Position numbers and translations under genes: made by a program
Shown here: one piece after another, positions 1-64,000 of the stretch
Layout: every line of letters begins with the position of its first letter
Position numbering within the stretch: position 1 is the first letter of the stretch
From: an uncultured cyanobacterium
GTDB taxonomy: Bacteria; Cyanobacteriota; Cyanobacteriia; Cyanobacteriales; Cyanobacteriaceae
Assembly (NCBI GenBank): GCA_963710605.1
Contig: CAVQBA010000006.1
Coordinates: forward strand, 96,001-160,000
Length of the DNA: 64,000 nt
Reading direction: 5' to 3'
Notes under the pieces: model-generated
What the model saw: the letters and a program-made list of their open reading frames with translations, nothing else
Databases searched by the model: none
What the model was told of the DNA's origin: nothing

Positions 1-1769
1 TGAAAAACAACAACAGATTGTTTTGTATGGAGATAAAGAAATTCAAAATATTCAATATGGTTATTATCGAGGAGTTATTCCCATGTTGGAGAAAACTTAT
101 CGAGAAACTAACTCTGAGATTATTAAACAAAAATTAGAGCAATATATCGAGCATCAAACCTGTGGCGTATGTGAAGGTAAACGGCTTAAACCCGAAACTC
201 TTTCCGTCAGATTAGGGCAATACAATATTAATCATTTAACTAGCGTTTCGATTGATGAATGTTTAGAGAAAATAAATCAGATTGAATTGACACCCAGACA
301 AGCACAAATTGGTGAGTTGGCTTTAAAAGAAATCAGAGAGCGATTACAATTTTTACTTGATGTTGGTTTAAACTACCTTACTCTCGATCGAACTGCCATG
401 ACTTTATCTGGTGGTGAAGCACAACGTATTCGTTTAGCTACTCAAATTGGTTCAGGATTAACGGGAGTATTGTATGTTTTAGATGAGCCTAGTATCGGTT
501 TACATCAACGAGATAACGATCGTTTACTAGAAACCTTAAAAAAATTACGAGATCTCGACAATACTTTGATTATTGTAGAACATGATGAGGATACCATCAA
601 GTTTGCTGATTATATCGTTGATATTGGCCCGTAAAGCAGGTGTACATGGTGGCGAGATTGTCTGTAAGGGGAATTTACAAAAACTACTCAAATCAAGAAA
701 GTCTCTCACAGGTGCTTATTTATCAGGACGTAAAAAAATTGAAATTCCTGAAACTAGAAGAGAAGGTAATGGTAAATTTTTAACCCTAAAAGACTGTCAT
801 CGCAACAATTTAAGACATCTTGACGTAGATATACCTTTAGGTAAATTTGTGAGTGTAACAGGGGTTTCTGGTTCGGGTAAATCGACTTTAATTAATGAAC
901 TACTATACCCTGCCTTGCAACATCATCTTAGTCGTAAAGTACCTTTTCCTAAAGAGTTAGGTAGTTTTGAAGGGATAGAAGCGATCGATAAAGCCATTGT
1001 AATTGATCAATCTCCCATCGGACGTACACCTCGATCGAATCCTGCCACTTATACAGGGGTATTTGATGTAATTCGGGATATGTTCACTAAGACAATAGAA
1101 GCAAAAGCTCGTGGTTATAAAGCAGGGCGTTTTTCTTTTAACGTCAAAGGAGGTAGATGTGAGGCTTGTAGTGGGCAAGGGGTAAATGTTATCTCGATGA
1201 ATTTTTTACCTGATGTCTATGTCCAATGTGATATTTGTAAAGGAGCAAGATATAACAGAGAGACACTACAGGTTAAGTATAAAGGACATTCGATCGCTGA
1301 TGTGTTGGATATGACGATCGAAGAAGCGTTAGTGGTATTTGAAAATATACCCCGTGCGGTGAATCGTTTACAAACTTTAGTTGATGTGGGTCTATCTTAT
1401 ATCAAGTTAGGACAATCTGCACCAACTCTTTCTGGTGGTGAAGCACAAAGGGTTAAGTTAGCCACCGAGTTATCTCGTCGGGCAACAGGTAAAACAATTT
1501 ATTTGATTGATGAGCCAACTACAGGTTTATCTTTTTATGATGTACATCATCTACTTAATGTATTACAAAGATTAGCAGATAAGGGTAATTCGATCGTGGT
1601 AATTGAGCATAATTTAGATGTAATTAAATGTGCCGATTGGATTATCGATTTAGGTTTAGAAGGTGGTGATAAAGGAGGAGAAATTATAGCAATGGGTACA
1701 CCTGAAGAGATTGCTAAGTCGAAGAAATCTTATTTGGCAAAGTATCTGAAGCCCTTGTTAAAGAAATAA
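1..1769 (+). CDS. uvrA: Excinuclease ABC subunit A, 3' part; 5' end outside the window; apparent frameshift near 630 joins ORFs 23..634 and 582..1769
   Basis: [37 protein letters not shown], second Walker A GVSGSGKS, CxxC Zn fingers, [12 protein letters not shown]; the expected DIGP-KAG junction is broken by one base. Confidence 0.97.
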
Positions 1770-1817
1770 TTTCTCTTTTTATAAATAAAATATTTGTTAA
1801 ATCAGTCATCAGCCAAA

Positions 1818-2075
1818 ATGTATGAACTTCAATATAGTAAAACTGCGATTAAAAAATTACGAAAAATACCCAAAAACTTGGTTAAAAGTATTCAACGCAA
1901 ATTAACGGAAATTGCTGAAAATCCTTATGAAAATCATCCTAACGCAAAAAAGCTAGTTGGTAGAAGAGGTTATAGGCTCAGAGTCGGTGATTGGAGAGTT
2001 ATTTACGAAATAGATAACGATAAAATTGTTATTCTAGTATTGACAATCGATACTAGAGGAGATGTTTATAAATGA
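1818..2075 (+). CDS. RelE/ParE-family type II toxin
   Basis: MYELQYSKTAIKKL...KKLVGRRGYRLRVGDWRVIYEI...RGDVYK; ATGA overlap with the next gene. Confidence 0.88.
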   Translation: MYELQYSKTAIKKLRKIPKNLVKSIQRKLTEIAENPYENHPNAKKLVGRRGYRLRVGDWRVIYEIDNDKIVILVLTIDTRGDVYK

Positions 2076-2431
2076 ACACGGAAATTATTAATAAAAATGG
2101 TAAAAATTATGCTGTTATTCCCTACGAAATTTATCAACAACTAATTGAAGATGCAGAAAGTTTGGCTGATATTCAAGCCTATGATGAAGTAAAAGAAAGA
2201 AAAGAAGAGAATTTTCCGAGTTATATAGTCGATTGAATTTTTATTAATCAAGAAAATTCGATTAAAGTTTATCGAGAATATCGTAGTTTAACTCAATTGG
2301 AGTTAGTGAATAAAGCTAATATTAGTTTTGAAAAGTTACAACAAATTGAGAGTAATATTGACTTAGCTGATAAAGATGATTTAGAAACGATAATTAAAGT
2401 CTTAAATGTTGATTTAGATATGATTGGCTAA
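2072..2431 (+). pseudogene. Antitoxin with C-terminal XRE-type HTH, interrupted by an in-frame TGA at 2234-2236 (not in the ORF track)
   Basis: Manual translation MNTEIINKNGKNYAVIPYEIYQQLIEDAESLADIQAYDEVKERKEENFPSYIVD*IFINQENSIKVYREYRSLTQLELVNKANIS...LNVDLDMIG*. Confidence 0.8.
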
Positions 2432-2630
2432 CTGTAATTCGTGGTGAGATTTCAATTAAGTCTTTTCAACGGGCAGGAAATCGATCGAATTCTTGATTAA
2501 TAAACCAAAACCAAATATGAGTATCGAGAATAATCATTTTAGACATTCCCACTCATCTTCATCTACAATAGGACTTACTATATCTCCAATCGTTTTTCCT
2601 TTACCTGCAATATTTTGAGGTGGTATTCGA
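2168..2630. repeat. Copy 1 of a ~460-bp imperfect direct duplication (offset 642 bp)
   Basis: attcaagcctatgatgaagtaaaagaaag at 2171 and 2813; co-linear to ~ggtattcga. Confidence 0.92.
2430..2537 (-). pseudogene. Truncated VapC/PIN toxin N-terminus
   Basis: MIILDTHIWFWFINQEFDRFPAR*KDLIEISPRITVS; LDTH PIN start motif; ATGA-coupled to ORF 2534..2755. Confidence 0.7.
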
Positions 2631-2755
2631 GGTGTTGGAGAAATAGGTGATTCTTCAACAATAGTAATTATGACACGGGCAGAATCTATCTTTGGTTTAT
2701 CATTAAGCCATTTGACTTGACCATTTTCATATATGGCTTCATAGCTTTTCAACAT
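2534..2755 (-). CDS. Putative antitoxin (AF2212/DUF104-like) of a VapBC-type pair
   Basis: MLKSYEAIYENGQVKW N-terminus and GKGKTIGDIVSPIVDEDEW tail, directly upstream of the PIN remnant. Confidence 0.65.
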   Translation of the reverse strand: MLKSYEAIYENGQVKWLNDKPKIDSARVIITIVEESPISPTPRIPPQNIAGKGKTIGDIVSPIVDEDEWECLK

Positions 2756-2809
2756 AATTACACACGATCGATATTATTATATTCATTATACTTCCAGCAA
2801 CATTTTAGC

Positions 2810-3276
2810 GACATTCAAGCCTATGATGAAGTAAAAGAAAGAAAAGAAGATAGTTTTGTTAGTTATATAGTCGATTGAATTTTTATTAATCAAGAAAATC
2901 CGATTAAAGTTTATCGAGAATATCGTAATTTAACTCAGTTAGAGTTAGTGAATAAGGCTAATATTAGTCTTAAAAAGTTAGAACAAATTGAGAGTAATAT
3001 TGACTTAGCTGATAAAGATGATTTAGAAACGATTGTTAAAGTCTTAAATATTGATTTAGATATGATTGGCTAACTGTAATTCGTGGTGAGATTTCAATTA
3101 AGTCTTTCCAACGGGCAGGAAATCGATCGAATTCTTGATTAATAAACCAAAACCAAATATGAGTGTCAAGAATAATCATTTCAAACATTCCCAATTATCT
3201 TCATCAATAATTGGATTTACTATATCTCCTAAAGTTTTACCTTTACCTGCAATATTTTCTTTCAGGCGGTATTCGA
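2810..3276. repeat. Copy 2: HTH-antitoxin 3' fragment (+), PIN fragment starting at 3179 (-), antitoxin 3' fragment (-)
   Basis: Aligns to 2168-2630; carries the same gtcgattga stop; the PIN fragment has TGG where copy 1 has TGA. Confidence 0.9.
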
Positions 3277-3489
3277 CGTGATTGAGAAAGACAAGACTTT
3301 ATGGCATTTTGGTTATATATATTGACAACGATCAAACTTTTATTGTTAAATTAATTTTGATCAAAATAACCTCTCTATCTAGTTATCATTTAGTAACAAG
3401 TATCTCAAAATCAAATCAACAAATTTTATAATCATCATTAATGTAAGAACTCATTTTTGAGACTTAAATTAATCATCAAAATTATTACC

Positions 3490-4879
3490 ATGAGTATTCA
3501 CAATATAAAACGCTTTTCAATATATGGACTTTTTGGGATCAATGATGTTCATATTCCTTTTAATGAAAATATTAAAATTTTAATAGGAGAAAATGGTTTA
3601 GGAAAAACTCAAGTATTAAATATTTTTTACTATACTTTAATAACAAATTTTTCTAAACTAAGTGAATTTTCTTTTGAAAAAATAGAACTTATACTATATC
3701 CTAATAACAAATTAATAACAATTAGTAAAAAAGAATGTCAAGAATATGTAGAAAATTATTATGAAGATCTTACTCTTAAAAAACTTGTTACTTTAATAGG
3801 ATTTGAGGCAACTGAAAAATTAATAAAAAAAGTACGTTACCGCAGTATTATTGAAACTAGACATTTTATCAAAAATAATCCACAATATAATCAAATTAAT
3901 CAAATAGCTCCAGTAGAATATATATTTAATTTACTACGAGAAGAAAGTAGTATAAATAAGCAACAAATAAAAAAAACACAGCATTTTATTTCAAATGATT
4001 TTGCCAATAAGGTTAGTGAAATTAAACAAAATTTTCCAGAAAATACGATTTTATACTTTCCGACATTTAGAAGAGTGGAAGAAGATTTATATAATTTAGG
4101 ATACGATGACGAAGACTTTTTTATTAACACAAAAGATATTCGTTTAATTAATTTCGGAATGGATGATGTGCAAAAACGTTTTGATGCTATTGAGAAAAAA
4201 ATAGATTTACTTTTGAAAGAAGGATTTAGCCAAATTACTAGTGAAATTTTAAGTAAATTAGTAAAGGGTTTTGGAGAAACAAATAAAAATATATTAGATG
4301 GAATCAGTGAAGCTGATATTGATATTATTTTGGCGAGAGTTGGAAATCAAATTCCCGAAACAGATAAATCAAGAATTAGAGATATTGTTTTTAACAAAAA
4401 AATTTCTGACGCAGATAACTCCTTGTTTTATTTTATTCAAATTTTGATAAATATATATGAAAAACAAAAAGAGTTAGATAGTTTGATTAATAGATTTCAA
4501 GAAGTATGTAATGAATATTTAATCGGAAAACAAGTGTCTTATGATGAAAGTAATATCAAAATATATATAGAATCTGATAATAGCAACGAACTTTTAACTT
4601 TAAATCAATTATCATCAGGAGAAAAACAAATTATTTCTATTTTTTCTACTATTTATCTTTCTGAAGAAAATGATAAATTTATTGTTTTATTTGATGAGCC
4701 AGAATTATCGTTATCTATGACTTGGCAAAAAAAATTATTACCTGATATAGTTAATTCAGGAAAATGTGATATTTCTTTTAGCTGTAACTCATTCACCCTT
4801 TATTTTTGATAATGAGTTAGATAAATATGCTATTGGTTTAAATGAATATGTTCAACCTTCAAAACTTGTATTATCTTAA
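3490..4879 (+). CDS. ABC-type (AAA_15/AAA_21-like) ATPase, PARIS AriA-like; frameshift near 4770
   Basis: Walker A GENGLGKT, signature LSSGEKQ, Walker B VLFDEPELSL; the H-loop LAVTHSPFIF continues in another frame to TAA 4877-4879. Confidence 0.85.
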
Positions 4880-4882
4880 TAA

Positions 4883-5796
4883 ATGTCATATCTAGACGAA
4901 CTAAGAAAAGGTAGAAGTAAAGCTCAAGTTGCCTATCAAGATTTCATACTTCATACAAGAGCAAATAAAGATGGTTTGTTTTGTTTTTTTGAAGGTAAAG
5001 ATAACGTTTATTATATACCCAGAATAAAAAGATTTACTAACAAATATCATTCTATTCATTGTGGTGGAAGAGAGAAAGTTTTAAAGGTATATGAATTGAT
5101 TAATCATCATCGAGAATACGATAAATATAAGAAAGCATTTTTGATCGATCGAGATTTTAATTCTCCTTTATCACCTCCCAATCCAGATATTTTTGAAACA
5201 CCTTGTTATTCTATCGAAAATTTTTATGTTTCTGTTAATGTTTTTCAAGAAATTATTAAAAATTACTTTTATTTATCAGAAATTAGTCAAGAATTTGAAA
5301 TTTGCCTTCAATTATTCAAAGAAAGACAAAAAGAATTTCATCAAGCTGTTATTTTATTTAACGCTTGGTATGCGTGCTTGATAGATAAAAAAAAGAAACA
5401 GGATTACAAACGGGTGTTAATTTATGCGATAAATTACCGAAAGGATTTGTTGAGTTTAAATTAGAGAAAATAACTCAAAAATATAATATTGAAACGATAA
5501 ACAATCAATTTACTAACGCATTAGAAATTTCAGAAGATATTCTGCAAGAAAAAATTAATAAATTTACATCTTGCGAGCAAAGTAAAGTCTTTAGAGGTAA
5601 ATATGAAATGGAATTTATGTTAAAAATTATTGAGTTGATTTTACAAGATTCTTTAAAAAACAAGAAATATATAAAATGTAAAATAAAATCTCTATTTGCT
5701 GATAAAATAAGTAATGAACAAGCGTTAACTATTTTTTCGGATTGTGCTGAAACACCTAAAGTTCTTGAAGAGTATTTAACTACGATTATAAAATAG
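4883..5796 (+). CDS. DUF4435 (TOPRIM-like) protein, PARIS AriB-like; frameshift in the poly-A run near 5390
   Basis: CFFEGKD, CGGREKV, IDRDF, TPCYSIENFY; the shifted frame KETGLQTG...FRGKYEMEF joins ORF 5608..5796. Confidence 0.8.
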
Positions 5797-6001
5797 TTGT
5801 CTAGAACTTAAGTTTAAGATAATTGTATCAATCTGTTCATTTCTATACTAGTGAATATTTTTACTTAATTTTGAATACGTTTAAGAAGAATTTGATCGTA
5901 ATAAATAGATAAATTAACACAATAAAACCTATTATTGATTACATGATTATATAATCGTTTTTGTTATTATAAAATTGAGATAATTGCTATAAAAAAATAA
6001 C

Positions 6002-6283
6002 GTGATTAAATCTTTTAAAAATAAAGAAACAGAGAAAATCTTTAATCGAAAGCGATCGTCCAAATTACCATCAGATATACAACAAATAGCCTTACGTAAG
6101 TTAAGAATAATTAACAGAGTACAAAATCTTCAAGAGTTAAAAATACCTCCTGCTAACCGTTTAGAAAAACTAAAAGGAGAAAGATTCGGTCAATATAGTA
6201 TTAGAATAAACAATCAATGGAGAATCTGTTTTGAATGGCAAGATGATAATGCCTTTAATGTCGAAATAGTAGATTATCACTAA
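6002..6283 (+). CDS. higB: HigB-family (RelE-like) toxin
   Basis: MIKSFKNKETEKIF...PPANRLEKLKG...QYSIRINNQWRICFEW...VEIVDYH. Confidence 0.93.
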   Translation: MIKSFKNKETEKIFNRKRSSKLPSDIQQIALRKLRIINRVQNLQELKIPPANRLEKLKGERFGQYSIRINNQWRICFEWQDDNAFNVEIVDYH

Positions 6284-6289
6284 AAAATT

Positions 6290-6583
6290 ATGACATCAGA
6301 AAAATTACAACCAATTCACCCAGGAGAAATTCTTTTAGAAGAGTTTTTAAAACCTTTACAAATAAGTACCGAAAATCTCGCTCAAGAATTAAAAGTTTCT
6401 CCAGAAATTATTCATAATATAATTGAGAAAAAACAATCTATTACTGCTGATATTGCTTTGCGTTTAGCCCGTTACTTTCAAATTTCACCACAATTTTGGC
6501 TGGGTTTACAAATTGATTATGATTTAGATTTCGCCGAAGATAATTTTGGAAAACAAATTGAGCAAGAAGTTATGGCATTATAA
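6290..6583 (+). CDS. higA: HigA-family antitoxin
   Basis: PIHPGEILLEEFL...ITADIALRLARYF...FWLGLQ. Confidence 0.93.
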   Translation: MTSEKLQPIHPGEILLEEFLKPLQISTENLAQELKVSPEIIHNIIEKKQSITADIALRLARYFQISPQFWLGLQIDYDLDFAEDNFGKQIEQEVMAL

Positions 6584-6642
6584 TTAGACATTTTGATAAT
6601 CAATATTTTGTTTTGTTTCCGTAAAAATTAAGTAATAAAGTG

Positions 6643-6755
6643 ATATAGCGTTTCCCATACTTGTGAAGTACAGTTAGCGATTCGACAAGTCCCCCTTTGG
6701 CAAGGGGGATTTAGGGGGATTTATATGTACCTCGTAATGGTGATAATTGCTATAT
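6643..6755. repeat. Small dispersed inverted-repeat element (MITE/REP-like)
   Basis: atatagc...gctatat termini; gaagtaca...tgtacctc inner arms; ccccctt-aaggggg hairpin; relatives at ~22250, 29263, 39870 and 52170. Confidence 0.7.
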
Positions 6756-6828
6756 TACGATCGTTAAAGTCTTAAATCTTGATTTAGAGATGATTCTATT
6801 ACAGTTATATATCTGATGGTTAATCATT

Positions 6829-6891
6829 GTTATCGAGCATAATTTAGATGTAATAAAGTGTGCTTATAGGATTATTAATTTGAGTTTAGAA
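6829..6891 (+). repeat. Degenerate copy of the uvrA 3' region (1599-1661)
   Basis: 52/63 nt identical by manual alignment; encodes [12 protein letters not shown]. Confidence 0.85.
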
Positions 6892-8053
6892 TGAAAAAAA
6901 AGAAAGCAACTAAAGATTATTTTCCTTTCAAAAGTATAATATGTCTCCATACAATTATCGACTACAGTGTTGGAAGTAGTTATAGTTCTTCTCAGTGGAA
7001 AGAATATAGAGAAAAAAGCCAAAGTTTTCATTTCCCTTCGATTTTTCACCCTGCTTATTTTGGTATATCTAATCATAATCACAGATTAGTTTGTTATTGG
7101 GATTTAGGTTATAAAACCTCATGGATTAATACTCGGTATTTGTGTTCATCGGAATGGGAACAAGCTTTTGAATTAAATCAAGCTCATGATTTTGGACTTA
7201 TAAAAGAAGGAAAAATAGGTGTTTTTAACTATCAAGATAGTTTTTTGGAAATTAAATATTGAGACTGAGGTATATCATCAAGAAGGATATTTAGGAAGTT
7301 GTGGTAAGAATATTATTTGTCCTTATGAATTTACTATTGTATCTGTTTTTGAATGACAAGAAGAAGATTGGGAAAATCTAGCTAATATTGATACTCGTCA
7401 ATTTATTGTTTGGAATAGTGAAACTAATTTTAAATATTTTAAATACGAATATTATCGAAATCCTGTATTTGATGAAGCAAATCCTTTATATAAATTAAGC
7501 AATCATCCATCTTGTTTTGTTTTTACTCCTGATGCTCAATTTTTAGTTGTTTGCTATGAATGTAGAAATGATGATTCTTATCAATCAATTATTGATAAAT
7601 CTCTTATACAAATTTGGCAGATAGAATCGGGTGAATTAGTAAAAACGATCGATAATCTTCCTTTATTAACGATCGATTCTTTAGCAATTAACGAAAACGA
7701 AGAAATCATCGCTTCAGGTGTTAGAGAAGATAAAGTCTGCGTTTGGAATCTTGCCCATGACTCTATTATTAAAAGTTTTGAGAGTGTCTCCCCTACTCTT
7801 TTAACATCAGACGGAAGAGTTTTAATTTACTGTAATCAAGAGAATGAAATTGTCGTGTGGGATTTAGAAAAAAGACGATGAATTACGAAGATTAAAAGGT
7901 CATACATCCACAATTATATATTTAAAGATGAGTAACGTTCGGCAAAGCCGCACCTTCGGTGAGCGAGATTTTATAGTTAGTTATAGTATCGATACGGAAA
8001 TTAGAATTTGGGGTTTGTCGAAAAATAAGAGACGAAAGAGAAAAAAGAAATAG
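6891..8053 (+). pseudogene. WD40-repeat protein, disrupted by several stops and frameshifts
   Basis: Manual translation: FTPDAQFLVV, IQIWQIESGELVKTI, IASGVREDKVCVWNL, IVVWDL, LKGHTSTI, DTEIRIWGL. Confidence 0.75.
7938..7961. mobile_element. 24-nt double-hairpin insertion (short dispersed repeat, SDR5-like) in a degenerate CG|ATCG site
   Basis: cg[ttCGGCaaaGCCG-CACCttcGGTG]agcg; GC-rich, in frame, flanked by AT-rich WD40 sequence. Confidence 0.6.
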
Positions 8054-8112
8054 TTGAATATTTTTGATTGAAGATATCAAAGACAAATAGATAAAACTAG
8101 ATAAAAGTTAGG

Positions 8113-8164
8113 TAGTCAGATTGATATTATTGAGCTACAATATAGTTGGTTGTCGATCGACAAC
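8113..8164 (+). promoter_or_regulatory. Putative sigma70-type promoter with a downstream perfect 16-bp palindrome (candidate operator)
   Basis: TAGTCA-N17-TACAAT (8113-8141); GTTGTCGATCGACAAC at 8149-8164. Confidence 0.5.
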
Positions 8165-8184
8165 TCGTACTTTAACGGTATTTT

Positions 8185-8433
8185 ATGGCAGAAAAACATC
8201 CTAAGAAGGAAATTCGTGAGGCGATTGATTATGCACAAAAACATGATTGGACGATCGAAAAATCAAACTCTCATGCACATATTTGGGGAAAGATGCTTTG
8301 TAAATATAATGATTCCTCTTGTAGATGTGGAAAGCATTGTATAACAAGTATTTCTTCTACTCCTCCTAATCCGTCAAATCATGCAAGAAAACTGAAAAGG
8401 ATTGTGAGAAACTGTACACATTTTGACTCATAA
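8185..8433 (+). CDS. HicA-like small basic Cys/His-rich protein (putative toxin)
   Basis: HPKKEIREAIDYA...WTIEKSNSHAHIWGKMLC...SSTPPNPSNHA. Confidence 0.6.
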   Translation: MAEKHPKKEIREAIDYAQKHDWTIEKSNSHAHIWGKMLCKYNDSSCRCGKHCITSISSTPPNPSNHARKLKRIVRNCTHFDS

Positions 8434-8547
8434 AGTCACTTAAAACAGTATAAGTTCATTTGTCAAATAGAGTGGATTAATTTCCGCTCTTTTAATAAAA
8501 ATTATTTTCTTGATGTACAAATAAATTAAATTATCAAGATATCAATT

Positions 8548-9072
8548 ATGAAAGAATACGATTTCGCTTTAAATTTCAAATTTTCTAACCCAGAAATAAA
8601 TCCAGAAATTTATTTAGATGCACTTTACGAAGCGGGTTTAAGTGATGCTGTATTTGGTATCGGAGAAAAAGGTGGTATATCTGTTGATATTATCCGAGAA
8701 TCTGAATCTGCATATGATGCTATTTATAGTGCAATTGAACAAGTAAAATCAGTTATTCCTGATGCCAATTTAACTCATGTATCTCCTGATATAGTTGGAG
8801 TAAGAGATTTAGCAGAAATATTTGAATGTACTAGACAAAATATTCAAAAATTTGTCTCAAAAAGAGATTTTCCTGAACCATTATATAAAAATTCTCAAGC
8901 TATTTGGTATTTAAGAACTGTTTTAAGATGGTTTACTCAAAACTCTGACAAAAAAATAAATCAAGAAATGATAGATGTAGCTGAATTAGCTAGAGAAATT
9001 AATTTATCTTTAGAAAAAAAATTATCAAATCCCGAATTATCCGATTCAGCAGAACAATTAGTTATAATTTAA
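8548..9072 (+). CDS. HicB-like N-terminal domain plus AlpA/MerR-like HTH DNA-binding protein (putative antitoxin)
   Basis: YDFALNF...DALYEAGLSDA...RESESAYDAIYSAIEQV; PDIVGVRDLAEIFECTRQNIQK...FPEP...IWYL. Confidence 0.65.
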   Translation: MKEYDFALNFKFSNPEINPEIYLDALYEAGLSDAVFGIGEKGGISVDIIRESESAYDAIYSAIEQVKSVIPDANLTHVSPDIVGVRDLAEIFECTRQNIQKFVSKRDFPEPLYKNSQAIWYLRTVLRWFTQNSDKKINQEMIDVAELAREINLSLEKKLSNPELSDSAEQLVII

Positions 9073-9372
9073 TTTTTAATTGAAGCAATAGATTTATATT
9101 TACAATCTGATAAAAAGTATAATCTGTTAAGAAAGTATTTGAACAATTTATTCAAATAGTCAATTAATTTACTGTTCGTACAACCAATTTATTGGATGAC
9201 AGGATATTCAAAATCGAATAATTATCGAATCGTAAAAATAGGTGACTTTTATCAAATAATTTAGATAATTTTACCGTTCACCAACTTATTAACGATCGAA
9301 AAAAATCTTGTAAATCAATCAATCTTGTCAAATCTTGATACTAACATGAAAAAATAAAATAACAATACTAAC

Positions 9373-11885
9373 TTATAAAGTCTGTTGACGAATAATAAAA
9401 TTTTGCACCTTATCTCGATATATTTGTAAATGATTTTCTGCCCATTCACGACTATCACTATTGGCATAGATATGTACTAATGGTTCTCCGGCATCGGGTA
9501 AAATTGAAATCCAGTTATCAGTATGATTTTCGTTTATTTTAACGCCGTCGATTAATTCTAAATTTTCAGGTGATTCAGTTTCTACCATATGTCTCATCAA
9601 AGCCCCTTTCACCTTCCATGGGCAACGTACAGAAAATGATTTGTAGTAAACAAGAGGTAATTCGCTTCTGACTTGTGCTAATGTTCGCTCTTGAATAGTA
9701 AGCATTTCAATCAATTTAGCGATCGTAAACATGGCATCAAATCCCGGATGTAGTTGCGGAAAGATAAAGCCCATATTGCCACTACCACCTAAAACAACAT
9801 TAGGATTATTTTGGGTTGCTTCCATCAAAGCCGTTGGATTAACTTTAGTTCGAATCACGTTACCATCATGACGACGGGCAATTTGTTCAACAGCAGAGGA
9901 AGTATCAATCGGTACAACTACAGTCAATCGAGGATAAGCTGTTAAGATAGTATTCACCATCAAAGCCGTTAATTCTTGCCCTCTGATATTAATACCAGAT
10001 TCATCAACTAAAACGAGTAACTCACCATTAGCGGATACTTGTACACCAAAACTAGCATTAAGTGCTTCAACTACTTGCCCTAACTGAGACAATAAATCTT
10101 CTTTTTCAATATTAGAAATCGCTCGTTGTCGCAGACTAGCATTTAACACCACCGCATCACAATCAAATTTAGCGAGTAACTGAGGTAAAATTGCACCTGA
10201 AACTGAATAAACATAGTCGATAACAATTTTACTGTTACTATTACGCACAGCTTCTAAATTGATCAGAGTTTCAAATGTTTTACTATAAGCATCTACTACT
10301 TGAGCAGGATAAGCCATATCGCCAATATCCACTCCTTGCACTCTTCTTAAATCTTCTTTGAAATAAGCACCTTCGATTTTTTTCTCTTTGGCTTTAGAAA
10401 TATTAATCCCGTTACGATCGAAAAATTCAATTAACATATAATCATGTCGATCGGGATGAAGCCGAACATGAATACCACCAGCGACACCTAAAGTGGGTGT
10501 CATCGTACGAGAGATAGGAATGGCAGTTGCTTGCAAATTTTGAATTTCGATACCCACAGACATCAAACCAGCGATGATAGAACGACTAACCATTCGTGAT
10601 ACCGTTCTTTGATCTCTAGATACAACTACGCTACTACCGATTTTGATAGTTGAACCATAAGCCGCCCCTAATTTTACGGCAAATTCAGGAGTTATATCAA
10701 TATTAGCTAACCCCGTCACGCCCCTTTGTCCAAAAAGGTTACGATAGGCGATATTCCCCCAAATCAGGTTGATATTAAGAGTTGCACCAGATTCAATTTG
10801 TTTACTGGCAAACTTTTACGCCGATATTAATTTGAGCTTCTTCACCAATGTTACATAATCGCCGAATGACTGCCCCTTCTAAAATATGCGATCGACAATC
10901 GACTCTACTACCACGGGCGATAATACAAGCAGAAAGAGATGTTTCTTCACCAACAATTGCACCATTCCAAATAATTGGACGAGAAAGTTCGGCATCATTG
11001 CCAACAGTTACATTATCACCAATAATTGTCCCACTGAGAATTTTTGCTCTTGCACCGATACGACAGCCATCACCGATAAAAACAGGGCTTTCAACGATCG
11101 CACTAGGATCGATATATGTGTTCTCACCAATCCAAATACCAGGTTGAGTTTCTTTTGAGGTAAATTCTAACTCGACTTTTTTTTCTAATGCGTCGTAATG
11201 AGCTTCACGATAAGTATCTAAATGACCAACATCACACCAATAGCCATCAGCTACATAACCATACATCGGTTCTCCTAATTCGAGTAATAAAGGAAATAAA
11301 TCGTTGGAGAAATCAGATTCTTCGTTTTCAGGTAAATATTTTAAAACTTCAGGCTCAAGGATATAAATACCTGTATTGACTGTATCGGAAAAAATTTCAC
11401 TAGTGGAGGGTTTTTCTAAAAATCTTTGAATTTGATTTTCTTTATTGGTAATGACAACGCCAAATTCGAATCGGGTTTGGTACTCTTTTAAGAATTAAAG
11501 TAGCAGTCGCTTTTTTTTCTCGGTGAAAATCGATCGCTTCTTGTAAATTAAAATCAGTAATACTATCACCGCTAATAACGATAAAAGTATCATCTAAAAC
11601 TTCTTCAATATTTTTTACACATCCTGCCGTACCCAAAGGTTGCTCTTCTTCTACCGCATAAGTAAGATTCACACCAAAATCACTACCGTCATGAAAATAG
11701 TTGCGCATCACATCGGGTAAATAATGTACCGTAGCGATCACCTCAGTAATACCGTATTTTCTCAGTAAATTGATGATATGTTCGGCAATAGGTCGGTTTA
11801 AAACAGGTACCATTGGCTTGGGTAAGTCACAAGTCAAAGGGCGTAATCTTGTCCCCGAACCTCCAGCCATTAAAACAGCACGCAT
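9373..11885 (-). CDS. Bifunctional mannose-1-phosphate guanylyltransferase / phosphomannomutase-like protein; two apparent frameshifts (~11465, ~10810)
   Basis: MRAVLMAGGSGTRLRPLT..PKPM NTP-transferase, YWCDVG, hexapeptide repeats, then PGM/PMM domains GLANIDITPEFAVKLG; joins three ORFs. Confidence 0.9.
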
Positions 11886-12227
11886 AAAACCTCCTATAAA
11901 AGCAACTTATTTATCTATCAATGTAAACTATTTCTTAAATATCTTCTGTAGATATTGATTTTTCTTAACGTCCGTCTAGCAATGAACAATGGACAATTGA
12001 CAATTGACAATTACCAATAAAATATAGTAAAAACACAATCGTGTTGAATATATAGCAGAAAACTTCTGTAGTTAGGACACAACTTAAAAGAGAAACGATG
12101 ATACTCGATCGGAATTTTATCTTTGTCCGCAAGTCCATTGCTATACCATCAATAAATACCGTAGGGGCTGAATACTATTCAACCCACATACAATTTGTAA
12201 ACTGTAGCAAAGAGACTTTAAACACAC

Positions 12228-12283
12228 ACTCCTTACTCCTTACTCCTTACTCCTTACTCCTTACTCCTTACTCATTACTCCTT
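12228..12283. repeat. Heptamer tandem repeat (ACTCCTT)x8, one unit ACTCATT; STRR-like
   Basis: Read directly; abuts the purB stop. Confidence 0.95.
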
Positions 12284-12284
12284 A

Positions 12285-13581
12285 TCAAATACCTAATTTT
12301 TGAAAAACCACATCCAAATTTTGTAAATGTTCTTTAGGATCAAAACAAGTATTAATTTCGAGTTCTGATAATAACTCTTTTACTTGCTCATTTTCTTCAA
12401 TTAGTTTACGGAAATTGCCATTAGTTGTATTCCATGCTTGATGGGCGCAACCTTGCACTACACTATAAGCTTCTTCCCGACTCATACCTTTACCGACTAA
12501 AGCCAATAATACTTTTTGACTAAATATTACTCCACCATAGACATTCATGTTTCTTTCCATATTGTCTGGATAAACCAACAGATTTTGCACCAAATTAGTG
12601 GTTTCTTTCAGCATAAAATGAATCAAAATGCAAGTATCAGGTAAGATAACTCTTTCGACTGAACTATGAGAAATATCTCTTTCGTGCCACAAAGCGACGT
12701 TTTCTAAAGCGGCGACGGCGTTACCTCTAATAATTCTCGCCATACCCGTAATTCTTTCACTACGAATGGGGTTACGTTTATGGGGCATTGCTGATGAGCC
12801 TTTTTGTTTTTTCAGAGAAATATTCTTCTACTTCTAAAACATCGGTACGTTGCATATTACGCACTTCAACCGCAAATCTTTCTAAGGAGGCGGCGAGTAA
12901 AGCTAATTGTTGCACAAATTCTGCGTGACGATCGCGCGATATTACTTGAGTGGATGCTGTATCTGGTTCTAATCCTAATTTAGAACAAGCGATCAATTCT
13001 ACACGAGGATCAATATTAGCATAAGTACCGACAGCCCCAGAAATTTGCCCGACTGCTATATCTTTACGTAAACGAACTAATCGCTTACGATTACGACGCA
13101 TTTCTGCTAACCAACCTGCTAACTTAAAACCGAAGGTAATTGGTTCTGCATGAATACCATGCGATCGTCCTACCATGATAGTATAACGGTGTTTTTGGGC
13201 TTGATGACGAATAGCTTGAATTGTTTCTTCTACACATTCAAGGATCAAATTTAAACTAGCTACCATCTGTAAAGCAAGGGCTGTATCTAGCATATCAGAG
13301 CTAGTCATGCCTAAATGAATATAACGACCTGCATCTCCTACATATTCATTGACGTTAGTTAAAAAAGCAATTACATCGTGGCGAACTTCTGCTTCTATTT
13401 CTAAAACCCGATTAACGTCAAAATCAGCTTTAGCTTTAATTTCTTCTACTGCTTCGGTGGGAATTTTGCCTAATTCTGCCTGTGCTTCACATACAGCTAT
13501 TTCTACTTCTAACCATGTTTTTAAACGATATTCATCTGTCCAAATCGAACCCATTGCGGGTAAAGTGTAGCGTTCTATCAC
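12285..13581 (-). CDS. purB: Adenylosuccinate lyase; apparent frameshift near 12810
   Basis: MIERYT, RHDVIAF, HLGMTSSD, GRSHGIHAEP; the (S)SAMPHKRNP signature is split across frames. Confidence 0.96.
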
Positions 13582-13840
13582 GGCAACTTTTCTTCTTAAT
13601 CTTTCAAATACAACCTTTCTATCTTATCAGCACTTAGTCAGAAGAATTGAGAATTAAGGCAAAAGGATGAAGGAAGAGAAATAATTAAATTGCGACTTTT
13701 TTACTTTCAATTTTTAACTGTTCTCTAATCATCAATCGTTAATCACTATAATAGTTATAGCTCTAATGAGTTTGAATCTTACCTCAATCAACCATCTGTT
13801 TGATTATTAATTACTAATTACTAATTATTAATTAGCCCTC

Positions 13841-16800
13841 ATGCCATTTAATTCCTTAATTCGATCGATTTCTCAATCTCCTTTAACCACCAGTTTAATT
13901 GATAAATTAAATACCGCATCTACTCTACGTTTGCAAGGTGCTTCTCGTTTAGCTAAAGGTATCGTTACTTCTGCGATAACTCAAAAACAAAACAAAAATC
14001 TTCTTATTGTTTGTGCAACTTTAGAAGAAGCCGCTCGTTGGATGGCTCAAATTGAGCTAATGGGTTGGAAAGGGCGTTATTTTTATCCGACCTCCGAAGC
14101 AAGTCCGTATGAGTCTTTCGATCGTGAATCCGAGATGATTTGGGGGCAATTGCAGACTTTATCAAGTTTGGTCAATCGAGATGATGATTCCCAAAATTTA
14201 GTCATCGTAACCACCGAAAAAGCTCTCCAACCTCATTTACCGCCACCATCAGTATTAGCCGAATATTGTCTTAATCTGGTTAAAGGGATGACTTTTGAAA
14301 GTAAGCAAATAGACATTACCTTAGCCAAGATGGGTTATGAAAGAGTCAATTTAGTTGAAACAGAAGGGCAATGGAGTAAACGAGGAGATTTGATTGATAT
14401 TTTTCCTGTCTCTGCTGAGTTACCGATACGTTTGGAGTGGTTTGGGGATGAGTTAGAAAACATCCGTGAATTTGATCCAGCAACTCAACGTAGTTTAGAA
14501 AAGATTGAAGAGTTTCGTCTGACACCGACAAATTACCAGACTATTATCGGGCAGAATATACCCAGCCTAGAAACGATTAAACCATATTTATCCGCTTCTG
14601 AGCAAGAACAATTAAATGAAGAAATTTATCCCGAAGGATTAAGTCGTTTTTTGGGTTTTGCTTTTGACGATCGAGTTGCTTCAATTATTGATTATCTTCC
14701 TAGTAACACTATAGTAGCAATCGATGAATTAAATCAATGTTTAGCTCATGGTCATATTTGGCTTGAACAAGCACAAGAAAAATGGCAGTTAATTAATGAG
14801 TTAAAAGCAGGTGAAAATGTTGAGCCTTTAATTAAAATTCACCGAGATTTTAGTGAAAGTTTAAACTTAATTAAATTCCCGCAAATTTATCTAGATGAAA
14901 TAGCTTATGAAGATGATGAAAATAATCAACCAAGTTTAGATATTTCCACTCGTCCATTACCAGTTTCTCCTCATCAATTTGCTAAAATAGGCGAATTATT
15001 AAGAGGTAAAAAAGAAGTCTCAGAAACAATCAATTTAAGTAAGTATAATAGTTGGTTAATTTCTGCTCAACCTTCTCGCTCTGTTGCTTTATTACAAGAA
15101 CATGATTGCCCTGCTCAATTTATCCCTAATCCGCTTGATTTTGGCATAATTGAAAAAATGCACAGACAACATACAGCGGTTGCTTTAAAGTATTCAGGAC
15201 AAGCAGAATTAGAAGGATTTATTTTACCGACATTTAGAATAGTTGTTGTTACCGATAAAGAATTTTTTGGACAACATAATTTAGCTACCCCAAGTTATAT
15301 CAGAAAACGTCGTCGAGCGGCATCTAAGCAAGTTGATTTAAACAAGTTAAGACCAAAAGATTTTATTGTTCATAAGTATCATGGAATTGGACAATTTTTA
15401 GAATTAGAAACTTATCAAAGCCGAGAATATTTAGTGATTAAATATGCCGATGGAACTTTAAAAGTTCCCGCTGACAGTTTAGACTTAGTCAGCCGTTATC
15501 GACAGACAGGAGAAAAACCCCCTAGTCTTAATAAAATGTCGAGTAAACAATGGCAGGGAGTTAAAAATAAAGTCAAAAAATCGATTAAAAAATTAGCGGT
15601 AGATTTAGTCAAATTATATGCTAAAAGAAGTGAACTAACAGGTTATGCTTATCCTGAAGATTCTCCTTGGCAAAGGGAATTAGAAGATTCATTTCCTTAT
15701 CAAGCAACACCTGATCAATTAAAAGCGGTTAAAGATGTAAAAATAGATTTAGAAAGCGATCGACCAATGGATAGATTAGTCTGTGGCGATGTTGGTTTTG
15801 GTAAAACAGAAGTAGCAATTAGAAGTATTTTTAAAGTAGTTACTACAGGTAATAAACAAGTTGCTTTTTTAGCCCCCACTACTATTTTATCCCAGCAACA
15901 TTATCATACTTTAACCGAAAGATTTGCTCCTTATCCTATTAATATTGGTTTACTTAATCGCTTCCGTACCAAGTCAGAAGTTAAGGAAATAAAACAAAAA
16001 TTAGCAACAGGAGAATTAGATGTTGTCGTCGGTACTCATCTACTTTTAGGGGATACTGTAAAATACAGAGATTTAGGTTTATTAGTAATAGATGAAGAGC
16101 AAAGATTTGGCGTTAATCATAAAGAAAAAATAAAAGAAGCAAAAACTTCAGTGGATGTCTTAACCCTCAGTGCAACCCCAATTCCTCGTACTCTTTATAT
16201 GTCTATTTCTGGGGTGAGAGAAATGAGTTTGATTACCACACCCCCACCAAGTCGTCGCCCGATTAAAACCCATATTTCTCCATTTAAAAAAGCGGCAATT
16301 CGCACTGCTATTCGTAATGAATTAGATCGAGGCGGACAAGTTTTTTACGTGGTTGCTCGGATTGAAAGAATAGACAAAGTATTGGTAATGCTCAAAGAAA
16401 TGATACCGAGTTTGAGAATTGCGATCGCACACGGACAAATGGGTGAAGGGGAATTAGAGTCAACGATGCTTGGTTTTAATAATGGCGATGCGGATTTACT
16501 TATCTGTACGACAATTATTGAGTCGGGTTTGGATATACCGAGGGTGAATACAATTATTATTGAATCAGCTCATCGTTTTGGTTTATCACAATTGTATCAA
16601 CTGCGGGGACGAGTAGGTCGATCGGGTATTCAAGCCCATGCTTGGTTGTTTTATTCTAATAAGCAAGCTTTGTCTGATATTGCTCGTAAAAGACTCAGGG
16701 CGTTACAGGAGTTTTCTCAATTAGGCTCAGGTTATCAGTTAGCAATGCGAGATATGGAAATTAGAGGAGTAGGTAGCCTCTTAGGAGCTCAACAGTCGGG

Positions 16801-17344
16801 GCAAATGGAAGCGATCGGTTTTGAAATGTACACCCAGTTGTTAAAAGAAGCAATTAATGAAATACAAGGGCAAGAGATACCGCAGGTAGAGGATACGCAA
16901 CTAGACTTAAGACTGACTGCGTTTATACCTAATAGTTATATTAATGACTTAGAACAAAAAATGGATGCTTATCGAGATGTGGCTACAGTCACTTCTAACA
17001 AACAAATAAAACAAATTAAAGCTGATTGGCAAGACAGATATGGTGATATTCCTTCTCCTGTGGAACAATTATTACAACTAGCTCAGTTAAAATTGAAAGC
17101 TAAATCGATCGGTTTTTCTCGGATTAAACCAGAAGGTAAAAAGAATATTGTTTTAGAAACACCAATGTTAGAGCCAGCTTGGGAGTTATTAGCCGATAAA
17201 TTACCTAAACATATTAGTAGTCGTTTTATGTATGGCGAGAAGAAAGTGATTGCTAAAGGTTTGGGGATGATGAAACCTTCATTGCAGTTAGAAACGCTTA
17301 ATAATTGGTTTGATTATCTTACCGAAGTAGAAAAAGAAGGGTAG
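13841..17344 (+). CDS. mfd: Transcription-repair coupling factor
   Basis: UvrB-like N-terminus, Car[40 protein letters not shown]-terminus. Confidence 0.98.
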
Positions 17345-17375
17345 CAATGAACAATAAACAGTTAAGCATTATTCT

Positions 17376-17685
17376 CTTACCCCACCACATATTGATTTTA
17401 AGAACGACAATAGACCATTTTAGAGGTATTTCAACTATTTTTATTTACCAAAAACTGATACTTTCAAGCGATCGAAATTATCAAAAATATCAGCGATTAG
17501 AAAATAATCATTACCTAAATTCAAGGAAAATCGATAATTAATCCAATATAGTCATTGATCTCGCGTTAATGACAAAATAGAAATCGAAATAGATTGAAGT
17601 TATATTTAAGTATGGTTTTGAGAGTTTAGAAATAGATCCATCGCCTCTGAATATGATTTAATTATTATTGTGTGGTGGGGTAAGC
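17376..17685. mobile_element. ~310-bp MITE / internally deleted IS
   Basis: Perfect 14-bp TIR CTTACCCCACCACA (17376-17389) / TGTGGTGGGGTAAG (17671-17684); flanking direct repeat CATTATTCT at 17367-17375 and 17686-17694. Confidence 0.8.
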
Positions 17686-17764
17686 CATTATTCTCAACTC
17701 TCCATTCTCAAACTTACTTATTTTATAATGAACAATATAATCGCTATTACAAATAAGAAAAAGT

Positions 17765-17998
17765 ATGAAAATAGCAACTATAGACATTAATCAAGCCTTG
17801 CCTCAGATACATAAATTATTAGAAAATGCTTCAAATGGAGAAGAAATTATTATTACTAAAAATAACCAACCAATGGTTAAAATAAGTTCGATCGAACTTA
17901 TCAATCAACGTCCATCTTTATTTGGTATTGATAAAAATATTATTGATATTACAGATGATTTTGATGAACCTTTAGAGGATTTTAATGATTATATATAA
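17765..17998 (+). CDS. Phd/YefM-family antitoxin
   Basis: LLENASNGEEIIITKNNQPMVKI...DDFDEPLEDF; stop/start overlap with the PIN gene. Confidence 0.88.
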   Translation: MKIATIDINQALPQIHKLLENASNGEEIIITKNNQPMVKISSIELINQRPSLFGIDKNIIDITDDFDEPLEDFNDYI

Positions 17999-18387
17999 TG
18001 AAGTTACTTTTAGATACTCACAGTTTAATTTGGTTTTTTAGTGGTAATTCCAAACTTAGTGAAACAGCAAGAATGTTAATGGAAGACATTAATCATCAAA
18101 AACTGATTAGCTTAGTTAGTGTTTGGGAAATGGCAATTAAACAAAGTAAAGGTAAATTAAGTTTATCTTTACCAGTGGAAGATTATATTAACCAAAAAGC
18201 TGAATTAGAAGATTATGAAATAATACCTATAAATCTAAACCATTTAGGTCTTGTTTCTACATTACCTTTCTATCACAACGATCCTTTTGATAGGCTGTTA
18301 ATCGCTCAATCAGTAGTAGAAAATATTCCTATCATAACTAAAGATAACGCTTTTTCTGCTTATAATATTCAAATAATTTGGAATTAA
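17998..18387 (+). CDS. VapC/PIN toxin
   Basis: MKLLLDTHSLIW, SVWEMAIK, HNDPFDRLLIAQ, ITKD. Confidence 0.93.
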   Translation: MKLLLDTHSLIWFFSGNSKLSETARMLMEDINHQKLISLVSVWEMAIKQSKGKLSLSLPVEDYINQKAELEDYEIIPINLNHLGLVSTLPFYHNDPFDRLLIAQSVVENIPIITKDNAFSAYNIQIIWN

Positions 18388-18496
18388 TACGAGTAATTGT
18401 TGTCTGTAGATTAATTAAAATTAAAAGAAAAATAGATCGTTTTTTATTTAAAAAAACAAGTTTTTAGTAATTAAAAATGGCTGATTATCACTGATT

Positions 18497-19432
18497 TTAT
18501 TTGAGCCAATTCATTAAGTCATCGATCGAATTAAAATCTAAAAGTGCCTCCCCCAAATCTTCTAATTGAGATAGAGGCAAATTTCTGACTTTGTTTTCGT
18601 ATTGCGACGGTAAATCTTTTACTTTTCTTTTGAGAAGACGTATAACTAATTCTATTTCCTGTTGCATACCTTGTTGCATACCTTGTTGCATACCTTGTTG
18701 CATACCTTCAAGGCGACTTTCTGCTAGTTTTTTTTCGTAAATAGGTGATAATTTCATAATTAATTCCTCATCTTCTTGGGTTAGTTTTTGCGAATCTTGT
18801 TTTTTTGCTTCTAACATCGTATAAAGATTTGATATTAATTCTAATACATTCTCTCGATGAGGATGAGCTTCGGGCAATTGTTTTAATTCATCAATCGCAT
18901 TTTCTTGTACTTTTCCTTTGCCTAATATTCTCAGCCACAATGTGTCTTTATTTTTGGGTAACTGATGAATAACTATTATTCCTGTATCTAATGCTGATGG
19001 TAATTGATAAATACCTGCTAAATCTTCTTCTTTTTGTTTAGCCTCAAATGAATTCAAAATATTTTGTGATAATGTTGGGGTTAAAATCCACAATTTCACT
19101 TCCTGATTTTCGCTCTTTTTATCTGAAGTATTTTTTCTTTTTGCTCTCTTGATTTCTCTTTTTACTTCAATCAATTTACCGATACACTCATTAATTTCTT
19201 CTGTAGAAACATGATTGCGATAGACTTCAAATAAGCAAATTGTTTGCAAAAATTTACTTAGCCATCCGACTATATTTTCAACATTAGTAGGTAAAGTTTT
19301 TGTCGGTTCAAAAAAAACATCTATCTCTTTAATCTGACTTCTGATTTTTTTCCCTTCTTGAGGTATTCCGTAATCGGAAATTAATTCAGGAATATATTGT
19401 TTGACAAACTCATCATGAGGAAATTGACTCAT
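18497..19432 (-). CDS. Rpn-like PD-(D/E)xK nuclease-family protein with DUF4351 C-terminus
   Basis: HDEFVKQY, EIDVFFEP, LFEVYR, TLWLRILGKG, (GMQQ)x4, LEDLGEALLDFNSIDDLMNWL. Confidence 0.8.
   Translation of the reverse strand: MSQFPHDEFVKQYIPELISDYGIPQEGKKIRSQIKEIDVFFEPTKTLPTNVENIVGWLSKFLQTICLFEVYRNHVSTEEINECIGKLIEVKREIKRAKRKNTSDKKSENQEVKLWILTPTLSQNILNSFEAKQKEEDLAGIYQLPSALDTGIIVIHQLPKNKDTLWLRILGKGKVQENAIDELKQLPEAHPHRENVLELISNLYTMLEAKKQDSQKLTQEDEELIMKLSPIYEKKLAESRLEGMQQGMQQGMQQGMQQEIELVIRLLKRKVKDLPSQYENKVRNLPLSQLEDLGEALLDFNSIDDLMNWLK
18660..18707. repeat. Intragenic 12-nt tandem repeat x4 (GMQQ)
   Basis: tgttgcatacct x4. Confidence 0.9.
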
Positions 19433-19694
19433 TTTTTCTTCTTTAAGGGCGATCGTATTACGAACAAAGATATTATACTGGATAATATACGATCGTTTTA
19501 TTCGATAAAATTCACTTTGATAACTAATTTACGAAGAGATAATTTACAGTATCAAAATTAGGTTATTCTTGAGTTTTTTTAAGTTGGTTGTTAGGTTTCT
19601 TTCTTTATTTTGTCTCGTTTATATATCGATCTTTTTTAAACTTCAAATTTTTATGACGAAATTGGTTCTTTTAATAGATGACAACAATACTAGT

Positions 19695-20127
19695 TCATCT
19701 CCCTTCTCCATCTCCATATTGAGGTCCAATAATCAAAGTACCATCAGGCATCCAAGTATGACAAATCAAGTTTCGCAATCCGCAAATGTGTTCGACAGGA
19801 ATCCTAGCTTTATAAAAACTAGCATTAGCCAAAATTGCACACTCGAAGGCATTTAATATAGCTCCATTGAAAGAAGCACAACAAGCATTCATATGAGTTA
19901 AAACACTGCCGCTAAAATCGGCATCATGTAATTTAGCCCAACTTAAGTTGACATGATGCAAATTGGCATCTCTGATAATCGCATTAGACAAATTGGTATT
20001 AGCTAAAAAAGCCCCAGATAAATTAGCCTCAGATAGATTAGCTTCAGACAAATCAGCCCTAGATAGATTAGCCCCAGATAAATTAATATTTTGTAAGTTA
20101 ATACCTCGAAGATCGATTCGTTCACCT
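19695..20127 (-). CDS. Pentapeptide-repeat protein, probably 5'-truncated
   Basis: ANLSEANLSGAFLANTNLS; the repeats extend upstream of the TTG start (GERIDLRGINLQNINLSGANLSRADLS) to an in-frame stop with no ATG. Confidence 0.7.
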
Positions 20128-20264
20128 CAAACCAACATTGTTATCACCTATAAAATAACAGACTTACCTATCCAAATAGAATAAGTTAGACAATTGTCAG
20201 CTATCAATTATTCGCTATTTTGTGTCATAATCTATAGATACTGTGTATTTAAGAACTAGAGCTT

Positions 20265-21398
20265 GTGGTAACGACCAATATTCATCAATCCCCAACTAAT
20301 TATCAGACTAAGTCTGGCTGGAAAGGCTTAATAGAAGAGTATAAACATTATTTACCCGTTACAGACGCTACACCGATTATCACTCTACGTGAGGGCAACA
20401 CGCCTCTAATTCCTGTACCTTCTATTTCCAAGATGATTGGTCGTAATATTAAAGTCTATGCCAAATATGATGGCTTGAACCCTACAGGCTCGTTTAAAGA
20501 TAGGGGTATGACTATGGCTATTTCTAAAGCCAAAGAAGAAGGAGCGAAAGCTGTTATTTGTGCTAGTACTGGGAATACTTCCGCCGCCGCCGCCGCTTAT
20601 GCAACCAGAGCGGGAATGAAGGCTTTTGTGATGATTCCTGATGGTTATGTAGCTTTAGGCAAACTTGGACAAGCTCTAATTTATGGTGCAGAGATACTAG
20701 CGATCGAAGGTAATTTTGATGATGCACTTACCATAGTTAGACAAATAGCCGAAAGTTATCCCGTTACTTTAGTTAACTCAGTCAATCCTTATCGTTTGGA
20801 AGGACAAAAAACAGCGGCTTTTGAAATTGTTGATACCCTTGGTGATGTACCCGATTGGTTAGCGATTCCTGTTGGTAATGCTGGTAATATTACTGCTTAC
20901 TGGATGGGTTTTTGTCAGTATCATAGCGATAAAAAATGTACTCGACTTCCTCGGATGATGGGATTTCAAGCTTCTGGTGCCGCACCTTTTATTAACGGTC
21001 ATAAAGTTGATAATCCTGAAACGATTGCTACTGCTATTCGGATTGGTAATCCTGCTAACTGGGATAAAGCGATCGCCGTTCAAGAGGCTTCTCAAGGTGA
21101 ATTTAATGCAGTTACTGATCAAGAAATTTTAGAGGCTTATAAAATTTTAGGTAGAGAAGAAGGTATTTTTTGCGAACCTGCAAGTGCGGCATCTGTAGCT
21201 GGTATTTTAAAACACAAAGATAAAATTCCTGAAAATGGTACTGTTGTCTGCGTCTTAACAGGTAATGGTCTAAAAGATCCAGATACTGCTATTAATACGA
21301 ATGCTAATGGTATTAAAGGTGGTATTAAAGCTGATTTACATGAAGTAGCAAAAATTATGGGATTTAGTATTAGTAAGAATTCATTGTATTTTCTTTGA
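20265..21398 (+). CDS. thrC: Threonine synthase
   Basis: [42 protein letters not shown]. Confidence 0.96.
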
Positions 21399-21648
21399 TT
21401 AATTGTCGGGTTTTATTGCATAAACCTTAATCTGCTAATTCTCAATTTTATGGCTAGACATCTGGAAATAATTATCCGTTGTAGTTTAATTTATTACACG
21501 GTATTTTTTGCCTTGTCTTTAGCAAGGTTTTCGTCTTATCTATTAGCCTGTAATCATAATTAATTACTGAGTTTTCTATAATTAAGGTAATGCAGGTTAT
21601 ACTAATAGGAATTAGTTTCTGCTTTGCTGTTTTTAATAATGCCCTAAC

Positions 21649-22242
21649 ATGACTAGAGATTCACGTCTGACACCACCACCACCACAACCACCTTCAGCAT
21701 CATTACCTGCCACAATTCAGAAAGTTTCCCGAAGTTTACAACGTTGGGGATTTTGGAGTTTTTGGTCACAATTAGTCTTAGGAGTTATTTCAACTGTTAC
21801 TTTACTTTTTGCTACTCCTGCTTTATTTGAAGCCCAAGAAAGTCTTCAAGGTGTTCAATTTGGAATTTTTTCAGCTTTTATTAGTATAACTTTATTGATT
21901 ATTGCGATCGTTATCTCTTTTCGTTATAGCAAAATTGGTCGCAAAATTCAAAATAGAGATCCTGTAATGCGTCCGAAAAAGTCGGATACTTTTAAATTAA
22001 TTAGAACAGGGATTATTCTGAATCTAGTCGGGATGTTGTTTTCAGTATTGGGTGCTGAAGCACTAGTTGGTATAGCATTAGCAAAACTATTAACTTTATC
22101 TCCTCAATTGATCGGTTCAAATCCTCAGCAATATGTTAATTCTCTCGATTTATTAATTATTCAAGCTAACACAAACACGATCGCCGCTCATTTTGCTGGT
22201 TTAGTAACTAGCTTGATTTTATATAACAATATCAACAATTAA
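21649..22242 (+). CDS. DUF3611-family membrane protein
   Basis: GFWSFWSQLVLGVIS...LDLLIIQANTNTIAAHFAGL. Confidence 0.85.
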   Translation: MTRDSRLTPPPPQPPSASLPATIQKVSRSLQRWGFWSFWSQLVLGVISTVTLLFATPALFEAQESLQGVQFGIFSAFISITLLIIAIVISFRYSKIGRKIQNRDPVMRPKKSDTFKLIRTGIILNLVGMLFSVLGAEALVGIALAKLLTLSPQLIGSNPQQYVNSLDLLIIQANTNTIAAHFAGLVTSLILYNNINN

Positions 22243-22249
22243 AAAATAT

Positions 22250-22420
22250 ATTGGTTTCCGCATTAATGAGGTACAGTTTATATTTGCAAGTCCCCTAGAA
22301 ACAAAAGCGAAGCATCCTTAAATTTCCCCCTTACAAAGGGGAGGGGCTGTCACCTGAATTGATTTCAGGTGCTTGTAAGCCCCGTGGGAAGGGGGATGGG
22401 GATTTAGGGGGATTGCTATT
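22250..22420. repeat. Composite REP/MITE-like element, reverse-complement homologue of 52170-52252
   Basis: aaaagcgaagcatcctt matches the reverse complement of aaggatgcttcgctttt; ggggatttaggggg motif. Confidence 0.7.
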
Positions 22421-22431
22421 TATTAATTATC

Positions 22432-23723
22432 TTAGAATATCCGCTGACAATCGCCAAATTGACTTTCGATCGATTCAACAGGTGTCAGTGGTTGTAATTG
22501 CCAATGAGTTTGCAAATTCTGCAATAAAATATCTTGATTTCTTCTCATGGTAGGAAGACCATTACCATAGTTAATAATGGCAAAATAAACTTTTTCTCTC
22601 TCGACGGTAGGAATCACTCCAGATAAAGCACTGACTACCGCTAAAGACCCTGTTTTACCTGCAATACCAATAGGGATATTACGCTCTTCAAATGTACCCC
22701 TAGTATCAACACCAGCTACAGGAAACAAATCACCTAAATTAATATTACTATCAGCTAACATATGTCTAATGCCATAAACATCGAACTCGCCGCACGAGGA
22801 GAAATACGATTATTAACTCCTAAACCCGAACCATTAATTAATAAAACTTCCTCGGTTGGTACATTAGCGACTTTGGCGGCGATCGCACCTACTTTTTCAC
22901 CTCCGCCGATTTGTTGGGCTAAAGATTCGGCAATATAGTTATTACTATAAACATTCATCAAACGGAGGATTTCTTTGAGGGTTAGAGATTGATGAGTCAG
23001 TAATAATCGGTTATTGTTAGGTAATTCAGTTAGAGTTTTAACGTTACCTAATATTGTTACTTGTGGGCGAGGTATAGTTGGTTTAATAGTTTGATATTGT
23101 TTTTCGATCGTACTTGTCCATTGTTTCGAGTTAAGGGCTTGTTTAAACAATTTAGCTGATTGAATAGCACCTGTTTTATAATTCATTTGCCAATTACCAA
23201 TAACAACTAAATCACCTGTTATTTTTTGAATACCCAGTTTTTCAAGGTGATTACCAACTGAAATAGCTTCCTCCCAAACAAATAAAGGATCACCTTCTGC
23301 GAGTATAATTAAATCACCATCAACTACACCTTCGGTAACTTCTGCGGTGGCGTAAAATTTAGTATCAAAGCGATGATTTAACTCCCATGTTTGTAATGAA
23401 GCGATGGTAGTAGCAACTTTAGTCAGTGAAGCCGCAGGAGCGGGTATTTTACCTCGATTATCAGCCAGAGTTGCCCATTCAGATTGGATATAAATACCTT
23501 GCTGACTAGTAGCAAAACCTCGTCTAGCCAGATTGGCTAAATAACGATCGACTATTTGTTCGACTTCAATATCGGTATCGGTATTCACTTGAAAAATAGA
23601 AGCCTCATGCCAAGGTATGGTTTGTATAGGGGTGAAATCATCAGCAGAGGCAGAAGCAGAAAAAAAAGATAAAGCAAGTAAACCAAAAGTAAGCATAGAG
23701 GAGTAAAGATTGACAATGAACAA
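22432..23723 (-). CDS. dacB: D-alanyl-D-alanine carboxypeptidase (peptidase S13/PBP4); apparent frameshift near 22760
   Basis: AASLTK (SxxK), YSNN (SxN), NGSGL, AGKTGSL. Confidence 0.88.
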
Positions 23724-23817
23724 TTATTTATTATCCATTATCAATTATCAAATATCAAATAATTTAACTGACATTACCTACTTTTTTTTTAGTAATTAGA
23801 TACTAAAACTTTTTTTA

Positions 23818-23976
23818 CTCCCCTCTCCTCGCAGGAGCGGTCAGACCCCGCTCAGATGCGGCAAGTCGCAAGCGGTGGAAGCCCGCGTCGGCGACAGACG
23901 CAAGGGAACGTCCACCAAGACGGGAATGCTCACCAAGACGGGAACGCTGACCAAGACAGAGGGGTTGGGGGTGAGG
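23818..23976. repeat. GC-rich nested repeat element: REP-like shell with three 18-nt direct repeats
   Basis: ctcccctctcc...agaggggttgggggtgagg shell; gggaaYgYYSaccaagac at 23904, 23922 and 23940. Confidence 0.85.
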
Positions 23977-24035
23977 TAAAATCAAGATGAAGCTGGTACT
24001 TTTTTTCATCAAAATGTCCTAAAACCTAACATCAA

Positions 24036-25061
24036 TTATTTAATCTGATTGATTGCTTGGTTTACTCTGCTAATAACATTATCAGGTAACGGAATATAAC
24101 CTAAACTGGCACTGTATTTTTGACCACCAGATTTACTTACAGCCCATCTTAAAACTTTTTTTAAGGCATCAGCAGTTTTAGGGTCACTATAATTTTTGTA
24201 AGCCAAAATCCAAGTATAGGTTACAATTGGGTAAGAACCTGTACCAACTGGATCTTCGATAAAAGCTCTAAGATTAGATGGTAATTTAACTTGAGATAAA
24301 GTAGTAGTAGCACTTTGAAGTGAAGGCTTAACATATTTACCAGCTTTGTTTTGTAAAGCGGCAGTTTTCAAATTGTTTCTAGTCGCATAACCATATTCTA
24401 CATAACCGATCGCACCATCGGTTTGTTTGATAGTTGCGGTAACACCTTCATTACCTTTAGCACCAATACCAGTTTTCCATTGTACAGTTTTAGCTGAACC
24501 GACTTGACTTGTCCATGTGTTACTGATTTTAGAAAGGTGTTTGGTAAATACAGCAGTTGTACCACTACCATCAGAGCGATGAACTATTCTAACTGGTTTG
24601 GATTTGGATGAGCCTAATTGATTCCAATTAGTAATTTTCCCTAAAAATACATCAACTAATTGTTGACGAGAAAGTCTGAGGTTTGCTACATCACTATTAT
24701 TATAAGCAATAACGATCGCTCCTGCGGTTACAGGTAAAAGTACTGTACCTTTAGAAACTCTACTCATATCCTCATCTTTCATGGCTACGTCACTAGCACC
24801 AAAATCAACCGTACCAGCTATAAACTGCTTAACGCCAGAGCCACTACCAATAGATTGATAGTTTACTTGAACGTCTTTATTAATTTTGTTATATTCAACA
24901 AACCAACGTTGGTATAGAGGAGCAGGAAAACTAGCCCCTGCACCATTAATTCTAGTAGCGGCAAGTACAGGCTTATTAATTATTTGACTTGCAATTACAC
25001 CACCAGACAAACCAACTAAACCATATAAAAAATCTCTTCTTTTAAGACGAAAGTCGTTCAT
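24036..25061 (-). CDS. pstS: Phosphate ABC transporter substrate-binding protein with a Tat-like signal
   Basis: GAGASFPAPLY, YQSIGSGSG, DFGASD, RSDGSGTT, IGYVEY; N-terminal KRRDFL. Confidence 0.95.
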   Translation of the reverse strand: MNDFRLKRRDFLYGLVGLSGGVIASQIINKPVLAATRINGAGASFPAPLYQRWFVEYNKINKDVQVNYQSIGSGSGVKQFIAGTVDFGASDVAMKDEDMSRVSKGTVLLPVTAGAIVIAYNNSDVANLRLSRQQLVDVFLGKITNWNQLGSSKSKPVRIVHRSDGSGTTAVFTKHLSKISNTWTSQVGSAKTVQWKTGIGAKGNEGVTATIKQTDGAIGYVEYGYATRNNLKTAALQNKAGKYVKPSLQSATTTLSQVKLPSNLRAFIEDPVGTGSYPIVTYTWILAYKNYSDPKTADALKKVLRWAVSKSGGQKYSASLGYIPLPDNVISRVNQAINQIK

Positions 25062-25217
25062 TTTTCTGTATTAATCTCAAATAAAATATTGGTGGTTTGA
25101 ATCGATAAATATTACTTTACTTATAAATTTATTGATAACTTTATTTAGTTATTTATTAATAACAAACAAAATATTTTTTTCAAACTACGATCATTTTATA
25201 TTTCCCCCGTAATTAAA

Positions 25218-25247
25218 GGGTTAAGCCTTGATTAAAATACAGTTAAA
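25218..25247 (-). promoter_or_regulatory. Cyanobacterial Pho box (SphR site), three direct repeats
   Basis: Minus strand TTTAACTG-tat-TTTAATCA-agg-CTTAACCC (11-bp period, PyTTAAPyPy consensus), TAAAAT ~19 bp downstream, upstream of pstS. Confidence 0.8.
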
Positions 25248-25299
25248 CCTAATTTATTTTTAGGTTAATAAGCAATTTTTTGCTTTTCTTAATTAATTA

Positions 25300-25887
25300 T
25301 TAATTATCAATTATTACTTGTCCTTGTCGTAAAATATTCCATTGATTATTTTTCCATTTGATGACAGTAGAAGCGACATTGGAATTATTACTATTTTCAA
25401 TATCTAAAACATAAACAGTAGGAAAGATACGATCGATTTCTAGCATTTTAGTTAATGCTGTTTGTCCAGATAGATTAGCACTAGTAGTAGCTAAAGCACC
25501 TGTTTGTTTTAATATTTGTTGAGCGATCGCATTTTGGGGAACACGAACGCCAATACTATCGGGGTTCAGAGGATTCATTGTTCTAGGTATAATTGGTGAA
25601 GCTGGTAAAACCATCGTTAAAGCACCCGGTAAGTGTTTGTTTGCCATCTGTTGCCATAGTTTCAATTCTTCGGTTGTACCCTCAACGTATTGCCAAATAT
25701 CTTCAATCTCACCCACCATCAAAATTAAGGGTTTCTCATAACTACGTTGCTTCAACTCAAAGATAGATTCGCTTTGGACAGGTTGTACAGCTAAAGCTGG
25801 AAGTGTATCAGTCGGAAAACTAACGACATTACCCTCGATCGCTTTTTTGATTAAAACATCACTAGAAACTAAAGTCATTTTCGACAA
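25300..25887 (-). CDS. tsaC: L-threonylcarbamoyladenylate synthase (TsaC/YrdC/Sua5 family)
   Basis: SFPTDT, KQRSYEKPL, PGALT, GVRVP, TTSANLSG, ASTV, LRQG. Confidence 0.9.
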   Translation of the reverse strand: MSKMTLVSSDVLIKKAIEGNVVSFPTDTLPALAVQPVQSESIFELKQRSYEKPLILMVGEIEDIWQYVEGTTEELKLWQQMANKHLPGALTMVLPASPIIPRTMNPLNPDSIGVRVPQNAIAQQILKQTGALATTSANLSGQTALTKMLEIDRIFPTVYVLDIENSNNSNVASTVIKWKNNQWNILRQGQVIIDN

Positions 25888-26262
25888 CGTAAAAAGTAAA
25901 AAACAAATAGTAATCAGGATATCTAATTATTCATAATTAATTATCTGGTGATACTAATAAATAGAACTAAAAAAGCCTACCTTCACATAATATAGTAACC
26001 TTTTCTTTTAGAGCAGAGCAACGAACATCCCACACCAAAACAATTGTTCTTTTGTGGAGTTTACGGTGTTAGGCTTTTACCCGAAGAAGCTAAATATATA
26101 TCATAGACGATCGCTGTTATAGCAGTACAGATAAATAAATTAGTTAATTTAGTTGATTTAGCCAAAATGTTTAGATTCACAGAAAAACTTATTTTGAGAA
26201 TAAACAATTGAGAATAGATAGGGGAAAATTAATATTTTTGATTTTTAATAATTGCATTTATC

Positions 26263-26307
26263 GTTAATCTGTTCTTAAACCTTAATCAGTCACAGAGCAA
26301 TTATAAT
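26263..26307 (+). promoter_or_regulatory. Possible Pho box plus -10 upstream of pstB
   Basis: GTTAATCT-gtt-CTTAAACC, then TATAAT at 26302-26307. Confidence 0.45.
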
Positions 26308-26502
26308 TAGGGTGACGATTTTTAAAACAAAACTGTATATAACTAAGAGATATCTCTTTTTATTTTGCTAAATAAGCTTAAAATATTAATCTTAATTTAT
26401 TCAAATTATAGTTTTGACAAAATGTTTAAATTTAAAGCGTCTTTTTAACTATTAAGCAATTTCTTTTGCAATCAATTTTATTATCTAAATAAATTAAAAA
26501 TA

Positions 26503-27312
26503 ATGAATAATCCCTCTTCTCTTGAATTTACCGACAAAGTAGTATTAAGAGCAGAAAACGTTGACGTCTATTATGGTGCTCACAAGGCTGTCGCTGGTGT
26601 TAATTTAGAAATTCCTCGTAATAATGCGATCGCTTTTATTGGTCCTTCTGGGTGCGGTAAAAGTACTATGTTACGTTGCTTTAATCGTATGAATGATTTG
26701 ATTACTAGTGCGAGAATTGAAGGTAAAATCAAGTTTAATGGTCGAGATATTTATGCGAAAAATGTTGACCCTGTAAGTGTTAGAAGCACTATCGGGATGG
26801 TATTTCAAAAACCTAATCCCTTTCCTAAATCAATTTATGAAAATATTGCTTGGGGTGCTAAAATAAACGGTTATAAAGGAAACATGGATGATTTAGTCGA
26901 AGACTCTTTACGCAAAGCGGCTTTATGGGAAGAAGTAAAAGATAAATTGCGTCAAAGCGGTTTAGCTATCTCTGGTGGACAACAACAACGTTTATGTATC
27001 GCTCGTACGATCGCATTACAACCTCAAGTTATTTTGATGGATGAGCCTTGTTCTGCATTAGATCCAATTTCGACTTTAAAAGTAGAAGAATCAATTCATG
27101 ATCTTAAGAAAAATTTTACGATCGTCATTGTAACTCACAATATGCAACAAGCTTCTAGGGTATCTGATTATACTGCTTTTTTTAATGCTAAAAGCGTTGA
27201 AGGCGGTAGTGGTAAGTTAGGTTATTTAGTTGAATACAGTGAAACAGAAAATATTTTTCAAAATCCAACTGAGCACGCTACTCAAGAGTATGTTAGTGGG
27301 CGGTTTGGATAG
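26503..27312 (+). CDS. pstB: Phosphate ABC transporter ATP-binding protein
   Basis: [54 protein letters not shown]. Confidence 0.97.
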
Positions 27313-27483
27313 GTTAAATAATTGACAGTTGACAGTTGACAATTAGTTTAAATTCAGAGAATAAATGTCAGCCAACAAATTTATCAAGAATAATTAATAA
27401 TTTAGAAGTTAAGTTTTTCTCGTTGCTGTTTCTATACTTGGATTAAACTAGATATAGATTTTTTTGTCGTTTAAGTTTAATTT

Positions 27484-28359
27484 ATGGATTTATTACGCTC
27501 ATTACCGATCGGGTTATATTTAGAAAAACCTCTAACTTGGTTACACAAATTAGATTCAAGAGTTAAATTAGCTTGGTTGATGAGTTTAATCTTGTCTCCA
27601 TTATTAGCTAATCCTTATTGGCGTATCTTTTTAGTTGCATTTTTAATCTTGATTACGGTATTGGCTTTAATTCCGTGGCGAGTACAAAAAAGACAAACTA
27701 GTTGGTTATTGTTTTTTACTTGTGTAATTTTTATTCTTACTTGTTTTGCCCCTGATGGCATGAATGTAACTTATCAGCCTCGATTGCCTAGTAGCGAAAT
27801 CACGATCGATTCTCCTAATAGTTATAGTTATATACTTTATACATTAGGCAATTTTACCGTTACTAGACGCTCTTTAGATTTAGCTATTAAAATTAGTACT
27901 TTAATTTTTACTTTAATTTATAGTAGTAATCTTTATTTATTAACCACCGCCCCAGAGCAAATAACAGCGGGAATTGAAAATTTATTATCACCTTTAAAAA
28001 GATTCAATTTACCAATTACTGAAATTGTTTTAACTTTAACTTTATCCTTAAGATTTATTCCATTAGTATTAGAAGAAATCCAAAATTTAATTCGCTCAAT
28101 TCGTACTAGAGCAATTAATTGGAAAAAATTAGGTATTAAAAGAGGTGTCCAAATTTGGTTGATTGTAGCCGAAAGACTGCTCGAAAATATCTTATTAAGA
28201 GCCGAGCAAATATCGATCGCTATGGAAGTTAGAGGTTTTACTACTCCTGATGAACATCAAGTTCAATGGCATCAACTTAAAATTAGAAAAAAAGATATAC
28301 TAGCTTTAATTATTTTATTTATATTTTGGGGAATGAGATTAACGATCGGGCGAGAATGA
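27484..28359 (+). CDS. Energy-coupling-factor transporter T component (CbiQ/EcfT, Ycf92-like)
   Basis: LHKLDSRVKL, LSLRFIPLVLEE, AMEVRGF. Confidence 0.88.
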   Translation: MDLLRSLPIGLYLEKPLTWLHKLDSRVKLAWLMSLILSPLLANPYWRIFLVAFLILITVLALIPWRVQKRQTSWLLFFTCVIFILTCFAPDGMNVTYQPRLPSSEITIDSPNSYSYILYTLGNFTVTRRSLDLAIKISTLIFTLIYSSNLYLLTTAPEQITAGIENLLSPLKRFNLPITEIVLTLTLSLRFIPLVLEEIQNLIRSIRTRAINWKKLGIKRGVQIWLIVAERLLENILLRAEQISIAMEVRGFTTPDEHQVQWHQLKIRKKDILALIILFIFWGMRLTIGRE

Positions 28360-28370
28360 GAAGATTGAAC

Positions 28371-29201
28371 TTATAAATAAACCAAATCTTCAGGTAATTC
28401 AGATAGCTTAAAAAAGTTATCCTTTTGAATAATAATATCTCTAAATAATTTTTTATTTTTACTAGGTAAAATAAGTACTTTTTCTGATTTGACTACAGAT
28501 TCACGAAAATTTTCTAAGTTTTTACTGGTTTCTAAATAACTAACTAAACGCCGAAATAACTTAGGTAAAACAACCACTGTTTTATCTTCAGCAAACAAAT
28601 CCCAAACATCAAAACCTTTATTAGTTAAGTCAAATTCCCATAATCCTTGATTATTTTTACGAGCAGAATTAACAGCTTGAGTCATTTTAATTCTTAGAGT
28701 TGGAGCAATTCCTCGGTAATAAGTAGGATAAGATTCTCCATATAATAGACTTTGATAATTAACTGAATTAAAAAATATATCTAGAGGTAAAAAGAAATTA
28801 CTCCCGTCTGGTTGATCAATTTTTCCTTTAAAAATAAAACCTAAAGGGCGACCATGTTGATCCGTTTTTTTAGCAACAATAAAACCCTCTGTATTATCAT
28901 TAGCCGAAGAAACCACATTTTGAGCTTCATTCCATTTAACCTCGGTAATATCTAAAGATTTCAAAAGAAAATCAGCCGCACTAATCGCCCATTTCATACT
29001 TTGTTGGCAATCACGAAAATGTGTTTCTAAACTATCTATACCAATCAAACGAATTTGGACATGAGCGTTTTCGTTTAAAACCGGAGGCAAACCTTTAATC
29101 TTATTCCAGTTTTCGGGGTTATTAGCTTTAAAGCGAATTGAGTCACCATCAGGTGAATAGCCAACAGCGTGAAATGTTCCTTTAATCAGAGTAAAAGACA
29201 T
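28371..29201 (-). CDS. Thermonuclease/SNase-like nuclease
   Basis: PDGDSIRF, IRLIGIDSLETH, DQHGRPL, ARKNNQGLW; start taken at MSFTLIKG. Confidence 0.7.
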   Translation of the reverse strand: MSFTLIKGTFHAVGYSPDGDSIRFKANNPENWNKIKGLPPVLNENAHVQIRLIGIDSLETHFRDCQQSMKWAISAADFLLKSLDITEVKWNEAQNVVSSANDNTEGFIVAKKTDQHGRPLGFIFKGKIDQPDGSNFFLPLDIFFNSVNYQSLLYGESYPTYYRGIAPTLRIKMTQAVNSARKNNQGLWEFDLTNKGFDVWDLFAEDKTVVVLPKLFRRLVSYLETSKNLENFRESVVKSEKVLILPSKNKKLFRDIIIQKDNFFKLSELPEDLVYL

Positions 29202-29585
29202 TGGTACGACTTTTAACCTCCATAAATAATAATTGACCAAGACTAATAAAAATACGATCGATATAATAGTTTTTCGATTGAGGAAGTACAGTTTTATCTC
29301 TCTAAATCTTCTTCTATTTGTAAGAAGACTTTAATTGAAGCGATGTACCTAACAATTATTAAAAACGCTATAATTTCTTAATTTTTGATCGTCTTTATTC
29401 TCTACTATAACAGTTGACAATCATTATCAGTAATTATCTTAAAACTTGATTTTTTTAGATTTAAATATAAAAGTACGATCGTTTGTACCTACATTAACTA
29501 TTTGTTGCTAATTTTCTTAATTTTATAGTCCTATACAAACAACAATGAGACAATTTTTTACATTTACTCTTGGTTTAATTTATCT

Positions 29586-30194
29586 CTAGCTCAAATAAAT
29601 AGTAACTATATCCGTCGGTAAATAATTAATTAATCGAGAATGGGCTTGGGTATAATATGCTCTTACTTCAGATAAAGTTATATTTTGTTCCTGCTGATTA
29701 AGATATTCTAATATTTTCTCTTCTTCCCACTGAAAATTATCTTGAGTCATTATCACAATTCTTTCTAAAGGATATAGTTGTTTTAGAGATTTTTCTAAAA
29801 AGTATTGTAACGGTAAGTAGCGTAAATTTTTTTGCGGTAATTGGTTAACTAAATTAGTTTTCTCACTGACAATTTGTTTTTGAGCGAAGAATTCTTCTAC
29901 TAATGAATTGATAACTACTTGCACATTGTATTGTGAAGCACGAATATTAACTAAAAATAGATCGAAAATATAAAACCACAACTTATCATAATAAGTATAA
30001 ATTAGTTTTTTATATTTAGGTTTAGCTTGCAACACATTTGCTAAGCGATAATGACGAAAAAAGATAGCTAATAAGTATCGACACTTATAAGGCTCATTTT
30101 CCCACTTTTTCCCAATTTGAAAATCATCCAAGGAATTTAACGGTATTATTAGCTCATGATTTATTTCGGGAAATAGCTCAATTTGATTATTCAT
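29586..30194 (-). CDS. Sigma-70-like (ECF-size) factor, divergent
   Basis: RYLLAIFFRH N-terminus and region-4-like LKQLYPLERIVI...LSEVRAYYTQAHSRL. Confidence 0.5.
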   Translation of the reverse strand: MNNQIELFPEINHELIIPLNSLDDFQIGKKWENEPYKCRYLLAIFFRHYRLANVLQAKPKYKKLIYTYYDKLWFYIFDLFLVNIRASQYNVQVVINSLVEEFFAQKQIVSEKTNLVNQLPQKNLRYLPLQYFLEKSLKQLYPLERIVIMTQDNFQWEEEKILEYLNQQEQNITLSEVRAYYTQAHSRLINYLPTDIVTIYLS

Positions 30195-30356
30195 ATATCA
30201 CATTGCATAATAGTAAATGGAGAAAATAAGGATTATAACAATTAATAATTGATGATAGCTAAGTGTTGAATGCGGAATACAAAAATGCTAAATGCACCAA
30301 TTAGTTAGAATATCATTATGATTGAATATATAGATAAAAATAAAATTTAAACTGGT

Positions 30357-30923
30357 ATGATTACAAACCTTAGTGTTGCTATTTTTGGAGCATTTTTACC
30401 TGAATTAACCGATAGTTTATTTTCCACGCAAGGCATCATGGTAATGTTATTGATGGCTTATGGTGGTGCAATGTGGATGTTTTTGAGTAGCGCACCGAAG
30501 GTTTATACGGTGATGGTGTCTGATGTTAATATTGCTAGACAGTTTTACGAGGAAATATTAAGTTTACCGATCGCTGAAGTTCCTTTACAATATTATTACG
30601 ATTACGAACAAAGTATGGGTGCGGCTAGTTTTGATCCAATTTACAATATGGGTTCTACTTTTAGCACATCTTCGGTTAAACCTCAATCGGGTTTATGGTA
30701 TCAATTAAAAAAGAATACCCAATTACATATTATTAGTGGTGCAAGCTTAGGTACAAAAAACTGTCAACGTCACGTGAGTTTCGATCGAGAATGTCTTGAT
30801 GCTTTATTATTAAGGGTGCAGTCACGCCGTTTGAAATACAAAATTCGTCGAGAAAGCCCTCTTAATTTCCTCGTCAAAGATTATGACAATCGAGTAATTG
30901 AAATGTCTGAGGCAAGCAACTAG
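30357..30923 (+). CDS. Glyoxalase/VOC-like protein, conserved in cyanobacteria
   Basis: VMVSDVNIARQFYE, QLHII, RHVSFD, VKDYDNRVIEM. Confidence 0.75.
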   Translation: MITNLSVAIFGAFLPELTDSLFSTQGIMVMLLMAYGGAMWMFLSSAPKVYTVMVSDVNIARQFYEEILSLPIAEVPLQYYYDYEQSMGAASFDPIYNMGSTFSTSSVKPQSGLWYQLKKNTQLHIISGASLGTKNCQRHVSFDRECLDALLLRVQSRRLKYKIRRESPLNFLVKDYDNRVIEMSEASN

Positions 30924-31073
30924 AAGAATTGAGATGAATTGCGAATTGAAGCAGTCATCGGGAATTGAGAATTGAGAATGGAGAATTGAAATTAATAATT
31001 GATAATTGACAATGAATGAATTCGGAAGTCAGAATTAGGAATTCGTAGTTAGGAAGGCAAGAGTGAATAATTA

Positions 31074-31199
31074 ACTCCTTACTCATTACTCATTACTCAT
31101 TACTCATTACTCATTACTCATTACTCATTACTCATTACTCATTACTCATTACTCATTACTCATTACTCATTACTCGTTACTCTTTACTCGTTACTCATT
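31074..31199. repeat. Heptamer tandem repeat (ACTCATT)x~18
   Basis: Read directly; immediately upstream of ldpA; degenerate GAGAATT-type repeats at ~30925-31060. Confidence 0.95.
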
Positions 31200-31217
31200 A
31201 CTTCTTACTTGTGTTTA

Positions 31218-32268
31218 ATGTCTGAATTTTCTTCTCCTCTTGATTCTTTAGTGCGGGGTAATTGGTTTAAATTGATTTGTGGTGCGAGTTATCAACATTT
31301 ACCTTCAATACGTAATTTGGCTTTAGTCTATACTTTAGCAGGTGCTGATTGTCTTGATTTAGCCGCCGATAAAGCTGTGGTTTATACTGCCTTAGAAGGA
31401 ATTAATGTCGCTGGCAAAATTTAGAGATAAAGCGATCGAGTTAGGGTATAATCCTCATCCTACTCCTTTACTTATGATAAGTATAAATGATGGAGAAGAT
31501 CCTCATTTTCGCAAAGCTAAGTTTAACCCGACTGAATGTTTAACTGATTGTCATCGCCCTTGTCAAACTATTTGCCCTGTAGATGCGATCGCTTTTCCTG
31601 CTCTTAATCAAGGAGTAATCGAAGAATTGTGTTACGGATGCGGACGATGTTTGCCTGTTTGCCCGATCGATATTATTGAAACCGAATCAAAAATCATTAG
31701 CGTTTCAGAAGTTTTACAATGGTTAGATATTTTACCGATAAGTGCGATCGAAATCCACACTCAGCAGGGACATTTCGATCGTTTTAAGCAGGTTTGGCAG
31801 ACTATTAAACCACAACTACCTAAACTGAAATTGATAGCCATCAGTTGCCCTTATACACCGACTGTGACTGAATATTTAACTCAAATTTATCAACATATTG
31901 ATTCTGATATTAAAGATGTTAACTTGATTTGGCAAACAGACGGACGACCAATGAGTGGTGATATTGGTAGCGGTACAACTCATCTTACAATTAAATACGC
32001 TCAACAAGTTAAACAGTTAAAGATGAAAGGGTTTATTCAATTAGCAGGGGGTACAAACGAATATACAGTATCGAAGTTACGTAGTTTGAATTTGCTCCCT
32101 TCAACGGTATCTGGTGTGGCTTATGGTAGTCAAGGCAGAAAAATAATTGCGGAAACTCTAACTCAATTAGAATCTATTTGTGAGCATAATCAATTAGAAA
32201 ATTATCCTGATTTACTTTGGCAGGCGGTAACACAAGCTAGACAATTGATTGCACCTTTAAAAGAATAG
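31218..32268 (+). CDS. ldpA: Circadian input protein LdpA (2x 4Fe-4S); apparent frameshift near 31420
   Basis: WFKLICGASYQHLP, NDGEDPHFRKA, CYGCGRCLPVCP, QTDGRPMSGDIG, QLAGGTN. Confidence 0.93.
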
Positions 32269-32493
32269 TGTCAACAATGTTGGGTTTCGCTTTTATTTAT
32301 GTATCGTTATATCTCTTGATGCTTTTGTAGCTCAACCCAACCTACAATAAATGCGATCGTACTGCGACGCTAATACACACAATAGTGAAAATTTAATTAG
32401 TAAAAACCTAATCATCAGTTATCATAGTTTCGTCTGGTATGATAACTCTATTTGCCGTGTATCGCTAGAAGAAGATACTCGATCGTTTATAGT

Positions 32494-32654
32494 TATAGTT
32501 ATTTAAAATAACAGTGAGACAATATTGAAGCTAAAATTAGAGTTTAATTTATTAAACGGTATCTGTTAGCCTTGTCAATTTATTGCAAGGCGAGTTTGGG
32601 ATTCATATTTTTACTCTTATTTATACTGTCTCAAACTTAATTAAAATGACTATA
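32494..32654. repeat. MITE-like element with imperfect TIRs
   Basis: tatagttatttaaaataacagtgagaca ... tgtctcaaacttaattaaaatgactata. Confidence 0.6.
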
Positions 32655-32726
32655 TCATAGTGTTCGGACACGATCGATTCCAACAAAAATAATTATTCAT
32701 TATTAATTATTAATTATTAATTACCA

Positions 32727-33794
32727 ATGGTGTTTACTGCTAAGTATCAAAAATATAGTTTAAAATTTAAACGTCCTAGTGGTACTTCTCGTGGCATAAT
32801 GACCACTAAAGATACTTATTTTGTTTTCCTTAAAGATAGTAATAATCCTAACAAAATTGCGATCGGTGAATGTGGTTTATTAAAAGGATTAAGTCACGAC
32901 GATCGACCTAACTATGAAACTAAACTACAACAAGTTTGTCAGCAAATCAAACAGATTAGATCACTAGAAGGAATCAATCGTTTGTGTTTGAGTTTGTTAG
33001 ATTACCCTTCGATTCGTTTTGGAGTAGAAATGGCGTTTCAAGATTTAGTAATGGGTAGCCAACGTATTTTTTACGATAATTATTTTACTCAAGGAAAACC
33101 AATCCCGATTAATGGTTTAATTTGGATGGGTGAAATTGAGTTTATGCGTCAGCAAATTATCAAGAAAATAGAAAGTGGTTTTAGTTGTTTAAAATTAAAA
33201 ATAGGGGCGATCGATTGGGAAACGGAGTTACAATTAATAGCAAGTATTCGTCAAGAATTTTCAGCCAATGACATTGAAATTAGAGTTGATGCTAATGGTG
33301 CTTTTTCTCCCTCCACTGCTTTAGAAAAGTTAGAGCTTTTAGCAAAGTACAATTTACATTCGATCGAACAACCGATTAAACAAAATCAATGGCAAGAGAT
33401 GGCTTTATTGTGCGATCGAACTCCTTTACCAATAGCCTTAGATGAAGAACTAATTGGCATCAACAATCCAGAAGAAAAAGATAAATTAGTAAACTTTATT
33501 TCACCGCAATACCTAATTTTTAAACCTAGTTTAATTGGTGGTTTTAAAGCTACTCAAGAATGGATAGATATAGCAAATGAAAAACAAATCCCTTGGTGGA
33601 TAACCTCAGCATTAGAAAGTAATATTGGATTAAATGCGATCGCTCAATTTACAGCTAATACCAACAATAAAATGCCACAAGGATTGGGTACGGGGCAGTT
33701 ATACACAAATAATATCGACTCTCCTTTAGAAGTAAAAGCAGGACATCTTTACTATCGCCCAAACCTAAAATGGAATTTATCTTCTTTACACTAG
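32727..33794 (+). CDS. menC: o-succinylbenzoate synthase (enolase superfamily)
   Basis: KLKIG, RVDANG, EQP, ALDEEL, TSALES, GLGTG. Confidence 0.88.
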   Translation: MVFTAKYQKYSLKFKRPSGTSRGIMTTKDTYFVFLKDSNNPNKIAIGECGLLKGLSHDDRPNYETKLQQVCQQIKQIRSLEGINRLCLSLLDYPSIRFGVEMAFQDLVMGSQRIFYDNYFTQGKPIPINGLIWMGEIEFMRQQIIKKIESGFSCLKLKIGAIDWETELQLIASIRQEFSANDIEIRVDANGAFSPSTALEKLELLAKYNLHSIEQPIKQNQWQEMALLCDRTPLPIALDEELIGINNPEEKDKLVNFISPQYLIFKPSLIGGFKATQEWIDIANEKQIPWWITSALESNIGLNAIAQFTANTNNKMPQGLGTGQLYTNNIDSPLEVKAGHLYYRPNLKWNLSSLH

Positions 33795-34097
33795 TGATGA
33801 TTAAGATTGATATAGATTAGTGATACATACCTAATTAATGTGACACATTTTTAAACAGAAATAGTTTATTTTCTGTCTGAATTTTGGGCATTCTAATAAC
33901 ATATCTCATTCTAGATAAATAGAAATATCAGATCGAGATAAAAAGCGATCTATGAAATCAGAAATTAACATGGTGTTAAAGAAAATATCACTAGTTAGTT
34001 ATCAAATGTAAGGAAACAACAAGTTATTTTGATGGTTTTATTTTTCTGGCAATGATTAGTATATGGATTACTAAAATTTTATAACTAGGATAAGTTC

Positions 34098-37000
34098 ATG
34101 ATAGAAAATACCAATAACAATGAGATTATTATCGAAATTTCAAAAAATCTTAAGAAAAAACAAATTGAGCTGATTAAAATAATGTCAGAAGATAAAATCA
34201 AAATAGATTCAAGTATTTCGATTTTATCTGAGTCTCCAAAAGAATTGATTAAAAATTCAACAAAAAATGTAAAAACTAGAATTATTAATTTACTTTACAA
34301 ACTGGAAAAACAAGAAATAGTCAAATCAGAAAATAATATATTTAGCTTAACTGAGTTAGGTCAAAATATTGCTGAATATTTAGAGAAAAATCAAATTCTG
34401 AATAAAGAAAAAAGAAGCTCTTCCCGTCAACTTCAAAAACAAGAAGTTCAAAAAAAAAGGAATGAATTTCTTGAACTATATAAACAAGGCTTGAGTTATC
34501 AAGATATAGGTAATAAACATCAAATTTCTAGAGAAAGAGTTAGACAAATCTTAATAGACAATCCTACTTTTCATGAATATAGAGAAGAACAAGAATTAGC
34601 TAAAATTCAAGCCCAAGAAGAAAAAGAAAAACAAGCTGAAGAAAATTTTTACGAACGAAGTATTGCTTTTCTTTATCCAGAAAAAGTCGATCTGCTCTGG
34701 GATTATGAAAAAAATGGAAATCTTCAACCTGATGAAGTTATCGCAGGAAGTGTAAGTCAATACATATGGCTCAAATGTCCTCTCGATCGATATTCTTGGA
34801 AAAAAAAACCTAACGATATTACAACTAGTTGGTCAAGATATGGAACAAGTGGTTGTCCCAAATGTGCTGGTAAAACAAAAAAAATACAACAAAGACCAAA
34901 ATTAAAAGATGCTTATCCTGATTTTGTCCAGCAATATTGGGATTATGAAAAGAATGATGAATTAAATATTTATCCAGAAAAAGTTAAAACTGGTAGTAAC
35001 AAAAAAGCATGGTTTAAATGTTCTGTTGATGGCAATGAATGGGAAAGGATAATTCATTCAATGGTGGCTCAAAATTGGTCAAAAGGTAATGGTGGTTGTA
35101 GTGTTTGTAATGGTACTCAGGATAGAAAAAAAAGTAAGTGGACAAGAGCTAATCCTGTGGCAGTAGATTTTTCTGAAGAAGTGGCTAAATATTGGCTTTA
35201 TGAAAAAAATAATGAATTAAAGCTCAATCCTAATAAATTAACAACTGGTTCTAAGAAAAAAGCATGGTTCAAGTGTCCTCTCGATCAACATGAATGGGAG
35301 GCATCTATTACAGCTATTGCTAAAACTTCTTGGAAAAAAGGTAATAGTGGTTGTCCTGCTTGTAGAGGATGGATTGCGGCTGAAACTACTTCCTTAATTG
35401 CTCTTTATCCCGAATACATACAACAATATTGGGATTATGAAAAAAATGATTGATTAGGTTTGTATCCAGATCGATTAACAAAAGGTACTAATAAAGAAGC
35501 ATGGTTTAAATGTTCTATAGATGATTACGAATGGAAAGCTCGAATTTATTCAATTATTAAAGGTTCATGGAGTGTCGGAAATAGTGGTTGTGTTAGATGT
35601 AGCAATCGTTGGACAATTGAAGCAATCCGTCAATTTGTAGCTAGTTTAAAAGAACATATTCCTAACTTAACACCAGCAGAACGTTATAGAATATTTGAAC
35701 AATCAGGTATTTTAAATACTCAAAATAAAGAAGGTCTTACAATTGTAAAAGATATTATTAAAGGTAAATTATCGGGAGCTAAATTAGGCGGATTTCTCAG
35801 AGGGGAAGAAACAAAAGAAGATAACTTAGAAAATAGTTTTGATAATAATCTAAATGCTGATGAAGAATTACAAACCGTTGATGATGATCCTTCTCATCTT
35901 TCCAAACATACTTTTCATAAAGATACTGAAAATGCGGAAGAAGAAACTATAGAAAATGAAGATTTACCAAAAATTCATGTACAAAAAAGCCTAGAATTTC
36001 TTAATAGTAAAGTAGTTGCATCTTCAGATCGAGAAGCAGTTGATTTCTTTATTGCTTCCCGAAAAAATCGCATTTGGGCAGAAGTTTTTGAAGATGAGTC
36101 CGCAGTCGAAGGTTTAGAAGAATTTACCGATGAAGGTTATGGCTATCAAGTAAGAGATCAATTTCTTGATGAATATTATCAAGCAAAAAATATGCAAACT
36201 CCTCAAGGTTGGGGTTTTAAAATCAATGGGAAAATAACACCTCCTAACTTAATGCAGAAAGTCTCTGCGGTGCGATTAAATAATGCCAAAAGAATGCTCA
36301 ATTTATCTTTAACTGGAACAGGTAAAACCATTGGTGGAATTTTAAGTAGTCGTATTATTGATGCTAATTTAACTATTATTATTTGTCCTTTTGATACTGT
36401 TAGTAATTGGCATAGTGAAATCAAAAAAGTTTTCCCCGATAGTAAAGTTACAACTAAAAATTTTAGTCCTTATTGGGAAACTATAAAAAATGGACATCAT
36501 TATATGATTTTTAACCATGAAATGTTCCAACAACCCAATACAGCAAGTCGTATTCGTCAACTATTAGAAAAATATCAAATTGATTTAATCATTGTTGATG
36601 AAATTCACAAATGTAAACAAAGAAGTCAAAATCCTTCTAAACGCCGTCAAATGATTATGGGATTAATCACCAATGCCAATGAAATTAATCCTAATCTTCA
36701 TGTTTTAGGGATGAGTGCCACACCAATTATTAATAATCTCAAAGAAGGCAAAAGTTTAGTTGAATTAGTCTCAGGAATAGAAAGAAGTGATTTAGGAGAA
36801 AAAGCCACAACTAATAATTGTATGAAGTTACATCAGGCTTTTGTAACTTTAGGCATTCGCTCAAGGGTAAAACCTAAAATTAAAATTGATAGAATCCAAA
36901 TTCCTATTGATATTTCACATTTAGTTGATGAAATTAGAGAGGAAGGAAAATCTGTTCTCAAAATGGAGCAAATTTTAACCCGTGCTAAAATACCGACTAT

Positions 37001-38171
37001 TTTAGAGCAAATACGACCTAAAACTATTATTTATACTCATTATGTAGAAAGTATAGTTTCTCAATTAAAAGAAGCAATTGAAACTGAAGGTTGGACAGTT
37101 GGCTTTCATTTAGGAGGCAATAAAAGCGGTTATGATGGTTTCGTTAATGGTTCAACGGATATTTTAATTGCTAGTAGTGCAATGGCTGTAGGGGTTGATG
37201 GTTTTCAGAAAGTTTGTAGTCGTTTAATTTTAAATATTCCACCTTGGACAAGTGCCGAATTAGAGCAATTAGAAGGGCGTTTAAATCGCCAAGGACAAAC
37301 ATCTAATATTTTAACAATTGTTATGCCTGTGACTTATGGTCACGATAAAGAAGAATATTGGAGCTGGGATGAAGGAAGATTGGCACGATTAGAGAATAAA
37401 CAAACTATAGCTGATGCGGCGGTTGATGGTATTATTCCTGAAGGGCAATTAAGAACTCAATCTCAAGCTTTTCGTGATTTGAGAAAATGGCTAGAAAGAC
37501 TTAAAACAGGAAAACAAAAATCAATTATCAGACCTAAAATATTTGTACCTTTACCTGAAGACAATCCGAGTGATGTTAAACGTCGTTATGCTCGTTATGG
37601 TGATTTTAGCAAGATGAATGCTCGTTGGAATACAAGTTATAGTCATACACTTTACCAACGTTTACAAGAAAATCCTGAAGAATGGATGCAATATCATACA
37701 CTTTACCAAGAAGCCAGAAAAACATGGAATCTTATTCCTTACAAAGAAACGATTAAATGGCTCGAACAACGTTCAGATTTAATAGTAGGAGACTTTGGTT
37801 GTGGAGAAGCTTTTATCGCTAAAGAATTAGCAGATAAACATACAATTCATAGCTTTGATTTCATTGCAATTAATGATTCTGTAACAGAATGTGATCTGAA
37901 AAATGTACCATTAGAGGATAATTGTCTGGATATAGCAATCTTTAATCTATCTTTAATGGGTTTAAATTACGAGCAATATATTATTGAAGCCTCCAGAACT
38001 TTAAAGTTAGATGGGCAACTTTGGATTTACGAAGCAATATCGAGAATCAAAGATATAAATAATTTTATTCAAAAAATTCAATTTTTTGGTTTTAGTATTA
38101 TCAAAAATATCGAAACTAACAAATTCATACATATTTGGGCAATTAAGTCAGAGTTTAAAAATTACAGTTAA
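34098..38171 (+). CDS. Multidomain protein: HTH (sigma r4-like), 4 DUF4379-type Zn-ribbons, SF2 helicase, RRP8/Methyltransf_8-like SAM methyltransferase; one reading frame with an in-frame TGA at 35451-35453
   Basis: LSYQDIGNKHQISRERVRQI; four WxYEKN..P..G..WxKC..W..GCxxC repeats; TGTGKT, DEIH, MSATP, QLEGRLNRQGQ; DFGCGEA..HSFDF..VPLED..IFNLSLMG..EASRTL; ORFs 34098 and 35460 share a frame. Confidence 0.85.
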
Positions 38172-38213
38172 AACAAACTTTTTCTTTTACTAAATAAATC
38201 ACGATCGTTAATT

Positions 38214-38783
38214 TGGGAAATTGAGTTACAATTAATACCTAGTATCCGTCAAGAATTTTCAGCCAATGAAATTGAAATTAGAGTCGATGCTAATGGTGCT
38301 TTTTCTCCCTCCACTGCTTTAGAAAAGTTAGAGCTTTTAGCAAAGTACAATTTACATTCGATCGAACAACCGATTAAACAAAATCAATGGCAAGAGATGG
38401 CTTTATTGTGTAGTAAAACTCCTTTACCGATAGCATTAGACGAAGAACTAATCAGCATCAACAATCCAGAAGAAAAAGATAAATTAGTAAACTTTATTTC
38501 ACCGCAATACCTAATTTTTAAACCTAGTTTAATAGGTGGTTTTAAGGCTACTCAAGAATGGATAGATATAGCAAATCAAAAACAAATCCCTTGGTGGATA
38601 ACCTCAGCCTTAGAAAGTAATATAGGACTAAATGCGATCGCTCAATTTACAGCTAATACCAACAATAAAATGCCACAAGGATTGGGTACGGGGCAGTTAT
38701 ACACAAATAATATCGACTCTCCTTTAGAAGTAAAAGCAGGACATCTTTACTATCGTCAACAACTTCAGTGGGATTTATCTTAA
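38214..38783 (+). pseudogene. menC: 5'-truncated duplicate of the menC 3' half (33216-~33783)
   Basis: Near-identical nucleotide blocks at offset 4998; lacks the N-terminus and the catalytic KxK. Confidence 0.93.
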
Positions 38784-38801
38784 TTATCGATCGATAATTA
38801 A

Positions 38802-39008
38802 GAATTTAATAATAATTCACAAAAAACTAGTAAAACAATGCAAATAGAATTAGAAAGATTTCGCTTAGAGTATCAAACTGCATTACAAAAATTTTCGGCA
38901 ATAGCAAATATTTGTGACAAACTGAATCAAACTTCGATCGGTTTATACGAAACTTCAAAATATCTAATAACTACAGCTAACGAGTTAAAAGATAGTAACG
39001 ATCGATAA
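38802..39008 (+). pseudogene. C-terminal coiled-coil remnant of a putative ZorA-like gene
   Basis: EFNNNSQKTSKTMQIELERFRLEYQTALQKF...ANELKDSNDR*, directly upstream of the MotB/OmpA gene; assignment rests on position. Confidence 0.4.
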
Positions 39009-39052
39009 TAGTTGAAATTAAGCTAATTTTTATTTTATTTAAGGGAGACAAA

Positions 39053-39718
39053 ATGACAGGTTTTTTTGATTATGAAACTGAAGAAGAATTATTAGAAGAG
39101 GAAGATTCTGGTGTATGGCTTTCTGTAGGAGACTTAATGTCAGGATTGTTGATGTTTTTTGCTTTGTTATTTATTGCGGTATCCGCTCAACTGGTTGAAT
39201 ATGACAACATTATCAAAAAAATTCCCTTAGCTATTGTTGAAGCGACTAAAAATATTGAGGGAGTAAAAGATAGTATTAAACTTGAACCTAATGGCGATTT
39301 GAGCTTAGATGATAAAATTCTTTTTGATGAAGGGCAAGCTACTTTAAAACCTGAAGGAAAAAACTTTTTGACTAACTTTATTCCTGTATATACTGAAACT
39401 ATTTTTAGTGACGAAATGTTTGACCAGCAAGTATCAAGAATTATTATAGAAGGTCATACTAGCTCAAATGGTTCAGAAAAGCAAAATATGGAGTTAAGTT
39501 TTCAACGGGCATTAGCGGTGAGTGAATATATTAAAACGATCGATTTTCCTTATCAAAATCAATTAAAACAAAAATTGTTAGCCGCAGGCAGAGGAGAAAC
39601 TGATTCTAATCAAACTTTTGACGATTCTAAAGACAGAAAAGTGATGTTACGTTTTCAATTTAAAAGACAGGAGTTAACAAATGTATTCCCAAATCAAACC
39701 AATAATTTAAATCCGTAA
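39053..39718 (+). CDS. MotB/OmpA-family protein, ZorB-like
   Basis: WLSVGDLMSGLLMFF TM helix with conserved Asp; IIIEGHTS, NMELSFQRA, AAGRGE, DRKV. Confidence 0.8.
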   Translation: MTGFFDYETEEELLEEEDSGVWLSVGDLMSGLLMFFALLFIAVSAQLVEYDNIIKKIPLAIVEATKNIEGVKDSIKLEPNGDLSLDDKILFDEGQATLKPEGKNFLTNFIPVYTETIFSDEMFDQQVSRIIIEGHTSSNGSEKQNMELSFQRALAVSEYIKTIDFPYQNQLKQKLLAAGRGETDSNQTFDDSKDRKVMLRFQFKRQELTNVFPNQTNNLNP

Positions 39719-39733
39719 AAGATTAAATTAACG

Positions 39734-39841
39734 ATGAATTTTTTTAAGTCAAAAATAAATTTACCTGATTTACCACCACCAAAATCGATCGAGTTATTAA
39801 AATTAACCCAAGGCATTAAAGGGTTACTCATCAATGACTAA
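39734..39841 (+). pseudogene. 35-aa N-terminal remnant, possibly of a ZorC/EH-signature-like gene
   Basis: MNFFKSKINLPDLPPPKSIELLKLTQGI, 15 nt after the ZorB-like stop and cut off by repeat elements. Confidence 0.3.
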
Positions 39842-39869
39842 AGTCATTACTACCAACTTTAATTTAAAC

Positions 39870-39976
39870 TATAGCTTTTTTCATGTTTACGAGGTACAAC
39901 GGAAAATCGGAAGTCCCCTTTATAAGGGGGATTTAGGGGGCTTTCTTTATATTTCACAAGACTAATAATTGCTATA
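39870..39976. repeat. Dispersed inverted-repeat element (same family as 6643-6755)
   Basis: tatagc...gctata, gaggtaca, cccctttataagggggatttaggggg. Confidence 0.7.
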
Positions 39977-39993
39977 TTTAGCTATTACTTTAG

Positions 39994-41526
39994 TTATTCC
40001 GCAAAAGTTTCTACATTACCACTAGGAGAAAGAATCAATCTGATAGTAAGAGGAGACACTTGTGTAAAACCTGAAGTAATTATCTCACCAATCAACGGCA
40101 TTGGTGTTTGATCAATAAATATCGAGGCAATTTGTCCGACAGGTGTTATTCTACTTAAACTACCATCACCGTTTAATACAAGGCGATATTCGATGCTTTG
40201 TGTGAGATTCTCAGGCGGTTGCCATTTGCTTTGAAAATAGGTTTCAACTTCAGTAGAAACATTATTACTAATCTGCTTGGCTATCACTATCGGGCTGTTA
40301 TCTGTGCTTAATTGTTGTCTTAGTTTTACACTCGGCTTGATTTGTTGATTATTTGTGGTTGGTAAATTAGGTAAGTTATTACTAGAATCAAGGCTTGGTT
40401 TTGGATTTGCCGCTGATAAAACAGGTACGGTAGAAGGAGGATTAGTTTTAGTATTAAGTGGTTTTGATGGTGGTTGTTTATTCTCAATAACTTGATCTTG
40501 TTTGATTGTTGGAGGAGAATTAAAAGACGGTTTTATTGCCATAATCACCGATGGGTTAACTTTTTTATCGGTTGAATTTGACGGCAAATTGAATACTTTT
40601 TGTGAAGGAAAAGGTTTTGTTTTTGAGGATGAAGAAGTTGTTTTTGAGGATGGTGTGGGTAAAACACTAGTAATGCTCAAGTTATTTTGCTTTGATGAAT
40701 TGTTATCTTCATTAGGAATAACTAAATCAATTGACGATGGTGTAATATTTGGTGGTGGTAATAATGATTGTTGACGAATTGCTTGTGGCGAAATTTTAGC
40801 TAGATTTGTCTGAGCGGGTATTTTAGGTACAATTGTTTGAGGTATATTTTTAGCATCTAATGGTTGAGGTGGCACAACTGCTTGAACATTCGTGTCATAT
40901 TTGTCAGCAGGTAAATTTTCATCATCAGTTTCTTGGGCTATATCGCTAGCTAAATTTTGCTGATAACGCCACCATCCTAGCCCTCCTGCGGTTGTAATTA
41001 TCGCTATTAGAGCAATCCAAGCACTAGCCGATAACGATCGTTTTTTCTTTTTGATATTTACATTAGTCGCATCCCAATGATAAGTATCTAAAGCATTGAC
41101 AAAATCGACTAGTTGTGTATTATTTAAAACGACTTCGATCGTTTCTGGATGAGGTTCAAAAGATTGATAATAGAGAAGATGGCTATAAGCACTCAATCGG
41201 CTTAAATGAACAATTTTACCTTCTGCTGATAATGGTATTTCGCAAGCGAGTTTTTCTGGTTGCTCCCAAATAGATGTACAGTTAAGATATTCTTGTACAT
41301 ATTTAGTTAATGTTTTTCTAAGTGTTTCAAGCAAATCTCGATCGCCAATTACGGTAATTTTATCTTCTTGTGTTAACCGAGGATCATCAAAATGTAACTG
41401 GAAACTAAATAAAGGAGGAAAATGTTGCGATCGCCATCTACCCCAAAACGGTTGTGGATGATATATTTCTAATGTACAAGTAGGAGGGGTATAACGCCTA
41501 AAAGAATTAAATTTGTGAATTACCAT
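39994..41526 (-). CDS. DUF4335-domain membrane protein
   Basis: RRYTPPTCTLEI, TM helix, Pro-rich linker, WQPPENLTQSIEYRL. Confidence 0.8.
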   Translation of the reverse strand: MVIHKFNSFRRYTPPTCTLEIYHPQPFWGRWRSQHFPPLFSFQLHFDDPRLTQEDKITVIGDRDLLETLRKTLTKYVQEYLNCTSIWEQPEKLACEIPLSAEGKIVHLSRLSAYSHLLYYQSFEPHPETIEVVLNNTQLVDFVNALDTYHWDATNVNIKKKKRSLSASAWIALIAIITTAGGLGWWRYQQNLASDIAQETDDENLPADKYDTNVQAVVPPQPLDAKNIPQTIVPKIPAQTNLAKISPQAIRQQSLLPPPNITPSSIDLVIPNEDNNSSKQNNLSITSVLPTPSSKTTSSSSKTKPFPSQKVFNLPSNSTDKKVNPSVIMAIKPSFNSPPTIKQDQVIENKQPPSKPLNTKTNPPSTVPVLSAANPKPSLDSSNNLPNLPTTNNQQIKPSVKLRQQLSTDNSPIVIAKQISNNVSTEVETYFQSKWQPPENLTQSIEYRLVLNGDGSLSRITPVGQIASIFIDQTPMPLIGEIITSGFTQVSPLTIRLILSPSGNVETFAE

Positions 41527-41738
41527 ACTCGCTATTTCTGGAAAATTATATACGATCGCTCTTTTTTAAGATAACAGATTAAGATCAAAAATAAGGAGCA
41601 AACAATTGAGCGATCGTCAAAATAATAACTATTAACTATTAACTATCCACTATTAATAAACTTGTGTTCTGTTTCCATTTTTGTTTACAATTTTTTAAAA
41701 TTAGTATATAAAACTTAACATAACTAAAGGAAGAAAAA

Positions 41739-42050
41739 ATGCCAACAATCACTTTTATCAACGATAAAAAAGAAAATCAAGATGTTGTAGCCGCTAATGG
41801 TGCTAATTTGAGAGAAAAAGCATTACAAAACTCCGTTGATATCTACAAATGGCGGGGTAAACTAACTAATTGTGGTGGTTTGGGGCAATGTGCTACTTGT
41901 GTGGTAGAAGTTTTAGAAGGGAGCGAAAATTTATCTCCTCGTACTGACTTTGAAAATCGCCGTTTACGCAAAAAACCTGATAATTATCGTTTAGCTTGTC
42001 AAACTTTAGTTAATGATGGTTCGATTACTGTCAAGACTAAACCTAAATAG
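41739..42050 (+). CDS. 2Fe-2S ferredoxin
   Basis: [11 protein letters not shown]...RLACQ. Confidence 0.92.
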
Positions 42051-42251
42051 TTAAGGCAGTTAACAGTTAAGAGTTAACAGTTGATAGTTCATTGTTTGAC
42101 TACTATACGATCGTTATTGATGAATTATTAATTGTCAATTATTAATCGTTAATTACAAACTGACAGTTGAGGTGTCCACAAAAATGATATTTTATTCTAA
42201 GTATCTATTTTTTTGTTGATACAATTTAGAAGCAAAATATAAAATAAATAA

Positions 42252-43289
42252 ATGGTAGAAACTATCCCTTCAACTGTCGAAATTACCGAGGCTTTGTCAA
42301 TTCCTGAAGATTTGGATTTTGAGTTACCTAATCCTGAAGATGAGCAATTAGGAGAAGACGAGTTTTTATATCAAATTGATCATGTTTGGAAAGTATGCGA
42401 CAGGTTTGATTTACAAACAGATATTTGGCGAGGTAGAATACTTAGAGCGGTTAGAGATCGAGAAAAACTCGGTGGTGAAGGTAGAGGTACAGGTTTTTTA
42501 AATTGGTTAAAAAATAGAGAAATAACTAAAAGTCAAGCCTATGCTTTAATTCAAGTAGCCAATAGTGCTGATACTTTACTCGCAGAGGGTAATTTAGAGC
42601 CAGAAGCGATTAATAACTTCAGTAAACGGGCTTTTGTCGAAACCGCTAAAGCAGAGCCAGAAATTCAAAAAATTGTTAGTGAAGCCGCTCAAAATGGCGA
42701 TCGTATTACCCGCCGAGAAGTTAAACAATTAACTGACGAATACACGGCGATGAATTCGGATTTTTTACCTGATAATATCAAAGAAAAAGCAGTTGATGGT
42801 ACATTACCTCCTCGTCATCTAGCACCTTTAGTTAAGGAGTTAGAAAAGTTACCAGAAGAGCAAATTGAAGAAATAAAAAAAGAAGTAGAACAAAATCCTG
42901 ATATCGATACAGTCAAGGAAATGACTTCTACTGCTAAAAGCTTAGCTAAATACCTCGATTCTGCCGCTCAAGTAGAAACACTCAGAGAATCAAGTGTCGA
43001 TGTCAAACTAGCTTTAGATGAGGCGTTAAGATTAGATTGCTTGAGTATTACCGCTGATTTGGTTAAACAAGCCACTAACCTTGAGCATAGTGTCGCAAAG
43101 TTATATACTCAGTGGAAAAGAATGGGTGGTATAGCCGATTGTCTTTATGTAGAAACAGGGGCTACCACTCCTAATTTACGATCGCTTTTGAGTTGTTTAG
43201 AAAAATTGACCAGTGAAGTTGTTGAAGTACGTTTAGATGATGGCGGCGAAAAAATGGTACGTCTAAGAATTGTCAGTGATGAGGTGTAA
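42252..43289 (+). CDS. Conserved cyanobacterial hypothetical protein
   Basis: 345-aa ORF; DRFDLQTDIWRGRILRAVRDREK. Confidence 0.8.
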   Translation: MVETIPSTVEITEALSIPEDLDFELPNPEDEQLGEDEFLYQIDHVWKVCDRFDLQTDIWRGRILRAVRDREKLGGEGRGTGFLNWLKNREITKSQAYALIQVANSADTLLAEGNLEPEAINNFSKRAFVETAKAEPEIQKIVSEAAQNGDRITRREVKQLTDEYTAMNSDFLPDNIKEKAVDGTLPPRHLAPLVKELEKLPEEQIEEIKKEVEQNPDIDTVKEMTSTAKSLAKYLDSAAQVETLRESSVDVKLALDEALRLDCLSITADLVKQATNLEHSVAKLYTQWKRMGGIADCLYVETGATTPNLRSLLSCLEKLTSEVVEVRLDDGGEKMVRLRIVSDEV

Positions 43290-43480
43290 AAAGCTCAAGA
43301 AGTTTGCTTCAAACCTGTGTCCTAAAAAATATTGATTGTGATTCTGTTTTTACCCTTTGTAAGCCCCTTATATTTATCTAAAAAAAGGAACAAACATTTA
43401 GTTTTGTGGTCATTATTATTACCAAAAGCTATCTATTGAATTATCTTTTGTCGAAAAAAACTTACTCACAAATCAGTCGG

Positions 43481-44086
43481 ATGAAAAAAAAGAACAAGAT
43501 TTGGAGAACTTTAGCCGTAGCTGTGATTAGTTTACCATTACAACTATTAATTACTCCTAAATCGATCGCTCAACGACAATTACCCCCAAATGTAGTGATT
43601 CAACTAATGTATGAAGGAATAGCTAATCTTCACGGTAATCGTGCTATTCCTCGTGTTTATAAACCAATTCGACCAGGAACAATCACACGATGCGGTAGAA
43701 TGATACCGGGTAATGCCGCTTATTGTAAATTAGACCACTCAATTTATATTAGTACTGATATGGTAAGAAGAGCTTACCGATACGGTGATGCGGCTTTAGC
43801 TTATATTGTCGGACATGAATATGCTCATGCGATGCAAAATGTTTATGGCTTTAATAACAGTAAGAGTGCTTTATCTGAACTACAAGCTGATTGCTTAGCT
43901 GGTTTTTATATGGCGGCAATACCTAATATAGTTTTCGATCGACGAGATATGCAAGAGATTCGTTCATTTGCTTACGATTTAGGTGATGAAAATGTTTGGT
44001 CAGAAGATCATCATGGTACACCCAGTCAAAGATTAAAAGCTGTTACTCTTGGTTTGACAAGCAAAAATATATCTGCTTGTTTTTAA
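43481..44086 (+). CDS. Secreted neutral zinc metallopeptidase (YpfJ-like)
   Basis: Signal peptide, NAAYC, HEYAH, ELQADCLAG, HGTPSQR. Confidence 0.85.
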   Translation: MKKKNKIWRTLAVAVISLPLQLLITPKSIAQRQLPPNVVIQLMYEGIANLHGNRAIPRVYKPIRPGTITRCGRMIPGNAAYCKLDHSIYISTDMVRRAYRYGDAALAYIVGHEYAHAMQNVYGFNNSKSALSELQADCLAGFYMAAIPNIVFDRRDMQEIRSFAYDLGDENVWSEDHHGTPSQRLKAVTLGLTSKNISACF

Positions 44087-44113
44087 GTTTCTAATTTGAA
44101 AATAATGACTAAA

Positions 44114-44161
44114 CAAAAAAAGAGAGTCAGTTAAGACTCTCCTCTTTCGTTCTTTTTTTTT
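44114..44161. terminator. Probable bidirectional intrinsic terminator
   Basis: A-tract, agagtc-agttaa-gactct hairpin, T-tract, between convergent genes. Confidence 0.6.
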
Positions 44162-44163
44162 AA

Positions 44164-44236
44164 TACCCCCAAGGGAATTCGAATCCCTGTCGCCTCCGTG
44201 AAAGGGAGGTGTCCTAGGCCTCTAGACGATGGGGGC
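44164..44236 (-). tRNA. trnE: tRNA-Glu (anticodon TTC), CCA not encoded
   Basis: Reverse complement GCCCCCATCGTCTAGAGGCCTAGGACACCTCCCTTTCACGGAGGCGACAGGGATTCGAATTCCCTTGGGGGTA. Confidence 0.98.
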
Positions 44237-44289
44237 TTAGGTATTTATGCTTACTGAGTTTTGTTTAACTTTTGTTAGGCACATTTATT

Positions 44290-44318
44290 AATATAACGAA
44301 CATTTTTTGAGTTGTCAA
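44290..44318 (-). promoter_or_regulatory. sigma70 promoter of tRNA-Glu
   Basis: TTGACA-N17-TATATT on the minus strand. Confidence 0.8.
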
Positions 44319-44488
44319 CAAAAATAACTTTTTTTCTGATTTATGCCCAAAATTACTGACCAAAAAAGAGGATTTGGAGTCCACATACCATAAAAATAGA
44401 TTGAACTTAAGGTATGGATGGTTTAACCATTCTCAACAATATCAACTTCCACTTTGAATACTTTTGTTGACTGACAAACATATTTTGT

Positions 44489-44701
44489 TTAATATGCTAA
44501 TGTCTCTAAGGTAGATCTTAAATATTGCTTAACTTGTTCTTCTACAGTTGTCTCAAGTTGATTTTCTTTTTGCCAACTTTTAAAGCCTGAGCTTTGAGAA
44601 ATAGCTTGTTGTAGGTTTTGCCAAATTTCTCGATCGTGCAACGCCGAGCTTTCAGCTCTATCACCGTTGGCTATGTTCGTCGAAGGAGTAGGTACAATCA
44701 T
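44489..44701 (-). CDS. Small conserved cyanobacterial protein
   Basis: IWQNLQQAISQSSGFKSW...YLRSTLETLAY. Confidence 0.75.
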   Translation of the reverse strand: MIVPTPSTNIANGDRAESSALHDREIWQNLQQAISQSSGFKSWQKENQLETTVEEQVKQYLRSTLETLAY

Positions 44702-44969
44702 AGGTATTTGTGAATAATTTATTTATGTTAACTAGAATAACCTAATTCTAACTTTTATGATTGTGTTCTCAAATACACATTTTTGAAAATATCGATCGTA
44801 TATCAATATATTGACTTAAATCGATCGTGATTTTGCTCTTGATATATTATTGATTAAATACCTTAAAATACAAATGTATTAAAAAGTTTGACGAGATCAA
44901 TTTTTCATTATTTACTTTTAGGTTCAAACTGTTAGTTAGGTAGATAATATATTCAGCGGCAATATTTAT

Positions 44970-45015
44970 CTTCAATATTGCATAAATTCTAGTTTGCGTC
45001 GGGAAGAATAATTAA
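44970..45015 (+). promoter_or_regulatory. Repeated leader motif, copy 1 (46 bp identical to 49568-49613; diverged copy at 45557-45596)
   Basis: cttcaatattgcataaattctagtttgcgtcgggaagaataattaa, ~24 nt before the ATG in each case. Confidence 0.8.
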
Positions 45016-45039
45016 GGTTAATTCAAAAATTGAAGATTA

Positions 45040-45480
45040 ATGAGTGATATCGAACAACAAAGAAAGGAAGCCCAAGACGAAACAACTCCACCAAAACAAT
45101 TACAAGAGTTATCGGTGTCACCTGATTCTCTAACTCGTCAATATGTAGCTCAAAATCCCAATACACCGACACAAACTCTTCTAAATTCAAGCGATGAATT
45201 TCCTCAACAAGTCTTAAATAACGATGTTATTCCTTTACTTTTAATTGAAACTCCTCAGCTTTTTTCTTGTCCATTTCGTTTCGATTTGGTACACGTAATT
45301 CGTGTTACCAGTCGGTTGATGAAATGTTTAGGATGGACAGTCGAAGACGGAAAACTGTATTTAATGCAAACCTATGGCCAAAAATCTCGAAATTTACTTT
45401 CTGATGAGCAGTTATTAGAATTTATGAGGATGCTTCAAAATCTCAAAGATAGTCAACAAAATAATAATACCTGTTCGTAG
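45040..45480 (+). CDS. LRV (leucine-rich variant) repeat protein with an unrelated C-terminal domain
   Basis: EAQDETTPPKQLQEL, VAQNPNTP; C-terminal LGWTVEDGKLYLMQTYGQKSRNLLSDEQLLEF. Confidence 0.75.
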   Translation: MSDIEQQRKEAQDETTPPKQLQELSVSPDSLTRQYVAQNPNTPTQTLLNSSDEFPQQVLNNDVIPLLLIETPQLFSCPFRFDLVHVIRVTSRLMKCLGWTVEDGKLYLMQTYGQKSRNLLSDEQLLEFMRMLQNLKDSQQNNNTCS

Positions 45481-45620
45481 TAACTCCTTAGTCATTGTCT
45501 TCGTTAAAAAAGAAAGCCTAAAGGCTTAACTACAAACTTTCTTGTAAAAGTTTAGATGTTGCATAAAATATTATTTAGCTCAGGAAGAATAATTAAAGTT
45601 AATAAAAAAATAGAAGATTA

Positions 45621-47351
45621 ATGAACGATATCGAACAGGTAAAAAAACTAATTACACAGCCAAAACTAAGTCTTTTTTCTGAACAATTACGAGAAATTGC
45701 TCAAAACCCTAATACTTCTGCTGAGATATTTACTCTATTAGTTGAAGAATTTAATAAAACAAATAGTTTATTTTATCAAGAAATTACGAAGTCGATCGCT
45801 CTCAATCCTAATATACCTAGCGAACTTCTTGAAAAACTACTGATGTATCATTCCGTTGAGGTATTGAATAACCCGACTATTTTGAGGAGATTAAAAGAGC
45901 AACCCAATTTACTTTATTTGCTCGAAACAAATTATTCTAGGGTTAAAACTCTAATTGAATATAATTATGATGTACCTAACTGGTTTCTAGAAAGATTAAC
46001 TAATTTAAAAAACTTTACCGTTAAAAAAGAATTCGATCGAGAAATTACTACTATAGCCCAACAAATATTAGAGGCAAAAAACGAAAGTACACCACCAGCA
46101 AAATTGGTAGAATTAGGTGAAAAATCAACTTTTAGTATTCGTCGATTTGTTGCTCTCAATCCTAACACACTTGTCGATACTTTGATTGAAGTAGCTTATG
46201 CTTTTCCTAAAGAAGTATTAAATAATCCTGTTTTTGATTTATTAATTTTAGAGGATGCAGATTTCATTAAAAGAATACCGCCCGAGACTTTTATCGAATT
46301 ACTTTGTCAAGAAGAAATGACATCTAGTTTTCTTGCTTTAGCGATTGAACATCCTGAAGATAGAGTAAAATCTCATATAGCAATAGATCCTGCAACATCA
46401 CCTAAAACATTACAAAGATTATTAGAAAACATCTTAGCAGGAAAAGGTTCGCTTTCATTATCTAGGTCAATTGCTAATAATCCGAATATATCCACTGAAA
46501 CATTACAATTGTTAACCGATCGAAGTAAAGATGTAACTTTGGCTAAACATACAATTTATTGTTCTAAGATTAAAATTCCTACTGAAACGATCGAACAATT
46601 GATTGAAAATGGGGATGAAAAATTACTTGAAGCGATCGCACTTAATCCTAATACTCCAACACATATAATAGAAAATTTATGTTCTTCTTATATAAATAAA
46701 AGCTATACAAATAAAAATTACAAAATTATTTATGCAATTTCTCAAAACCCGAAGACAAATAGTCAAATTTTAGAATCGATAACTAATAAATATATTTCAG
46801 ATAATAACCCGCATTTAGTTAGAGATTTATTACTGAATATTGCTAGTCATGATAATGCTTCTTCACAAACTCTTGAAAGGTTAGCAGATTATCCCGATGA
46901 GTGGGCAACTGAAGCTGTTGCGGTAAATTCTAATGTTTCTGAAAAAACGATCGAGAAAATACTAATAAAAGTTGTTAATTCATTATTTGCTCAAAAATCT
47001 CAAGAAGAAAAACTAGCTTTATTGGTTTTAGCATTTGATGAATTGCAAAAAGCAAAAAATACTCAAACATCTATCTCTTTATTGGAACAATATACTAAAC
47101 ATCGCTGGCGTGCAATTCGTTTGGCAGTTGCTAAAAATCCGAGTACGCCTGATTCTATACTTCAACAACTGGCTAACGATGGATATCCTAAGGTTGCTGA
47201 ATGGGTTGCCAAACATCCGAATTGTTCTAGCTACACTTTAGACATTCTCAATCAATACCCTGCAACTTACATACACCAGATAGCCTTAAAACATCCTAAC
47301 ATCTCAAGACTAACCAAACAAAGATCTTACAGTGGAAAATCATATACATAA
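45621..47351 (+). CDS. LRV/HEAT-repeat protein
   Basis: Many (I/V)AxNPNT repeats. Confidence 0.85.
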   Translation: MNDIEQVKKLITQPKLSLFSEQLREIAQNPNTSAEIFTLLVEEFNKTNSLFYQEITKSIALNPNIPSELLEKLLMYHSVEVLNNPTILRRLKEQPNLLYLLETNYSRVKTLIEYNYDVPNWFLERLTNLKNFTVKKEFDREITTIAQQILEAKNESTPPAKLVELGEKSTFSIRRFVALNPNTLVDTLIEVAYAFPKEVLNNPVFDLLILEDADFIKRIPPETFIELLCQEEMTSSFLALAIEHPEDRVKSHIAIDPATSPKTLQRLLENILAGKGSLSLSRSIANNPNISTETLQLLTDRSKDVTLAKHTIYCSKIKIPTETIEQLIENGDEKLLEAIALNPNTPTHIIENLCSSYINKSYTNKNYKIIYAISQNPKTNSQILESITNKYISDNNPHLVRDLLLNIASHDNASSQTLERLADYPDEWATEAVAVNSNVSEKTIEKILIKVVNSLFAQKSQEEKLALLVLAFDELQKAKNTQTSISLLEQYTKHRWRAIRLAVAKNPSTPDSILQQLANDGYPKVAEWVAKHPNCSSYTLDILNQYPATYIHQIALKHPNISRLTKQRSYSGKSYT

Positions 47352-47372
47352 ATCAAATTAGACATAAAAGTA

Positions 47373-49409
47373 ATGAATATCGAACAACAAATAAAAGAAG
47401 CTCAAGACGAAACAACGCCACCAGAAAGATTACGAGAGTTAGCAGTTTCCTCTAATTATCTTGTTCTTGAAAGTATAGTCAAAAATCCTAATATACCACC
47501 TGACGTTATACAAAATTTGGCTGGGCAGTTTCCTCAACAAGTTTTTGAGAATCCTGCTTTAGAATTATTATTATTAGAAACTCCCGATTTACTTTTTAAA
47601 ATAAACTCTTACTCTCTCCAAACAATAGCCCAAACAACTACTTGTGTTAAAACTCTAGCGATATTAGCTAGAAATGAAGATGACAGAGTTCGTGGGTATG
47701 TAGCACGAAACCCAAAGATAACGATCGAAATTTTAGAAAAATTGGCTCTCGATACAGGTACGAATATCAGACAAGCAGTAGCAATAAACCCTCGTACTTC
47801 GGTTAAATTATTACAACAATTAGCTTTCGATGCAGATTTTCATGTCAGAGAAGCTGTAGCACAAAACCCTCATATTTCAATTGAATTATTACAACAACTA
47901 GCTCTCGATTCTAGCGGTTGGGTAAAAGGTTATGTTGTCAGCAATCCTAAAATTCCAATTGAATTATTACAACAACTAGCTTTTGATACTAATGCCGATG
48001 TCAGACAAGTAGTAGTATATAACCCCAAGGCAACACCCAAAATTTTAGAAAAATTGGCTCTTGATACAGATGCGGGTGTCAGACAAAGAGTCGCACAAAA
48101 TCCTCAGACAACAACTGAAATCTTAGAAAAATTAGCTCTTGATTGGAATTATAAAGTCAGACAAATAGTTGCACGAAACCCTCAGATAACGCCTGAAATA
48201 TCCAAAAAATTGGCTCTCGATGGGAATCATAAAGTAAGAAAAGCAATAGCACGAAATCCTTATATTTCAATTAAAATCTTACAACAAATAGCTCTTAAAC
48301 CTTTGCAAGACTCAACAATACCAGTAAAAGTAGCGATTAATTTTCAGACCTCAACTGATATATTAGAACTACTAGCTAGGTATTACAGTCAACGTGTAAG
48401 ACAAATGGTAGCAAGAAATCTTAAGACACCAATAAAAACCTTACAACAACTAGCTCTCGATTCGGATTGTGTAATAAGAAAAGAGGTGGCTTTCAATCCT
48501 CATACTCCAAGTAAAACCTTAATAAAATTGGCTCGTGATTCTGAGGCGAAAATTAGAGAAATCATTGCTCTGAATCCTAATACTTCAACTGAAATCTTAA
48601 AAAAATTGGCTCGTGATTCTGAGAAACAAATAAGGGAAATCGTCGCACTTAATTCTAATATCACGATCGATATTTTACAACAATTAGCTCGTGATTCTGA
48701 ACATACAGTCAAAGTTGCTGTAGCGTTACATTCAAAAACAACGATCGATACTTTACAACAATTAGCAGATGATTTGCATTATAGAGTAAGAGTAGCGGTG
48801 GCTAGAAATTCTAATACCACAACCCAAATATTGGAACAATTAGCAGATGATTATCACGAGCGAGTAAGAATGGCTGTTGTTAAAAATTCTAATACAGCGA
48901 TCGAAATATTAGAAAAATTAGCTAATGATTCTGATAGTGGAGTAAGAATTGCTATTACCCGAAATCTTAATAAGCCGATAGCTTTCGATTCTGATTATGA
49001 GGTAAAATATACACTTACAAAAAATACTTTGACCACAAGTCAAATGTTACAACAAGCGGCTAAACATAGTAGCTATGAAGTGAGGATTGAAATTGCTAAA
49101 AATCCAAACGTCACGCTAAAAATATTAAAACAACTAATCTCAGAACAATTAGCTGAAGATCGTTATGGTAAAGTTAAAACGCAAGTGGCACAACATCCGC
49201 TCACAACAGTAGAAATGTTAGAAACATTAGCAAATGATTATCATAGCGGAGTAAGAAAAGCTGTCGCCAGAAATCCTAACACACCGATCGAAATATTACA
49301 AGCATTATCTGGGGATGAAATTGCTTATGTAAGTAAACACGCTGAAGCTAATTTCTTTCGATTAATTATGATTAAGAAAAATGTTTGTTCGTCTAATACT
49401 ATAAGTTGA
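47373..49409 (+). CDS. LRV/HEAT-repeat protein with regular ~24-aa repeats
   Basis: LxQLAxDxxxxVRxxVAxNP repeated about 20 times. Confidence 0.88.
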   Translation: MNIEQQIKEAQDETTPPERLRELAVSSNYLVLESIVKNPNIPPDVIQNLAGQFPQQVFENPALELLLLETPDLLFKINSYSLQTIAQTTTCVKTLAILARNEDDRVRGYVARNPKITIEILEKLALDTGTNIRQAVAINPRTSVKLLQQLAFDADFHVREAVAQNPHISIELLQQLALDSSGWVKGYVVSNPKIPIELLQQLAFDTNADVRQVVVYNPKATPKILEKLALDTDAGVRQRVAQNPQTTTEILEKLALDWNYKVRQIVARNPQITPEISKKLALDGNHKVRKAIARNPYISIKILQQIALKPLQDSTIPVKVAINFQTSTDILELLARYYSQRVRQMVARNLKTPIKTLQQLALDSDCVIRKEVAFNPHTPSKTLIKLARDSEAKIREIIALNPNTSTEILKKLARDSEKQIREIVALNSNITIDILQQLARDSEHTVKVAVALHSKTTIDTLQQLADDLHYRVRVAVARNSNTTTQILEQLADDYHERVRMAVVKNSNTAIEILEKLANDSDSGVRIAITRNLNKPIAFDSDYEVKYTLTKNTLTTSQMLQQAAKHSSYEVRIEIAKNPNVTLKILKQLISEQLAEDRYGKVKTQVAQHPLTTVEMLETLANDYHSGVRKAVARNPNTPIEILQALSGDEIAYVSKHAEANFFRLIMIKKNVCSSNTIS

Positions 49410-49567
49410 AGCTACTTTTGATTGATTTTATTTTATGTCGGTTTTGTCATTAAAAATAAGGCATAAATATTTATAACTATAGTCGATCGATCGTATGACT
49501 TAACTTTTAAATTGTAAGTTAGACTGACTCGATCGATCACAATTAAAAAATTTGTCGGCAACATCTA

Positions 49568-49613
49568 CTTCAATATTGCATAAATTCTAGTTTGCGTCGG
49601 GAAGAATAATTAA
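49568..49613 (+). promoter_or_regulatory. Repeated leader motif, identical copy
   Basis: 46/46 identical to 44970-45015. Confidence 0.8.
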
Positions 49614-49636
49614 AGTCGATCGAAAACTGAAAATTA

Positions 49637-50947
49637 ATGATAAATATCGAACAACAAAGAAACGAAGCACAAAATGAAAGCATATCACCACAAAGATTAC
49701 GAGAGTTAGCAGTCTCAGAAGACTTTCTTACCCTTGAACATATAGTTAAAAATCCTAATGTACCACCTGATGTATTACAAAATTTAGCCGGACAATTTTC
49801 CGAACAGACTTTTAAGAATCCTGCGATCGATTTATTGTTACTAGCAAACCCTGATTTACTCTCTGGAATTAGCTCTGACTCTCTTGAAACAATCGCTCAA
49901 ACAACGGCTTCAACTAATATTCTGGCTGTATTAGCAAGAAATCAGCATTGGAGAGTTCGTTGGGGAGTAGCAAAAAATCCAGAGACGACAATAGAAATCT
50001 TAAAACAATTAGCTCAAGATTTTAATCCTTATTCAAGACAAGAAGTAGCAAAAAATCCAAAAATTGATGAAGAAATAATTACAAAAATTCTTTTTTACAA
50101 ACATTCTATTGAAGAACTTAACGCTACTCATACGAAAGGAAAACGACCTATTACACTAACTATAGATGATAAAGAATATCTAATTGAACCATGTGCCAGT
50201 TTACATCTAGATGATAATCCTCTGGGTAATGTTGCTAGTAATCCTAATTTATCTTTAGATATTATTGAGCAGTTAGTGTCAAACATACTTAAAATATTAG
50301 AATGGGCATGGGGTATAAATTTTGTTACAGGTATTGTTTCAAATCCAAATATTCGTGTTTCTACATTAAGATGGTTATCAGGAGAAGAATATTTAAAAAT
50401 TCACAATGATGCTGTATTTGAATATCATATAAATAGTCTTGCATCTTATAAAGCTAACTGCGATCCTTTTCTGAAAAAAAAATCATATCAAGAAATTGTT
50501 AGTTATCTAAAAAAAGATTGGAGCGTACAAGAAGGTGCTAGTAATTCTGCGATGAGATTAATTGGTCAATTATACTGGGCAATTGTACAAAATCCAACCA
50601 CTCCCGAAGATTTAAAATCTGATTTATTACTTAAATTAACCAGCGATAAGATAATCGTTTCAGAAGTTCGTTATCACATTGCTAAATCTTTGGATGTACC
50701 AGTAGAAATCCTTAGAAGATTAGCAAAAGTCGATCCTCATCCTCATAAAGCATTGGCGGAAAATCCTCATACTCCTAGTGATGTTTTAGGACAACTAGCA
50801 AATCATAAAGATAGTGATATGCGTAAAAAAGTGGTACAACATCCTAGTACCTTACCTGAAACCTTAGAAAAATTGTCTGAAGACGAAGATGAACAAGTTA
50901 GTAAAGCGGCAAAAGCTAATATTTCCAGATTAAAACTTGCAAACTAG
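49637..50947 (+). CDS. LRV/HEAT-repeat protein
   Basis: First ~125 aa paralogous to 47373..49409; NP-type repeats; unique central region. Confidence 0.85.
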   Translation: MINIEQQRNEAQNESISPQRLRELAVSEDFLTLEHIVKNPNVPPDVLQNLAGQFSEQTFKNPAIDLLLLANPDLLSGISSDSLETIAQTTASTNILAVLARNQHWRVRWGVAKNPETTIEILKQLAQDFNPYSRQEVAKNPKIDEEIITKILFYKHSIEELNATHTKGKRPITLTIDDKEYLIEPCASLHLDDNPLGNVASNPNLSLDIIEQLVSNILKILEWAWGINFVTGIVSNPNIRVSTLRWLSGEEYLKIHNDAVFEYHINSLASYKANCDPFLKKKSYQEIVSYLKKDWSVQEGASNSAMRLIGQLYWAIVQNPTTPEDLKSDLLLKLTSDKIIVSEVRYHIAKSLDVPVEILRRLAKVDPHPHKALAENPHTPSDVLGQLANHKDSDMRKKVVQHPSTLPETLEKLSEDEDEQVSKAAKANISRLKLAN

Positions 50948-51114
50948 TTTAATCCCTACAATTGCATGATCAGTGATTTTGAAGTTCATGTCAATGAACG
51001 GATTCTATTAGCCTTGCAATGATAATTCAAGGCGGAATATAAGAATAACAGAATTAATTACGTTAACACCAAATAAAGAAAGCCTAAAGGCTTAACTACA
51101 AACTTTTTTTAACC

Positions 51115-52117
51115 ATGACACCGACACAACTTAAAAAATATCTTAATAAACTCGTTAGCCAAAACATCAAAATTAGTACCATGATTTGGGGTGCACCCGG
51201 TATTGGTAAATCTAGCATCGTATCTCAAATCACCGAGCAACACGATATTGATTTTGTCGATGTTCGTCTTTCTCAACTCGCCCCTACAGATTTACGTGGT
51301 TTACCTGTCGCTGAAGATGGTATTTCTAAATGGTTTCCTCCTGAATTTTTGCCTAGAGAAGGTAAAGGTATCCTTTTTATGGATGAATTAAATATGGCAC
51401 CTCCAGCTTTACAAGGGGTTGCTCAACAACTTAATTTTAGACAGATGTGTTGGTAGTTATAAAGTCCCCGAAAACTGGTTTGTCTGGGCGGCGGGAAATC
51501 GCAAAGAAGATAGGGCGGCGGTATTCGAGATGCCTGCACCTTTAGCTAATCGTTTTTTACATCTTAAGGTAGAGGCTGATTTTGAGAGTTTTAAAATTTA
51601 TGCTTTAGAAAAACAAATACACGAACAAGTAATTGCTTTTTTATCATTTCGATCGACATTATTACACAAACTCGACCCCCAACAACCTGCATGGTGTTCA
51701 CCTCGCTCTTGGGTGATGGCAAGTCAACTTCATTATGTCGGTTTACCGATCGCTTCTGCGGTAGGAGAAGGTGCGCAAGCTGAATTTAATGCTTTTGTCA
51801 CTCTTTACGAAACTCTACCTAATTTAAGCCCTATTTTAGAAGGAAAAGGAAGCTCTATTAAATTTCCGAGTGAGCCATCAGTAAGATATGCTACCACCAC
51901 TGGTTTGACAGTTAGAGCTGAAAATGCAAATCAAGCCTATAATGCCTTTAATTGGCTTAGCGAAAAAGCGACTGCTGAATGGGTACAGTTGTTTGCAGTG
52001 GATATGTTCCGTCAAATGCGTAATAAGGGGCAAATGGGAGCATTAGCGAAGTTAGTTAAGCAAGATAGTCAATTACAAAAGTTCTTGAAAGATTTCCAAG
52101 AGTTAATTGGATTTTAA
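51115..52117 (+). CDS. MoxR-like AAA+ ATPase (AAA_5 type); apparent frameshift near 51430
   Basis: WGAPGIGKS, PTDLRGLP, ILFMDELN, AAGNR, PLANRF, SPRSW. Confidence 0.87.
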
Positions 52118-52139
52118 ATTAATTGATAATTGACAATTG

Positions 52140-52495
52140 TACCAAATCTAAAAAATATTACGATAGATTTATCCCCCCAACCCCCATCCCCCTCTATCCC
52201 CCTTCGCAAGGGGGAGGATGCAAGGATGCTTCGCTTTTATTTTTTGGGGCTTATAAGCTATAAGTGTAGTTTTAATTATTGAAAATCGTCTTAGAGATAA
52301 AAAATTAACTAGTAAAGGTAAAGGTGTGTTTATACTTTTATCGTTCATCTTTCATTTTTGTTTAGTTGGGTTTCGTCTTTTTGGTATATAGCGATTTGTA
52401 TTTCAATATTGTCATAACTCAACCCAACCTACTGATTACTTTATCTTCCCCCAGAGTTGGGGGATTGAGGGGGCAGAGGTTTGAATTTGGTATTA
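52140..52495. repeat. Cluster of REP/MITE-like elements
   Basis: cccccttcgcaaggggg hairpin; gttgggtttcg...ctcaacccaacctac (also at 32279-32345); cccccagagttgggggattgaggggg. Confidence 0.7.
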
Positions 52496-52504
52496 ATTAC
52501 GAAT

Positions 52505-53407
52505 TCACAAAGCATCAATTTTAGCTAAAAATTCTTGAGTGAGTTGATAAAATGCTTTTGAGCCATTTGATTTAGGTGTAGTTAAAACAACGGGCATAAA
52601 TAAATCAACGGCTTTAGCAACATTAACATCCATGGGAATATCTGAGCTAAACATTTGATCGATCGAAAAATCTTGTTTAATTCTACGTTTAACTTGATCA
52701 TAATATTTATCATAACGACCAAATAAACCTGCTTCTGAGAGAATAAAAACAATCCCTAACAATTGTAAATTTAATGGTTTGTCTTCTTGATGACTTTTTT
52801 TAAGTTTTTTGACTCTTCTTTCTAAAAGCTGAATACCTACCAAAGAAAGAGGTTCGGGGCGAGCGGGTAAAAGATAAAAATCACTAGCGGCGATCGCACT
52901 ACGAGTTAATAGATTATAACCGGGCGCACAATCCATGATTACAAAATCATAATAATCAACAACAGGTTGTAAAATATCGTAAATTAAAAATCGTTCAAAA
53001 TTATTCCAAACAGATTCAAAATTTTCGGTTTTCTCCTCATCAACTGCTTTTTGATGTAGCATCTCGGAGACTAAGTATTCATCATATAATTCAATATCGC
53101 CGGGTAATAGTTCTAAATTACTCAAGCCACAAATAGAAGGAGTAATCAAATCTCCGATATTTAATTTAGCATAAGGATTAGGTTTGATGGCTAAATCTAG
53201 TAGATAACTTAAAGTCTTGCGTTTTTTACGTAACTTTCCAAACTCGTGAGGCGGTAGCAAACTTAAAGTGGCACTAATTTGAGCATCTAAATCTAGTACT
53301 AATACTTTTTTGCCAAAATTTTTCGCTAAAGAAGTGGCTAAATTAACAGTGAGGGTGGTTTTGCCCACTCCTCCTTTCATATTAACTGTACTGATAATAT
53401 ATCCCAT
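52505..53407 (-). CDS. ParA/MinD-family ATPase
   Basis: NMKGGVGKTT, DLDAQ, MDCAPG; start taken at MGYIIS. Confidence 0.9.
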   Translation of the reverse strand: MGYIISTVNMKGGVGKTTLTVNLATSLAKNFGKKVLVLDLDAQISATLSLLPPHEFGKLRKKRKTLSYLLDLAIKPNPYAKLNIGDLITPSICGLSNLELLPGDIELYDEYLVSEMLHQKAVDEEKTENFESVWNNFERFLIYDILQPVVDYYDFVIMDCAPGYNLLTRSAIAASDFYLLPARPEPLSLVGIQLLERRVKKLKKSHQEDKPLNLQLLGIVFILSEAGLFGRYDKYYDQVKRRIKQDFSIDQMFSSDIPMDVNVAKAVDLFMPVVLTTPKSNGSKAFYQLTQEFLAKIDAL

Positions 53408-53738
53408 AATCTGATAAATCTTGATATGATAGCAATGAATAATAAGCAAGTTCCTAATCAAGTTTATAACTGTATGTCGCACTCGCTAAAACCTAATTGT
53501 AAAATTGTGTCGATGATGACGCTTTTATCGATCGATTACTATTAGAATATGTTGGTCTTTTAAAGACAAATACTGACCAATAAATGCGATCGTAATATTA
53601 CTTAAAAAACTAATTATAATAGTTAGTTATTATTACCTAACTTTAGATAAAAACGGATCGAACTAAAGTAAATAACGGGTATATTAAAAAATAAGGTAAA
53701 TACTTGGCTGATTGCATGAATAACTAATATTGTATTGA

Positions 53739-54485
53739 TTGAAAGAAGAAAACTTGATGACAAACTCTAACTTTGCCCCTGATAATTTTGAGCCTCAACT
53801 GGTAATTCCTGAAGAAGGATTATCCGAAAAATCTAACATCAATTCTCGTCCGATAGTCAGTTTCCAGACTTATTTCACAGGAATAATGGAAATGTATGCT
53901 GATGAGAAAACTGTTTGTGAATATTTAAATGAGCATCAAGGCTGGTTTATTCGTTGTGCTAAACCGATGAAAGCTATCCCCTATGGCGAAAATGGCTATA
54001 CTTTAATCGTTGGTAATTATGGTGCTTTAGGTTATTACGTTGAACCACAAATGAGCGTCATTATTGAGCCTCCTCACTCTAAACGTTATGCAATGTATTC
54101 GGTTAATAATCCTCAGATAGAACATCCGGGTTATGAAGTTAATTATCGCTCAGATTTAGAGATAGAGTCAATACCTGTATCTTTAGCCGCTAAAGGAATT
54201 GAAAAAGTTTTTCGTAAACACACACAAGCCAAGTTACCCGAACAAATCACTAAAATCAATTGGCAGTTAAATTTAAAAGTTAAAGTACAATTTCCGGCAT
54301 TTATTTACCGTTTACCAATGTCAATGATTGAATCGACGGGAAATCGTTTACTTACCCAAATTGTTAAACAAGTTTCACCTAGTCTAAGTCATAAAGTCCA
54401 AAAAGACTTTCATTCTCGGATGAATTTACCTATTCCACCTGCAAGTTCAAGAACTTGTTTAGCCACAAAAGCGAAATTGAGTTAA
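53739..54485 (+). CDS. DUF1997-family protein
   Basis: YLNEHQGWFIRCAKPM, STGNRLLTQIVKQVS. Confidence 0.75.
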   Translation: MKEENLMTNSNFAPDNFEPQLVIPEEGLSEKSNINSRPIVSFQTYFTGIMEMYADEKTVCEYLNEHQGWFIRCAKPMKAIPYGENGYTLIVGNYGALGYYVEPQMSVIIEPPHSKRYAMYSVNNPQIEHPGYEVNYRSDLEIESIPVSLAAKGIEKVFRKHTQAKLPEQITKINWQLNLKVKVQFPAFIYRLPMSMIESTGNRLLTQIVKQVSPSLSHKVQKDFHSRMNLPIPPASSRTCLATKAKLS

Positions 54486-54524
54486 AATCAGATTACGTTA
54501 TTTTAATGGGTTACCTCATCACTG

Positions 54525-55400
54525 ATGAAAGTATCTAATGGCAATTGGTGGCAAAAAATCACCCAAGCAACCGAAAAAGCGATCGCATCTCATGCACTAC
54601 ATTCGATCGCTACTACTACTCATATCATCGAACAGAATGGGATACCTTTTGTTATTAGAATAATTGATAATTTAATTAGAAAAGAAAAACAACAAAAAAA
54701 GAATAAAAAAGATCCTAATTTTAATCCTTTTTTACCTTTTGAAACTAATCTTTTTATTGGCGAAATTAGTACAACTCATGTAGCAATTTTAAATAAATTT
54801 AATGTAGTTAATAATCATTTATTAATTATTACTCGTGATTTTGAAGCTCAAGAAAATATACTTAATTATGATGATTTTTTTGCTTTATGGTCAATTTTAG
54901 TCGAAGTTGATGGTTTTGCTTTTTATAACGCAGGAGCTATCGCTGGTGCATCTCAAGCCCATAAACATCTACAACTTATTCCTTATGCTTCTGGAAAAAT
55001 CGAGACAGTACCGATTGAAGAACTAATTTTAAAACATAGTAAGAAAGAAGAAATAATTAGTTTATCAGAATTACCATTTATTCATAAAATAGCCTTTTTT
55101 CCTGATTTGGATAATAAATCAATCGATGAATTGGCTAAGATAACTTTAGATTATTACCATCAATTGTTAACAGAATTAAACATTAAAATAGAAGAGCAAA
55201 AACCATCATTACAATATAACTTTTTAATGACTAAAAAATGGATGATGATTGTACCTCGTAGCCAAGACAAATTTGATAAAATATCGGTTAATTCTTTAGG
55301 TTTTTGTGGTGCATTACTGGCTAAAAATCAAAAAGGTTTGGATAAAATAAAACAACATCAACCTTTAGAAATTCTCAAGCAAGTAGGTTTTAAAAAGTAA
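54525..55400 (+). CDS. ATP adenylyltransferase / Ap4A phosphorylase-like protein
   Basis: NPFLPFE, LNKFNVV, GASQAHKHLQ, NSLGFCG. Confidence 0.88.
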   Translation: MKVSNGNWWQKITQATEKAIASHALHSIATTTHIIEQNGIPFVIRIIDNLIRKEKQQKKNKKDPNFNPFLPFETNLFIGEISTTHVAILNKFNVVNNHLLIITRDFEAQENILNYDDFFALWSILVEVDGFAFYNAGAIAGASQAHKHLQLIPYASGKIETVPIEELILKHSKKEEIISLSELPFIHKIAFFPDLDNKSIDELAKITLDYYHQLLTELNIKIEEQKPSLQYNFLMTKKWMMIVPRSQDKFDKISVNSLGFCGALLAKNQKGLDKIKQHQPLEILKQVGFKK

Positions 55401-55584
55401 GAAAACAACCTGTAAGCTATAAATAAAATATTTTTTATATCCATTGTGTTTTTGATTTACAAAACTTCATTTATGTTGAATATAATTATTTTTAAATAAT
55501 GATTAAGTAAACAATTGTTAACTTAACTTAAATACTGAATAAATTGTAGAATAATCATAAGTATAAATTTAGGTAAATAATGAA

Positions 55585-56130
55585 ATGAATAAATTCAATT
55601 TTAAATGTCTGGCGTTTATATTTTTTTTCTTAAATGGAGTAGTTTTAATTAATTCTGAAGTTAAAGCCGCTACAATAGCGTATACATTTAGTTATGGAGA
55701 ATCTGAATATACTCCTAATTTTTTTAATTGGTTTAGTATATTAGATGATGATTATAAATCATTAACATCTAATGGAACTGAATTTTTAGATGCACACGAA
55801 ACATATATAATAAATACAATATATATAGATGATATAAATGATAGCGGTTTCAGTGAGATACATTATTATGATGATAGTCCCAATCTTAAAGTAGCATTTT
55901 TAAATGGCGAATTATTAGGATTAGATGGTGGTTATGCTAATATTAGTTTTTTTCCTGGTACGACTGATATAAGTCAAGCATATGCTATATATGACGTTCC
56001 TATTAAAGTTCAATACGAGTTAAGCCCCCCTGGTGCAGCCCTTCCAATACCAGAGCCATTAACTATATTCGGTTCTCTAACTGCTTTAGGCTTGGGATCA
56101 TTAATGAAATATAAAAAAAGTAACTCCTGA
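55585..56130 (+). CDS. PEP-CTERM sorting-domain exported protein
   Basis: Signal peptide; IPEPLTIFGSLTALGLG..KYKK. Confidence 0.88.
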   Translation: MNKFNFKCLAFIFFFLNGVVLINSEVKAATIAYTFSYGESEYTPNFFNWFSILDDDYKSLTSNGTEFLDAHETYIINTIYIDDINDSGFSEIHYYDDSPNLKVAFLNGELLGLDGGYANISFFPGTTDISQAYAIYDVPIKVQYELSPPGAALPIPEPLTIFGSLTALGLGSLMKYKKSNS

Positions 56131-56375
56131 TCTTAACTTATAGTCATTTGTATTTCATCTGTTTAGGTCATAGTTATGGAGGCTTTATTTATTTCTTTCT
56201 TTTGTAATACTGAATTAAATTATCAAGTGTTTTTAATTTGGAATGACTATAATATTTTTTGAAGTTTTGTAGTAAGTCTTTTAAAACTTATTCGCTACTA
56301 ATTGCTAAAGTCATGACTACAAACTTAAAATGATGTAGTCTTAAATAAAAATATTATCATTTACATTACTAATCA

Positions 56376-56927
56376 ATGACATTTATCATCGTAGATTTAG
56401 AAGCAACTTGTTGTAATGGAGGCTCGATTCCTAGAAACGAAATGGAGATAATTGAAATCGGTGCAGTTGCTTTAGAAAATAGAACTTATAATATTATTTC
56501 TGAATTTGATACACTGGTTAAACCTGTTAGAAATCCAAAGTTAACCCAATTTTGTACTAAACTTACTTCTATCTCTCAAACAATGGTAGATAACTGCGAA
56601 ACTTTTTCTCAAGCCCTTGACAAATTTAAAGATTGGCTCTCAAATTTTGATAAACCAGAATTTTGTAGTTGGGGTAACTACGATAAAAATCAATTAATCA
56701 GAGATTGTCAGTATCATAAGCTCGATTATCCTTTCAATTCATATCACATTAACATCAAAAAACGATTTGCTCAAAAAAATGGCTTAGCTAAACCTGTCTC
56801 ATTAGGAAAAGCCATTCGGATGGTTAATCTTGAATTTGTTGGCACACCTCATCGAGGAATTGAAGACGCTAAAAATATGGCAAGACTCAGTGATTATATT
56901 TTTGGGAAAAAAAGATTACACTCTTAA
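56376..56927 (+). CDS. DEDDh 3'-5' exonuclease (ERI-1/KapD-like)
   Basis: IVDLEATC, EIIEIGAV, SWGNYD, HRGIEDA. Confidence 0.9.
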   Translation: MTFIIVDLEATCCNGGSIPRNEMEIIEIGAVALENRTYNIISEFDTLVKPVRNPKLTQFCTKLTSISQTMVDNCETFSQALDKFKDWLSNFDKPEFCSWGNYDKNQLIRDCQYHKLDYPFNSYHINIKKRFAQKNGLAKPVSLGKAIRMVNLEFVGTPHRGIEDAKNMARLSDYIFGKKRLHS

Positions 56928-57037
56928 AATAATCCTTATTAGTTGAGATTCCACAATAACCCAGAGGATGTTTTCGATTCGAAAATCATTTCTCCACTAG
57001 TTTCGATCGTTTTTTGATAATTATATTTCGCTCTTTG

Positions 57038-57144
57038 GATTGCGAACATCTTGTTCGCTGGTGTACAAACATCTATTTTTTTTTAGATTGCGAACATCTT
57101 GTTCGCTAAATTTATTCCTATCTTGTTTGCTGGAGTACGAACAT
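57038..57144. repeat. Tandem/nested palindromic repeats
   Basis: gattgcgaacatcttgttcgct at 57038 and 57086, partial third copy; (AT)n at ~57176-57197. Confidence 0.75.
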
Positions 57145-57304
57145 AATAATCTAGAGAGTGAGACGCTTTCACTACATATACATATATATATATATATACA
57201 CACAAATCGATCGTATATAGTTTTTGGTAAAGAAAACAACACCCTTCTTCTATTATGAAGATAAGTTAAGCTAAAAATAGACAAAACGAGATTTAATATA
57301 AGTA

Positions 57305-59383
57305 ATGACTACAACAGCAACAAACCCTCTTTTGATAGGTGAAGGATTACCACCATTTGAACAAATAAAACCTGAACATATCGTTCCGGGAATCGAACAA
57401 TTATTGATCGAATTAGAAGCAGAATTAACCCAAATTGAAGAAGATTTTCAACCGACATGGTCTGGTTTGATTGTACCCTTAAATAATATCGAAGAAAGAC
57501 TACGTTGGAGTTGGGGTATCATTGGGCATTTGATGGGAGTGAAAAATAGTGATGAATTACGTCAAGCTTACGAAACAGTACAATCACAATTAGTTCAATT
57601 TTCCAATAGATTTAGTCAAAGCAAACCTCTTTATCAAGGTTTTGTCGCCATCAAAAATAGCGATGAATGGAATAATTTTGAACCAGCCCAAAAAAGAATT
57701 ATCACCTCAGCGATTAAAGATGCCCAATTATCAGGAGTCGCTTTAGAAGGAGAAAACAAAGAACGTTTTAACGAAATACAATTAGAATTAGCTGGATTAT
57801 CAACACAATTTTCTAATCATGTTTTAGATGCTACCAAAGCATTTAAACTCAAACTAACTAACAAAGAAGAAGTAGCAGGATTACCCGCAAGTTTACTTAG
57901 TTTAGCCGCTCAAACTGCTAGAAGTGAAGGAGAAGAAGAAGCGACAACCGAAAATGGCCCATGGGTGATTACTTTAGATTATCCGAGTTATGTACCTTTT
58001 CTTAAGTTTAGTAGCCGTAGAGATTTAAGAGAAAAAGTCTATCGTGCATTTATTACTCGTGCGACGGCAGGAGAATTAGATAACAATCCTTTAATTAGCA
58101 AAATTCTAACTCTCAAACAAGAAAAAGCCGAAATATTAGGGTATCAAAATTACGCCGAAATTAGCTTAACTCGCAAAATGGCGGATAGTGTAGAAGCAGT
58201 AGAAAAACTCTTAGAAGAATTAAGAGTAGTTAGTTATGATGCCGCTCAAAACGAATTAGAAGAATTAAAAGAATTTGCTACCCAAGAAGAAGATTTACAA
58301 CCTTGGGATGTAAGTTACTGGGCAGAAAAACAAAGAGAAAGCAAGTTTAATTTTACTCAAGAAGAGTTACGCCCTTATTTTTCCTTAGATAAAGTATTAG
58401 ATGGTTTGTTTGGCTTGGCTAAACGAATTTTTGGTGTCAGTATTGTTTCTGCTGATGGTGAAGCACCTATATGGCATGAAGATGTTAAATATTTTCAGGT
58501 TAGTAATGAAACTGATGAAGTGATTGCTCATTTTTATTTAGATGCTTATTCTCGCCCTGCTGAAAAAAGAGGTGGTGCGTGGATGGATGATTGTTTAGGT
58601 AGAGCGAAATTTCAAATTGATGGTAAAGCTGTGACTCGTTTACCTGTGGCTTATCTAACTTGTAATCAATCTCCGCCGATAGATGGAAAACCTAGTTTGA
58701 TGACTTTTGGTGAAGTGGAGACTCTTTTTCATGAGTTTGGGCATGGTTTACAACATATGCTGACTGTCATCGATTATGCGGGTGCGGCAGGTATTAATAA
58801 TGTTGAATGGGATGCGGTGGAGTTACCTAGTCAGTTTATGGAAAACTGGTGTTTAGAAAAAAATACTCTGTTTGGCATGGCTAAGCATTACGAAACGGGC
58901 GAAACTTTACCTAATCATTATTATGAAAAATTGGTGGCTTCTAAAAATTACATGAGTGGTTCTGGTATGCTAAGACAGTTACACTTTGCGATGTTAGATT
59001 TAGAGTTACATTCTCGTTATCAAGCAAATAATGGCGAAACTCATCATGATGTACGCGATCGTATTGCTAAGTTGACAACTGTTATGACACCTTTACCAGA
59101 AGATCAATTTTTATGTGCTTTTGGGCATATTTTCGCTGGTGGTTATGCGGCAGGTTACTACAGCTACAAATGGGCAGAAGTACTCAGTGCCGACGCTTTT
59201 TCTGCTTTTGAAGAGGCAGGTTTAGAAGATGAAGAGGCTGTTGCTACTGTGGGTAAACGTTTTCGTGATACTGTTTTAGGTTTAGGTGGTAGTTTATCTC
59301 CTATGGAAGTATTCAAACAATTCCGTGGAAGAGAGCCAAAAACTGAGCCTTTACTAAGACATAGTGGCTTATTAGTTAGTTAA
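57305..59383 (+). CDS. prlC: Oligopeptidase A (M3 family)
   Basis: KRGGAWM, HEFGHGLQH, DAVELPSQ, YAAGYYSYKW. Confidence 0.93.
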   Translation: MTTTATNPLLIGEGLPPFEQIKPEHIVPGIEQLLIELEAELTQIEEDFQPTWSGLIVPLNNIEERLRWSWGIIGHLMGVKNSDELRQAYETVQSQLVQFSNRFSQSKPLYQGFVAIKNSDEWNNFEPAQKRIITSAIKDAQLSGVALEGENKERFNEIQLELAGLSTQFSNHVLDATKAFKLKLTNKEEVAGLPASLLSLAAQTARSEGEEEATTENGPWVITLDYPSYVPFLKFSSRRDLREKVYRAFITRATAGELDNNPLISKILTLKQEKAEILGYQNYAEISLTRKMADSVEAVEKLLEELRVVSYDAAQNELEELKEFATQEEDLQPWDVSYWAEKQRESKFNFTQEELRPYFSLDKVLDGLFGLAKRIFGVSIVSADGEAPIWHEDVKYFQVSNETDEVIAHFYLDAYSRPAEKRGGAWMDDCLGRAKFQIDGKAVTRLPVAYLTCNQSPPIDGKPSLMTFGEVETLFHEFGHGLQHMLTVIDYAGAAGINNVEWDAVELPSQFMENWCLEKNTLFGMAKHYETGETLPNHYYEKLVASKNYMSGSGMLRQLHFAMLDLELHSRYQANNGETHHDVRDRIAKLTTVMTPLPEDQFLCAFGHIFAGGYAAGYYSYKWAEVLSADAFSAFEEAGLEDEEAVATVGKRFRDTVLGLGGSLSPMEVFKQFRGREPKTEPLLRHSGLLVS

Positions 59384-59477
59384 AAGTTAAGAGTTAAGAG
59401 TTAAGAGTTGAGAGTTACTTAGAATAATTGACAATTGATAATTACTGTTCATTGTTCATTGTTCATTGTTCATTGTT
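59384..59477. repeat. Heptamer tandem repeats (AAGAGTT)n and (TTGTTCA)n between convergent genes
   Basis: Read directly. Confidence 0.85.
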
Positions 59478-59489
59478 CGCTCTTAATGC

Positions 59490-61334
59490 TTAGGCGATTG
59501 TTTTTTGTTCGTGACGATCGAAAAAACGGTAAACTGATTGACTACTAAGGGGCTTGGAGAAAAAATATCCTTGCCCAAAATCACAGCCTAAATAACGAAG
59601 TCGATCGAATTGTGCTTGATTTTCAATTCCTTCGGCGACTATTTTCATATTAAGATTTTTACCTAATGTCATTATAGTTTCAATAATGTTAGCACTGTCG
59701 GCTTTTTTCATAATTGTTTTGACAAAAGAGCGATCGATTTTTAGCTGATTCACAGGAAAACGATGTAGATAACTTAAAGAAGAATAACCTGTGCCAAAAT
59801 CATCAATACTTAAACCTATATTACGCTCCCTAATTTGACACAGAATGTTATTAGCTAATTCTTGGTTATCCATAATTGCTGTTTCGGTGATTTCTAGATT
59901 TAGCCACTGACTATCAATTTTAGTTTCCGCTAAAATTTGATCTATTTGTTGAATCAAATCAGATTTGGCGAATTGTTTAACCGAGAGATTAACATTCATC
60001 GTCAAATTACCCGGTATTAGATTTTGTTGTTGCCAAACTTGTAGCTGACGGCAAGCTTCCTTTAATACCCACATTCCCAAAGGTACAATTAATCCGGTTT
60101 CTTCCGCCAAATTAATAAAATTCATGGGTGAAAGTAAACCTTTAGTGGGATGATTCCAGCGTACTAAAGCTTCAAATCCTTTAATACGATTATTTGTGAA
60201 AGAAAATATTGGTTGATAATGAAGTACAAATTCTTCTTTTTCTAAAGCTTGTCTTAAATCAGTTTCTAATTGTAATTTCTGTTGTGCTAACTGGTGCATC
60301 TCGGATTTGAAAACTCGATAACAAGCTTTTCCTGATTCTTTTGCCCGATACATAGCCATATCCGCATCTCTGACAATTGTTTCAGCAGATTGATAATGTT
60401 TGGTATCAACTAAAACCCCAACACTACCACCTAAAAATATTTCTCTTTCCTTAATCCGAAAAGGTTTTTTTAATTTATTAATTAATTGTTGAGCTATCTT
60501 GGTGGTATAGTTAACCGTTGGTAAATCTTCTAAAAGTACCATAAACTCGTCTCCTCCTAAACGAGCTAAGATGTCTGTTGGACGTAAGCAAGATTGTAAT
60601 CTACGGGCAACTTGTTGTAACACCTGATCACCAGCTAGATGCCCTAAAGAATCATTGACTAATTTAAAACGATCGCAATCTAAAAAAAGTACAGAATAAG
60701 TATAATGAGCTTCATGCTGACTACGTTCGATCGAATTTTGTAATAAATTTAATAATAATACTCGGTTAGGTAAATTAGTAAGTGTGTCGTAAAAAGCCAT
60801 TTGTATCAGCTTTTTTTGCGTAAGTTTGTGTTGCTGAATTTCTTCTTGTAAGTTAGTAGTGCTTTGTTTTACTCTTGTTTCTAATTCTTCATTAAGGCAT
60901 TTGATTTGATTTTGAGCAGATTGTAGTTTTAATTGATTTTCTACCCGCATCAAAACTTCTTCAAACTTAAATGGTTTACTAATATAATCAACTCCTCCTA
61001 CTTCAAATGCTTTTTGTTTATCTTTAGTATTTTCTAATGCACTCAAAAAAATAATCGGAATTTGAGCAGTTACTGGTGTCTGTTTTAGTTTCTGACACAG
61101 TTGATAACCATTCATTTTCGGCATCATCACATCAAGTAAAATTAATTGCGGCGGTTTAATTTCTATTTGAGCTAATGCTTCTTTGCCACTACAAGCTGAT
61201 CTAACATTATACCCTCGTTTTGTGAGCAATTTAGATAATAAAATGATATTAGTCTGAAAATCATCAATAATTAGAATATCACTTTGAATTTTTATTTCAT
61301 CTCTAACCGAATTAGTTTTATTATTGATATTCAT
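59490..61334 (-). CDS. Response-regulator REC-GGDEF-EAL c-di-GMP enzyme
   Basis: LLDVMMP, ARLGGDEF, FEALVRW, DDFGTGYSS all intact. Confidence 0.94.
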   Translation of the reverse strand: MNINNKTNSVRDEIKIQSDILIIDDFQTNIILLSKLLTKRGYNVRSACSGKEALAQIEIKPPQLILLDVMMPKMNGYQLCQKLKQTPVTAQIPIIFLSALENTKDKQKAFEVGGVDYISKPFKFEEVLMRVENQLKLQSAQNQIKCLNEELETRVKQSTTNLQEEIQQHKLTQKKLIQMAFYDTLTNLPNRVLLLNLLQNSIERSQHEAHYTYSVLFLDCDRFKLVNDSLGHLAGDQVLQQVARRLQSCLRPTDILARLGGDEFMVLLEDLPTVNYTTKIAQQLINKLKKPFRIKEREIFLGGSVGVLVDTKHYQSAETIVRDADMAMYRAKESGKACYRVFKSEMHQLAQQKLQLETDLRQALEKEEFVLHYQPIFSFTNNRIKGFEALVRWNHPTKGLLSPMNFINLAEETGLIVPLGMWVLKEACRQLQVWQQQNLIPGNLTMNVNLSVKQFAKSDLIQQIDQILAETKIDSQWLNLEITETAIMDNQELANNILCQIRERNIGLSIDDFGTGYSSLSYLHRFPVNQLKIDRSFVKTIMKKADSANIIETIMTLGKNLNMKIVAEGIENQAQFDRLRYLGCDFGQGYFFSKPLSSQSVYRFFDRHEQKTIA

Positions 61335-61764
61335 AATTGGTGATAACCTCTTCTTATTAAGATATAAATTAAGTTTAGATATTTATATAATTTGTCTTGC
61401 TCAACAAGCTTTATTAGTTCAAAAAAACAAATATATCCAGTAATTTTATTCAAAAAATGCAATTATTTAGATTAATGTTTCATAATAATTATTATCACAA
61501 GCAATAGTGAATATCTTGTGTAGAAATAGTAATTTATCAAGTATGTTGGTAATTAATCGATCGAATAAGTGAATACTATCTTAATGATCTATAAAATCTA
61601 TTATTGCAGATGCTAAAGACAATGATTAACATTTAAAATAGAAGTAATTATGGATGATCACCAATATTAATCCACTTTGGTGAGAGTTTTAAATTAAACA
61701 AAATATAACTCTAATACCGAAAACTTTTTGTTGTCGTCTTAATTTTATTAATAATACATTGATT

Positions 61765-62328
61765 ATGAACAAAACCGTAACAGTTGAAAAAGAAAAATTA
61801 GCTCAACCTCCTCTCAATTTACATTTTTTAGGAGATAAAGTATTACGTCAAAATACCAAACGAATTGCTAAAATCGACCAAGACGTTAGAGATTTAGCCA
61901 AACATATGCTTCAAACTATGTACTCCGAAAACGGTATTGGTTTAGCCGCACCTCAAGTAGGGATACATAAAAAAATGTTAGTGGTTGATTGTCAGCCAGA
62001 TAATCCTGCTACTCCACCGATGATTTTAATTAATCCTGAAATTACTAAGTTTGGTAAAGATTTTTGTGTAGCCGAGGAAGGTTGCCTTAGTATTCCTCAA
62101 GTGTTTTTAGAAGTTATTCGCCCTCGCACTATCGAAGTGACTTTTAAAGATGAATCGGGTAAGAAGAATAAAATTAAAGCCGCAGGTTTACTTTCTCGTG
62201 TCATTCAACACGAAATGGATCATCTTGATGGTGTATTATTTGTCGATCGAGTTAAAAATAATTTAGCATTAACTGAACAATTACAAAAAAAAGGTTTTTC
62301 TCTTAGTGCAGTACAATCAATCGTTTAA
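61765..62328 (+). CDS. def: Peptide deformylase
   Basis: GIGLAAPQVG, EGCLS, QHEMDH. Confidence 0.97.
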   Translation: MNKTVTVEKEKLAQPPLNLHFLGDKVLRQNTKRIAKIDQDVRDLAKHMLQTMYSENGIGLAAPQVGIHKKMLVVDCQPDNPATPPMILINPEITKFGKDFCVAEEGCLSIPQVFLEVIRPRTIEVTFKDESGKKNKIKAAGLLSRVIQHEMDHLDGVLFVDRVKNNLALTEQLQKKGFSLSAVQSIV

Positions 62329-62479
62329 TCAATTGTAATAATTAATAACGACAAAATAAAATGATTAGTGGTTAAACTTAAAGACACAACCATATTTTGT
62401 GGTAATATTCTATATCTTCTGATGATTGCTATAATTTGATTGTCAATTCATAATTAAAAAATATTTATTCAAAAAAACT

Positions 62480-62824
62480 ATGACAGGAAAAAAAGGATTT
62501 GGTTTAGGTTTAGGCAAAATGAAAGAATTAGCTGAAGCCTTCAAAAAAGCTCAACAGATACAAGATGATGCTAAAATACTCCAACAAGAGTTGGAATCAA
62601 TGCAAATTCAAGGGCAAAGTGAAGATGGCTTAGTTGTAGTTACCATGAGTGGTAATCAAGAGCCCTTAAATGTAGAAATAGCTGAAGAAGCCCTAACCAG
62701 AGGTGCTAGTGAAGTCTCTGCATTAGTTACTGTCGCTATTAAAGATGCTTATGATAAATCAACTACAATTATGCGTGAGAAAATGGAATCTTTAACCGGT
62801 AATTTGAATTTACCCGGAATGTAG
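62480..62824 (+). CDS. ybaB: YbaB/EbfC nucleoid-associated protein
   Basis: KKAQQIQ...[13 protein letters not shown]...MESLTG. Confidence 0.92.
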
Positions 62825-63099
62825 ATTTAATAGTTGAGAATTGAGAATTGAGAATTATTATTTTTGTTCTCAGTTTTTCTTGTTTTATTGATTCATTACG
62901 GAGAGTATATACAGTATTTTCTTCGATTAGGTAACTAATAATTGTTTGATAATAACTATTGTCTAGTGTTTATAAATATAGTAATATTTTATTTTTTACT
63001 TGTTTATCGGATGCTAGATTTTAGTTTGTGTACTTAATTATTATTAATTATTAATAAAAAAAATTTAATTATACTTCTTTGGTGAAGTTAAAAAAAATT

Positions 63100-63576
63100 A
63101 TGGGTAAAATAAAGTTATTATTTGTTTGTTTGGGTAATATTTGTCGATCGCCTTCGGCGGAAAATTTGATGCGACATTTGATCGAAAAAGAGGGTTTAAG
63201 TGAGCAATTTGAGTTAGATTCTGCTGGCACTTGTAACTATCATATAGGTTCAATACCAGATAGTAGAATGAGAGTGGCGGCTAAGAAAAGAGGTATAGAA
63301 TTAAAAGGTAAAGCCAGACAAATTGAAGAAATAGATTTGGAATATTACGATCTGATTTTGGCAATGGATAAGTCTAATTATCAAGATATTTTAGCACTCG
63401 ATCGTCAAGGTAAATATCACCATAAAATCAAATTAATGTGCGATTTTGCTACCGAATATACCGATTCAGAAGTACCCGACCCTTATTATGGAGGAGAATT
63501 GGGTTTCGATTACGTAATTGACTTATTACTCGATTCGTGTCAAGGATTAGTTGAATATTGCCAAACAGAATTTTAA
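63100..63576 (+). CDS. Low-molecular-weight protein-tyrosine phosphatase
   Basis: VCLGNICRSP, DSAGT, VPDPYYG. Confidence 0.96.
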   Translation: MGKIKLLFVCLGNICRSPSAENLMRHLIEKEGLSEQFELDSAGTCNYHIGSIPDSRMRVAAKKRGIELKGKARQIEEIDLEYYDLILAMDKSNYQDILALDRQGKYHHKIKLMCDFATEYTDSEVPDPYYGGELGFDYVIDLLLDSCQGLVEYCQTEF

Positions 63577-63842
63577 TCAAGCTAAATAGATAGTTGAGAG
63601 TGAAGAGTTAACTAGTTATAGATAAAAGATGAAGGATGAGAAATGAATTATACAAACTTTATAGCAAGCAAACACTTTATCTGCAAATGATAGTAGTAAT
63701 AACTTAATTCATTAAAATGCTTAAGTATTTGATGAGGATTACCAACAATAGATAATATCAACGAAAATCAACCTATCTTTTTACGATTATCGATAATTAA
63801 ACGAATTTCAAATTAATAGTTACCTCAATCACTCCACTACAT

Positions 63843-64000
63843 TTATTTTGAATTACTCCATTGTCCGTGAATATTAACACTGTAAGGGATTAAGTAACTC
63901 AGTAAACCCGAAATCCATCTTTGCTGGTTCATTTTGCCCGTCATTAAAGCGTTTCCATGATTAATCATCAATAGTATCGTACCTACAAACAAAGCTACTT
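63843..64000 (-). CDS. nrtS: NrtS-family nitrate/nitrite transporter, 3' part; start outside the window (not in the ORF track)
   Basis: Manual translation VALFVGTILLMINHGNALMTGKMNQQRWISGLLSYLIPYSVNIHGQWSNSK*. Confidence 0.75.
   Translation of the reverse strand, partial: VALFVGTILLMINHGNALMTGKMNQQRWISGLLSYLIPYSVNIHGQWSNSK

What the first reader, a model, noticed from the sequence alone, without database searches (positions are those of the whole stretch)
34098..38171. Top candidate: single-gene HTH - Zn-ribbon x4 - SF2 helicase - RRP8-like RNA methyltransferase, a putative new conflict/defence system
Seen: one ~1357-codon frame with an HTH, four DUF4379-type Cys repeats, helicase motifs (TGTGKT, DEIH, SAT, QxxGRxxR) and a C-terminal domain F.KMN.RWNTS.S..LQENPEEW..YH..Y..W..P..DFGCGEA..HSFDF..VPLED..IFNLSLMG.N..EA.RTL..G.LWIYE..SR. 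Known: this motif series matches eukaryotic RRP8/nucleomethylin (large-subunit rRNA m1A methyltransferase, Methyltransf_8). I see no DPPY/NPPY or PC motif of DNA methyltransferases, so it is not a standard R-M enzyme. It sits in an inserted segment next to Zorya-like remnants. Inference: a nucleic-acid-sensing, helicase-coupled base methyltransferase (m1A blocks base pairing) that may act as an anti-phage effector. I know of no characterised system with this architecture, but I could not search.
Basis: partly seen in the sequence, partly recalled or inferred. Interest (0 to 1): 0.85.

Follow-up and report, generated by a model that had tools for sequence, protein, structure and literature searches.

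The report
Mobile Snf2 motor–RRP8 methyltransferase gene
A horizontally acquired gene, broken by one stop codon, fuses DNA-binding zinc fingers, a Snf2-type DNA motor and a methyltransferase otherwise known from eukaryotic ribosome biogenesis; it belongs to a large, unstudied family that moves between bacteria, plasmids and phages.

Summary
Window 34098-38171 (+) is one 1357-codon frame with a single in-frame TGA (35451-35453). It encodes a wHTH/HTH, four DUF4379 zinc ribbons, an SF2 ATPase and a C-terminal Methyltransf_8 domain (Pfam E 4e-44). The only PDB sequence hit is human RRP8/nucleomethylin (E 1e-32; fold TM 0.86).

Refinements:
- The "helicase" is structurally a Snf2-type dsDNA translocase.
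- The family is large (589 clusters at E<=1e-30) and unnamed. It is sporadic in cyanobacteria (29 of 401 genomes of the order, 0 of 19 in the same family). It also occurs in Acidobacteria, on plasmids and in phage-like contigs, and copies are often decayed.
- The gene is the only ORF of a ~5-kb insert bounded by a duplicated ~575-bp 3' part of menC. The same layout recurs at carB, hutU and a phage QueC. It mirrors homing-endonuclease "mORF" elements, yet no nuclease or integrase is present.

No PADLOC model and none of six literature searches describes this architecture. The closest known kind is the DarB-like Snf2-methylase dyad, which uses a different methylase family. Substrate and role (defence or counter-defence) are untested. 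The neighbouring ZorB-like gene is real but solitary.

The parts
32727..33794 (+). Intact menC-like gene (o-succinylbenzoate synthase / enolase superfamily, 355 aa). Its last ~40-165 nt appear donor-derived, making it a hybrid gene.
   Evidence: Pfam MR_MLE_C E 2.5e-28. The same-genus genome G401 has the orthologue (73% aa, 77% DNA identity) with no insert after it. Site pattern.
33215..33794 (+). Left copy of the ~575-580-bp direct repeat (3' part of menC).
   Evidence: the repeat finder D2, spacing 4998; alignment A1; blastn 93.4% over 592 nt.
33795..34097 (.). 303-bp spacer between the menC stop and the cassette ORF.
   Evidence: No Rfam match at E<=0.1. Promoter-like sites are no more frequent than in shuffles.
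34098..35453 (+). N-terminal ORF piece (451 aa): winged HTH (aa ~1-85), HTH (aa 128-152), three complete DUF4379 zinc ribbons and the start of the fourth. Ends at the TGA.
   Evidence: AF2 model m8d8ba9c4d531 has pLDDT 84.6. Weak MarR/PadR-type wHTH fold matches, and zinc-ribbon repeats resembling kinetoplastid mitoribosomal proteins.
34674..35600 (+). Four tandem DUF4379 treble-clef zinc-ribbon units, at 34674-34865, 34911-35108, 35166-35363 and 35406-35600.
   Evidence: Pfam PF14311; DNA repeats D3-D5; the W[FL]KC...GCxxC pattern occurs four times.
35451..35453 (+). In-frame TGA inside the fourth zinc-ribbon unit.
   Evidence: The homologous column is K/E/A/Q in 60 of 60 homologues.
35454..38171 (+). 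C-terminal 905 codons (possible restart at TTG 35460): end of the 4th zinc ribbon, a helical linker with a disordered acidic stretch, the Snf2-type ATPase and the RRP8-type methyltransferase.
   Evidence: AF2 model m29f2061fe148: pLDDT 82.4, pTM 0.72.
36246..37433 (+). Snf2-type two-lobe ATPase (C-part aa ~265-660) with Q motif, Walker A GTGKT, DEIH, SAT and motif VI.
   Evidence: Pfam ResIII, DEAD, SNF2-rel_dom and Helicase_C. All invariant motif residues of 71 relatives are present. Top Foldseek hits are Mot1, Chd1, CSB, INO80 and ISWI at E 1e-17 to 1e-14. Phage SNF2 helicases are the top BFVD hits. phrog_62 at E 3e-31.
37599..38141 (+). RRP8-type class I SAM methyltransferase domain (C-part aa 716-896), with motif I DFGCGEA and the LSLMG loop.
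   Evidence: PF05148 at 151.4 bits. PDB 2ZFU at E 1.3e-32 is the only hit. Foldseek 2zfu_A: TMt 0.86, rmsd 1.8, 34% identity. G782, G784 and D802 are invariant in the family.
38213..38785 (+). Right copy of the repeat: the displaced menC 3' fragment (an ORF of 128 aa remains at 38397-38783).
   Evidence: MR_MLE_C E 9.5e-8. Its last part resembles the sister genome more than the left copy does.
39053..39718 (+). Solitary ZorB/MotB-like OmpA-family gene next to the insert. Probably not part of the cassette.
   Evidence: PADLOC ZorB1 PDLC00609 at 231 bits, E 3e-69. NCBIfam ZorB1 at 42 bits against a 400-bit cutoff. Pfam OmpA.

Best explanation
The gene is the single cargo of a ~5-kb horizontally acquired cassette. 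The cassette recombined into the 3' end of menC, bringing its own copy of the gene's end and leaving the displaced native end downstream.

Its product belongs to a large, unnamed family of modular proteins of mobile DNA, found in chromosomal cassettes, plasmids and large phages. The family architecture is a variable N-terminal array of DNA-binding modules, a Snf2-type ATPase and an RRP8-type SAM methyltransferase. In this copy the array is wHTH, HTH and four treble-clef zinc ribbons. In phage relatives the array uses repeats shared with HNH homing endonucleases.

The most likely mechanism, which is inferred and not shown, runs as follows. The N-terminal array docks the protein on duplex DNA. 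The Snf2 motor translocates along it or remodels it using ATP. The methyltransferase then methylates bases on the tracked nucleic acid. By analogy with RRP8 the target would be a ring nitrogen such as N1 of adenine. This makes the protein a 'methylase-translocase dyad' like phage P1 DarB, but built with a different methylase family, and acting in conflicts between mobile elements and hosts. Within that reading I lean slightly to protecting the carrier DNA from nucleases (about 0.3) over host anti-phage defence (about 0.2).

This particular copy carries a premature TGA. It is either decaying or expressed as two pieces.
For: Shown:
- Domain content and intact catalytic motifs.
- Snf2 fold of the motor, and an RRP8 fold of the methylase as the only PDB relative.
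- The motor also matches the phage families phrog_62 'DNA helicase' and, weakly, the large 'DNA methyltransferase' phrog_11801.
- Family size: 3980 clusters at E<=1e-3 and 589 at E<=1e-30. The helicase+MTase core is kept in 37 of 37 scanned representatives while the N-termini vary (DUF4379 in 17, DUF723 in 4, INT_rpt in 3, HHH_6 in 1).
- About 70-73% identity between cyanobacterial and acidobacterial copies.
- Patchy distribution: 11 of 401 genomes of the phylum, 29 of 401 of the order, 0 of 19 in the same family.
- Copies on plasmids of Crinalium and Rhodococcus, and in 10 phage-like IMG/VR contigs among RNA/DNA ligases, QueC, tRNA genes and homing endonucleases.
- Frequent decay: internal stops in G156, G188 and G336; truncated frames in G440, G424 and G459; multiple frameshifts plus a ~900-bp insertion in the closest relative, G673.
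- Insertion signature: a 575-bp repeat at 93-95% identity. The sister genome's menC has no insert. Informative sites switch from left-copy-native (13 vs 6) to right-copy-native (7 vs 1) near 33630-33757, Fisher p 0.013.
- The same [gene]-[cassette]-[3' remnant] layout occurs at carB (L005, L007, L008), hutU (L006) and phage QueC (L038). Flanking direct repeats occur in 10 of 44 loci against inverted repeats in 0 of 44.

From the literature (passages read): Iyer et al. 2017 (PMC5512222) describe the SWI2/SNF2 ATPase-adenine methylase dyad of phages, plasmids and conjugative transposons. Its archetype is DarB, which protects P1 DNA from type I restriction.
Against: - No experiment bears on substrate, chemistry or phenotype.
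- RRP8 is an RNA (rRNA) methyltransferase, and the zinc-ribbon repeats' nearest solved folds are mitoribosomal, RNA-bound proteins. RNA is therefore not excluded.
- The methylase lacks the DPPY-type motif of the adenine-N6 methylases used by DarB-like dyads. The analogy is in architecture only.
- tblastn found no match in 50,697 curated phage genomes at E<=1e-5. The phage evidence rests on uncultivated IMG/VR contigs at 32-38% identity.
- Most loci (34 of 44) show no flanking duplication.
- The carB and hutU cases in Acidobacteria may each be one inherited event.
- No nuclease, integrase or constant partner gene explains the mobility.
- In this genome the gene is interrupted.
Confidence: 0.45

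Rival explanations
1. Host anti-phage defence effector. The DNA-binding array senses invading nucleic acid, the motor loads on it, and the methylase writes a base-pair-blocking methyl group (m1A/m3C type). This stalls phage replication or host translation (abortive infection).
For: - The gene is an accessory, patchily distributed, horizontally moving single gene.
- In 9 of 14 loci there is at least one PADLOC hit within 6 kb. These include PtuB-like HNH, Uma2/PDC-S17, a GajB-like UvrD and PbeC.
- HEPN_AbiU2, Mrr and toxin-antitoxin genes sit next to some copies.
- A ZorB-like gene is adjacent here, and PARIS-like AriA/AriB and PDC-M06 lie 25-30 kb upstream.
- Snf2-like ATPases are common in defence systems; weak DrmD, BrxHII and ZacC hits appear.
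Against: - There is no background control for the neighbourhood count, and several hits are generic (kinase, ABC ATPase).
- 5 of 14 loci, and the immediate surroundings in most cyanobacterial loci, are housekeeping genes.
- Relatives sit inside phage-like genomes and on plasmids.
- A Snf2 motor does not separate strands, so it would not by itself expose N1 of adenine (Iyer 2017 passages).
- No PADLOC model covers the family.
Confidence: 0.2
2. RNA-directed enzyme. It would be an rRNA or tRNA N1-adenine methyltransferase with an RNA-remodelling ATPase, acting on ribosomes. Possible roles are translation takeover by large phages, antibiotic or toxin resistance, or ribosome biogenesis.
For: - The methylase is RRP8-like, and RRP8's known substrate is large-subunit rRNA (recalled, not from a call). 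2ZFU is the only PDB relative.
- The best fold matches of the zinc-ribbon array are kinetoplastid mitoribosomal proteins, E 2e-6 to 8e-4.
- The phage contigs carrying relatives also encode tRNAs, tRNA nucleotidyltransferase, RNA ligases, a translation initiation factor and RF-1-like proteins.
Against: - The motor's closest structures are all dsDNA translocases of the Snf2 family.
- wHTH and sigma-70 region-4-like HTH modules are typical DNA binders.
- The N-terminal repeats of phage relatives are those of HNH homing endonucleases, which bind DNA.
- The patchy distribution and frequent decay argue against a housekeeping role.
Confidence: 0.15
3. In this genome the copy is simply a dead relic. 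It would be a selfish or formerly useful cassette gene inactivated by a nonsense mutation, with no present function.
For: - One in-frame TGA at a position where homologues have ordinary residues.
- Many relatives are visibly decayed.
- The window holds other split genes such as uvrA and purB, and genome completeness is 84.9%.
Against: - There is only one lesion in 4 kb. All invariant catalytic residues of the C-terminal 905 aa are intact.
- A TTG start lies two codons after the stop.
- Natural members of ~880-920 aa starting at about this point exist, for example P0249 (902 aa, aligned 5-900).
- The stop could be an assembly error.
Confidence: 0.45
4. Cargo of a classical integrase-driven island. 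This would resemble phage e14 or phage 21, which integrate in icd and carry a substitute 3' end (recalled). The recombinase would since have been lost.
For: The duplicated and partly foreign 3' end, and tandem arrays of remnants at carB in L007, fit repeated site-specific integration.
Against: No integrase or recombinase domain was found in the window. None was found among the ORFs scanned within about 10 kb of the acidobacterial copies. The cassette between the repeats holds only this gene, here and in L005. Four different target genes would need four integrase specificities.
Confidence: 0.12

Closest known systems
RRP8 / nucleomethylin (Pfam Methyltransf_8, PF05148; PDB 2ZFU)
   Same: The C-terminal domain scores 151 bits on PF05148. 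It is 34-40% identical to the human domain, with TM 0.86 and rmsd 1.8 A. It shares the motif I DFGCG(D/E) and the LSLMG(T)N loop.
   Different: RRP8 is a stand-alone eukaryotic nucleolar rRNA methyltransferase (recalled). Here the domain is fused to a Snf2 motor and DNA-binding arrays, in bacteria, plasmids and phages. The substrate is unknown.
[quoted passage not shown] 2017, PMC5512222; passages read)
   Same: A Snf2-type motor and a methyltransferase sit in one polypeptide, carried by mobile DNA. The motor matches phage family phrog_62 and, weakly, the giant 'DNA methyltransferase' phrog_11801.
   Different: The methylase is RRP8-type, not an N6-adenine DNA methylase, and has no DPPY-type motif. 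The order is motor then methylase. It has homing-endonuclease-like DNA-binding repeats at the N-terminus. It occurs as a solitary chromosomal cassette. No anti-restriction activity has been shown.
Mobile ORF (mORF) homing-endonuclease elements of fungal mitochondria (Beaudet et al. 2013, PMC3630166; Zubaer et al. 2018, PMC6279837; passages read)
   Same: The layout is identical: host gene core, then an inserted foreign C-terminal end, then the mobile ORF, then the displaced native C-terminal fragment. The sister genome has the empty site.
   Different: The mORF encodes a LAGLIDADG or GIY-YIG endonuclease that drives mobility. Here the ORF has no recognisable nuclease, and the setting is bacterial or phage.
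Type ISP and Type III restriction-modification enzymes (recalled, plus Iyer 2017 passages)
   Same: An SF2 ATPase is coupled to a methyltransferase and a DNA-recognition module in one machine.
   Different: Those systems use N6-adenine methylases and carry a nuclease domain or subunit. Neither is present here.
DISARM (DrmD Snf2-like helicase with DrmMI/MII methylase)
   Same: There is weak similarity between the motor's C-lobe and DrmD: PADLOC 35 bits, NCBIfam 39.9 bits.
   Different: The score is far below the 610-bit equivalog cutoff. No DrmA, B, C or methylase partner genes are present. This is a single-gene unit.

Membership tests
RRP8 / Methyltransf_8 (PF05148) | Profile match above the curated cutoff | tested here: met
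   151.4 bits against a cutoff of 27, E 4.4e-44. 37 of 37 scanned family representatives also match.
RRP8 / Methyltransf_8 (PF05148) | Class I Rossmann fold with SAM motif I (GxGxG) and an acidic motif II residue | tested here: met
   DFGCGEA is present. G782, G784 and D802 are invariant in 71 sequences. Foldseek 2zfu_A gives TMt 0.86.
RRP8 / Methyltransf_8 (PF05148) | N1-adenine methylation of large-subunit rRNA | not testable with these tools
   Needs biochemistry. The activity of RRP8 itself is recalled, not taken from a call.
Snf2 (SWI2/SNF2) ATPases | SF2 motifs Q, I, II (DExH), III and VI, and a SNF2-related profile match | tested here: met
   The motifs are present and invariant. SNF2-rel_dom scores 31.6 bits against a cutoff of 24.9.
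Snf2 (SWI2/SNF2) ATPases | Closest structures are Snf2 remodellers | tested here: met
   The top-ranked PDB hits are Mot1, Chd1, CSB, BAF/PBAF, INO80 and ISWI, E 1e-17 to 1e-14.
Snf2 (SWI2/SNF2) ATPases | dsDNA translocation without strand separation | not testable with these tools
   Inferred from the family only.
DarB-like methylase-helicase dyad / polyvalent proteins | N6-adenine DNA methylase domain ((D/N/S)PP(Y/F/W) motif) | tested here: not met
   No such motif and no N6 methylase Pfam hit.
DarB-like methylase-helicase dyad / polyvalent proteins | Snf2-type ATPase fused to a methylase on a phage, plasmid or conjugative element | tested here: inconclusive
   The fusion is present. Relatives occur on plasmids and in phage-like contigs, but this copy is a chromosomal cassette.
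mORF-type homing element | Insertion at a host gene's 3' end, with a foreign substitute end and a displaced native end | tested here: met
   An empty site is seen in G401.
mORF-type homing element | The ORF encodes a homing endonuclease | tested here: not met
   No nuclease domain by Pfam, PHROGs or fold. HNH, GIY-YIG or EndoVII genes lie beside some relatives, but none does here.
Zorya | The zorA-zorB core plus zorC/D or zorE | tested here: not met
   Only a ZorB-like gene is present: PADLOC 231 bits, NCBIfam 42 bits against a 400-bit cutoff. No ZorA, C or D was found among the 40 window ORFs scanned.
DISARM / BREX | DrmD or BrxHII equivalog together with partner genes | tested here: not met
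   39.9 bits against a 610-bit cutoff. PADLOC scores 32-35 bits over partial regions. No partner genes in the window.

The most novel reading that the evidence does not exclude
A nuclease-free homing gene. The protein itself would drive its own spread into the 3' ends of conserved genes. Its homing-endonuclease-type DNA-binding array finds the target. The Snf2 motor and a Watson-Crick-face methylation (m1A-type) of DNA then create a replication-blocking or repair-provoking lesion instead of a cut. Recombinational repair copies the cassette, together with its substitute gene end, into the naive allele. This would be both a new homing mechanism and the first enzymatic writer of such a mark in DNA.
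Probability: 0.08. Interest if true: 0.92.

Novelty: new variant of a known kind. Interest (0 to 1): 0.62.

Why it matters
If the family methylates DNA with an RRP8-type domain, it adds a new chemistry to the methylase-motor machines that mobile elements and hosts use against each other. It would also place a 'eukaryotic' rRNA methyltransferase family inside prokaryotic conflict systems.

The cassette layout shows that the 'substitute gene end' style of insertion, known from fungal mitochondrial homing elements, also operates in bacterial chromosomes and phages. Here it carries a gene with no nuclease, which raises the question of how such cassettes move.

The family is large (hundreds of 50%-identity clusters), has only generic names in databases, and is easy to test in laboratory strains.

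Tried and rejected
- TGA read as Trp or another code: rejected. The homologous column is K/E/A/Q in 60 homologues.
- Group I/II intron or another known RNA around the cassette: none in window 31000-41000 at E<=0.1, and only tRNAs in five phage loci.
- Integrase or recombinase in cis: none in the window ORFs scanned, nor among the ORFs scanned in the flanks of L005-L009.
- Constant partner gene: none. Small flanking ORFs are not homologous across loci, apart from near relatives (L007/L008; L039/L043).
- Curated phage genomes: no tblastn match.
- Public sequencing runs to check the TGA or expression: none was listed, and no RNA holder was listed.
- Promoter and terminator scan: counts at chance level, not informative.
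- The metagenome contigs and genome-contig scans gave only 8 and 7 loci, because the exact peptide patterns were narrow.
- Earlier-findings look-up was not open.
- DISARM, BREX, Type ISP/III and complete Zorya memberships were rejected (see the membership table).
- Literature searches for a prior description: DUF4379; Methyltransf_8/PF05148/helicase; RRP8+cyanobacteria+helicase+methyltransferase+defense; Snf2+SAM methyltransferase+zinc-ribbon; nucleomethylin+bacterial homolog+m1A; Rrp8+SNF2+bacteria+conflict. Judged from listings and abstract starts only, none describes this architecture.

Full report
**1. The observation**

The frame 34098-38171 (+) is real. It has 1357 sense codons and one internal TGA at 35451-35453.

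Pfam confirms the following:
- Four DUF4379 treble-clef zinc ribbons, three in the N part and one across the stop.
- A borderline Sigma70_r4-type HTH (24.0 bits against a cutoff of 24.1).
- ResIII, DEAD, SNF2-rel_dom and Helicase_C.
- A strong Methyltransf_8 domain (151 bits, E 4e-44).

The stop is not a recoding signal. In 60 close homologues the column holds K, E, A or Q. No public run was listed, so I could not check the TGA against reads. Several housekeeping genes in the window are split (uvrA, purB) and the assembly is 84.9% complete in 7 contigs. Both genome erosion and assembly error remain possible.

**2. What the protein is**

The methylase domain has a single relative among solved structures by sequence, human RRP8/nucleomethylin 2ZFU (E 1.3e-32). 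An AlphaFold model of the C-terminal 905 residues (pLDDT 82.4) superposes on 2ZFU with TM 0.86 and rmsd 1.8 A.

The ATPase is not a generic helicase. Its best structural matches are all Snf2-family dsDNA translocases, namely Mot1, Chd1, CSB, INO80 and ISWI. Phage SNF2 helicases are the best viral matches. It also hits phrog_62 and, weakly, a giant phage 'DNA methyltransferase' family.

All invariant motor and SAM-site residues of a 71-sequence family alignment are present in the window protein.

The N-terminal 451 residues fold (pLDDT 84.6) as a winged helix, a second HTH and the zinc-ribbon repeats. The solved-structure matches are weak: MarR/PadR-type regulators for the wHTH, and kinetoplastid mitoribosomal proteins for the repeats. 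No nuclease fold or profile was found anywhere in the protein.

**3. The family**

A word-indexed search found 1066 relatives at E<=0.001 among the 8000 candidates scored. The best 120 are 69-74% identical over the C-terminal 905 aa, and most are about 1340-1350 aa long. They come from Leptolyngbya, Microcoleus, Phormidium (a plasmid), Trichocoleus and Nodosilinea, and also from Acidobacteria. Their only names are 'DEAD/DEAH box helicase family protein' or 'zinc-ribbon domain-containing protein'.

An exhaustive HMMER search of 50%-identity representatives found 3980 clusters at E<=1e-3 and 589 at E<=1e-30. All 37 representatives that I scanned keep the motor plus Methyltransf_8. Their N-termini vary: DUF4379 in one to seven copies in 17, DUF723 in 4, INT_rpt in 3 and HHH_6 in 1.

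Short MTase-only proteins of about 214-270 aa, some on long contigs, exist as well. NCBI names them 'RRP8 family class I SAM-dependent methyltransferase'.

Distribution is patchy. The methylase domain was found in 11 of 401 sampled genomes of the phylum and 29 of 401 of the order, counts that include this genome. It was found in 0 of 19 genomes of the same family.

Many copies are decayed:
- Internal stops in G156, G188 and G336.
- Truncated frames in G440, G424 and G459.
- Several frameshifts and a ~900-bp insertion in G673, the closest relative at 74-76% identity.

Within the close clade the DNA-binding N part is less conserved (52% identity) than the catalytic part (71%).

**4. The surroundings: an inserted cassette**

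The 3' ~575 bp of the menC-like gene (33215-33794) is repeated at 38213-38785. Identity is 93-95% and the spacing is 4998 bp. Between the copies lie only a 303-bp spacer, this gene and 41 bp.

The only same-genus genome held (G401) has menC intact with no insert after it.

I then looked at sites where the two copies differ and G401 agrees with one of them. Up to 33626 the left copy agrees 13 times and the right copy 6 times. From 33630 to the stop codon the right copy agrees 7 times and the left copy once (Fisher p 0.013). So the intact gene is native up to a crossover near its end and foreign beyond it. The downstream fragment is foreign first and native at its end. This is what a single crossover, or repair copying from a donor carrying [gene end]-cassette, would produce.

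No integrase is present in the window, and none was found among the ORFs scanned around the acidobacterial copies.

**5. The same layout elsewhere**

In Acidobacteria the gene follows carB (L005, L007, L008) or hutU (L006, L009). In four of these five loci the last 100-200 nt of that gene recur after the cassette; L009 shows no such repeat. In L007, four to five carB remnants separate successive cassettes: this gene, a 133-aa ORF plus HNH, a Uma2 nuclease, and others.

In a phage-like contig (L038) an intact QueC is followed by a GIY-YIG endonuclease gene, a small ORF, the big gene and then a diverged copy of the QueC 3' half. In another (L047) the gene and a small ORF split a nuclease gene into two abutting pieces.

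Across 44 loci with adequate flanks, direct repeats bracket the gene in 10. That is 8 of 42 after dropping two duplicate records. Two of these, L027 and L035, have a different geometry. Inverted repeats bracket the gene in 0 of 44. The layout therefore recurs at four different target genes but is a minority state.

It is the architecture described for mobile endonuclease ORFs in fungal mitochondria: host gene core, inserted foreign C-terminal, mORF, then native C-terminal fragment (PMC3630166 and PMC6279837, passages read). In phage relatives the N-terminal repeats hit PHROG families annotated as HNH or other endonucleases (phrog_559, phrog_681). HNH, GIY-YIG or EndoVII-like genes lie next to the gene in L007, L008, L011, L038, L041, L043 and L045. 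Here, however, the cassette holds no nuclease.

**6. Defence context**

PADLOC has no model for the protein; there are only weak DrmD/BrxHII-type helicase hits.

Among 125 neighbours within 6 kb in 14 loci, 9 loci have at least one hit at E<=1e-8. These include PtuB-like HNH, Uma2/PDC-S17, a GajB-like UvrD, PbeC and PD-DExK. Some hits are generic, 5 loci have none, and I had no background control.

In the window, the adjacent OmpA-family gene matches one PADLOC ZorB1 model well (231 bits). It falls far below the NCBIfam ZorB1 cutoff (42 against 400 bits) and has no ZorA, C or D partner. PARIS-like AriA/AriB (3457-5461) and PDC-M06A/B (8185-9069) lie 25-30 kb away, beyond housekeeping genes.

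Relatives also sit on plasmids: Crinalium, and Rhodococcus next to FtsK/SpoIIIE, SSB and RES genes. Ten IMG/VR phage-like contigs carry relatives among ligases, QueC, DNA methylases, tRNA genes and homing endonucleases. Curated phage genomes gave no match.

**7. How it most likely works**

Shown: the domain architecture, the intact catalytic motifs, the Snf2 and RRP8 folds, horizontal mobility, the cassette insertion by a crossover in menC, and frequent decay.

Inferred: the N-terminal array binds duplex DNA, the Snf2 motor tracks or remodels it, and the methylase modifies bases on that nucleic acid. This would be a methylase-translocase dyad comparable to the DarB-type dyad, which protects phage P1 DNA from type I restriction (Iyer et al. 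2017, passages read). It differs in using an RRP8-type methylase, whose family chemistry (recalled) is ring-nitrogen methylation of adenine.

Three things remain untested: whether the mark protects the carrier DNA, harms an invader or targets RNA.

My estimates:
- 0.45 that it is a DNA-directed conflict protein of mobile elements. Within that, I lean slightly to counter-nuclease protection over host defence.
- 0.15 for an RNA target.
- About 0.45 that this particular copy is functionally dead.

**8. Comparison and novelty**

It is a member of the RRP8/Methyltransf_8 and Snf2 families by the sequence and fold tests. It is not a member of DarB-type dyads (no N6 methylase), Type ISP/III R-M (no nuclease), DISARM/BREX or Zorya. 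It works like, and may be a new variant of, the methylase-motor dyads of mobile elements. Its cassette works like a mORF homing element but lacks the defining endonuclease.

Six literature searches, judged from listings and abstract starts, found no description. Supplements could not be seen.

I rate it a new variant of a known kind, interest 0.62. The boldest reading not excluded is a nuclease-free homing gene that uses site-directed DNA methylation to provoke recombinational copying.

Noticed in passing
window 31046-31237: A tandem array of about 25 copies of a 7-nt unit (ACTCATT/TTACTCA) lies just upstream of the ldpA-like gene (31405-32268).
   Followed up: no
window 23-1766; 12288-13581; 10805-11885: Housekeeping genes are split into adjacent or overlapping frames: uvrA-like, purB (adenylosuccinate lyase) and a sugar nucleotidyltransferase. 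The assembly is 84.9% complete in 7 contigs. This points either to genome erosion or to frameshift errors in the assembly.
   Followed up: partly
window 3457-5461 and 8185-9069: A PARIS-like pair (AriA 87.6 bits, AriB 119 bits) and a PDC-M06A/B candidate pair (112 and 175 bits). They sit among ParE, HigB/HigA and Phd/PIN toxin-antitoxin genes (1794-2072, 6002-6580, 17765-18384).
   Followed up: partly
window 39053-39718: A solitary ZorB/MotB-like gene. It scores 231 bits on one PADLOC ZorB1 model but only 42 bits against a 400-bit cutoff on NCBIfam ZorB1. No ZorA, C or D is nearby.
   Followed up: partly
window 45040-50947: A cluster of four paralogous genes shares an N-terminal 'IEQQ.KEAQ.E..PP..L.ELA' segment. 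Three of them carry long LRV/HEAT-type repeat arrays.
   Followed up: no
L007 8506-18885 (Acidobacteria MAG contig): An array of four to five remnants of the carB 3' end (71-92% identity) separates successive small cassettes: the big gene; a 133-aa ORF plus a PtuB-like HNH; a Uma2/PDC-S17 nuclease; and a 239-aa ORF. It looks like a homing or integration hotspot. No recombinase was found among the ORFs scanned in the locus.
   Followed up: partly
L009 14227-19086: Four copies of a 60-82-nt gene-end-like segment ending in a stop codon separate PIN, AF2212-like and Uma2 cassettes downstream of the big gene. The source gene of this remnant was not identified.
   Followed up: no
L047 970-3390 and 4823-11027; L039 11793-13802 (phage-like contigs): Phage genes are split by inserted ORFs. 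In L047 an ATPase (phrog_2376) is split by an endonuclease gene, and a nuclease (phrog_13933, profile 41-538 | 541-675) is split by a 132-aa ORF plus the big gene. In L039 an RNA ligase (phrog_548) is split by a homing endonuclease gene. Rfam detected no intron.
   Followed up: partly
L045 600-7540 (501-kb IMG/VR contig): More than 25 tandem ~63-65-aa repeats of the INT_rpt / 'FEEAR.F...LNLKS..EW' type are spread over several ORFs directly upstream of an 879-aa short form of the motor-methylase gene.
   Followed up: no
L125 6384-10990 (genome G673): The closest relative of the window gene (74-76% identity) is a pseudogene with several frame changes. It has a ~900-bp insertion between residues ~512 and ~509-547 of the C part.
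   Followed up: partly

Follow-up and report, generated by a model that had tools for sequence, protein, structure and literature searches.

The four-gene array and its upstream elements

The window, that is, the whole stretch of 64,000 nucleotides that was analysed, carries four tandem open reading frames on the plus strand, followed by a gene for an AAA+ ATPase. ORF calls and profile HMMs were our own. The calls returned the four frames of the first-pass annotation, with products of 146, 576, 678, and 436 amino acids and the shared start that it had described: MSDIEQ in gene 1, MNDIEQ in gene 2, MNIEQ in gene 3, and MINIEQ in gene 4, continued directly in genes 1, 3, and 4 by Q..EAQ.E..P..L.EL. 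All four genes have in common an N-terminal module, here called LEAD, some 85 residues long.

Gene 1 (45040..45480, plus strand) encodes LEAD at residues 1-85 and a C-terminal domain of about 55 amino acids that resembles the slr1353 family. Gene 2 (45621..47351, plus strand) encodes two LEAD copies, a degenerate one without the tail at residues 21-101 and a full one at residues 143-226, followed by weak LRV repeats, and looks like a fusion of two family members. Gene 3 (47373..49409, plus strand) starts 22 nt past gene 2 and encodes LEAD at residues 1-85 and about 20 LRV repeats with a unit of 26 amino acids (78-nt period). Gene 4 (49637..50947, plus strand) encodes LEAD and a few LRV repeats, and its central part matches no family. 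For gene 4, the closest non-self match reaches 26% identity across the full length, and a plasmid search with this gene gave three weak records. In G001, a genome of the same genus, the contig stops just short of the array.

The products had been assigned to the LRV/HEAT-repeat proteins. This holds for genes 2, 3, and 4, which score 53.1, 209.8, and 68.9 bits with Pfam LRV (PF01816), well over the gathering cut-off of 21.6. The match of gene 1 is weak, 18.7 bits with LRV_2 (PF25591), below the cut-off of 27, so that part of the assignment did not stand, and gene 1 would belong to the family solely through its LEAD module. Against NF058667 (slr1353 family) gene 1 reached 52.7 bits with a cut-off of 100, model positions 182-237 alone being matched; a true member of that family is present in the same genome (C6:764353-765336). 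In another cyanobacterium, the 136-aa gene immediately upstream of the ATPase is orthologous to gene 1, and LEAD followed by an slr1353-like C-terminal domain adjoins the ATPase at locus L075 (47% identity over 135 aa).

A leader of 46 nt precedes gene 1 (44970..45015, plus strand) and, identical at 46/46 positions, gene 4 (49568..49613, plus strand). It is made of box A, TTGCATAAA, a 15-nt spacer, and box B, GGAAGAATAATTAA. A degenerate copy that keeps the boxes and the 15-nt spacing, TTGCATAAA-N15-GGAAGAATAATTAA, with a different spacer sequence, lies before gene 2 (45559..45596, plus strand), as had been noticed earlier; gene 3 has no leader of its own. A second repeat of 38 nt, H, with a small hairpin AAGCC-TAAA-GGCTT, is present at 45506..45543 and at 51072..51109, both on the plus strand; the second copy ends 5 nt ahead of the ATPase start codon, and the genome has these two copies only.

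The LEAD module and its family

In LEAD, two LRV-like turns lead into a unique tail, FPxxLLxNPxxxLLLLENP. The tail occurs once per protein, at residues 47-85 in gene 1, 188-226 in gene 2, where it is internal, 46-85 in gene 3, and 47-86 in gene 4, with iE values from 2.5e-20 to 9e-20. Gene 4 has FS for FP and LLLLA for LLLLE at two near-invariant residues. The LEAD of gene 4 is 67% identical to that of gene 3, and those of genes 1 and 4 share 42%. The first half of LEAD overlaps LRV_2; unlike the Pfam LRV and LRV_2 models, the tail is single and close to the N-terminus, and the descriptions of these two families, as far as searched, make no link to the ATPase or to DUF2201.

A LEAD profile HMM, seeded partly with genes adjoining the ATPase, matched 10,177 proteins at E<=1e-10 among 1.84 billion representatives, and in 117 of the best 150 matches (table count) a near-full LEAD lies within residues 1-250. 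At the best 80 of 157 ATPase loci, the tail is present in 98 of 108 LEAD ORFs, once in 97 and twice in one, and in 93 of the 98 it starts no more than 100 residues from the N-terminus. The earlier picture of a constant N-terminal part joined to a variable remainder is borne out, as the same module is found on LRV repeats, on pentapeptide repeats, which replace the LRV repeats in one relative, and on the slr1353-like domain. Among 105 LEAD proteins scanned, 99 had LRV/HEAT-type repeats and six matched no family; a few showed repeat-caused whole-protein scores to unrelated families, with none or one individually significant stretch. The genome of the window has ten full-length LEAD matches in open frames. 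Besides the LEAD genes that adjoin the core genes, at least five in this genome lie distant from both of them.

The ATPase gene and its DUF2201 partner

The array was said to end in a MoxR-like ATPase, and a gene for an AAA+ ATPase of the AAA_5/MoxR-like, midasin-like type does lie there (51115..52117, plus strand), with AAA_5 above the cut-off; its frame, however, is split by a one-base insertion between QQL and ILDR, near 51431-51436, into 51115-51456 (113 aa) and 51419-52117 (232 aa). Both Walker motifs can be read in the sequence, A as GAPGIGKS and B as ILFMDE. The N-terminal fragment scores 22.5 bits with AAA_5 (cut-off 22), and an intact orthologue scores 31 bits with this model and 26.1 bits with AAA_3 (MoxR proper), just under the cut-off of 27. 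Aside from the insertion, no further defect is seen in the ATPase, and its identity with intact orthologues, which are 333-340 aa long, is 71-82%. A programmed frameshift was judged unlikely, as neither a slippery sequence nor a stop context is found at the site and three aligned orthologues do not have the shift. The frameshift is either a genuine mutation or an indel introduced by the assembly, and the second is a live explanation because a purB-like housekeeping gene of the same window is similarly split at a homopolymer-rich site and the genome is 85% 'complete' in 7 contigs.

By predicted domains, the usual core is a pair made of a MoxR/midasin-like AAA+ ATPase and a zincin-like (HExxH)-vWA/MIDAS protein (DUF2201_N + DUF2201). 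Here the ATPase has no adjacent vWA partner gene, its downstream neighbour being ParA on the opposite strand, and DUF2201 is found on another contig (C7:131400-132746), followed by two LEAD genes. Pfam assigned DUF2201_N (E 2.3e-39) and DUF2201 (E 1.8e-18) to the protein. Across 70 sequences, H72, H76, and H81 never vary and E73 hardly does (HExxH..H), and the MIDAS residues D324, S326, S328, T383, and D409 are near-invariant. The zincin-like reading of the N-domain draws on Pfam and the invariant HExxH, while both PDB fold searches returned vWA matches, with Z 13.5 for the vWA fold and Z 11.6 for the MDN1 MIDAS domain. The top PDB match of the ATPase profile is the midasin AAA domain (6or5, E 3e-8). 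No characterisation of DUF2201 was found in the literature.

The core pair also occurs in phages, without LEAD genes. PHROG matches of the pair have E 9e-82 and 5e-80, and tblastn matched 235 phage records; in cyanophage S-TIM5 the ATPase and DUF2201 genes are adjacent, and no gene at that locus is annotated as LRV. PHROG has no family for genes 1 and 4.

The core looks broken apart in this genome. Because the ATPase frame is broken and the LEAD genes are open, the LEAD genes may work without the ATPase here. The locus could even be a defunct remnant, with the ATPase a pseudogene, the operon torn apart, and the LRV genes leftover or independent. In addition to the frameshift and the displaced DUF2201 gene, this would suit the broken gene-4-like paralogue on contig C7, a LEAD remnant with in-frame stops on contig C4, the two near-invariant LEAD residues lost in gene 4, and two relatives (G004 and G010) that have a 5'-truncated ATPase and no LEAD. 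Yet the ATPase defect amounts to one inserted base in an otherwise well-conserved gene, for which an assembly indel is possible as in the purB-like gene, and ten full-length LEAD matches stand in open frames. We consider a defunct locus rather unlikely.

Linkage of LEAD genes to the core

LRV genes are linked to this ATPase elsewhere as well. In the best 80 of 157 ATPase loci, one to five LEAD-LRV genes lie beside the ATPase in 57 and DUF2201 is present in 68; these counts are not independent because the loci are related to each other and are the best 80 of 157. Forty-nine of the 80 are fully flanked, with at least 5 kb upstream and at least 6 kb downstream. Among these, DUF2201 is found in 47 and LEAD genes in 36: one gene in 15 loci, two in 11, three in six, four in two, and five in two. 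In the remaining 13, no LEAD gene lies within 10 kb of the core.

The abundance of LRV genes in cyanobacteria could make their proximity to the ATPase accidental, and both the numerous LRV/LEAD genes elsewhere in the genome of the window and the core loci without LEAD agree with that. Against it, the best 80 of 157 loci hold 101 LEAD genes in 524 kb no more than 4 kb from the core and seven in 567 kb beyond, at 4-10 kb in the same loci, which corresponds to 1.93 versus 0.12 per 10 kb, an approximately 16-fold difference, and 97 of the 108 genes are oriented as the ATPase. In addition, LEAD and the ATPase co-occur in the genomes of relatives, and both separated core genes of the window's genome adjoin LEAD genes. 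Accidental proximity is therefore hardly credible.

The linkage is real and the array size variable. From zero to seven genes are found across species, and relative G022 has seven tandem LEAD genes followed by the ATPase and DUF2201. Among 31 relatives, full LEAD is present in G000, G001, G009, G018, and G022, and an intact ATPase together with DUF2201 is present in G009, G018, and G022; G000 has both as well, the ATPase with the frameshift. The link is also facultative: of five genomes with LEAD-less loci that were searched whole, three had no LEAD at E<=1e-15, and no orthologous ATPase was found in the LEAD-bearing genome G032.

The leader and the history of the locus

The 46-nt identity before genes 1 and 4 is exact and is the longest stretch shared by their upstream regions. 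As had been pointed out, the coding regions have diverged, with 69% identity over the first 150 coding nt; the leader flanks are 55% identical over 100 nt upstream and 71% from the block to the ATG. A perfect run of 46 nt at 74% identity has a chance of about 1e-6. The possibility of a generic dispersed repeat, which the first-pass annotation had raised against itself, does not apply, since the exact pattern occurs three times in the 3.93-Mb genome, always at the array. A loosened pattern added a fourth copy on contig C7, before the gene-4-like paralogue, and one chance-like match. All four copies precede LEAD genes and have the constant 15-nt spacer, whose sequence in the pair before genes 1 and 4 differs from that in the pair before gene 2 and the C7 paralogue. 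Genus g4 has two instances of a related element, TTGCATAAA-N15-GGA, one ahead of a LEAD gene and the other ahead of the neighbour of that gene.

The leader departs from the canonical -35/-10 layout, in line with the earlier remark: a sigma-70 consensus scan gave 40 sites with 34 expected and passed it over, so a promoter of this type was rejected, and only the copy of gene 2 gives TTGTAA-16-TAAAAT in the scan. A structured RNA was rejected as well (fold z 0.01, 0.33, and -0.49), and Rfam over 44000-53000 returned a single match, a tRNA, and none for the leader. No leader copy is seen before the ATPase, where the local alignment score was 17 and the shuffle mean 17.3. Repeat H makes a poor plus-strand terminator, with a weak stem, no T-run directly after it, and z of about -1.3.

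Most likely, the leader is a promoter and 5'UTR that was duplicated in tandem, gene conversion having homogenised the copies of genes 1 and 4; the promoter role is our inference. The repeated leader-gene units record a history of tandem duplication, and the nearest relative of gene 1 lies in another genome. The locus would have grown by tandem duplication from an ancestral arrangement of gene 1 and the ATPase, the promoter and 5'UTR being carried along, the two boxes may be under constraint, and a recent short-tract gene conversion would account for the perfect identity of the gene 1 and gene 4 leaders.

The earlier proposal of cassette exchange would make the leader and H anchors for recombination, through which LRV cassettes are swapped into an expression site. 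The leader of gene 1 is indeed a mosaic, its 5' part being that of gene 4 and its 3' part, from box B to the ATG, about 92% like that of gene 2; identical leaders stand ahead of genes whose LEAD modules are 42% identical, and the block of genes 2-4 is bracketed by the two H copies. However, there are only four leader copies and two H copies, the neighbourhood shows no recombinase, integrase, or invertible segment, and each leader is followed by a full gene that has a start codon of its own, not by a silent cassette. The junction of H and leader is the expected product of a simple [leader-gene-H] tandem duplication, and the boxed motif is absent from 80 other system loci (best 80 of 157). Tandem duplication and short gene conversion explain the layout, and cassette exchange appears very improbable.

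Relation to known systems and proposed function

MoxR-type ATPases with vWA partners are common, and to our knowledge clients are known for a mere handful. In midasin/Rea1, an AAA_5 ring is combined with a MIDAS domain, which holds on to the UBL domains of Ytm1 and Rsa4 by binding an acidic residue of the client. The midasin AAA domain is the nearest solved sequence relative of our ATPase, the vWA domain of DUF2201 matches the MIDAS domains of MDN1 and Rea1 (Z 11.6 and 11.5), and a small constant domain on differing clients would be a handle in both cases. Midasin differs in being one giant eukaryotic polypeptide where bacteria have two genes; LEAD is helical-repeat-like, unlike UBL, and the zincin domain has no midasin counterpart. 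CbbQ-CbbO and NorQ-NorD likewise pair a MoxR-type ATPase with a vWA/MIDAS adaptor, and a fold match links the vWA domain of NorD (9qh8, Z 11.5) to that of DUF2201. Their client is a single metabolic enzyme, whereas the present loci have one to seven paralogous repeat proteins and no linked enzyme.

The same two-gene architecture, with an HExxH domain and a complete MIDAS, is found in the phage pair of a MoxR AAA+ ATPase and a metallopeptidase-vWA co-chaperone, for which a chaperone role in virion assembly plus peptidolytic processing of clients has been proposed (Iyer et al., Viruses 2021, PMC7824862, section 3.4.5). Compared with the phage pair, the cellular version adds arrays of LRV genes.

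The first-pass annotation had tentatively compared the locus with MoxR-centred conflict systems; on that view, the LRV proteins would be diversifying invader sensors on a MoxR-vWA engine. The ternary systems of this kind, of the VMAP, iSTAND, FtsH, and beta-propeller types (Kaur, Burroughs, Iyer, Aravind, eLife 2020, PMC7159879), also combine a MoxR-like AAA+ ATPase, a vWA protein, and linked variable proteins, and cyanobacteria are rich in both. Like their effector-associated adaptor domains (EADs), LEAD is an adaptor-like domain on proteins encoded next to the core as well as at other sites of the genome. Sensors would also fit the patchy distribution (4 out of 18 family genomes and 2 out of 150 sampled across the phylum), the variable copy number, the fast protein divergence with most clusters being singletons, and the sharing of the core pair with phages. 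In contrast to those systems, the putative third component in the present set is an LRV solenoid with LEAD, and the vWA protein has an N-terminal zincin and no C-terminal effector, Pfam finding only the zincin-like and vWA domains in DUF2201 proteins; the term 'LRV' does not occur in that paper (PMC7159879). With a model set that has no VMAP or iSTAND model, Pfam scans of the neighbours found none of the four types, and Pfam and NCBIfam scans of the array's neighbours found no defence genes. PADLOC-DB 2.0 was silent on DUF2201 and the four LRV proteins and gave a weak P-loop match to IetA only (17.7 bits) for the ATPase, and in none of the 105 LEAD proteins did an individually significant stretch point to an enzymatic or effector domain. 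Several old paralogue lineages are kept across genera, for which distinct subunits are a better fit than arms-race turnover. A conflict role is unsupported because there is neither an effector domain nor a significant PADLOC match, and we regard it as unlikely.

We favour, with a probability of about 60%, a LEAD-LRV family working with the two-gene core, in which LEAD is a handle, the locus has grown by duplication, and the core is disrupted in this genome; binding, processing, and the promoter role are inferred. LEAD would be the constant handle gripped by the vWA/zincin co-chaperone and the ATPase, and this pair would remodel, assemble, or N-terminally process the LEAD proteins, the variable solenoid or other payload being the working surface. 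In this genome the core would have been disrupted by the ATPase frameshift and the move of DUF2201 to another contig with two LEAD genes. More tentatively, LEAD could be a dedicated recognition and pro-domain, gripped at the MIDAS by the phage-related ATPase/zincin-vWA pair for remodelling and perhaps clipping, by which variable payloads are licensed.

The LEAD-LRV/core gene set is widespread in cyanobacteria and unstudied. No description of the three-part set of ATPase, DUF2201, and LEAD-LRV was found in the literature searched, and supplements may list such neighbourhoods. The LEAD family adjoins a single ATPase/vWA-zincin clade across many cyanobacterial orders, and comparative genomics indicates a very large and specific client or adaptor family for this clade. 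The present locus illustrates how an array grows, by promoter-carrying tandem duplication and then short gene conversion, and how it breaks up. It also raises a testable pairing: is LEAD bound at the MIDAS site, and is it cut by the zincin domain? If LEAD is a recognition and pro-domain, the licensed payloads would be LRV solenoids, pentapeptide-repeat proteins, and slr1353-like domains, and the set would form a fifth, cyanobacteria-wide class of MoxR-vWA multi-component systems with an 'adaptor plus variable payload' logic, a class of thousands of members with a function so far undescribed. Thousands of 'hypothetical' LRV proteins gain a first context.

The tandem LRV genes and their ATPase neighbour

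The four tandem genes of the window are co-oriented and located at 45040-45480 (gene 1, 146 aa), 45621-47351 (gene 2, 576 aa), 47373-49409 (gene 3, 678 aa), and 49637-50947 (gene 4, 436 aa). Their products start with MSDIEQ, MNDIEQ, MNIEQ, and MINIEQ, respectively, confirming the shared start noticed in the first-pass annotation, and the continuation Q..EAQ.E..P..L.EL is present in genes 1, 3, and 4. The genes had also been described as LRV paralogues. This holds for genes 2, 3, and 4, with Pfam LRV scores of 53, 210, and 69 bits (cut-off 21.6), but gene 1 reached only 18.7 bits with LRV_2, below the cut-off of 27. In gene 3 the 26-aa repeats follow one another regularly, with a period of 78 nt. 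Gene 1 does not represent a shortened copy. A 136-aa gene immediately upstream of the ATPase in a Xenococcaceae genome (L075) shares 47% identity with it over 135 aa. The last 55 aa of gene 1 are similar to the C-terminal end of slr1353-family proteins (52.7 bits), with 47% identity to the family member encoded in the window's genome. Gene 2 appears to be a fusion and carries a degenerate, tail-less copy of the common N-terminal module, here named LEAD, at residues 21-101 and a full one at 143-226. The closest non-self relatives of gene 4 among 5.8 billion proteins had 26% identity to it along the whole protein, or 47% within the N-terminal third, and their names were all hypothetical or LRV.

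The array had been said to end in a MoxR-like ATPase gene. Instead of a single open gene we found two overlapping ORFs in different frames, at 51115-51456 (113 aa, with Walker A and B) and 51419-52117 (232 aa). Among solved structures, a midasin AAA domain was the best match of the ATPase profile (E 3e-8). When the two pieces were aligned with three intact orthologues (333-340 aa), the frame break fell between QQL and ILDR, consistent with one extra base in CTTAATTTTAGAC; the rest of the protein is 71-82% identical to these orthologues and carries no further defect. The same kind of split affects a purB-like gene for adenylosuccinate lyase on the (-) strand (12285-12788 and 12778-13581): its Lyase_1 and ADSL_C pieces share 11 nt, and homopolymers of A and of C are frequent at their junction. 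Together with an assembly that is 85% "complete" in only seven contigs, this fits the pattern of assembly indel errors. The LEAD family also includes true pseudogenes, with in-frame TAA and TAG stops (contig C4, 321820-322075). That the system is a decaying remnant in this genome seems to us rather unlikely, and would be compatible with the mechanism proposed at the end of this text.

Several other genes of the window were recorded. Some 730 nt before the first leader there is a tRNA gene (44164-44236, (-), Rfam 56.6 bits), which stands between the array and a Zn-metallopeptidase-like gene (PF04228; 43406-44086, (+)). The latter is absent from a genome of the same genus (G001), where its flanks (83% and 71% identical) abut and the contig ends just before the array. 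At 32727-33794, 34098-38171, and 38397-38783 (+), two pieces of MR_MLE_C (enolase C-terminal-like domain) stand on either side of a gene with a DUF4379 zinc finger and of a 903-aa helicase (SNF2/ResIII) fused to a methyltransferase. The arrangement resembles an insertion into an MR_MLE gene, or next to a duplicate of one. A low-G+C region (24-26%) holds a gene for an AAA_15/AAA_21 ATPase (3457-4809, (+)) and, after it, one for a DUF4435 protein (4883-5464, (+)); two-gene pairs of this kind are frequent in defence islands.

The DUF2201 partner

Many further LEAD genes are present in the window's genome. Two of them, at 132918-134273 and 135094-135834 of contig C7, lie after a gene whose 448-aa product contains DUF2201_N (E 2.3e-39) and DUF2201 (E 1.8e-18) domains. 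In relatives, the DUF2201 gene stands directly after the ATPase gene; the two core genes are thus separated in the window's genome, with LEAD neighbours beside each. Between these two LEAD genes after DUF2201 on C7 there is also a Uma2-family gene (putative restriction endonuclease-like, PF05685; L016 8375-8938, (-)).

In 70 aligned DUF2201 proteins, H72, H76, and H81 were invariant and E73 near-invariant (HExxH..H), and the MIDAS residues D324, S326, S328, T383, and D409 were near-invariant. A long acidic low-complexity linker separates the two domains. The AlphaFold model had a mean pLDDT of 80, with a disordered linker at 161-228. Residues 291-448 resembled vWA domains at Z 13.5, including the MIDAS domain of MDN1 (Z 11.6) and NorD (Z 11.5); for the N-domain, the structure searches gave no fold match, the hit lists being filled by vWA. 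The conserved core pairs an AAA+ ATPase with a zincin-vWA(MIDAS) protein.

Linkage of LEAD genes to the core

An alignment search with the ATPase matched 157 stretches, of which the best 80 were kept and their ORFs scanned with in-house profiles. Where the titles of these best 80 of 157 loci name a taxon, it is almost always cyanobacterial, from many orders; several titles lack a taxon, and two are labelled Actinomycetota and Deinococcaceae. DUF2201 was found in 68 of these 80 loci, and nine of the 12 others have less than 500 nt of sequence downstream of the ATPase. The first-pass annotation had proposed to look for linkage of LRV genes with this ATPase elsewhere, and at least one LEAD gene was indeed present in 57 of the best 80 loci. 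Among the 49 fully flanked ones (5 kb or more upstream, 6 kb or more downstream), DUF2201 was present in 47 and LEAD genes in 36, the number of LEAD genes per locus being zero in 13, one in 15, two in 11, three in 6, four in 2, and five in 2.

As an internal control within the best 80 of 157 loci, we compared the density of LEAD genes near to and far from the core: 101 in 524 kb (1.93 per 10 kb) up to 4 kb away and seven in 567 kb (0.12 per 10 kb) farther out. The ATPase strand carried 97 of these 108 genes; 67 lay upstream of the ATPase, 21 between or overlapping the core genes (e.g., in Crocosphaera), and 20 downstream. A chance neighbourhood, in which LEAD genes would happen to lie beside the core, is very improbable, even with 13 of the fully flanked loci free of them. 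LEAD genes are physically linked to the core in many genomes.

In the comparison with 31 relatives, full-length LEAD was found in the window's own genome, G001 (67% complete), G009, G018, and G022, the last with seven LEAD genes in tandem. The ATPase was found in the window's genome, G004, G009, G010, G018, and G022, with a weak match in G028, and strong DUF2201 matches in the same six. LEAD was absent from G004 and G010, whose ATPase genes are missing residues 1-84 and 1-182. Among 150 genomes sampled from the phylum, 57 of them from one family, an orthologous ATPase occurred in two (G022 and G151), both with LEAD. In G151 the LEAD gene and the ATPase share a strand and are about 4 kb apart. 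In the same sample, G032 carried LEAD without an orthologous ATPase, and four genomes had only distant ATPase paralogues and no LEAD. Of five genomes with a core locus free of LEAD within 10 kb, two had it elsewhere and three had none at E ≤ 1e-15. The link between LEAD and the core is therefore strong but facultative, as some genomes with the core lack LEAD and G032 has LEAD without that ATPase. As the genomes are interrelated, none of these counts amounts to a statistical test.

The LEAD module and its payloads

LEAD profiles were built in-house from the N-termini, with ORFs called by a simple first-start rule that makes N-terminal offsets approximate. The module is some 85 aa long, with a first half that is similar to two LRV turns and coincides in part with Pfam LRV_2. 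The other half, the tail, is unique (FPxxLLxNPxxxLLLLENPxL) and matched once in each of genes 1 to 4. In the best 80 of 157 loci the tail matched 98 of 108 LEAD ORFs, with one copy in 97 and two in one, and by these crude ORF calls began within the first 100 residues in 93 of the 98. Against 1.84 billion representative proteins the LEAD profile gave 21,182 matches at E ≤ 1e-3, 10,177 at E ≤ 1e-10, and 1,936 at E ≤ 1e-30, totals that take in ordinary LRV proteins matching the first half. Counted from the table of the best 150 matches, the best stretch reached profile position 79 or beyond in 121, and lay within the first 250 residues in 117 of these.

Pfam was run on 105 of the 106 distinct LEAD ORFs, the omitted one running off its locus. 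LRV/HEAT-type repeats were found in 99, and six had no family at 1e-5. Scores for XPC-binding, DUF2336, Ribul_P_3_epim, FliG_M, and Tnp_DNA_bind were dismissed as repeat noise, with at most one individually significant stretch, on repeats. In G018, a gene divergent from the ATPase (L034 2483-3640, (-)) combines LEAD with pentapeptide repeats (PF00805, 170 bits) instead of LRV. LEAD proteins form a family with one constant N-terminal module and variable payloads.

It had been suggested that the array is part of a conflict system with the LRV proteins as sensors. The patchy distribution and fast divergence speak for this idea, but PADLOC gave no significant match and no effector domain was detected by Pfam in the 105 LEAD ORFs, and we regard it as unlikely.

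The leader and the origin of the array

The leader reported as identical before genes 1 and 4 was recovered, the longest shared stretch being exactly 46 nt (44970-45015 and 49568-49613). Around it, identity between the two genes is 55% in the 100 nt upstream, 71% between the block and the ATG, and 69% in the first 150 coding nt. When the 3.93-Mb genome was searched as had been proposed, the exact two-box pattern occurred three times, only at the array locus. With up to one mismatch per box, a fourth copy appeared before a broken gene-4-like paralogue on C7, at 182898. One extra match, at C7 520907 (-), adjoins no known LEAD gene and probably reflects chance. Loci of other genomes, about 1.2 Mb in all, gave no match to the loosened pattern.

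All four copies read TTGCATAAA, exactly 15 nt, then GGAAGAATA(A/G)TTAA. The spacer has one version in genes 1 and 4 and another in gene 2 and the C7 paralogue, so constraint seems to act on the boxes and their spacing but not on the spacer sequence. The gene 1 leader is a mosaic, its 5' part being that of gene 4 and the part from box B to the ATG about 92% like that of gene 2. The perfect 46 nt are best read as a recent short gene-conversion tract rather than the trace of a recent whole-unit duplication, since genes 1 and 4 share only 42% identity in their LEAD modules and the nearest relative of gene 1 is in another genome (54%).

A related element, TTGCATAAATTATCA..N..GGATA, occurs twice in G009, which belongs to a different genus (L035 5017-5052 and 5640-5680); the start codons of a LEAD gene and a neighbouring 136-aa ORF follow 71 and 90 nt later. 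Over the six copies, four in the window's genome and two in G009, TTGCATAAA-N15-GGA is invariant. The 136-aa ORF is Cys-rich with a signal-peptide-like start, and in that genus it may share its regulation with the system. The leader showed no RNA-structure signal (z 0.01, 0.33, and -0.49), matched nothing in Rfam, and was not picked by a sigma-70 scan. Box A includes TAAATT or TAAAAT (TAnnnT); judging from these motifs, it could be a -10-like element, and box B the start of the 5'UTR or an operator.

A second repeat, H (38 nt), holds a small hairpin (AAGCC-TAAA-GGCTT) and has only two copies in the genome, one after gene 1 (45506-45543) and one ending 5 nt before the ATPase start (51072-51109). 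In the simplest history, an ancestral arrangement leader-gene 1-H-ATPase would have undergone tandem duplication of the leader-gene-H unit, which would give the observed junction of H followed by a leader, and the copies would then have diverged. Genes 3 and 4 and the C7 paralogue form a recent clade specific to the window's genome (65-67% in LEAD); gene 1 and two LEAD genes of C7 represent older lineages. The C7 paralogue (182898-184192) is 49% identical to gene 4 and interrupted, with its own leader copy; together with the C4 pseudogene, it shows birth and death within the LEAD family. The leader had also been viewed as a possible anchor for cassette exchange. The mosaic leader is set against an absence of recombinases among the inspected genes near the array, and we hold such exchange to be very improbable.

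Relation to phages and possible mechanism

The ATPase and DUF2201 proteins matched PHROG families (E 9e-82 and 5e-80), while genes 1 and 4 matched none. PHROG 1314, matched by DUF2201, is labelled "HNH endonuclease", as are phage proteins in RefSeq (e.g., S-TIM5, L127 4971-6119); this looks like a misnomer, as the domains of DUF2201-type proteins do not fit the label. A tblastn search with DUF2201 matched 235 phage records. In cyanophage S-TIM5 the ATPase and DUF2201 genes are adjacent, as in the cellular core, in the order Hsp20, ATPase, DUF2201, structural protein; in contrast to the window's array, no gene is annotated as LRV. According to Iyer et al. 2021 (PMC7824862), this MoxR and metallopeptidase-vWA pair is found in jumbo phages, with a proposed role in virion assembly with peptidolytic processing.

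We assign a probability of roughly 0.85 to the comparative and anatomical picture as a whole. The accessible part of the eLife 2020 paper (PMC7159879) describes four ternary types and contains no occurrence of "LRV"; the literature searched, subscription journals and supplements being outside its scope, held no description of LRV/LEAD proteins as MoxR-vWA partners. In MoxR-vWA pairs, the same part of that paper states, the client is captured by the vWA adaptor and remodelled by the ATPase. Because this is established for such pairs, LEAD may by analogy be a handle recognised by the vWA/zincin protein; the ATPase would then remodel or release the LEAD protein, and the conserved HExxH suggests that its N-terminus might be processed. 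We put this tentative mechanism at slightly below even odds. The window's copy is a lineage-specific, partly disrupted instance of this set.
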